DNA from: an uncultured virus (IMG/VR IMGVR_UViG_3300031998_000073)
Lineage: Duplodnaviria; Heunggongvirae; Uroviricota; Caudoviricetes
DNA: 20,000 bases
Direction: 5' to 3' (one strand)
IMG/VR virus record: IMGVR_UViG_3300031998_000073
A model generated the notes under the pieces. It did not search any database. It had not been told where the DNA came from and saw only the letters and a program-made list of their open reading frames with translations. The position numbers were made by a program, and so were the translations under genes. Positions 1 to 20,000 of the stretch are shown here, in pieces (the stretch's first letter is position 1; every line of letters begins with the position of its first letter).

Positions 1-215
1 AGCCTGACGAGCAGGCATACAAGGAGCTGCTGATCTACGAGCGGAAGGAGGACGGCACTATGGGCAACGTGGACGGGAAGAACAACCACGACGATATCGT
101 GATGTCAACGGGCATCGGCCTGTGGGTGAGCCAGCGGATGCCGCTGCCGACATGGAAGGTGGAGGAGAAGGGATCCGGTGAGGCCAGGGGATCAGGTACG
201 GTAGCGGACTTTTAG
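1..215 (+). CDS. terL: Terminase large subunit, C-terminal nuclease end (5' partial)
   Basis: Frame from nt 3 reads PDEQAYKELLIYERKEDGTMGNVDGKNNHDDIVMSTGIGLWV...ADF* (TAG 213-215). 'HDDIVMS' is the typical last acidic motif of the TerL RNase H-like domain. The portal gene is nearby. Confidence 0.8.
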   Translation, partial: PDEQAYKELLIYERKEDGTMGNVDGKNNHDDIVMSTGIGLWVSQRMPLPTWKVEEKGSGEARGSGTVADF

Positions 216-218
216 TAG

Positions 219-246
219 ATTGAAAATTGAAGATTGAAGATTGAAA
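219..246. repeat. 4x heptamer tandem repeat ATTGAAR
   Basis: ATTGAAA-ATTGAAG-ATTGAAG-ATTGAAA, between two convergent stop codons. Confidence 0.9.
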
Positions 247-537
247 TCACTTCTCGTCATCCCACTTGGTACAGATGCCAAGCAGGGTCTCGAAGTCTGA
301 GGCCTCGATGGTGGCGTCGATCTCCACGGGCTTCGGGACGATCAGCTTTGTCAGCTCATTGCGGACAGTGATGAAGAACTTGCGGTCTTCGGCATTGTTC
401 GGGGAGTTCTTAGCATAGTACATGAAGGCATCGCGGTACTCTTCCTGGGAGTCGCCGAGCAGGCCCTTGATGAAATCCTTTTCATCCTTGCCCACCTTGT
501 TCTGTGCGCCCTTCGGACGGCCTGCCTTCCTTGCCAT
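247..537 (-). CDS. Small basic protein, possible terminase small subunit / DNA-binding protein
   Basis: 96 aa. N-terminal GRPKGAQNK resembles the GRPKGxxNK start of TerS-like proteins, followed by a helical body. Lies in the packaging region. Confidence 0.45.
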   Translation of the reverse strand: MARKAGRPKGAQNKVGKDEKDFIKGLLGDSQEEYRDAFMYYAKNSPNNAEDRKFFITVRNELTKLIVPKPVEIDATIEASDFETLLGICTKWDDEK

Positions 538-541
538 AATG

Positions 542-1099
542 CTAACCTAAGAATGACGGGTGAATGTTCATGGGGCCGAGGCGGGAGTTGATCAGGGCGT
601 TGATCTCGTTATAGGACTCGGCAGACTCCTTCTCGCACATGGCCGTATAAGGGTCGCTGGTCAGTGCGACAAGCAGGATATTGTACTCGACGGACTTTAC
701 GATGTAGTTGTGTACGGCATCGCGCAAGGGGTCGATGCAGTGTGGCGGCCAGTTGCCGGGAAGGGACAGGTAGATGCTCTTCTCCTCCCAGCCAGACGTG
801 TGGTTGCTTGATATGCGGTGGACGAACGGCGACGGCAGGAAGAGGTACGCCTGCATGCGGCTCACACACTTGTCAAGGGCACGGTCTATCTGTCGGTTGA
901 CGGTGTATCCTTCGGATTCGCTGCCGGTGAGGATCGGCGTCTCGAGCTTTCGCTGCTTCTCCAGACTGTTGATGTCGGCCTCGATGTCGTGTACGATCTC
1001 CGGCTTCAGGATGATGATCTCGACAATCTGGCTGTCCCTCCGCGGTCTGGGAAGCGCGGAGGGCAGCAGGCGGTCTGTGTGAAGATGATGCGGGTACAT
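542..1099 (-). CDS. Putative head-tail connector / ring protein (paralog 4)
   Basis: 185 aa. Segment IYLSLPGNWPPHCIDPLRDAVHNYIVKSVEY aligns with the three upstream paralogs. In the portal operon. Confidence 0.55.
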   Translation of the reverse strand: MYPHHLHTDRLLPSALPRPRRDSQIVEIIILKPEIVHDIEADINSLEKQRKLETPILTGSESEGYTVNRQIDRALDKCVSRMQAYLFLPSPFVHRISSNHTSGWEEKSIYLSLPGNWPPHCIDPLRDAVHNYIVKSVEYNILLVALTSDPYTAMCEKESAESYNEINALINSRLGPMNIHPSFLG

Positions 1100-1106
1100 G
1101 TGAGTA

Positions 1107-1134
1107 ATTGAAAATTGAAGATTGAAAATTGAAG
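1107..1134. repeat. 4x heptamer tandem repeat ATTGAAR
   Basis: ATTGAAA-ATTGAAG-ATTGAAA-ATTGAAG, intergenic, same unit and orientation as 219-246. Confidence 0.9.
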
Positions 1135-1135
1135 A

Positions 1136-1993
1136 TTATTTCACTACCCTTACTGCAAACTTGGCAAACACACGGTCATCGTGGCGCGAGAAGAGGGTTA
1201 CGACGCAGAAGCCTGCGGACATTCCCTTCAGGTGCCAGCGCCCGTCATTGCCGATGCAGGGATGGCAGCAGGGATTGTCGGCACGTACCATGATGTCGTC
1301 GATGACGGACGTGTCGTTGTCATCGCCGTAGATGGTGTACGAGATCTCGCTGTCGTCGCCGATGCCGATGATCCACGGATTGGAGAACAGCTGCACGTCC
1401 TGTACGTGCCCCGTGTTGTCCGGCGTGATGATGCCTGGCACGTCATCGCGCGACGGGATGACCGGGTATCTGATCACTATGGACTTCGGGAACCGGTAGA
1501 GGGGAGCCGACGGAGCCGTCTTCTGGAAGCAGGCCATGATGCCGGCACGGTCTTCCTCGGCAGCGCCTCCGTAGATGGCCGCAAACTCCTTGCTGACGCT
1601 GTGCCACCAGAGATAGATCATGCGGTCTTCGACGAACTTCTGCGATAGGCGGGCCAGCGTTTTAGTGTAGCCGTCGTTGAAGCGGTCTGATACGTTCAGC
1701 AGGATATCCGTCACTCCGTTGGCCTCGGTGCCGCTGATGGTGGCGTCCTCGGCGACGTTGCCGCCGCCGGTGAGATAGTCGGCAAAGAAGGTCTTCAGCA
1801 CCTCTATCTGTGAGAACATGTAGCGTGAGAGCATCGCCTCATGGTATGCCTCGTTGCCTGCCTGCTCATGGAAGGCGGCTGCGATGAGCTTTGGATCCAC
1901 GGCCTTGTCAACGACGCCCTTCTGATAGGTCTCGTTCTTGGCCGAGTTCATGGCCAGGCCGTGGATGATAGTGATCTTGATAGTCTTACTCAT
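1136..1993 (-). CDS. Putative connector / ring protein (paralog 3) with C-terminal beta-rich (Ig-like) extension
   Basis: 285 aa. N-terminal ~165 aa is clearly similar to 2007-2537 (MSKTI..., DPxL, VxDRxNDG, YxWW, CxxKTAP). The extra C-terminus is beta-strand-like (LKGMSAGFCVVTL...FAVRVV). Confidence 0.6.
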   Translation of the reverse strand: MSKTIKITIIHGLAMNSAKNETYQKGVVDKAVDPKLIAAAFHEQAGNEAYHEAMLSRYMFSQIEVLKTFFADYLTGGGNVAEDATISGTEANGVTDILLNVSDRFNDGYTKTLARLSQKFVEDRMIYLWWHSVSKEFAAIYGGAAEEDRAGIMACFQKTAPSAPLYRFPKSIVIRYPVIPSRDDVPGIITPDNTGHVQDVQLFSNPWIIGIGDDSEISYTIYGDDNDTSVIDDIMVRADNPCCHPCIGNDGRWHLKGMSAGFCVVTLFSRHDDRVFAKFAVRVVK

Positions 1994-2006
1994 GTCTTCT
2001 GTGCTT

Positions 2007-2537
2007 TTAGTTCTGCGTCACTGTGCCGGTGACGTCGGTGTAGTCGGCTGACGATGCCTCGGGTGCCGTCTTGGACAGGCAGAGCCGGATATGGTTGACG
2101 GCATCCTGGGCGTCAACGACAAAGTTCTTTGAGTACTCGGGCTTGCTCTTTCGCCACCAGTCGTAGAGCATCTGGCTGATAAGGTACTCCTCACAGAGCG
2201 ACGACATGGGCTTGGCCAGCCCGTCGTTGTAGCGGTCATTGACGACCATGGTGACGGTGAACGTGTCGGATAATGAGGAGAGCGTGTCGCTGATGGAGCC
2301 TGTCGCCACTTCAAGGAACTCGGCCATTTGTGCCTCGAACTTCCCGAGGGCGGCCTTCAGGTAGCGTAGCATCTGGCGGTCCTGGTGCTGCTCCCCTCCT
2401 GCCTGCTGTGCGGAGGCCGATGCGGCCAGCTTCACGGGATCCTCCACCTTCTCTATGCGCGCGGTGTCGAACGAGTCTGCCTTGACGGCCTCGAAGATCA
2501 GCGCCTTGTCGAGATTCAATACGATAGTCTTTGACAT
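2007..2537 (-). CDS. Putative connector / ring protein (paralog 2)
   Basis: 176 aa, helical; VNDRYNDGLAKPMSSLCEEYLISQMLYDWW is shared with its neighbours. Confidence 0.6.
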   Translation of the reverse strand: MSKTIVLNLDKALIFEAVKADSFDTARIEKVEDPVKLAASASAQQAGGEQHQDRQMLRYLKAALGKFEAQMAEFLEVATGSISDTLSSLSDTFTVTMVVNDRYNDGLAKPMSSLCEEYLISQMLYDWWRKSKPEYSKNFVVDAQDAVNHIRLCLSKTAPEASSADYTDVTGTVTQN

Positions 2538-2548
2538 ATTTATATATA

Positions 2549-3019
2549 TTATGTGGTTGTGATTACTGTCGAAGTGGATGATACGATGTCGTGCGTGCCC
2601 TCCGGCGCCTTCTTCTCATGGATGAGGCGCACGACGGCAGAGAGCTGGCGCTTCATGTCGCCGAAATACTTGTCTGCGATTCGCGGTGACGTGACGGTGA
2701 ACCAGGAATAGAGGGCGTAGGACACGCAGTACTCGTCACACGACTTGCTGATGAAGTTGTTGAGTGCGTCGTTGTGGCTTGTCGGCAGCGTAATCGTGAT
2801 GGTGTCATTTTCCTCTGCGGTGATGAAGGCCTCCATCTCTGCCGCGATGTCGATGACGGCCTGACGGAGGTAGTCCTCGATGATGCCCTTCTCGTTGGTG
2901 CCGAGGGTGATGTCCCCAAAGAGGCGGTTGCCGTTATCGTCGGTACTCCGTTTGCCGATGATGGAGAGTGAGCGGGAAACCTTGCCGTACAGGGCCGTAT
3001 AGTCGAATGTCTTCTGCAT
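2549..3019 (-). CDS. Putative connector / ring protein (paralog 1)
   Basis: 156 aa, directly downstream of the portal; ITLPTSHNDAL...CDEYCVSYALYSWF...KKAP. Confidence 0.6.
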   Translation of the reverse strand: MQKTFDYTALYGKVSRSLSIIGKRSTDDNGNRLFGDITLGTNEKGIIEDYLRQAVIDIAAEMEAFITAEENDTITITLPTSHNDALNNFISKSCDEYCVSYALYSWFTVTSPRIADKYFGDMKRQLSAVVRLIHEKKAPEGTHDIVSSTSTVITTT

Positions 3020-3025
3020 AGGCGG

Positions 3026-5065
3026 TTACTGTTGGAGTGTGAACGGCTGTCCTGCGCCCTGGCGGGTCAGGAGCTGGCCGGGGCCGTTAAGCAACTGTGT
3101 GGCGATCTGTGCCTGCTGCTGGTCTGCACCCGGAACCTGGACGGGAGCGCCCGGCACCTGTCCTGACATGACCTGCTGCTGGTAGTTGTCGATATCCTGG
3201 AGGAGCTTGTCGGTGAACGGGGCGTCGAGGTTCTTCAGGTAGGTACGCACGTCGATGGCCCTGCTCTCCCAGAGCATGTTCAGCACCTCGTTGCCCATCT
3301 GGTAGAAGGCAGCCGAGGCCGCGGAGTTCTTGATGGAGACGTTCGCCTTGACGTTGCGGCAGGCGTTGGCACGGTAGAAGACCTGCCTGTCGGACTTCTT
3401 CGGCGTGATGTCGCGCCCCTCCTCGTAGAACTGCTGGAGAGATACCAGCGTCTTCATGGCTACGCGCTCCTCGAAGCCGTTGAACTTCTTGATCAGCGGG
3501 TAGATGGTCGTGGTGGCGTTCTGTGCCTCCATGGCGTAGCGCGAGGCAGCCGTGCCGCTGGTGGGCGTCTTGCCCTGGAGGGCGCCGGACACGCCAGACA
3601 CCTCATGTATCATGTTGAGCTGCGTCTGCAGCATCTCGTTGGCGCCCGTGTTGAATGCCGAGTGCGTATAGAACTCCGGCTTTGCGCCCGTCTGCCGCTT
3701 CGTGTCATCATAGACGAACACGGCGTCGAAGCGGGACTTCTGGCTGGCATACTCCTCGGTGCTCATTCCCTCCGGCCTCAGCGACAGCGGGAGGAACGTC
3801 ATGCCCTTGGCAGCGGTACGGATGGCGTAGTCGTTGATCATCACCATGCGGTTGATGTACTTCTGCTGGTCGATGAAGCTGCCCATGAAGGAATGTACCT
3901 CGCCGTTGACGAACGGGAATAGCGACATGGTGAAGGGATGGCTCTTGTAGTCGTAGGGCGTCTCACCCTCGCAGAGGATCCGTCCGTCGGGAGCCATGAA
4001 GTAGTACTGCCAGTACTTGTCAACGATCTCACGGGCCGTGATAAGCGCCCACTGATCCCTGGGCACATTCTTCTCCTCATACAGTGCCATGCGCTCACGG
4101 TTGATGTCGATGACATACTTCAGATCCTCCTTCTCGCAGCGGAAATACTTGTCTATCTGATCGGTGGCCAGCGGGTCGAAGCACTGGTAGCGGGGCTTCA
4201 CCTCCTCGCGCCACACCTCGATGACACGGCAGAGGCCGAGGTTGGACGGCTGGTAGAATGACAGGCTTTCGTAGCTGTGCCTGTCGTTGAGCTGCTGAGA
4301 CGTCTGGCGGTTCATGTTGCCCACCTCGCCGATATGGAAGATCTCATCGAGGTCGTCGATGGTCAGCCCGTACTCCGGCTTGGCGAAGTGGTAGTAGATG
4401 TTCTCGGGCGTCATCTCATGCAGGCATCCGATCATGTGGATATCCTGATGGGTAGGATCGCTGCCGCCCTCCCAGAACATGATGTCGGGGTTCATGACGT
4501 CGTTGTACGAGTCGAAGAGTTCCTGGCGCTCCTCGAACGTGTTTCGCATGAAGGCCGCGGATGATATGAGGTATTCGGCGAAGCCTGAGTCGAGCTTCTC
4601 CGACATGTACTGGTTCTGCCAGTTGGTCTGTATGGCTGCGGAGAGGTTGTCGGAGAGTTCCTTGGCCGCCTGGTTGCGCGCGTAGCATACAGGCTCCGTC
4701 TCCTGCTTGGCATGGATGCCGAAGACGCTCATCCACAATGAGATCATGATATTGTTCTTCAGCGGCGTGAGGCCCTGCATCTGGATCCACCTCTCTTCGG
4801 TCATGTCGCCGTGGCCATAGACGTGTATCACCTCGCCCCACTGGTTGCCGAAGAGCATCTTCAGCACGCGGTGCCGCTCCTGCCTGAAATCATCCTTGTT
4901 ATTCCATGAGCGCGCGCACTCGGAAAGCAGCGCCTGGTCGTACTTCTCTTCCTGCAGATTGCGCTCCCGGCGCTCCTTGACGGTGTCCCTCCGGCTGCCC
5001 TTCTGCAGCGGACGGACGTCATCGAGTGTGAGCAGCGGCCTTGTCGGCTTTGTCGGCTTTGTCAT
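3026..5065 (-). CDS. Portal protein (P22/podovirus-like)
   Basis: 679 aa. Has 'FGNQW', 'PLKNN', 'VIEVW', 'GETPY..KSHPF', 'FIDQQKYINR', 'EVSGVSGALQG' and a Q-rich tail, which matches the size and motif order of P22-type portals. Confidence 0.85.
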   Translation of the reverse strand: MTKPTKPTRPLLTLDDVRPLQKGSRRDTVKERRERNLQEEKYDQALLSECARSWNNKDDFRQERHRVLKMLFGNQWGEVIHVYGHGDMTEERWIQMQGLTPLKNNIMISLWMSVFGIHAKQETEPVCYARNQAAKELSDNLSAAIQTNWQNQYMSEKLDSGFAEYLISSAAFMRNTFEERQELFDSYNDVMNPDIMFWEGGSDPTHQDIHMIGCLHEMTPENIYYHFAKPEYGLTIDDLDEIFHIGEVGNMNRQTSQQLNDRHSYESLSFYQPSNLGLCRVIEVWREEVKPRYQCFDPLATDQIDKYFRCEKEDLKYVIDINRERMALYEEKNVPRDQWALITAREIVDKYWQYYFMAPDGRILCEGETPYDYKSHPFTMSLFPFVNGEVHSFMGSFIDQQKYINRMVMINDYAIRTAAKGMTFLPLSLRPEGMSTEEYASQKSRFDAVFVYDDTKRQTGAKPEFYTHSAFNTGANEMLQTQLNMIHEVSGVSGALQGKTPTSGTAASRYAMEAQNATTTIYPLIKKFNGFEERVAMKTLVSLQQFYEEGRDITPKKSDRQVFYRANACRNVKANVSIKNSAASAAFYQMGNEVLNMLWESRAIDVRTYLKNLDAPFTDKLLQDIDNYQQQVMSGQVPGAPVQVPGADQQQAQIATQLLNGPGQLLTRQGAGQPFTLQQ

Positions 5066-5085
5066 ATACCTGAGTCTTTTTTGTG

Positions 5086-5125
5086 CAAAGATAAGCCCCG
5101 GAGGCGGTTATCTTTTCATATAATT
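5086..5125 (-). promoter_or_regulatory. Promoter of the portal operon: AATTATATGAAA-N20-TATCTTTG
   Basis: Bacteroidetes -7 element TAnnTTTG (5093-5086) lies 20 nt upstream of the portal ATG; the upstream 12-mer is at 5125-5114. Confidence 0.8.
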
Positions 5126-5157
5126 TCGCCAGCCGTACAAATCTGCGACAACGGAAA

Positions 5158-5197
5158 AATTATATGAAAGAACAAGGTGTTTTATCCCTTAATTTTG
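5158..5197 (+). promoter_or_regulatory. Promoter of the capsid/tail operon: AATTATATGAAA-N20-TAATTTTG
   Basis: -7 element at 5190-5197 and 12-mer at 5158-5169; ATG at 5217. Confidence 0.8.
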
Positions 5198-5216
5198 GGG
5201 CATAATTTTTCAGAAC

Positions 5217-5648
5217 ATGGCAGAAAAGACCAACAAGATCCCGAAGAAGGCATACGCGGTGATGCAGGATGCGCTGTTTGAAAAGGACGGCACAGGTGCA
5301 TACAAGCCGCGCGAGATGGCCAAGGAGGGCATGACCTCCCTGAAGAAGCATGCCACAAGCCTTGTGGTGGTATGTACCGACAGCAGCGTGGAGGACGTTA
5401 CAAGCCTGCTGACGAAGAACGAGATCCCGCACGACAAGGTGGTCAGGCTGGATGAAAACTTCGACTATATCGTGACCGGCGACGACAACTGCGTCAAGGC
5501 ATGGTCGTGGAAGGGCGCGCTGGAGGATATCGGCTGGAAGCTGAAGCACCAGCCTGAGCCTAAGCAGGACACGCAGAAGCAGGCCGACAACTCGCTGGAA
5601 CACTTCTTCAAGAATGCACAGAAGGACTGCTGTGTATGTGGAGATTAA
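5217..5648 (+). CDS. Hypothetical protein, possibly degenerate HAD-fold
   Basis: 143 aa, first gene of the operon. The pattern resembles small phage HAD proteins but lacks a DxD motif I. Confidence 0.55.
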   Translation: MAEKTNKIPKKAYAVMQDALFEKDGTGAYKPREMAKEGMTSLKKHATSLVVVCTDSSVEDVTSLLTKNEIPHDKVVRLDENFDYIVTGDDNCVKAWSWKGALEDIGWKLKHQPEPKQDTQKQADNSLEHFFKNAQKDCCVCGD

Positions 5649-5673
5649 TCAAAATTTAATAACTGAGATATAT

Positions 5674-6480
5674 ATGGCTACAACAGACACCAACGGAGGG
5701 CAGGAAGCCCAGCAGCAGCCGCAGAGCGCGCGAGACCGCTACCGCAGCCGCTACAGTGCAGCCCACCCAGACCTGAACCTCGACGATGACGAGGCTTTCT
5801 ACGACCAGGCCAACCGGAACCTTGACGAACTCGAGGACTTCCGCAAGACCAACAAGGAGCTTGGCGACGCCTTCGACAAGACCCCGCTTCTGGCCGGCAT
5901 CGTGCTTGCCGCGAGATCCGGCGAGAATCCCTTTACCTATCTTGCGGAGCAGATCGGCCCCGATGCCGACATCCGTGAGCTGGCCAGTAACCCCGAGTTC
6001 AGCAAGGCCATGGGCGACGCCCTGGCAAAGTTCCAGGAGCGTCAGGCCGCAGGCGCCAAGGCAGATAAGGAGGCCGGGGAGAACTTCCAGAAGAGCATGG
6101 ACGCCCTGGCAGAGCTTCAGCAGGAGAGGGGACTGAGTGACGAGGACCGCATCGGACTCATCAAGAAGCTCTTCGGCGTGATCGACCCTGAGACAAAGGA
6201 GGTCATCGAGCCGGGCATCATCGGCAACGCCTCCGTCGGCATCGTGCCCAAGGAGGTGTGGGAGGCCGTGCTGAAGGCACAGAACTACGACAGCGACATC
6301 GCATCGGCCACCGAGAAGGCGCGCGCCACTGCACTCAACGAGAAGATCCAGAACGGCAGGAAGGACTTCAAGGGCGCAGGCGTCCCCAGCCTCGGCAGCG
6401 GCAGCGCAGGCGCACGTACCGCTCCGAAGAAGAAGAACGACGGCAGTCTGAAGGCATTCCAGGAGAGCTTGGGCGTATGA
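5674..6480 (+). CDS. Putative capsid scaffolding protein
   Basis: Acidic, helical/coiled-coil protein with a low-complexity basic C-terminal tail, upstream of the capsid gene. ATG 5674 follows an AT-rich leader and is preferred over 5614, which overlaps the previous gene. Confidence 0.65.
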   Translation: MATTDTNGGQEAQQQPQSARDRYRSRYSAAHPDLNLDDDEAFYDQANRNLDELEDFRKTNKELGDAFDKTPLLAGIVLAARSGENPFTYLAEQIGPDADIRELASNPEFSKAMGDALAKFQERQAAGAKADKEAGENFQKSMDALAELQQERGLSDEDRIGLIKKLFGVIDPETKEVIEPGIIGNASVGIVPKEVWEAVLKAQNYDSDIASATEKARATALNEKIQNGRKDFKGAGVPSLGSGSAGARTAPKKKNDGSLKAFQESLGV

Positions 6481-6656
6481 TGAAGGACTGTCCCGTTATG
6501 GATCCCAGCCCGGGGCATCCAGACCCAGTGGATCCGGCAAAGAGCGACATGCTCCCATTCGGACGCAGAGCAGGACAGAACCTCAGCGGAACGCAGATGA
6601 GCGCAACGCAGCTGAAGCGCGGAGGACTCGTAAGAGCAAGACATATAAAGAAATGA
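6477..6656 (+). CDS. 59-aa mini-protein paralogous to the capsid protein N-arm
   Basis: MMKDCPVMDPSPGHPDPVDP...AGQNLSGTQMSATQLKRGGL...KK*. ATGA overlaps at both ends. 28/46 identities by hand to the MCP region 6803-6940. Confidence 0.75.
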   Translation: MMKDCPVMDPSPGHPDPVDPAKSDMLPFGRRAGQNLSGTQMSATQLKRGGLVRARHIKK

Positions 6657-8497
6657 ATAATAAACAACCCATTAAAACAACAGAGAGAATGAAAAAGATT
6701 CAGAATTTTGTGGAGAGACACGGACTGATCATCAGCCTGCTCTTCGTAGTGATGGCCGTCCTGACGGGCGGCACCGGCATCTGTCTGGCTGAGGGCGCAG
6801 CCGTGGTCGATCCAGACCCCGCCAATCCCGACCCCGTAGATCCGACAGTTAATGACATGGGCGACGCCACCGGTGAGGGCGCAGGACAGAACCTGCCAGG
6901 CACCCAGGGCAGCGCCACGCAGATCCGTCGCGGCGACCTCGACACCGAGGAGTACGACCCCGACATCGTAAAGTACAATGCACCCAAGTTCGTGCTGCTG
7001 AACTTCGCCCGTACCGTGGCCGTGCAGCGCAGCGTGAAGGGCTATGAGATCGACCACTTCCGTATCGGTGAGGCCAGCCTGACGCTCCGCACTACCGCAC
7101 AGATCAACGAGGCCGAGAGCATCAAGCTGAGCGCGTCGAACTGCAGCGGCAACCTGAACGACCTGGGCGTCAGCTCAACCGTCATCGTGAAGGGCGTGAA
7201 GGGCTACCAGAAGGGCAGCACCACCAAGACCAGCGGCGACCTTGTGCTGTATGTCAGCGCAGCCGACGAGGACGAGGTGACGCTCCGTCCGCTGAACGGT
7301 AAGGCCAAGGTGGAGGGAACCATGAGCGACTACATGCGCGACTACCTCGTGCCCGCCATCCCCGCCAACACAGAGCTGTACATCTCCAGCTATGCCGGCT
7401 CCGAGTCGCAGAAGATCGTTTCTCCCGACAACAGCCAGCCCCGTTCGACCCGCGTCTATCTGCAGAAGCGACTCTTTAATATCCTTATCACAGACCATGA
7501 GCGTGAGATCCTGAAGAAGACCCCGTGGGGATTCGACGAGATGCGCGACCAGGCACTGGCCAACTTCTCCAAGAAGTTCGAGCGCGACCTGTGGGACGGC
7601 GTGCAGACCCGCTACCTCATGCGCACGAAGGACGGCAACGAGGAGTATGTATATACCTCCGAGGGTATCCTCCGCCAGCTGACGAACACGCTGGGCATCG
7701 AGGGCAAGTTCAAGTACGCCCACATCACCGCCATCGGCAAGATCATGTTCACCAAGTATGCAGAGACCACCGAGGCATACCTGCTCTGCGGTAAGAACAA
7801 GGTGGCCGAGATCGCCAACATGGAGGAGATCATCAAGCACATGGACGCCAAGTACGACCACAAGAAGACCGACTACGGCATCGTGGTGCGCGACCTCGTT
7901 TCGAACTTCGGCACGCTGCATATCACCTACGCCCCGATGATGGACGAGATCGGCTATGAGGACTTCTGCGTCGCAGTGCCCCTCCAGATCGCCCGCTACT
8001 ACCACAAGGTGAAGAAGGAGTCAAACATCGACCTGAACAAGGCCGGCAACGACGCACGCGAGGCCATGCGCTATACCTATATCGAGATCGGCGCCCTGGC
8101 ACTCCGCGGTCAGAACTCCCTGCTTGTCGGTCCTTCCGACCAGATCATCGACAAGAACATCAGCGACGACACCGAGCCTATCGAGGTGGTGGACGCCATC
8201 CCCAGCAACCCGACGGACGGCATGATCATCTCCTTCGACGGCCTGCTGAGCGAGGACGGCGAGGTGACGAAGGTGAGCGCACTGCCTGCCGATCCCGCAG
8301 AGGGCGACATCATCGCGCCGACACAGGATATCGTCGTAGGTACCGATCCCGACACCGTGACCTACGAGGAAGGCAAGTACTACATCTATGAGAGCAATGC
8401 CTGGACCGAGTACGACGGCGTAGTCCTCGACGGCGACAAGGTATGGCAGTGGGACGAGGATTCCAGCCAGTGGGTGGAGTACACCGGAAACGTCTAA
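6653..8497 (+). CDS. Major capsid protein (probable HK97 fold) with hydrophobic N-terminal leader and C-terminal decoration-like domain
   Basis: 614 aa, after the scaffold, strongly C/G-ending codons. Motifs 'YLQKRLF', 'KKFERDLWDG', 'TSEGI', 'SNFGTLHI' fit E-loop/P-domain patterns. Alternative start at 6689. Confidence 0.75.
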   Translation: MNNKQPIKTTERMKKIQNFVERHGLIISLLFVVMAVLTGGTGICLAEGAAVVDPDPANPDPVDPTVNDMGDATGEGAGQNLPGTQGSATQIRRGDLDTEEYDPDIVKYNAPKFVLLNFARTVAVQRSVKGYEIDHFRIGEASLTLRTTAQINEAESIKLSASNCSGNLNDLGVSSTVIVKGVKGYQKGSTTKTSGDLVLYVSAADEDEVTLRPLNGKAKVEGTMSDYMRDYLVPAIPANTELYISSYAGSESQKIVSPDNSQPRSTRVYLQKRLFNILITDHEREILKKTPWGFDEMRDQALANFSKKFERDLWDGVQTRYLMRTKDGNEEYVYTSEGILRQLTNTLGIEGKFKYAHITAIGKIMFTKYAETTEAYLLCGKNKVAEIANMEEIIKHMDAKYDHKKTDYGIVVRDLVSNFGTLHITYAPMMDEIGYEDFCVAVPLQIARYYHKVKKESNIDLNKAGNDAREAMRYTYIEIGALALRGQNSLLVGPSDQIIDKNISDDTEPIEVVDAIPSNPTDGMIISFDGLLSEDGEVTKVSALPADPAEGDIIAPTQDIVVGTDPDTVTYEEGKYYIYESNAWTEYDGVVLDGDKVWQWDEDSSQWVEYTGNV

Positions 8498-8515
8498 ACG
8501 GACCTCCTTTCATTC

Positions 8516-8562
8516 GGGGTGGCTGCGTACCGGCTCCCGGCCATGCGGCCACCCCATATTTT
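8516..8562 (+). terminator. GC-rich hairpin after the capsid gene (terminator/attenuator or RNA-stabilising stem)
   Basis: GGGGTGGCTGCGT...ATGCGGCCACCCC (8516-8555), followed by ATATTTT. Confidence 0.6.
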
Positions 8563-8586
8563 CCCAAAAAGCAAAAGTAAGACATT

Positions 8587-9117
8587 ATGCTGAAGATTTA
8601 TCAACTAAGACTGAAGCAGAACACCTTCGAGGTCACGCTCCGATACAAGGGCGTAGGCGTGAGGGTGGCTTTCGTGGACGGCAATACCTACAACGGAGTG
8701 CCTGCCAAATGCTACACAAACGACCCGTTCAAGCAGCGTGCCATCGAGGCCAGCCAGATGTTCAAGGACAAGGAGATCGTGCTGGAGCGCACGGTTGAGG
8801 AGGAGGGTGACCGCAAGGCCGCTGCCGCCAAGTCCGCAAAGAAGGTGAGCATGGCAGCCAAGACGAAGCAGGCCGCAAAGCCTGCAACCGCAAAGCCTGT
8901 AACCGCGAAGTCGCCAGAGCCTCCGAAAGACCAGGAGCCTCCGAAGGATCCCGAGTCAGGGAATGCCGGTGACGGTACAGCCGCCATGACATTCGACAAC
9001 CTGGGCGAGGCCATCCAGTACATCGCCAAGGAATGGCAGATTCCCGTGCAGACCGAGAGGGAGGCCCGCCAGGTGCTGAAGGATCACGGCATTAACCCGA
9101 CCATCAAGAAGGGGTAA
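8587..9117 (+). CDS. Hypothetical protein (two small domains joined by an A/K/P-rich linker)
   Basis: 176 aa, AT-rich leader, codon style as in the capsid gene; AKPAT/EPPKD repeats in the linker. Confidence 0.7.
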   Translation: MLKIYQLRLKQNTFEVTLRYKGVGVRVAFVDGNTYNGVPAKCYTNDPFKQRAIEASQMFKDKEIVLERTVEEEGDRKAAAAKSAKKVSMAAKTKQAAKPATAKPVTAKSPEPPKDQEPPKDPESGNAGDGTAAMTFDNLGEAIQYIAKEWQIPVQTEREARQVLKDHGINPTIKKG

Positions 9118-9137
9118 AAGAGTGAAAAGGTGAAGAG

Positions 9138-9818
9138 ATGCTGGTATCGGAGATAGTGACACGGGTGAGGGCCGTCATCGACGAGCTGATGCAGAACGAC
9201 TCGGACTTCCTCCGCGAGAGCGAGGACGAGAAGAACCTGACGTCGTTGATCATCGACAAGATCGGCTACGCCCTGCAGCACGTCATCGAGAATGCGCCGC
9301 TCGACAAGCTCGACGACGACATGCTCGAGACGCTGACGGGGACGGAGCTGGCAAACAGCTTCTCCATCGACTCCACAAGCCTTGTCGCCACCCTGATACT
9401 TCCGACAGAACTTCTCCGCATCGTCGAGGCCCGGCTTTCGTCGTGGTCTCGTTTTCCTGTTCCTGAGCGTGACACGTCACAGGTGTACCTCATGCAGCAG
9501 GACCAGTACGCCCGAGGCTCATGGGACAGGCCCGTGAATATCCTGACCTACAACGCCAGCGGCAAGAAGATACTGGAGATGTACAGCGCCAAGACCAGTG
9601 CCGACACGCTTGTGTTCGTGTTTGTGAGCAAGCCCGACACCACTGACATCGACGCAGATCACATGTCAACGGACCTGGACGTGCCCTCACAGCTGGAGGC
9701 AGCGCTGATCTACCAGATTGCAGCCCTGACGATGACGGCCTTCAAGGATGACGTGGCCGGATCGCTCTTCGCCATCGCCTCAAAGTACCTGGATCCCGAC
9801 GCAGTGAACAATGAATAA
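9138..9818 (+). CDS. Putative head-tail adaptor / tail tubular-like protein
   Basis: 226 aa with helix-helix N-terminus (EIVTRVRAVIDE), beta middle (LPTELLRIV), 'VSKP' and 'LDVPSQLEAALIYQIA' C-terminal helices, an adaptor-like layout. Confidence 0.55.
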   Translation: MLVSEIVTRVRAVIDELMQNDSDFLRESEDEKNLTSLIIDKIGYALQHVIENAPLDKLDDDMLETLTGTELANSFSIDSTSLVATLILPTELLRIVEARLSSWSRFPVPERDTSQVYLMQQDQYARGSWDRPVNILTYNASGKKILEMYSAKTSADTLVFVFVSKPDTTDIDADHMSTDLDVPSQLEAALIYQIAALTMTAFKDDVAGSLFAIASKYLDPDAVNNE

Positions 9819-9835
9819 TACGCTAACGCACGAAA

Positions 9836-10105
9836 ATGATTACACCGGCATTCATATTCGACACCGAGGCCAACGGCTATATCAGCGACCCGTTCACCGT
9901 GTTTGAGCAGGCGAAGGTACACATCGAGCTTGCCAGCAGGGCGCCTGTGGTGACGCTGAAGGAGGAACCGGACGGCAGCTACGCCAACTACGGGCAAAGC
10001 CCGAAGGAGAGTGACCGCTACGAGATCAACCTCACCACCAAGGACGAGATAACGGTCCGTCTGGCCGCTCCCGTCGAGGTGACGAAATGTTACATCATCA
10101 ACTGA
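9836..10105 (+). CDS. Small beta-rich hypothetical virion protein
   Basis: 89 aa, in operon, consistent codon usage. Confidence 0.6.
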   Translation: MITPAFIFDTEANGYISDPFTVFEQAKVHIELASRAPVVTLKEEPDGSYANYGQSPKESDRYEINLTTKDEITVRLAAPVEVTKCYIIN

Positions 10106-10112
10106 CACCCGT

Positions 10113-11114
10113 ATGAAAATATTCGAATACGACGTACATATCGGCCAGCACCGCGTCCTGACAAATACGCATGACATCGCCGACAAGGCCGTCACCGGCA
10201 GGAAGCTGGCAGACCGTATCATCGACTGGTACCACATCATCAAGAAGGCCATCCGCAACGAGCATATCGCAGACAAAGCGATTAATACCAGAACCATAGA
10301 CGACAAGGCCGTCACGCCCAAGAAACTGTCTGACGATGTTGTTCCCGATGTGATCCAGCCGCTTTTGGACGAACTTGACGAGAGACACAAGACCATAACC
10401 GACGATCTGCAACATCAGATTACATCAATGGTTGCAGGCTCAAGTGTACCCATCAGCAATCAGTTTGGTGACAATACGCTTGTATGTGTTTCGCAGAAAG
10501 CCCTCACTGAGGCATTCAACAAGGTCTGGGGCAAACTGGAGGAGATTACTGGTGAGAGCCTGAAGGGATTCAACCTCATTGTCACTCCTGAGTATTACAT
10601 CGGAGAGGACGGCTGCACTGTTCATGTCTCTGCATCAAGTGCTGAGACGGCAGGAAGGTTTGAGTATATCCGCTTCCACATCAATAATATCCTCGTCACT
10701 GAGGCTGAGGACGTGGAAAGCTTGGAATATACCACTACGGTCAATGAGACCTCGGAAATCAAGTGTGTGGCAAAGATTCTCGGCATCGAATACACTGAGA
10801 CAAAGATGCTCACACACTACAGCTCATTCTTCCTCGGTGCTGCAACAAGCTACACCAACATCATGAATGTCAACCATATCATCTCCATCAATGATCACAT
10901 GAGGGGCAGCTACAATGTGCCGTGCAATGACGGAGACAGAATCTTCGTGGTTGTGGGCAAGAGTCTGAGGGAGGGCTTTGCGCGTGCTGACATGAACGGT
11001 GTTGAAATCCCGTTCACTGAGAGTGAGGTGACTGTTGACGGTAAGCAGTATGTGGTATTCACGTCACAAAACACCTACCAGAGAGGAACCTACAATATTG
11101 ACATTAACAGCTAA
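10113..11114 (+). CDS. Tail fibre-related protein
   Basis: 333 aa. IxDKAVT..K-type repeats (x3), coiled coil, 'FGDNTLVCVSQKALT' linker typical of fibre shafts, and a beta-rich C-terminus. Confidence 0.6.
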   Translation: MKIFEYDVHIGQHRVLTNTHDIADKAVTGRKLADRIIDWYHIIKKAIRNEHIADKAINTRTIDDKAVTPKKLSDDVVPDVIQPLLDELDERHKTITDDLQHQITSMVAGSSVPISNQFGDNTLVCVSQKALTEAFNKVWGKLEEITGESLKGFNLIVTPEYYIGEDGCTVHVSASSAETAGRFEYIRFHINNILVTEAEDVESLEYTTTVNETSEIKCVAKILGIEYTETKMLTHYSSFFLGAATSYTNIMNVNHIISINDHMRGSYNVPCNDGDRIFVVVGKSLREGFARADMNGVEIPFTESEVTVDGKQYVVFTSQNTYQRGTYNIDINS

Positions 11115-11119
11115 GAGAT

Positions 11120-11530
11120 ATGGAAAGTGTAAACGTATATGCAAGGGGCAGGCAGAAGCCTGTGGCCACCTACAACAATATCCTCCTTCCCCAGAACACA
11201 GTAGGGAAGAGGAACATCCTTGTGCAGGACATGATGACCACTGAGAATGCAAGGTACATCATCAAGTGGGACTTTGACCTTGACGGGCAGACAATCACTA
11301 TCCCTGACGGCTGTATGCTGTCTTTTGAAGGAGGCAGTTTCTTTAATGGTACTGTGAATGTCAACGGTGCTGACATCTTCCCCAACTACGACGCCCTTGC
11401 AGGGACTCAGAACATGACTGTTGAGGGCTATCCCAAGGCTGGTGTCGTGAGGTGGGACTATGAGAATCAGAAACCTGTCTGGAGTACAGGAGAGAAGTGG
11501 GTGAATGCCCTTGGTGGTGATAACGTATAA
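11120..11530 (+). CDS. Short tailspike-like protein (beta-helix N-cap plus C-terminal cap)
   Basis: 136 aa. 'YIIKWDFDLDGQTITIPDGCMLSFEGGSF' resembles the start of beta-helical spikes and 'KPVWSTGEKWVNALG' resembles spike C-termini. Confidence 0.5.
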   Translation: MESVNVYARGRQKPVATYNNILLPQNTVGKRNILVQDMMTTENARYIIKWDFDLDGQTITIPDGCMLSFEGGSFFNGTVNVNGADIFPNYDALAGTQNMTVEGYPKAGVVRWDYENQKPVWSTGEKWVNALGGDNV

Positions 11531-11542
11531 AGACTTGCAGAT

Positions 11543-14500
11543 ATGAACAACGAAGTAACTTACATTCCAAATAGAATTAAGAGCGCATCAAAGAATGACC
11601 CATTTGTAGCAGGTGCCGAGGATATAGATGCAGGGGGTAAGAGTCAGCAGGCTATCAATCAGGAGATGGTATCAGATGTAGAAACTCTTGACGGCAAAAT
11701 TACAGCAGAGAGACAACGGGCAGAAGGAGTGGAACTGAATCTTACAAGGGATATTTCAGACAGATACACTAAGGATCAGGTTTACAACAAAAGCGAGACT
11801 TACAGTCAGGAAGAGGTCAACAATATTGTATCAAGGACTCCCGAGACTGATGTGATTGTCATTGACATACCTGCTGCCTCGCAGAGTGACATTGCAGGCT
11901 GGCTTGATGCCAACACTCCAAGTGGCATTGACCCTGAGACGGGGAAAAGCGTAAGAGCCAACAAACTTTACCGTGTCCCTGGCCCAACAAATACTACATT
12001 CAGTGAGTGGGCCTGGAATGGTACTGCATATATCCCGCTTGCAAACAAGGATTATGGCATTGATGACGAGCCAACTCCTGATTGTGATAATATGTCTAAG
12101 AGTGGAGGTACATTTAAGTTTGTGAGCCGTCAGACATATAATTCGGAAGATGTAGGGAAGGCCATTGAGAGTATTAATAATGTACCGACTATTTATGACA
12201 AGGAAAATTGTCTTGTTACGCCTTTTATTGACGTGAGGGATACAAACGGTGTATTCTACTTCGGTGGAGCTTCTGGAAGTGATTTCGTACATTGCCATAT
12301 CTGCTGCTATAATCTTGCCAAGGAGTTTATTACCGATTATTGGTGGACAATGAGCCTTGGATATTACGTGAACTTTGAAAGAAACACGGAAGCTGGTGCA
12401 AGTGTAAGATATATCAGGGCAACCATGTATGTACCCAACATTCAGAACTGTAGCATAAGGGATGATGACGGTAAGGTCTTGTGGCAGGGTGATATCCATA
12501 AAGATGGAGTCACGTTAGATTATCTGTATGGAAATACGATAAGAGAGTTCAAATGTAACCCTGCCAATGGCAGATTATTGAGAGACGAAGATTGTTGCTG
12601 TACGCCATTCGTTAGTGTTGATGGTCTAAGTGGAATATGGTGGAACTCGAACTGTCATGAGTCAGAGGTTTCCCTTTGCTGTTATGATGCAAACAAGAGA
12701 TTTATTGCCGCCTCAAACTGGTCGTCAAATTATTTGCGCTGGATTGATTTTGGTGGTAGTGACGTCAGATACATTATTGCGTCCATGAAGAAAGACAAAA
12801 TTCAGGACTGCTTTATTAAAGATGCAAATGGAAACGTTCTTTGGTCTGTTGACGCAGGTGATGTTGGAAAAAAGAATTTCAAGGCATACTCTGTTATTCT
12901 TCAGTTTGGTTATGACTACTGGCTGAATGATGATACTTCGTTCACTGTCAGCATAAACCATGCCAATGCCAACAACTCCGTAGGATATGCTAACTGCGAG
13001 AAGGAAGTCGGAGAGGTATATCTTTATGGTGCTGATAGTGCATTGAAAGGCGATATGTATGAATATGTAATACCTAATTTCCACTTCCTTGTAGCAAGAC
13101 AGAAAGAAGGGCTGGACTATTTTGAGCTTACTGTTACCGACTACAACCATTTACAGAAGAATGACATATTACTTTGCTATGCTGCATATTCAAATTTGTA
13201 TGGAGTATTGGCTGAAACAAAAAGTAGAGTATCTTCCAGCTTATTGAATGTTATATATAATTCTGATAATATAAATTATTGTATTGAGGCAGCTGATTAT
13301 CCTGCTCGTATAAAAGAGAAAAAGGATTATCTTGTAACTCCGTTTATTGATGTAAGTGAACTAAGTGGCATTTGGTATGCTGCGGGAATACGATACATCT
13401 ATGCTCACCTCTGCTGCTATGACGCAGATAAAAACTGTATAGAGGACTACTGGTGGACAATGAATACCGGCTACTACATTAACTTCCAAAGGGAAACTGA
13501 AAAGGGTGCACGTGTGAAATATGTTAGAGCCACAATGTATATCCCGAACATAAGGGAATGCTGCCTGAAGACAAGTGAAAACGGAGAAGTCCTTTGGCAA
13601 AGCAATGTTGACAGCTATTTTGGAAGTACTTCACAGGCAGAAGACCTTCCTGTTTACTACAATGACTACCTTAAGGGTATCAGGGAGAAAGTCGAAGACA
13701 GGATCATCTCACTTGGGCATCGCAATGATTCCTTCTTCTTCTTTACCGATGTTCATACCATATTGGATGGCAGAAATAACAACTCTTTCAATTCCGGAAA
13801 GATCATCGGTAATCTGATGAAGACTACAAATATAAACAAGGCTGTGTTTGGAGGTGACATTGCTCCCGCTTTAGGCAGCAGGCAGAATATGATTGACACC
13901 ATGTCTGACTTCGCTGAACAATGGTACAGACATATAGCACCATACGGAAAACTCTACAGCGTAAAGGGTAACCATGACTTCCATATCACGGACAATGGTA
14001 CAAGAATCACCCTTCCGCAGGGCAGTGTAAGGAACTACTTCATGAACAGACAGAACATGGAGGCAGGATTACACTACGATGACAACAATCAGGAGTCCGT
14101 ATACTTCTACACCGACAATCGGGGTCAGAAGATAAGATACATCTTCGTTGACACGATGGATACCGTTGATTGGACTTTCAGCAAGCCCCAAAGCGATTTC
14201 TGCTACAATGCCATCGCTAATGCTCCATCTGGATATGGAATCGTTGTAATAGGCCATATTCCAGCCTGTGAGACAAATGCCCCAACTATCCAGACACTTG
14301 CCGATTTCCTTGGAGGATTCAGGAACAAGCAGAGTGTTACAATCAACGGTACTGTCTATGACTTTACCAGTGTGGAATCTGACCTGTTGTTCATGCTTGC
14401 AGGCCACGAGCATCGTGATGACTTTGTTGCCTATAAGAATGTGCCTTACTTCATTGTCGCGTGCGACACTCTTGTCAATGACTACAAAGTAGGTCAGTTT

Positions 14501-14899
14501 GGAGAGACTGATGACTTTCCCAATAAAGTAAGGGGCACAATATATGAAGTTACATTTGATGCGGTGTTTGTAGACATTCAGAATGAGACTGTTCAGTTTG
14601 TAAGAATTGGAGGAGGCTATGACAGGATATGCCACTTCAATACCAACAGGGTTAATGCGGGCAGTACAATCCAACTGCAAACGACAGTAGAAGACCCCGA
14701 ATGGCTTGATTGTGATGGCACTGGCAACTATTATGGTGGGTGGGATCCGAATACTGGCATGTATATCTATGAGAACAGCCATACAAAAGTGTCTGTCAAC
14801 AATGGTACGGTGACTGGTCTGGCTACTGGCAACGCCCTTGTGTGTGCAAGAAATCGCATTACTAAAGTAATGGAAATATTCGTAATTGAAGTTGTATAA
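11543..14899 (+). CDS. Large fibre/spike protein with three internal repeats, a calcineurin-like metallophosphoesterase domain and a C-terminal Ig-like domain
   Basis: 1118 aa. All five metallophosphoesterase motifs in order: TDVH, GGD, GNHD, GH, GHEH. Repeats 'TPF(I/V)xV...CCY...VRYI/VKYV...VLW'. C-terminus 'VSVNNGTVTGLATGNALV' is Big_2-like. Confidence 0.8.
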   Translation: MNNEVTYIPNRIKSASKNDPFVAGAEDIDAGGKSQQAINQEMVSDVETLDGKITAERQRAEGVELNLTRDISDRYTKDQVYNKSETYSQEEVNNIVSRTPETDVIVIDIPAASQSDIAGWLDANTPSGIDPETGKSVRANKLYRVPGPTNTTFSEWAWNGTAYIPLANKDYGIDDEPTPDCDNMSKSGGTFKFVSRQTYNSEDVGKAIESINNVPTIYDKENCLVTPFIDVRDTNGVFYFGGASGSDFVHCHICCYNLAKEFITDYWWTMSLGYYVNFERNTEAGASVRYIRATMYVPNIQNCSIRDDDGKVLWQGDIHKDGVTLDYLYGNTIREFKCNPANGRLLRDEDCCCTPFVSVDGLSGIWWNSNCHESEVSLCCYDANKRFIAASNWSSNYLRWIDFGGSDVRYIIASMKKDKIQDCFIKDANGNVLWSVDAGDVGKKNFKAYSVILQFGYDYWLNDDTSFTVSINHANANNSVGYANCEKEVGEVYLYGADSALKGDMYEYVIPNFHFLVARQKEGLDYFELTVTDYNHLQKNDILLCYAAYSNLYGVLAETKSRVSSSLLNVIYNSDNINYCIEAADYPARIKEKKDYLVTPFIDVSELSGIWYAAGIRYIYAHLCCYDADKNCIEDYWWTMNTGYYINFQRETEKGARVKYVRATMYIPNIRECCLKTSENGEVLWQSNVDSYFGSTSQAEDLPVYYNDYLKGIREKVEDRIISLGHRNDSFFFFTDVHTILDGRNNNSFNSGKIIGNLMKTTNINKAVFGGDIAPALGSRQNMIDTMSDFAEQWYRHIAPYGKLYSVKGNHDFHITDNGTRITLPQGSVRNYFMNRQNMEAGLHYDDNNQESVYFYTDNRGQKIRYIFVDTMDTVDWTFSKPQSDFCYNAIANAPSGYGIVVIGHIPACETNAPTIQTLADFLGGFRNKQSVTINGTVYDFTSVESDLLFMLAGHEHRDDFVAYKNVPYFIVACDTLVNDYKVGQFGETDDFPNKVRGTIYEVTFDAVFVDIQNETVQFVRIGGGYDRICHFNTNRVNAGSTIQLQTTVEDPEWLDCDGTGNYYGGWDPNTGMYIYENSHTKVSVNNGTVTGLATGNALVCARNRITKVMEIFVIEVV

Positions 14900-14904
14900 A
14901 ATAT

Positions 14905-16287
14905 ATGGCTACAAAGAGAATAGCGTGGACTACGGGAAGCGGTAACATTACCTTGACTTATACTGGCCAAGGTAATGGAACCATTACTGTGGAGTCTGAT
15001 GAAAATAATCTTGGAGCTGCCAGAAGTCAGATTGTGTCTATTCATACAACCGATAATGTTAAAACAAAAAACCTTACAGTTAACCAAGCTGCTTGTCCTT
15101 TTCCTGTAGGTGACACAAAAAATTATTCTTACACAGGTTCTTATCAAGAAGTAGAATTGCCAGCAGGTCAGTATAAGTTACAATGTTGGGGTGCTCAAGG
15201 TGGTAGTAATGGAGCTAATTCAACTTATGGAATTACTGCTCAAGCTGGCGGTAAAGGTGGTTATTCTGAGGGTATTATAACGCTTTCTCAAAAAACAACT
15301 GTAAGAGTCTACGTAGGAGGTCAGGGTTCATCATCCGCTGGTGGTTTCAATGGCGGTGGAAGCACAACAGGAACTTCCCAATATAATGCAAGCAATGATT
15401 TAGGCTATTCAAAGATGGGTGGCGGTGGTGGTGCCACTGATATAAGACTTAGTGATGGAGCATTGCTTTCACGCATGATTGTAGCTGGCGGTGGTGCTGG
15501 TGGTGCTATGGCTTACAGAAGTAATACTACAACTACCACTACAAGCGTGAGTTTTGCAAGTTCTAATCTCAAGTATGATGGTTATTATTTGGAAACAAAC
15601 GGAACGCCAACTGCGGCTAATAATTGGTGTATAACTAAACCTATATATTTAAAAGCAGGAGATACTATATCTGGAACAGCAAAAGGATATGGGCCTGTTA
15701 TATACTTAGCAAAAACAAATTCTTCTGGAAGTTCTTATACAGCAATATTAACTTCAAATTCAAGTAGTTCAACATGGCCGTTCACATATACTGCAACAAG
15801 TAATATGTACGTTGCTATTTCAACTGCTAAGTCAGGTTCTTCAGCAAGTGTCACAAGCACAACAACAACAACGTCAACAAACGCAGAAGTAGGTGGTGTT
15901 GGTGGTGGTTTAATGGGTGGCGGCTATTCTTTAACCTATGTTGGATATGTGAATGAAGCTGGTACAGGAGGTTCTTTTGGAATAGGTGCTAATCAGACTA
16001 CTACAAATTATCGCTTTGCTTCTGCTGGCGGTGGTGGTGGCTGGTATGGCGGAGGAGGAGGACAGAAGTCTAATGCTACTATTATTTATGTAAAATATAG
16101 TGGTGGTGGTTCTGGGTTTGTTAACATTGCTGCTAATGCACAATACAGACCTACTGGATATACAGGATTGCAGCTTGATAGCGGTGAGACAAAGGATGGT
16201 GCTACATCATTTCCAAATACTGCTGGTACAGGCAATGAAACAGGGCACTCTGGTAATGGATATGCAAGAATAACGAGGCTGGCATGA
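14905..16287 (+). CDS. Glycine-rich domain protein with N-terminal half-BACON domain (putative receptor-binding tip)
   Basis: 460 aa. 'LPAGQYKLQCWGAQGG', 'GGGGGATDIR', 'RMIVAGGGAGG', 'GGGGGWYGGGGG' and 'GNGYARIT' are hallmarks of the ALK/LTK-like Gly-rich domain. N-terminus GxGN...N...R...VNQ is BACON-like. Confidence 0.8.
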   Translation: MATKRIAWTTGSGNITLTYTGQGNGTITVESDENNLGAARSQIVSIHTTDNVKTKNLTVNQAACPFPVGDTKNYSYTGSYQEVELPAGQYKLQCWGAQGGSNGANSTYGITAQAGGKGGYSEGIITLSQKTTVRVYVGGQGSSSAGGFNGGGSTTGTSQYNASNDLGYSKMGGGGGATDIRLSDGALLSRMIVAGGGAGGAMAYRSNTTTTTTSVSFASSNLKYDGYYLETNGTPTAANNWCITKPIYLKAGDTISGTAKGYGPVIYLAKTNSSGSSYTAILTSNSSSSTWPFTYTATSNMYVAISTAKSGSSASVTSTTTTTSTNAEVGGVGGGLMGGGYSLTYVGYVNEAGTGGSFGIGANQTTTNYRFASAGGGGGWYGGGGGQKSNATIIYVKYSGGGSGFVNIAANAQYRPTGYTGLQLDSGETKDGATSFPNTAGTGNETGHSGNGYARITRLA

Positions 16288-16355
16288 GCAGGTTTCAGGC
16301 CTGCAAACCCAGACTTTCAAGGCACAATAATATTAACAAAAAAAATATATAGATT

Positions 16356-16964
16356 ATGGCATACGCAAGTTGGTTAACCCCGTCAAAGCAGTCAGGAAGC
16401 GGCAATGATACCGTGAACTTCTCTGCTGGTTCAAACAATACGGGAAGAAATTCAAGAAGCACCAATGTTACCTTCAAGGCCGTTGGTTGCAGTGATGTGG
16501 TGGTGGCTGCTACACAGGCTGGCAAGCCAGAGTTCGGGTCTTTCAACAGCTCTACGGCTGCTGCTGACAAACTTGGACAGACTCTTACGCTGAGTGGAAC
16601 AAGTAACTCCTCAGCACTTACTTTCTCGAAGGGTACGGACAATATTGGCCTGACACTTCCTGCAACTTATACTGCTGGAGGTATGACTATCAACAATGGT
16701 GCAGCCATCACTGGAGACCCCGGTGCCACACAGGAATATGCATGGAGTATTCAGCTCACCGTTCCTGCAAACACGGGAGTCAGTGCGCTTACCTGTCAGA
16801 TTGTAGTCACTGATGATGCAGGACACACGAACACTTGTACTATTACCTTGGCTGCTGGTGATGCAACTCTGAGTGTATCACCTCTCAGCGTTGACCTGCC
16901 TTGGGATGGTTCTACAAGTGCAAGCGTGACTGTCACGTCTAACACCAACTGGACTGTTGAGTAA
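16356..16964 (+). CDS. BACON/Ig-like fibre protein with circularly permuted (split) BACON
   Basis: 202 aa. Starts SWLTPSKQSGSGNDTV...NTGRNSR...TQAG and ends LSVSPLSVDL...VTVTSNTNWTVE*. Confidence 0.75.
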   Translation: MAYASWLTPSKQSGSGNDTVNFSAGSNNTGRNSRSTNVTFKAVGCSDVVVAATQAGKPEFGSFNSSTAAADKLGQTLTLSGTSNSSALTFSKGTDNIGLTLPATYTAGGMTINNGAAITGDPGATQEYAWSIQLTVPANTGVSALTCQIVVTDDAGHTNTCTITLAAGDATLSVSPLSVDLPWDGSTSASVTVTSNTNWTVE

Positions 16965-16966
16965 TT

Positions 16967-17338
16967 ATGAGTGAGGTAATCAACGTACCTAAGATGCTGG
17001 AGCCTACTGCCAGTGACGGAAAACTGGCAAAGGCTTCGTCCATCTTTGACCAAGATGAGGGGAAGTTCCAGAGTCAACTGAATGCCCTTATCATCAAGGG
17101 TGTCACCAAGCTTGTGCAGCTTACTGGCAATATCCTTGCAGATGAGGAGCCTGACGTGAACACCCAGACTGATGTCATCTACGTCAATGATGATGCGGAG
17201 CAGCACACCGTAGGAGTGAACAATGAAGTCTATAGGACTCCAGACGGGGAACTGATGGTCATCGTGGTTCCTTCTCATGGCTACGCTGAGATCAACTTCT
17301 TAAATATTGGAGGCACTATATTTGTCAGGGGACTATGA
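16967..17338 (+). CDS. Small fibre-associated protein
   Basis: 123 aa. N-terminus resembles that of 11543-14899; beta-rich C-terminus. Confidence 0.65.
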   Translation: MSEVINVPKMLEPTASDGKLAKASSIFDQDEGKFQSQLNALIIKGVTKLVQLTGNILADEEPDVNTQTDVIYVNDDAEQHTVGVNNEVYRTPDGELMVIVVPSHGYAEINFLNIGGTIFVRGL

Positions 17339-17481
17339 GAAGAAGGGTCATTGCAACAGGTGGTGAGACACCAGTACCGGCGGAGCCATATCTTGATGTG
17401 GTTCCCAAGATGCTCTGGATAACTGACACGGTTGGCAATGATGCCTTAGTGTTGAGCAATGTAGGTTGGATAGTGCAATAG
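17335..17481 (+). CDS. 48-aa protein: basic N-terminus plus N-terminal half-BACON (not in the ORF track)
   Basis: ATGA overlap with the previous stop. MRRRVIATGGETPVPAEPYLDVVPKMLWITDTVGNDALVLSNVGWIVQ* ends just before the terminator. Confidence 0.7.
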   Translation: MRRRVIATGGETPVPAEPYLDVVPKMLWITDTVGNDALVLSNVGWIVQ

Positions 17482-17523
17482 ACTGGCTATAATTCTTTTA
17501 AATTAATAATGTGAACTGAAATC

Positions 17524-17559
17524 AAGTCAGGCTGTCTGGGAAGATGGCCTGACTTTTTT
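17524..17559 (+). terminator. Rho-independent terminator closing the structural operon
   Basis: AAGTCAGGCTGTCT-GGGA-AGATGGCCTGACTT stem followed by a T tract. Confidence 0.9.
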
Positions 17560-17595
17560 GTCTATTCACGCGAACATTATTTATATACGCACGGG

Positions 17596-17635
17596 AATTA
17601 TATGAAACATTGTCAGGGTAAACGTCGTACCTTTG
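17596..17635 (+). promoter_or_regulatory. Third copy of AATTATATGAAA-N20-TACCTTTG promoter
   Basis: 12-mer at 17596-17607 and -7 element at 17628-17635; spacing identical to the two promoters at 5.1 kb. Confidence 0.75.
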
Positions 17636-17642
17636 CAGCGGA

Positions 17643-17792
17643 GTCGGGGAGATGAGGCTTCAGGAAAAGAAAAATCCCCGACCCAAAATAAGAAGCACCA
17701 CCAACTTATTTCATGCATGCCTCACAGACAGCAGGGCCGGGGACCGTTACCCGTTCGCTATCTGTGAGGCTATGGCTGATATATGGTGGTGC
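17643..17792 (-). ncRNA. Putative structured non-coding RNA (unassigned)
   Basis: Nested stems 17695-17703/17784-17792 and 17719-17732/17757-17770 (G-U pair on the minus strand, C-A mismatch on plus), plus 17643-17650/17675-17682. Begins just downstream of a minus-strand TAACTTTG. Confidence 0.5.
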
Positions 17793-17797
17793 GGGTG

Positions 17798-17805
17798 CAA
17801 AGTTA
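17798..17805 (-). promoter_or_regulatory. Bacteroidetes -7 element TAACTTTG (leftward)
   Basis: Exact TAnnTTTG followed by CA, immediately upstream of the structured region. Confidence 0.6.
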
Positions 17806-17839
17806 AGAAAAAGTTATTAATCAACCAAAATTTGCACCG

Positions 17840-18118
17840 ATGAAAGTGGTAGAATTGTTGAAAATTAGCAGTCCGACGTTAAAAATGCTCTCAGAAAATG
17901 AGGTATCACGGCATGACTGGCGCTATGTGCAGCTGTATGAGGAGTTTCTGCGTATGCGCAGCCTGGGGGTGAAGTATGCCGAAGCCGTAAGGATGCTTGC
18001 CAAGGAGTACGGGATCAGCCGTGCCACCGTGGAAAGGATCGTCTCACGGCTTGGAAGAGAACTGTCGGAAGATGTTAAAAGACCTCACAAGGAGAGGGAA
18101 GAAAGCGGCAACACCTGA
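17840..18118 (+). CDS. Small helix-turn-helix DNA-binding protein
   Basis: 92 aa; 'AVRMLAKEYGISRATVERIVSRL' is a classic HTH. Confidence 0.75.
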   Translation: MKVVELLKISSPTLKMLSENEVSRHDWRYVQLYEEFLRMRSLGVKYAEAVRMLAKEYGISRATVERIVSRLGRELSEDVKRPHKEREESGNT

Positions 18119-18121
18119 CCG

Positions 18122-18149
18122 TTTGCATGGCTGGTAATGCGTATATTTG
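18122..18149 (+). promoter_or_regulatory. Host-type Bacteroidetes promoter TTTG-N16-TATATTTG
   Basis: -33-like TTTG at 18122-18125 and -7 at 18142-18149, followed by a 5' hairpin GGTGTCG/CGGCACC (18151-18172) and an AT-rich leader. Confidence 0.65.
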
Positions 18150-18217
18150 CGGTGTCGATGCGCAACGGCACCAGAGAGTATTCGTATTTTATTATCAACT
18201 ATTAAAATCAAAGCAAC

Positions 18218-19198
18218 ATGACAGAAGATAAGATTATCACTTTAGGATCCCAGGACGGCGGCTTCGGTGGCCGCAGCGGATGGAGTCCGGCCGACTTCGC
18301 TGCCGTGATGGGCAACAACAAGGGCAACAGCGGAGGCATCTTCGGCGGCAACGGCATGTGGGACGGCGTCCTCGGCCTGTTCGGCCTCGGCATCGTGGCC
18401 AACATGTTCGGCTACGGCGGCGGCTTCGGCGGCTTCGGCGGTGGCGGCAACGACGCTGCTGCGACGGCCTACCTGGCCAACATGGCCAACAATAACCACG
18501 GCAACGACCTGCTGATGGAGCATATCACCGGCGTAGGCAACCGCGTAGTGGAGCTGGCACAGGCCTTCAACACCTCCACCGACGCCATCCAGGCCGGTCT
18601 TGCCAACATCAACCTCGCCATGGTTCAGCTGGCATCCCAGAACAACATGAGCGTGATGCAGCTGCAGATGGCCCTCCAGAAGGGTCAGAGCGACATCGCC
18701 CTGCAGTTCTGCAACTGCTGTAAGGACCAGGCACTGGCCATGTGTCAGCAGACCAACGCCCTGATCAACGCAGGCAACGAGAATACGCAGCGCATCGTGG
18801 ACAACCAGACCGAGGGCTACCGTGCCATCCTCCAGCAGATGTACAACGACAAGCTCGAGGACAAGAACGCTAAGATCCAGGAGCTGACCGCACTCGCGCT
18901 TGCCAAGGACGGTGAGATCTCGCAGATGAAGCAGAACCAGTACATCGCCGGCATCATCGGACAGAGCCAGGCACAGACGGACGCCCGCCTGAACGCCATC
19001 TATTCCGAGGTTGAGGCCATCAAGCGCTGCCAGCCGCCCACGATCACCCTGCCCAACAACCAGTACCAGGCCGTACCAACAGGCATCGCCACCATCGGCA
19101 GCGACTTCATCGGCACGCTGCTCGTGGCCCGTCTGCTTGGCTACACCAACGGCACTACCGGGACAGGCACGACAACCGAGACCCCGGCTGCAAAATAG
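18218..19198 (+). CDS. Hypothetical phage protein: Gly-rich hydrophobic N-terminus, Cys cluster, coiled coil
   Basis: 326 aa; hydrophobic segment GVLGLFGLGIVANMFG, 'QFCNCCK', Q/N-rich heptads, strong codon bias. Confidence 0.75.
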   Translation: MTEDKIITLGSQDGGFGGRSGWSPADFAAVMGNNKGNSGGIFGGNGMWDGVLGLFGLGIVANMFGYGGGFGGFGGGGNDAAATAYLANMANNNHGNDLLMEHITGVGNRVVELAQAFNTSTDAIQAGLANINLAMVQLASQNNMSVMQLQMALQKGQSDIALQFCNCCKDQALAMCQQTNALINAGNENTQRIVDNQTEGYRAILQQMYNDKLEDKNAKIQELTALALAKDGEISQMKQNQYIAGIIGQSQAQTDARLNAIYSEVEAIKRCQPPTITLPNNQYQAVPTGIATIGSDFIGTLLVARLLGYTNGTTGTGTTTETPAAK

Positions 19199-19280
19199 GA
19201 CCGGCTGGCGGTGGTACTGCCGCCGCCTGCTGGCCTTTCTGAGAGAGTTCATCAAAAAGGTAACAAAACAACAGGAGATT

Positions 19281-19808
19281 ATGTTTTCAAATTTAGCAAA
19301 AGGTGCCCATCTGACGATTCTCGACATGGGCGACCATGTGACGGTGACGGACGGAGTGGTGGAGAGCGTGAGCCAGCCGCGCCCCAGGGACGCACAGCCG
19401 AACCAGGTGCTGGCGTCAATCGCCTTCGGGCAGCAGCAGGAGATGGTGGTGGACATCATCGTGACCACGCCTACAGGACAGCGGACTTTCCGCAACGTGC
19501 CCGCGACGGGCGCCGTGGACCGCGGAGGCTCGACGATCATCACGGAGAGTCCGGAACTGATGGACACGGAGGTGGCGAACCTCGACAAGGCCAGTGCGGA
19601 GCATATCGCCAAGACCCCTTGGCATGAGAGCGCCCGCAAGGACTACGACGGGATCCGCAAGCAGCTTAACCGCAAGTATGCCCAGGACCAGGAGCGCGAC
19701 CAGACCATCGAGAACCTGAAGACCCAGTACGGGGAGCTGAAGGAGCAGACGGCACAGATACAGGCATCCCAGCAGGAGATACTGGAGCTGCTGAAGAAGA
19801 GACCGTGA
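19281..19808 (+). CDS. Hypothetical protein with C-terminal coiled coil
   Basis: True start is probably ATG 19281 (MFSNLAKGAHL...) after an A-rich leader. The ORF-track extension to 19011 overlaps the previous gene. Confidence 0.7.
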   Translation: MFSNLAKGAHLTILDMGDHVTVTDGVVESVSQPRPRDAQPNQVLASIAFGQQQEMVVDIIVTTPTGQRTFRNVPATGAVDRGGSTIITESPELMDTEVANLDKASAEHIAKTPWHESARKDYDGIRKQLNRKYAQDQERDQTIENLKTQYGELKEQTAQIQASQQEILELLKKRP

Positions 19809-19831
19809 TCTCCGCTAAAAACGCAAGAGAC

Positions 19832-20000
19832 ATGAGCGAGAACGTAATGATCATCAAGACACGCAAGCTCTCTGCCCGCGAGGTGAAGAAGAAGCTGCGC
19901 GACTTCATCGACGAGATCAGCGACGGATGCGGCCCCGAGATCGAGCAGATGGCCGACGAGCTGAAGGACTACGGCGACCAGTTCGTGGACGCCCTGAGCG
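19832..20000 (+). CDS. Hypothetical protein (3' partial)
   Basis: MSENVMIIKTRKLSAREVKKKLRDFIDEISDG..., open to the window end. Confidence 0.6.
   Translation, partial: MSENVMIIKTRKLSAREVKKKLRDFIDEISDGCGPEIEQMADELKDYGDQFVDALS

Follow-up and report, generated by a model that had tools for sequence, protein, structure and literature searches.

A small gene between the scaffold-like and capsid genes of rumen phages copies part of the capsid protein N-terminal extension

Segments that precede the HK97 fold, such as the HK97 delta domain and N-terminal capsid propeptides, act in assembly. Phage T4 encodes, beside its major capsid protein gp23, the vertex paralog gp24, which is part of the same shell. 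The basic C-terminal scaffold tail of P22 docks on the coat N-arm, R293 and K296 interacting with D14, E15 and E18 (excerpts of PMC9965877), and the scaffold of 80alpha docks on the coat N-arm through a C-terminal helix-and-hook (excerpts of PMC5644958). Small proteins that steer capsids are known mainly from phage-hijacking satellites. One of these, SaPI1 CpmB, presents a short motif at the contact between scaffold C-terminus and capsid N-arm, in competition with the 80alpha scaffold ("competing scaffolds" in the excerpts of PMC5644958). Here we describe a short gene, encoded by the phage itself, that copies the capsid side. It was analyzed in a 20,000-nucleotide stretch of DNA (the window) and in related loci; in the window, the following features are relevant:

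3026..5065, minus strand: portal protein (P22-like; PF16510, E 3.8e-22; phrog_156)
5674..6480, plus strand: scaffold-like protein, 268 aa from the conserved start (ORF open from ATG 5614; PHROG 22323)
6477..6480, plus strand: ATGA in which the scaffold-like stop and the mini-gene start overlap
6477..6656, plus strand: mini-gene (MMKDCPVMDP...RHIKK), a 59-aa ORF; basic, leaderless copy of the N-terminal extension of the major capsid protein (MCP)
6495..6629, plus strand: part of the mini-gene aligning with the MCP (residues 7–51), with the co-conserved motif DPxPxxxDPVDP ... G..AGQxLxGTQxSxTQxxRGxL
6630..6653, plus strand: basic tail of the mini-gene product (VRARHIKK, net charge +4), of variable length among relatives
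6653..8497, plus strand: MCP, HK97 fold, SU10_MCP type (PF17236, 35.4 bits; cut-off 24.1)
6689..6790, plus strand: MCP leader, signal-peptide-like, with a basic n-region (MKK), a hydrophobic core, TGGTG and CLA
6803..6940, plus strand: MCP residues 51–96, the segment duplicated in the mini-gene; acidic and predicted flexible

The portal gene is transcribed divergently from the head operon. The scaffold-like protein, encoded between portal and MCP, is acidic except for its basic C-terminal tail (...APKKKNDGSLKAFQESLGV; net charge +3 over the last 30 residues). Its only match is PHROG 22323, which carries no functional annotation; we infer that it is the scaffold. The capsid protein of relatives begins with MKK, equivalent to ATG 6689 of the window, which is probably the conserved start; among the loci checked, a 12-codon extension from 6653 is present only in the window, L002, L004 and L008. 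In the predicted structure of the MCP (pLDDT 77), a confidently folded HK97 body starts at about residue 103. Foldseek comparison of this model with solved capsids retrieved 9in6_M (VP1; E 4e-17), SU10 (1e-6), HK97 (1.5e-6) and also crAss001, while a sequence search of the PDB with the MCP profile gave no matches at E up to 1. The leader is modelled as a helix (residues 10–38), and confidence is low in what follows: pLDDT is below 50 at residues 39–56, 58–60 and 82–93 and about 60 at 61–80. Residues 51–96 are not docked on the body in this monomer model. "Scaffold" and "mature N-arm", as used in an earlier note on this DNA, are therefore labels, the copied segment being an extension ahead of the HK97 body.

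The mini-gene product aligns with this extension (mini residues 7–51 with MCP residues 51–96) with 28 identities in 46 positions and one gap (BLASTP, E 4e-16); no other protein of the window matches it at E < 1. The copy begins directly after the hydrophobic leader of the MCP, and the leader itself is absent from it. The DNA of the two copies, 6570–6630 and 6881–6941, is 70% identical, both opening with GCAGGACAGAACCT. Fourteen positions of the motif (G..AGQ.L.GTQ.S.TQ..RG.L) are conserved in the mini-gene products and the MCP segment alike, and 55 MCPs show no variation at G74, G78, Q79, L81, Q85, S87 and T89. The earlier note had pointed to a 59-aa ORF between scaffold and capsid genes that duplicates the segment behind the leader, shares an identical stretch at 6570 and 6881 and is more basic than the original, and the comparison bears this out. 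Judged by sequence, the mini-gene and the MCP N-terminal extension are paralogs. A candidate third copy of the motif, in the C-terminal tail of the portal protein ("ATQL...GAGQ"), was discarded (BLASTP E 30).

The two copies differ in charge. The mini-gene product has a net charge of +5 and a pI of 10.2, against −7 and 4.1 for MCP residues 47–96, several acidic positions of the arm being basic in the mini-gene; the MCP body carries −28. Family medians are +4 for mini-gene products (n=22; the range reaches down to −3) and −4 for MCP arms (n=117). The basic tail is nearly missing in some members, which end in ...GGLIKP (P0006, P0012, L013, L029) or ...GGLAR (P0013, P0016). Disorder is predicted for both copies except in one short common helix (mini-gene residues 43–48, MCP residues 89–93), which is the sole secondary structure in the mini-gene model (mean pLDDT 59.6). 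Mini-like MCP arms (L040, P0023, P0024) and MCP-like mini-gene products (P0017 versus P0040, P0147) also occur. Strict co-variation of the mini-gene with its own arm was considered and found weak: identity is 0.63 to the cognate arm versus 0.57 to the arms of other clades, and clade A has no preference. Recent gene conversion does not account for the likeness either, as synonymous divergence between mini-gene and arm within one genome (pS 0.42–0.91) matches that between genomes (medians 0.58–0.64; 15–19 synonymous sites per pair). The likeness of the proteins has therefore been kept by selection or stems from old exchange.

Of 22 distinct related loci, with MCP identities from 99% down to 43%, 17 carry the ORF intact, each of them between the scaffold-like and MCP genes. 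The frame of the ORF is the only one of six that is open in all ten loci checked. Two antisense ORFs (6285..6644 and 6368..7057) are not conserved, antisense frames being open in only two to seven of these ten loci. The dN/dS ratio, computable for 41 pairs, is 0.05–0.60 with a median of 0.19, like the capsid body (0.02–0.29), and five independent pairs sum to a pS of 0.48 versus a pN of 0.125. Sixteen columns are invariant in an alignment of 22 sequences. The earlier note had proposed looking upstream of homologous capsid genes and calculating dN/dS, and had named absence or disruption in relatives and neutral evolution as signs of a decaying duplication. The gene is indeed absent in five loci, while in the other 17 it is undisrupted and the family is constrained. 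These sequence patterns identify the mini-gene as a protein-coding gene under purifying selection and not a decaying duplication.

Public protein data contain 18 clusters of 53–69 aa that match the mini-gene profile (E 1.7e-36 to 1.3e-11). We define the unnamed mini-arm family as clusters P0001–P0018 and P0144–P0147; the window product has the length (50–70 aa), the missing leader and the motif of this family and is 54–92% identical to 21 other aligned members. An exhaustive profile search recovered the motif from MCP N-termini, proteins of mini-gene size and two repeat proteins, and from nothing else. The mini-gene product has no match in Pfam, PHROGs or NCBIfam and no usable one in the ESM Atlas. 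A 143-aa ORF matched only unnamed viral clusters in the ESM Atlas.

A distant form of the gene, in clade C, bears on its origin. Its product matches MCP residues 53–82 (60% identity, E 2e-9) and also the scaffold C-terminus (55%, E 1e-4; 17 of 18 nucleotides), and by these alignments is a chimera of capsid arm motif and scaffold C-terminal tail. The mini-gene stems from duplicated head-operon DNA, and the clade C form suggests that the duplication spanned the scaffold/MCP junction. The scaffold-tail argument rests on clade C, since the window product has no such similarity (best BLASTP E against the scaffold-like protein, 29). The five loci without the gene represent at least two independent losses, so the mini-gene is probably an accessory and not a core part. 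Relatives lacking it include the L006/L015 clade and L040, which have mini-bearing sisters in L010 and L004. Among the relatives, the proviruses G002, G003, G006 and G013 and the MAG prophage loci L041 and L042 give pointers to hosts.

In the window, the mini-gene is tied to both neighbours: its ATG (6477–6479) overlaps the TGA (6478–6480) of the upstream 5614..6480 ORF, and its own TGA (6654–6656) overlaps the ATG at 6653 that opens the MCP frame. The earlier note had reported both ATGA overlaps, and only the first is shared widely. A scaffold stop can be read in 17 sequences, counting the window; 11 of these have the overlap, one has TAATG and in five the genes are 12–60 nt apart, which suggests that the mini-gene is usually translationally coupled to the scaffold-like gene. 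The second overlap is not conserved, because the 6653 extension is limited to the window and the three loci named above. In L007 and L014, the mini-gene stop overlaps the MKK start of the MCP instead, and elsewhere 18–77 nt separate the two genes.

What the product does may be suggested by its likeness to the arm. We regard it as quite possible, though short of probable, that it is an arm mimic, competing for or filling the docking site of the MCP N-terminal extension in procapsid assembly through a putative binding. The site that normally receives the MCP's own N-extension, which could belong to the scaffold or to an adjacent capsid subunit, would be taken by the mini-gene product, and the acidic interior surface of the shell would attract the product's basic tail, as expected of a scaffold tail. 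Such binding might adjust nucleation or the attachment or release of the scaffold, or it might supply an arm to sites where one is missing; the earlier note had suggested arm-binding grooves, for example at the portal vertex. Counting against this, five of the 22 relatives manage without the gene, the cognate arm is only weakly tracked and residues 51–96 of the MCP are undocked in the monomer model; moreover, the product may not bind the partner of the acidic arm, because basic residues replace several acidic ones.

Other explanations concern the ORF rather than its peptide. It could be a neutral or decaying remnant of a duplication, or reach expression solely through a frameshift that extends the scaffold, as the earlier note had also allowed. 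The absence of the gene in five of 22 relatives and the upstream frame of the window, open from a GTG at 6258, would agree with this; we nevertheless consider it extremely improbable. Although synonymous change is saturated, 17 of 22 loci retain an unbroken ORF, the scaffold frame of the window ends in two consecutive TGA codons, and seven of the 18 mini-bearing sequences (the window and 17 loci) have an in-frame stop one to four codons before the mini-gene ATG, for which reason we reject the fusion. The 22–60 nt between the scaffold stop and the downstream mini-gene in clade C also speak against it. The 18 sequences do not share the conserved open overlap frame upstream of a shift site that marks a programmed frameshift, and the exhaustive profile search returned no fused scaffold-arm forms. 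Alternatively, the ORF might act only in cis, as a translated spacer over which ribosomes leaving the scaffold-like gene reach the capsid gene, its peptide being irrelevant. Bacteroidota generally lack initiation led by Shine-Dalgarno sequences, and the frequent ATGA overlap with the scaffold-like stop, together with a mini-gene stop that overlaps or adjoins the MCP start, would suit such a role. The constraint on the peptide, in both dN/dS and invariant columns, makes it highly unlikely, as do the clade C ORF, 22–77 nt from both neighbours, and the relatives without the ORF, which retain the same A-rich MCP leader region.

Three further explanations give the peptide another role. The product might be an internal head protein, packaged through its arm-like or scaffold-like parts, with the basic tail contacting DNA or neutralising the acidic inner shell. 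The N-terminus of HK97 faces the interior, and the net charge, the basic tail and the scaffold C-terminal tail of the clade C form would all fit. Scaffold C-terminal tails target proteins to the shell interior in other phages (excerpts of PMC5644958 and PMC9965877). Members in which the tail is nearly missing, and a family charge as low as −3, make this reading unlikely. Bacterial sensors of capsid proteins exist, and the mini-gene product, which reproduces a conserved capsid epitope in free form, could be a decoy for a host defence that senses the MCP N-terminal segment; the sporadic loss of the gene resembles that of accessory counter-defence genes. A decoy is expected early, however, and the location in the head operon and the coupling to the scaffold-like gene imply late synthesis of the mini-gene product, concurrent with that of the capsid. 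The positions under strong purifying selection are those constrained in the MCP too, which fits a structural contact better, and we hold a decoy to be very unlikely. A further role would involve the leader. Scored with a custom script against signal-peptide criteria in 120 family MCPs, it has a best 13-mer hydropathy above 2.0 in 119, a median of three Lys/Arg residues before the core, Cys, Ser or Ala at −3 with Ala at −1 in 106, and about seven acidic residues after the core. It thus has the sequence features of a Sec-type signal peptide, export and cleavage being putative. A rhomboid protease (PF01694 above cut-off) is encoded in 14 of the 15 related records searched, namely all 14 longer than 20 kb, with catalytic motifs intact in 13 of the 14, and leader-bearing MCP and rhomboid are also paired in three isolated Bacteroides phages. 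The leader might target or anchor the capsid precursor in the membrane, a phage rhomboid or host signal peptidase releasing it, and the mini-gene, whose product starts exactly at the leader end, might modulate or mark this processing. This, too, is improbable: lacking a leader, the product would stay in the cytoplasm, and the active sites of rhomboids and signal peptidases lie on the other side of the membrane. Rhomboid and mini-gene are not coupled either, because contigs G009, G012 and G014, as well as the Bacteroides phages, have the former and lack the latter. In the 20-kb window, tblastn gave no rhomboid match, and the site syntenic to contig G002 skips the gene. A wider version, in which head building is coupled to the membrane, the leaderless basic copy of the N-terminus is a soluble switch that primes or gates nucleation by the freed precursor, and arm copies form a general, unrecognised class of regulators, we likewise consider doubtful. 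In our searches of the literature, no paper described such a mini-gene or the pairing of leader-bearing MCP and rhomboid, and none turned up that dealt with phage rhomboids and capsids, with BF1-TP2 or with arm mimics.

If the product does act as an arm mimic, the phage keeps its own short mimic of the capsid N-terminus, conserved across a group of rumen Prevotellaceae phages. Binding at the capsid arm site would make it a natural and genetically simple handle on the control of nucleation by arm and scaffold tail, and a model for designing peptides that inhibit or tune HK97-type assemblies. The leader-bearing capsid protein and the rhomboid found in the same phage family form an unexplained system, and the mini-gene, sitting in that family, may help to open it to experiment. 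Small residues that break helices (TGGxG) occur towards the end of the leader's hydrophobic core, and this, with the intact rhomboids of relatives, recalls the PF01694 proteases AarA, with its substrate TatA, and GlpG. The predicted topology of the leader, basic on the N-side and acidic on the C-side, is of the signal-peptide type, however, and the window lacks a rhomboid gene. Like the HK97 delta domain, the capsid extension precedes the HK97 fold; here, however, there is a separate scaffold-like gene, the N-terminus resembles a secretion signal and part of the segment is duplicated as a stand-alone gene. T4 gp24 is likewise a capsid-protein paralog encoded beside the capsid gene, yet it has a full-length HK97 fold, whereas the mini-gene comprises only about 45 residues of a flexible N-extension without a fold of its own. 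With P22 this phage shares a P22-like portal, a separate scaffold-like gene and the combination of an acidic capsid N-terminus with a basic scaffold tail (excerpts of PMC9965877), but the P22 coat has neither a leader nor a free arm copy, and in the window phage the scaffold-arm contact is inferred. Another parallel is CpmB, which resembles the proposed arm mimic in its site of action and the clade C product in carrying a copy of a scaffold C-terminal tail, in that case of the phage's own scaffold; the window product does not share this motif. CpmB, the product of a satellite, has a copy of the scaffold tail (excerpts of PMC5644958), while the mini-gene belongs to the phage and copies the capsid side, with no indication of a role in redirecting capsid size.

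The head genes of the window are arranged as follows.

Head genes of the window
3026..5065, minus strand: P22-like portal (PF16510)
5217..5648, plus strand: 143-aa ORF with no family match, first gene of the rightward head operon
5614/5674..6480, plus strand: scaffold-like protein, rightward operon
6477..6656, plus strand: mini-ORF (mini), 59 aa, rightward operon
6653..8497, plus strand: major capsid protein (MCP), 614 aa, Pfam SU10_MCP over cut-off

Solved capsids with the HK97 fold match the predicted structure of the MCP (mean pLDDT 77), led by VP1 (E 4e-17) and followed by crAss001, SU10 and HK97. A beta-rich C-terminal extension follows the HK97 body (window 8150-8497, MCP residues ~500-614); several relatives, with MCPs of 545-554 aa (for example at loci L005 and L029), lack ~50-60 residues of it, so it is probably a variable surface domain. 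The N-terminal plan is common to all 120 MCP relatives listed: a basic start, a strongly hydrophobic core (119/120), TGGxG with a small-x-Ala ending (106/120), an acidic proline-rich stretch DPDPxNPDPVxP and, immediately before the HK97 body, GxGAGQxLxGTQxSATQxxRGxL. Gly74, Gly78, Gln79, Leu81, Gln85, Ser87 and Thr89 are invariant across 55 MCPs.

The mini lacks the signal-peptide-like leader and has the two later elements, thus beginning past the leader, as the earlier note had read it. BLASTP bears out the duplication of the capsid N-terminal arm claimed there, with the same 28/46 identities that had been counted by hand (E 4e-16, mini residues 7-51 against MCP 51-96). The two copies are ~70% identical in DNA, with GCAGGACAGAACCT in common, and 14 positions are conserved in mini and MCP segment alike. 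The mini is indeed the more basic copy (+5, pI 10.2, against -7, pI 4.1); specific to it are extra basic residues within the proline stretch (DPxP[RK][HRK]xDPVDP), the sequence RRGG[LM], and a basic tail whose length varies. In the MCP model, the leader forms a helix (residues 10-38), followed by pLDDT values below 50 at residues 39-60 and 82-93 and of ~60 at 61-80. Modelled alone, the mini is disordered (mean pLDDT 59.6), with one helix at 43-48 corresponding to MCP helix 89-93. Given this disorder and the matching helix, both copies resemble flexible linear motifs, which would become ordered only when bound to a partner.

MCP relatives were drawn from viral, metagenome and genome collections, and 22 distinct loci show the scaffold-to-MCP junction. 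A homologous intact ORF of 52-68 codons is present in 17 of them, across MCP identities of 43-99%, and absent from five (L006 and L015 of one clade, L040, L033 and L038). Its frame is the sole one of six open in all 10 loci checked. Antisense frames open in the window were rejected as conserved genes, being open in just 2-7 of the 10. Among 10 minis, dN/dS is 0.05-0.60 (Nei-Gojobori; 41 computable pairs, four saturated), with a median of 0.19, comparable to 0.02-0.29 for the MCP body; summing five independent pairs gives pS 0.48 versus pN 0.125. A profile built from six minis matches 18 clusters of public proteins, 53-69 aa long. Fifteen proteins emerged from an exhaustive profile search over 1.84 billion representatives: four are mini-sized clusters, four are MCPs, five are short fragments of MCP N-termini and the last two are repeat proteins, one of them examined. 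No fusion of the mini to another domain appeared among them. The intact ORF in relatives, frame conservation, dN/dS and public clusters contradict the decaying duplication that had been considered; the mini is a real, previously undescribed gene. Our literature search found no paper describing its family or the leader-rhomboid pairing presented below.

The mini ATG overlaps the TGA of the scaffold-like gene, and its own TGA overlaps the ATG at 6653; both ATGA overlaps described earlier are thus present in the window. The second is incidental, since the MCP of relatives starts with MKK, equivalent to the window ATG at 6689, and the 12-codon extension from 6653 is limited to the closest relatives. 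At the first, the scaffold stop is readable in 17 sequences (the window and 16 loci), with an ATGA overlap in 11, TAATG in one and a separation of 12-60 nt in five. The mini is a conserved small basic protein, usually translationally coupled, which has a linear motif under selection in common with the capsid N-extension, and a role purely in cis, as a coupling ORF, is very improbable. In-frame stops lie 1-4 codons ahead of the mini ATG in 7 of 18 mini-bearing sequences (the window and 17 loci), and two TGA codons close the scaffold frame. Given these stops and the gapped loci, a frameshifted scaffold-arm fusion, also raised before, is not a conserved product; that the mini is a remnant or a frameshift product is hardly credible.

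The most distant mini-bearing clade (MCP 43-46% identical) carries a variant mini, MTGPDGQEAGVSLTG...KKKKKRKSFFDDWEND, at the following positions.

Variant minis, by locus
L036: 2289-2450
L037: 2269-2427
L041: 2262-2423
L042: 2289-2450

Its residues 2-31 match MCP residues 53-82 of the same clade (60%, E 2e-9), and residues 35-54 match the C-terminus of the clade's scaffold-like protein (55%, E 1e-4; 17/18 nt). Tandem duplication across the scaffold/MCP junction, then leader loss, would yield just this chimera of arm and scaffold tail; the form in the window may stem from the same event or from a separate one. The scaffold-tail copy is a K-run plus SFFDDWE, and the variant has its own A/T-rich upstream region and no stop/start overlap.

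On the MCP tree (21 rows, midpoint-rooted, Bacteroides phages on one side), mini presence takes at least four changes, three of which are required by branches with good support. L040 is sister to the mini-bearing L010 (99/98) and L006 is nested within mini-bearing loci, so the mini was lost at least twice. Against the window, L006 shows a clean ~165-nt gap taking out just the mini ORF. L040, a Prevotella MAG prophage, has two copies of a ~30-nt unit in place of the mini (2371-2491), containing the palindrome CGCCTG.CAGGCG, and its arm reads KSDLAPEGRDAGQ. Recent gene conversion was rejected as the cause of the likeness, since synonymous divergence between mini and arm, estimated from few sites, is equal within genomes (pS 0.42-0.91) and between them (medians 0.58-0.64). 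Older exchange is visible in the sequences, with mini-like MCP arms (L040, P0023, P0024) and MCP-like minis (P0017 with P0040, P0147). Overall, a mini tracks its own arm weakly (identity 0.63 to the cognate versus 0.57 to those of other clades).

The MCP leader (window 6689-6790, MCP residues 13-46) comprises MKK, a hydrophobic core, TGGTG, CLA and then an acidic stretch. It persists down to 43% identity, being present in 119 of 120 family members, and is also found on the MCPs of Bacteroides phages BF1-TP2 and BS-TP4. By its sequence it looks like a Sec signal peptide, odd for a shell assembled in the cytoplasm. A rhomboid (PF01694) scores over cut-off in 14 of 15 related viral records searched, namely all those >20 kb, the exception being a 10-kb fragment; of the 14 ORFs extracted, 13 retain intact HxxxN, GxSG and His motifs. 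Three isolated Bacteroides phages have a rhomboid, between capsid module and terminase, and a leader-bearing MCP (checked in BF1-TP2 and BS-TP4); none of the three has a mini. That the mini, itself leaderless, acts in a leader or membrane step is unlikely. No rhomboid lies within the 20-kb window, which is collinear with the related contig G002, yet at junction 17559/17569 omits a 3.9-kb G002 segment that encodes the rhomboid along with proteins of 894 and 153 aa. Among relatives, L022 4909-8773 and L018 1228-1905 are the stretches that correspond to the rhomboid or the skipped segment; window 17339-17840 is chiefly non-coding.

Elsewhere in the window, the 143-aa ORF, whose look-alikes are unnamed viral proteins only, occupies a slot often held by a prohead protease and carries a conserved cluster of Cys residues at its C-terminus (CCVCGD; CVCCGD or CPCCG in relatives). 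Downstream of the portal, three minus-strand ORFs (542-1099, 2007-2537, 2549-3019), with a 285-aa ORF among them, all match phrog_19255 (function unknown) and so look like tandem paralogs. GC content falls from ~0.58 to 0.40-0.47 across the tail genes (11000-18000), whose products include one of 1118 aa with a metallophosphatase domain and another of 460 aa bearing an ALK/LTK glycine-rich domain. Positions 11523-14906 are unmatched at the nucleotide level in G002, which is collinear elsewhere, and so mark a mosaic replacement.

We infer that the mini binds what the MCP N-extension binds. Our favoured, still tentative, reading is an arm mimic: the mini would dock on capsid protein during procapsid assembly and, once docked, might tune nucleation or the binding or release of scaffold, or fill arm sites. 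According to PMC9965877 and PMC5644958, the basic C-terminal tail of the P22 and 80alpha scaffolds docks on the coat N-arm. This contact favours the arm mimic, as do the scaffold tail in one clade's mini and the net charges, acidic for the MCP (body -28, arm -7) and basic for the scaffold-like tail (+3) and mini (+5). No docking site is visible in the MCP monomer model. The basic charge would also suit a packaged internal protein, an equally unlikely role to the membrane one, and a defence decoy is less probable still. The nearest functional analogue of the arm mimic is the competing-scaffold principle of SaPI1, where CpmB competes at the contact between scaffold tail and coat N-arm, as described in PMC5644958; unlike competing scaffolds, the mini copies the capsid side of that contact.

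What the first reader, a model, noticed from the sequence alone, without database searches (positions are those of the whole stretch)
14905..17481. Split-BACON set: candidate phage fibre that polymerises by domain complementation (tip, shaft, base)
Known: a BACON domain reads roughly [L.vsP.sl.....t.tvtSN..W.v] + [sWl.....G.Gn..v....N....R.......V.Q]. Seen: the halves are distributed over three neighbouring genes. 16356-16964 begins with the C-half (SWLTPSKQSGSGNDTV...NTGRNSR...TQAG) and ends exactly at the end of the N-half (16866-16961, TLSVSP...VTSNTNWTVE*). 14905-16287 begins with only a C-half (WTTG...GQGNGTITV...NNLGAARS...VNQA), followed by a Gly-rich adhesin-like domain. The unannotated 48-aa ORF 17335-17481 ends with only an N-half (YLDVVP...VLSNVGWIVQ*). 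Inference: the 48-aa protein nucleates, the 202-aa protein chains head-to-tail, and the Gly-rich protein caps the tip. This is logically like pilus donor-strand complementation and would give a variable-length fibre. The shaft gene also has its own long AT-rich leader, which would fit higher expression.
Basis: partly seen in the sequence, partly recalled or inferred. Interest (0 to 1): 0.8.

Follow-up and report, generated by a model that had tools for sequence, protein, structure and literature searches.

The report
Split BACON domain joins phage fibre proteins
Three neighbouring genes of a gut-type phage each carry only half of a small Ig-like (BACON) fold at an end, a cut kept in many related phages, and a structure model with controls predicts that the halves clip together to chain a small anchor, a shaft and a glycine-rich adhesin tip into one appendage.

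Summary
gp202 (16356-16964) starts with the second half of a BACON fold and ends, at its last residue, with the first half. gp460 (14905-16287) starts with a second half. The 48-aa ORF (17335-17481) ends with a first half. The cut lies in the same loop in 83 loci examined: 75 have another ORF ending in a first half, 81 another ORF starting with a second half, and 73 have both. Readthrough is unlikely: frames often differ, stops are mostly TAA, and this window's gene order is scrambled. Natural fusions carry a whole BACON across each junction. A three-chain model put gp48 on gp202's head and gp460's head on gp202's tail: ipSAE 0.78, best of 3 controls 0.00. That mark was reached by 116 of 157 solved complexes and 2 of 215 mismatched pairs. 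The model supports binding and does not show it. My best reading is a defined anchor-shaft-tip chain. This scan noted the same split four times before, on crAss-like phages. I found no paper describing it.

The parts
14905..16287 (+). gp460, the tip protein. It has a BACON second-half head (residues 1-63, nt 14905-15093) followed by a glycine-rich domain (residues 81-357, nt 15145-15975).
   Evidence: ORF. PF12810 ALK_LTK_GRD matches at E 2.9e-33, 116.3 bits against a cut-off of 24.5. The head maps to whole-BACON profile positions 46-89, E 1.7e-6. Residues 2-65 touch gp202 169-202 in the complex model.
16288..16355 (+). 68-nt spacer before gp202, AT-rich in its last ~35 nt.
   Evidence: Sequence. 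The scan found no promoter-like site here.
16356..16523 (+). gp202 residues 1-56: the second half of a BACON fold at the N-terminus (the socket for gp48).
   Evidence: PF13004 matches residues 4-48 to profile 9-53 of 61. Whole-BACON profile positions 38-89, E 8.4e-14. Residues 2-55 touch gp48 18-48.
16524..16856 (+). gp202 residues 57-167: the middle Ig-like beta-sandwich (the shaft body).
   Evidence: AF2 pLDDT is about 98 here. VIA-align gives 7ptb_A Z 9.2 (rmsd 2.4, 102 aligned) and 3zmr_B Z 8.8 (rmsd 2.4, 87 aligned) over model residues 59-168.
16857..16964 (+). gp202 residues 168-202 plus the stop codon: the first half of a BACON fold, ending at the last residue (the plug for gp460's head).
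   Evidence: Whole-BACON profile positions 1-35, E 1.1e-8. Residues 169-202 touch gp460 2-65.
16967..17338 (+). gp123, of unknown function. Its stop overlaps the start of gp48 (ATGA). It may be the partner of gp48's N-terminal peptide.
   Evidence: ORF, with no Pfam or PHROG hit. Its C-terminal motif occurs in 5 of 83 loci, and in 4 of those 5 an MRRR-start small first-half gene follows directly. Its role is inferred only.
17335..17481 (+). gp48, the small anchor protein. It has a 16-residue N-terminal peptide followed by a BACON first half (residues 17-48, nt 17383-17478) ending at the last residue.
   Evidence: ORF. Family profile iE 3.4e-6. Whole-BACON profile positions 2-35, E 0.0054. P24, W28 and W45 are invariant in 63 aligned sequences. 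Residues 18-48 touch gp202.
17524..17565 (+). Terminator-like hairpin with a T run, closing the fibre gene block.
   Evidence: 14-pair stem followed by TTTTGTCTAT; it is the only such site in 14700-17900.

Best explanation
gp48, gp202 and gp460 are separately made parts of one virion appendage, joined without covalent bonds by rebuilding two BACON (Ig-like) sandwiches between chains.

- The first three strands at the C-terminus of gp48 complete the four-strand half at the N-terminus of gp202.
- The first-half strands at the C-terminus of gp202 complete the half at the N-terminus of gp460.
- The result is a defined chain: small anchor, Ig-like shaft, glycine-rich adhesin tip.

Because the split heads and tails are constant while the bodies vary, tips and shafts can be exchanged between phages.

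Shown: the halves, their exact placement at protein ends, their conservation, and whole domains at the same junctions in fused relatives.

Predicted by a model with controls: the two trans interfaces and the chain order.

Inferred: that the complex sits on the virion, that gp460 binds a receptor, and that gp48's N-terminal peptide anchors the chain, perhaps to gp123.
For: (1) Half mapping with a whole-BACON profile and Pfam on gp202.

(2) Conservation.
- The gp202 family has 2771 proteins at E<=1e-3, and the 120 listed are all 192-206 aa.
- It spans 655 clusters at 50% identity.
- 224 of 287 fetched proteins have the order second half, middle domain, first half.

(3) In 83 loci (49 clusters at about 90% identity):
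- 75 have another ORF ending in a first half, 81 another ORF starting with a second half, and 73 have both.
- In 63 loci both flank gp202 directly.

(4) Readthrough is unlikely.
- 35 of 68 upstream pairs and 61 of 72 downstream pairs are in different frames.
- Stops are mostly TAA with AT-rich spacers.
- In this window, L010 and L014 the three genes are not even in colinear order.

(5) Natural fusions carry a whole BACON across each junction.
- gp202 plus tip head: P0161 168-258 and P0201.
- Upstream protein plus gp202: P0280 609-692 and P0128 996-1071.
- gp202 plus gp202: P0121 171-259 and five others.

(6) In the AF2 model of the fused P0201, residues 173-261 match the solved BACON of 3zmr_B 42-129 at Z 10.8, rmsd 1.9 A, 84 aligned. 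This is the top hit.

(7) Three-chain model with gp202 as the scored partner.
- ipSAE was 0.78, 0.78 and 0.79; the best of 3 controls was 0.00.
- The mark was reached by 116 of 157 solved complexes and 2 of 215 mismatched pairs.
- The runs agree in at least 96% of contacts, and the partner's pLDDT is at least 94.
- Contacts are gp48 18-48 with gp202 2-55, and gp460 2-65 with gp202 169-202.
- This is the chain arrangement, not a closed gp202 beside a gp48-gp460 pair.
Against: - No experiment exists, and the model's verdict says it supports binding but does not show it.
- The job differs from its calibration: three chains and my own alignments.
- The BACON fold is solved, so part of the pass may be memory of the fold.
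- In the control with gp460's head replaced, gp202 no longer touched gp48 (0.00, 4 contacts). The gp48-gp202 joint is therefore not supported on its own.
- AF2 folds gp202 alone with pLDDT 97.3 and confident termini. This fits a self-closed monomer, though I could not see coordinates.
- Pfam sees no BACON in gp48 or gp460, and gp48's match to the whole-domain profile is weak (E 0.0054).
- 8 of 83 loci show no first-half partner, and 2 of 83 show no second-half partner, within the DNA held.
- How gp48 is fixed to the virion is unknown.
Confidence: 0.68

Rival explanations
1. Closed shaft. gp202 folds back on itself so that its own tail and head form a circularly permuted BACON. The two leftover halves, gp48's tail and gp460's head, pair with each other, so gp202 is a free two-domain protein.
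For: The AF2 monomer of gp202 has pLDDT 90 or more for 200 of 202 residues, termini included, and pTM 0.84. With gp460's head replaced by an unrelated protein, gp202 made no confident contact with gp48 (control 3), as a self-closed protein would behave.
Against: With all three chains present and both arrangements possible, all 3 runs chose the chain. Fused relatives join gp202's tail to a tip-type head, and an upstream protein's first half to gp202's head. I saw no fusion of an anchor tail to a tip head among the 287 proteins classified. In the fused P0201 model the contiguous domain forms even though gp202's own head is present. This reading also needs gp202 to have been inserted exactly at the same loop of another split domain.
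Confidence: 0.12
2. gp202 polymerises head-to-tail in trans into a shaft of variable length, nucleated by gp48 and capped by gp460.
For: A gp202 tail and a gp202 head form a whole BACON in cis in tandem fusions: P0121-P0124, P0144, P0192, P0240, P0241, with the complete profile covered at E down to 1.8e-18. So the pairing is sterically possible.
Against: It was not tested in trans, because my one complex job went to the three-protein chain. Two-unit shafts exist as fused genes, which would be needless if units polymerised freely. The gp202-tail and small-anchor-tail classes are diverged, and so are the gp202-head and tip-head classes; cross-profile hits are weak, with E 0.007 to 10. This fits two specific junctions. 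Each of the 83 loci has one frame carrying the gp202 middle domain.
Confidence: 0.1
3. No trans assembly. The half-domains are recombination scars or decaying gene fragments, or the genes are joined during translation by stop readthrough, frameshift or an altered code.
For: 33 of 68 anchor-to-gp202 pairs are in the same frame, more than the one third expected by chance. BACON-coding DNA could serve as a recombination site for swapping fibre modules.
Against: The cut is kept at the same loop across 655 clusters at 50% identity, with protein length fixed near 202 aa. 35 of 68 upstream and 61 of 72 downstream pairs are out of frame. The stops are mostly TAA, some followed by further in-frame stops. 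In this window the partners lie 2 kb upstream and 0.4 kb downstream of gp202, in the wrong order for any read-through product.
Confidence: 0.04

Closest known systems
BACON domain (Pfam PF13004; solved in Bacteroides ovatus GH5 xyloglucanase, PDB 3ZMR) and BACON tandem repeats of crAss-like phages (PMC6949934, passages read)
   Same: It is the same fold and sequence family. My head and tail profiles alternate with 2-4 residue gaps along long Bacteroidota surface proteins. The fused relative's junction matches 3zmr_B at Z 10.8, rmsd 1.9 A, 84 aligned.
   Different: In known cases one chain holds the whole 88-residue sandwich. Here no chain in the window holds a whole one: each has only positions 1-35 or about 38-89. 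A term search of the 2019 BACON-repeat paper found no mention of 'split'.
Donor-strand complementation and exchange in chaperone-usher pili and Bacteroidota type V pili (general knowledge, recalled)
   Same: An incomplete Ig-like fold in one subunit is completed by strands from the next subunit, giving a non-covalent chain of subunits.
   Different: In pili one strand is donated, the subunits are mostly alike, and a chaperone, usher or protease drives assembly. Here about three strands of a seven-strand fold are donated and the three partners differ. Pfam and PHROGs named no such helper among the window proteins I scanned.
Chain-like fibres of podophages GP4, VP1 and A1002, where fibre dimers dock on a 'rope' protein by beta-sheet augmentation (PMC13730344, passages read)
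   Same: Phage fibre parts encoded by separate genes are joined through shared beta-sheets.
   Different: There, complete domains gain an extra strand from a long rope. Here a single small domain is cut in two, and each half sits at a protein terminus.
3D domain swapping and circular permutation of Ig-like domains (general knowledge, recalled)
   Same: gp202's head and tail could close on each other, swap with a second copy, or run on as a polymer. These are the three classic outcomes of domain swapping.
   Different: Here extra genes encode lone halves (gp48, gp460's head) that must be satisfied by another chain, and the model prefers the hetero-chain.

Membership tests
BACON domain (PF13004) | Sequence match to the Pfam profile above its gathering score | tested here: met
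   gp202 scores 34.1 bits against a cut-off of 25, E 2.7e-8, but only residues 4-48 on profile positions 9-53 of 61. gp460 and gp48 have no PF13004 or PF19190 hit at E<=1. They match only my whole-BACON profile: gp460 at E 1.7e-6 and gp48 at E 0.0054.
BACON domain (PF13004) | A whole sandwich of about 88 residues within one polypeptide | tested here: not met
   On the 89-position profile, gp202 covers 38-89 at its start and 1-35 at its end, gp460 covers 46-89, and gp48 covers 2-35. No window protein covers both halves contiguously.
BACON domain (PF13004) | Three-dimensional likeness to a solved BACON domain | tested here: inconclusive
   This is met for the natural fusion P0201: model 173-261 against 3zmr_B 42-129, Z 10.8, rmsd 1.9 A, 84 aligned. 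For the window's own trans assembly I have only the contact list and scores, not coordinates to compare.
Donor-strand complementation pili (chaperone-usher, type V) | One strand of the neighbouring subunit completes the fold | tested here: not met
   The donated part is a 32-35 residue first half (profile positions 1-35 of 89), not a single strand.
Donor-strand complementation pili (chaperone-usher, type V) | A dedicated chaperone, usher or processing protease encoded nearby | tested here: inconclusive
   The 9 window proteins scanned with Pfam and the 18 scanned with PHROGs gave no such family. Absence of hits does not exclude a helper.
Donor-strand complementation pili (chaperone-usher, type V) | Homopolymer of like subunits | not tested
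   No gp202-gp202 complex job was run. Only cis fusions of two units were seen.
ALK/LTK glycine-rich domain (PF12810), for gp460's body | Sequence match above the gathering score | tested here: met
   116.3 bits against a cut-off of 24.5, E 2.9e-33, residues 81-357 on profile 1-196 of 243. The adhesin role is inferred, not tested.

The most novel reading that the evidence does not exclude
Gut phages of several lineages use a deliberately split Ig-like domain as a universal plug and socket. Any protein ending in the first half can be clipped to any protein starting with the second half, so anchors, shafts of one, two or more units, and tips are reshuffled by simple gene exchange. Free gp202 may self-cap by closing on itself until both partners arrive, which would be a built-in assembly checkpoint. 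If gp202 can also pair with itself in trans, the same parts would give fibres of variable length, a pilus-like polymer on a virus.
Probability: 0.3. Interest if true: 0.85.

Novelty: new variant of a known kind. Interest (0 to 1): 0.74.

Why it matters
The assembly of phage fibres and the swapping of receptor-binding parts decide host range. A small domain cut in two and shared between proteins would be a new, compact joining principle for virions. It is related to pilus strand complementation but uses half a domain and unlike partners.

The family is very common in metagenomic data: 2771 clusters at 90% identity for the shaft alone. BACON-bearing proteins of gut phages have been reported to promote epithelial adherence when displayed on another phage (PMC13370021, passages read). 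The split halves could also serve as natural protein-ligation tags for phage engineering.

For annotation, it explains why many short 'hypothetical' ORFs next to fibre genes are real.

Tried and rejected
- **DNA search.** blastn of 14905-17481 against GenBank phages found nothing.
- **Own genome.** The window's assembly is not held, so I could not search it.
- **Distant loci search.** A diverse 99-row alignment was too variable for the search for related loci. A closer 28-row alignment worked.
- **Alignment for the fusion fold.** Aligning the fused P0201 with both gp202 homologues and tip heads failed, because MAFFT laid the tip heads onto gp202's own head. The P0201 fold therefore used only gp202-family rows plus P0161, which leaves its tip-head part shallow (pLDDT 64-74).
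- **Closure of gp202 alone.** I could not inspect coordinates of the gp202 monomer model, so 'self-closed' is inferred from pLDDT only.
- **Frameshift fusion of gp123 and gp48.** I read the sequence for a -1 frameshift fusing gp123 to gp48 and saw no slippery heptamer. In L014 and L067 the two genes are 12 nt apart.
- **Altered genetic code.** I considered stop-codon reassignment of the kind recalled for some crAss-like phages. The stops at the junctions are mostly TAA, and about half the pairs are out of frame.
- **GenBank 'lipocalin-like' label.** The label on the cr127_1 homologue is not borne out. The middle domain models as an Ig-like sandwich.
- **Literature.** Four searches and term look-ups in four papers found no description of a split BACON domain.
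- **Unread supplements.** The sequence tables of PMC13370021 sit in a zip too large to read. I could not check whether its tested adhesins belong to these families.
Full report
**What is in the window**

The window is phage DNA. A portal gene lies at 3026-5065 on the minus strand (phrog_156, E 1.4e-45). A tail-fibre-like gene lies at 10113-11114 (phrog_892). Downstream of it, plus-strand ORFs run to a terminator-like hairpin at 17524-17555. This fibre block (about 10.1-17.5 kb) has 36-51% G+C, while the flanks have 51-62%, mostly 54% or more.

The three ORFs of the finding exist as stated:
- gp460 at 14905-16287
- gp202 at 16356-16964
- a 48-codon ORF at 17335-17481, which overlaps the stop of gp123 (16967-17338) in an ATGA

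**Are the halves real?**

Pfam sees BACON only in gp202: residues 4-48 on profile positions 9-53 of 61, E 2.7e-8. It sees nothing in gp460's head or in gp48 at E<=1, and PF19190 gives nothing.

I therefore cut 37 whole BACON units out of 10 long cellular surface proteins. These had been returned as distant relatives of gp202. In them, profiles of gp202's tail and head alternate with 2-4 residue gaps. From these units I built an 89-position profile. It maps the window proteins as follows (E-values are for 7 sequences):
- gp202 4-56 on positions 38-89 (E 8.4e-14)
- gp202 168-202 on positions 1-35 (E 1.1e-8)
- gp460 19-63 on positions 46-89 (E 1.7e-6)
- gp48 17-48 on positions 2-35 (E 0.0054)

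Both first halves end at the last residue of their protein. gp48 alone is weak. It scores iE 3.4e-6 against a profile of 40 distinct small proteins from other loci, and neither it nor its 98% identical L010 copy appears among the rows those seeds were drawn from. By plain sequence, gp202's head also aligns to the BACON-bearing enzyme 3ZMR, weakly (E 0.36).

**Conservation**

- The gp202 family holds 2771 proteins at E<=1e-3, and the 120 listed are all 192-206 aa.
- It spans 655 clusters at 50% identity.
- Of 287 proteins fetched, 224 have the order second half, middle domain, first half.
- tblastn also finds the family in crAss-like phages cr127_1 and cr111_1 and in other gut phages.

I examined 83 loci: the window, two GenBank phages, and 80 IMG/VR contigs out of 313 matching stretches. 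They fall into 49 clusters at about 90% identity of gp202. The counts are:
- 75 hold another ORF that ends in a first half. All 75 such hits end 0-2 residues before the stop.
- 81 hold another ORF that starts with a second half.
- 73 hold both.
- In 63 both flank gp202 directly, in the order anchor, gp202, tip-head protein.
- 8 loci lack the first-half partner and 2 lack the second-half partner in the DNA held.

The tip-head proteins range from 77 to 726 aa; 67 of 81 are 130 aa or shorter. The constant part is therefore the head, and the bodies vary.

**Not a translation artefact**

- 35 of 68 upstream pairs and 61 of 72 downstream pairs are in different frames.
- The upstream in-frame share (33 of 68) exceeds one third. 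However, the stops are mostly TAA, followed by AT-rich spacers of 3-72 nt, and some spacers hold further in-frame stops.
- In this window, and in L010 and L014, the order is scrambled: the tip comes first, then gp202, then gp123, then the anchor. No read-through product could join the halves.

**Fused relatives**

Natural proteins exist in which each junction is continuous, and the whole-BACON profile covers it:
- gp202 tail plus tip head: P0161 168-258, profile 3-88; P0201 172-235.
- Upstream protein plus gp202 head: P0280 609-692, profile 2-87, E 2.3e-17; P0128 996-1071.
- gp202 plus gp202: P0121 171-259, E 1.8e-18, and five others.

These fused proteins still begin with a lone second half or end with a lone first half.

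**Folds**

AF2 on gp202 with 99 aligned sequences gives pLDDT 97.3 and pTM 0.84, with the termini included. The middle domain (59-168) is an Ig-like sandwich: 7ptb_A Z 9.2 (rmsd 2.4, 102 aligned) and 3zmr_B Z 8.8 (rmsd 2.4, 87 aligned). Confident termini suggest that the lone chain closes on itself, but I could not see coordinates.

AF2 on the natural fusion P0201 gives mean pLDDT 86.4, and 64-74 over the shallowly aligned tip head. Its best structural match overall is the solved BACON of 3zmr_B 42-129 on model residues 173-261, at Z 10.8, rmsd 1.9 A, 84 aligned. So gp202's tail plus a tip-type head form a canonical BACON in cis, even with gp202's own head present as a competitor.

**Complex**

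I gave the one complex job to the open question of chain versus closed shaft. The chains were gp48, gp460 residues 1-70, and full-length gp202 as the scored partner, each with an alignment.

Result:
- The verdict is that the model supports binding and does not show it.
- ipSAE was 0.78, 0.78 and 0.79. The best of 3 controls was 0.00.
- The mark was reached by 116 of 157 solved complexes and 2 of 215 mismatched pairs.
- The runs agree in at least 96% of contacts, and the partner's pLDDT is at least 94.
- The counts hold only roughly here, because my own alignments were used and the job had three chains, unlike the calibration.

Contacts were gp48 18-48 with gp202 2-55, and gp460 2-65 with gp202 169-202. 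This is the chain, not a closed gp202 beside a gp48-gp460 pair.

Results against my reading:
- When gp460's head was replaced by an unrelated protein, gp202 no longer touched gp48 (0.00, 4 contacts). The anchor joint is not supported on its own, and the model may then close gp202.
- The BACON fold is solved, so part of the score may be memory of the fold. The choice between the two arrangements is less likely to be.

**Reading**

The most likely reading is a defined anchor-shaft-tip chain held by two rebuilt BACON sandwiches. The tip's body is a glycine-rich PF12810 domain (E 2.9e-33), and its adhesin role is inferred. gp48's first 16 residues are free in the model. A gp123-type C-terminal motif occurs in 5 of 83 loci, and in 4 of those 5 an MRRR-start anchor gene follows directly. 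Docking of the anchor on gp123 is a guess.

It was not tested in trans. Fused two-unit genes argue that length is written in the gene.

The 'leader means higher expression' argument has no support.

**Prior knowledge**

This scan noted the same split four times before on crAss-like phages, each time saying that binding was not shown. I saw those notes after forming my reading, and they steered my complex job toward that gap.

Four literature searches and term look-ups in four papers found no description of it:
- The crAss001 atlas leaves the fibres unresolved and does not mention BACON.
- The 2019 BACON-repeat paper never uses 'split'.
- The 2026 gut-phage adhesin paper treats BACON proteins as whole modular adhesins. 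Its sequence tables could not be read.
- The nearest phage precedent I found is beta-sheet augmentation of fibre dimers on a rope protein in A1002, GP4 and VP1.

Noticed in passing
window 10100-17500 against 1-10000 and 18000-20000: The fibre block has 36-51% G+C while the flanks have 51-62%, mostly 54% or more. The whole receptor-binding cassette looks imported from a lower-GC phage or host background.
   Followed up: no
L068 6687-6980, L070 4682-4978, L072 13761-14066, L076 6678-6974, L080 2452-2754: In many related loci the small first-half proteins have N-terminal parts made of 3-6 copies of a 9-11 residue unit of the type 'S..R(I/V)GG(I/M)'. The copy number varies. This may be a repetitive anchor or stalk.
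   Followed up: no
window 16967-17338 and 17335-17481; L010, L014, L067: A gp123-type C-terminal motif ('..NIGGTIF(A/V)RG.') occurs in 5 of 83 loci. In 4 of those 5, a gene starting MRRR and ending in a BACON first half follows it directly. In L004 (same contig as L011) a 355-aa protein also starts MRRR. This may be a second docking peptide.
   Followed up: partly
window 11543-14899: The 1118-aa fibre-block protein carries a calcineurin-like phosphoesterase domain (PF00149, residues 731-958, E 5.5e-5, 24.1 bits against a cut-off of 21.5). That is an enzyme domain in a tail-fibre-type protein.
   Followed up: no
window 18218-19198; also L004 6868-7803, L007 2693-3655, L009 6863-7819: A 311-326 aa protein with a glycine-rich N-terminus (phrog_16490, E 9e-29) lies downstream of the fibre block, both here and in related contigs with quite different fibre genes.
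   Followed up: no
window 542-1099, 2007-2537, 2549-3019 (minus strand): Three paralogous proteins beside the portal gene all match phrog_19255, of unknown function.
   Followed up: no
L001 3001-3636 (cr127_1, QOR59799.1): The GenBank homologue of gp202 is labelled 'lipocalin-like protein'. The modelled middle domain is an Ig-like sandwich, not a lipocalin barrel.
   Followed up: partly
protein P0128, residues about 996-1085: In this 1195-aa fused relative, the junction still reads like a gene start: Met-Ala and then the conserved Trp-Leu head motif, in frame right after the first half. It looks like a recent fusion of two genes by loss of a stop.
   Followed up: partly
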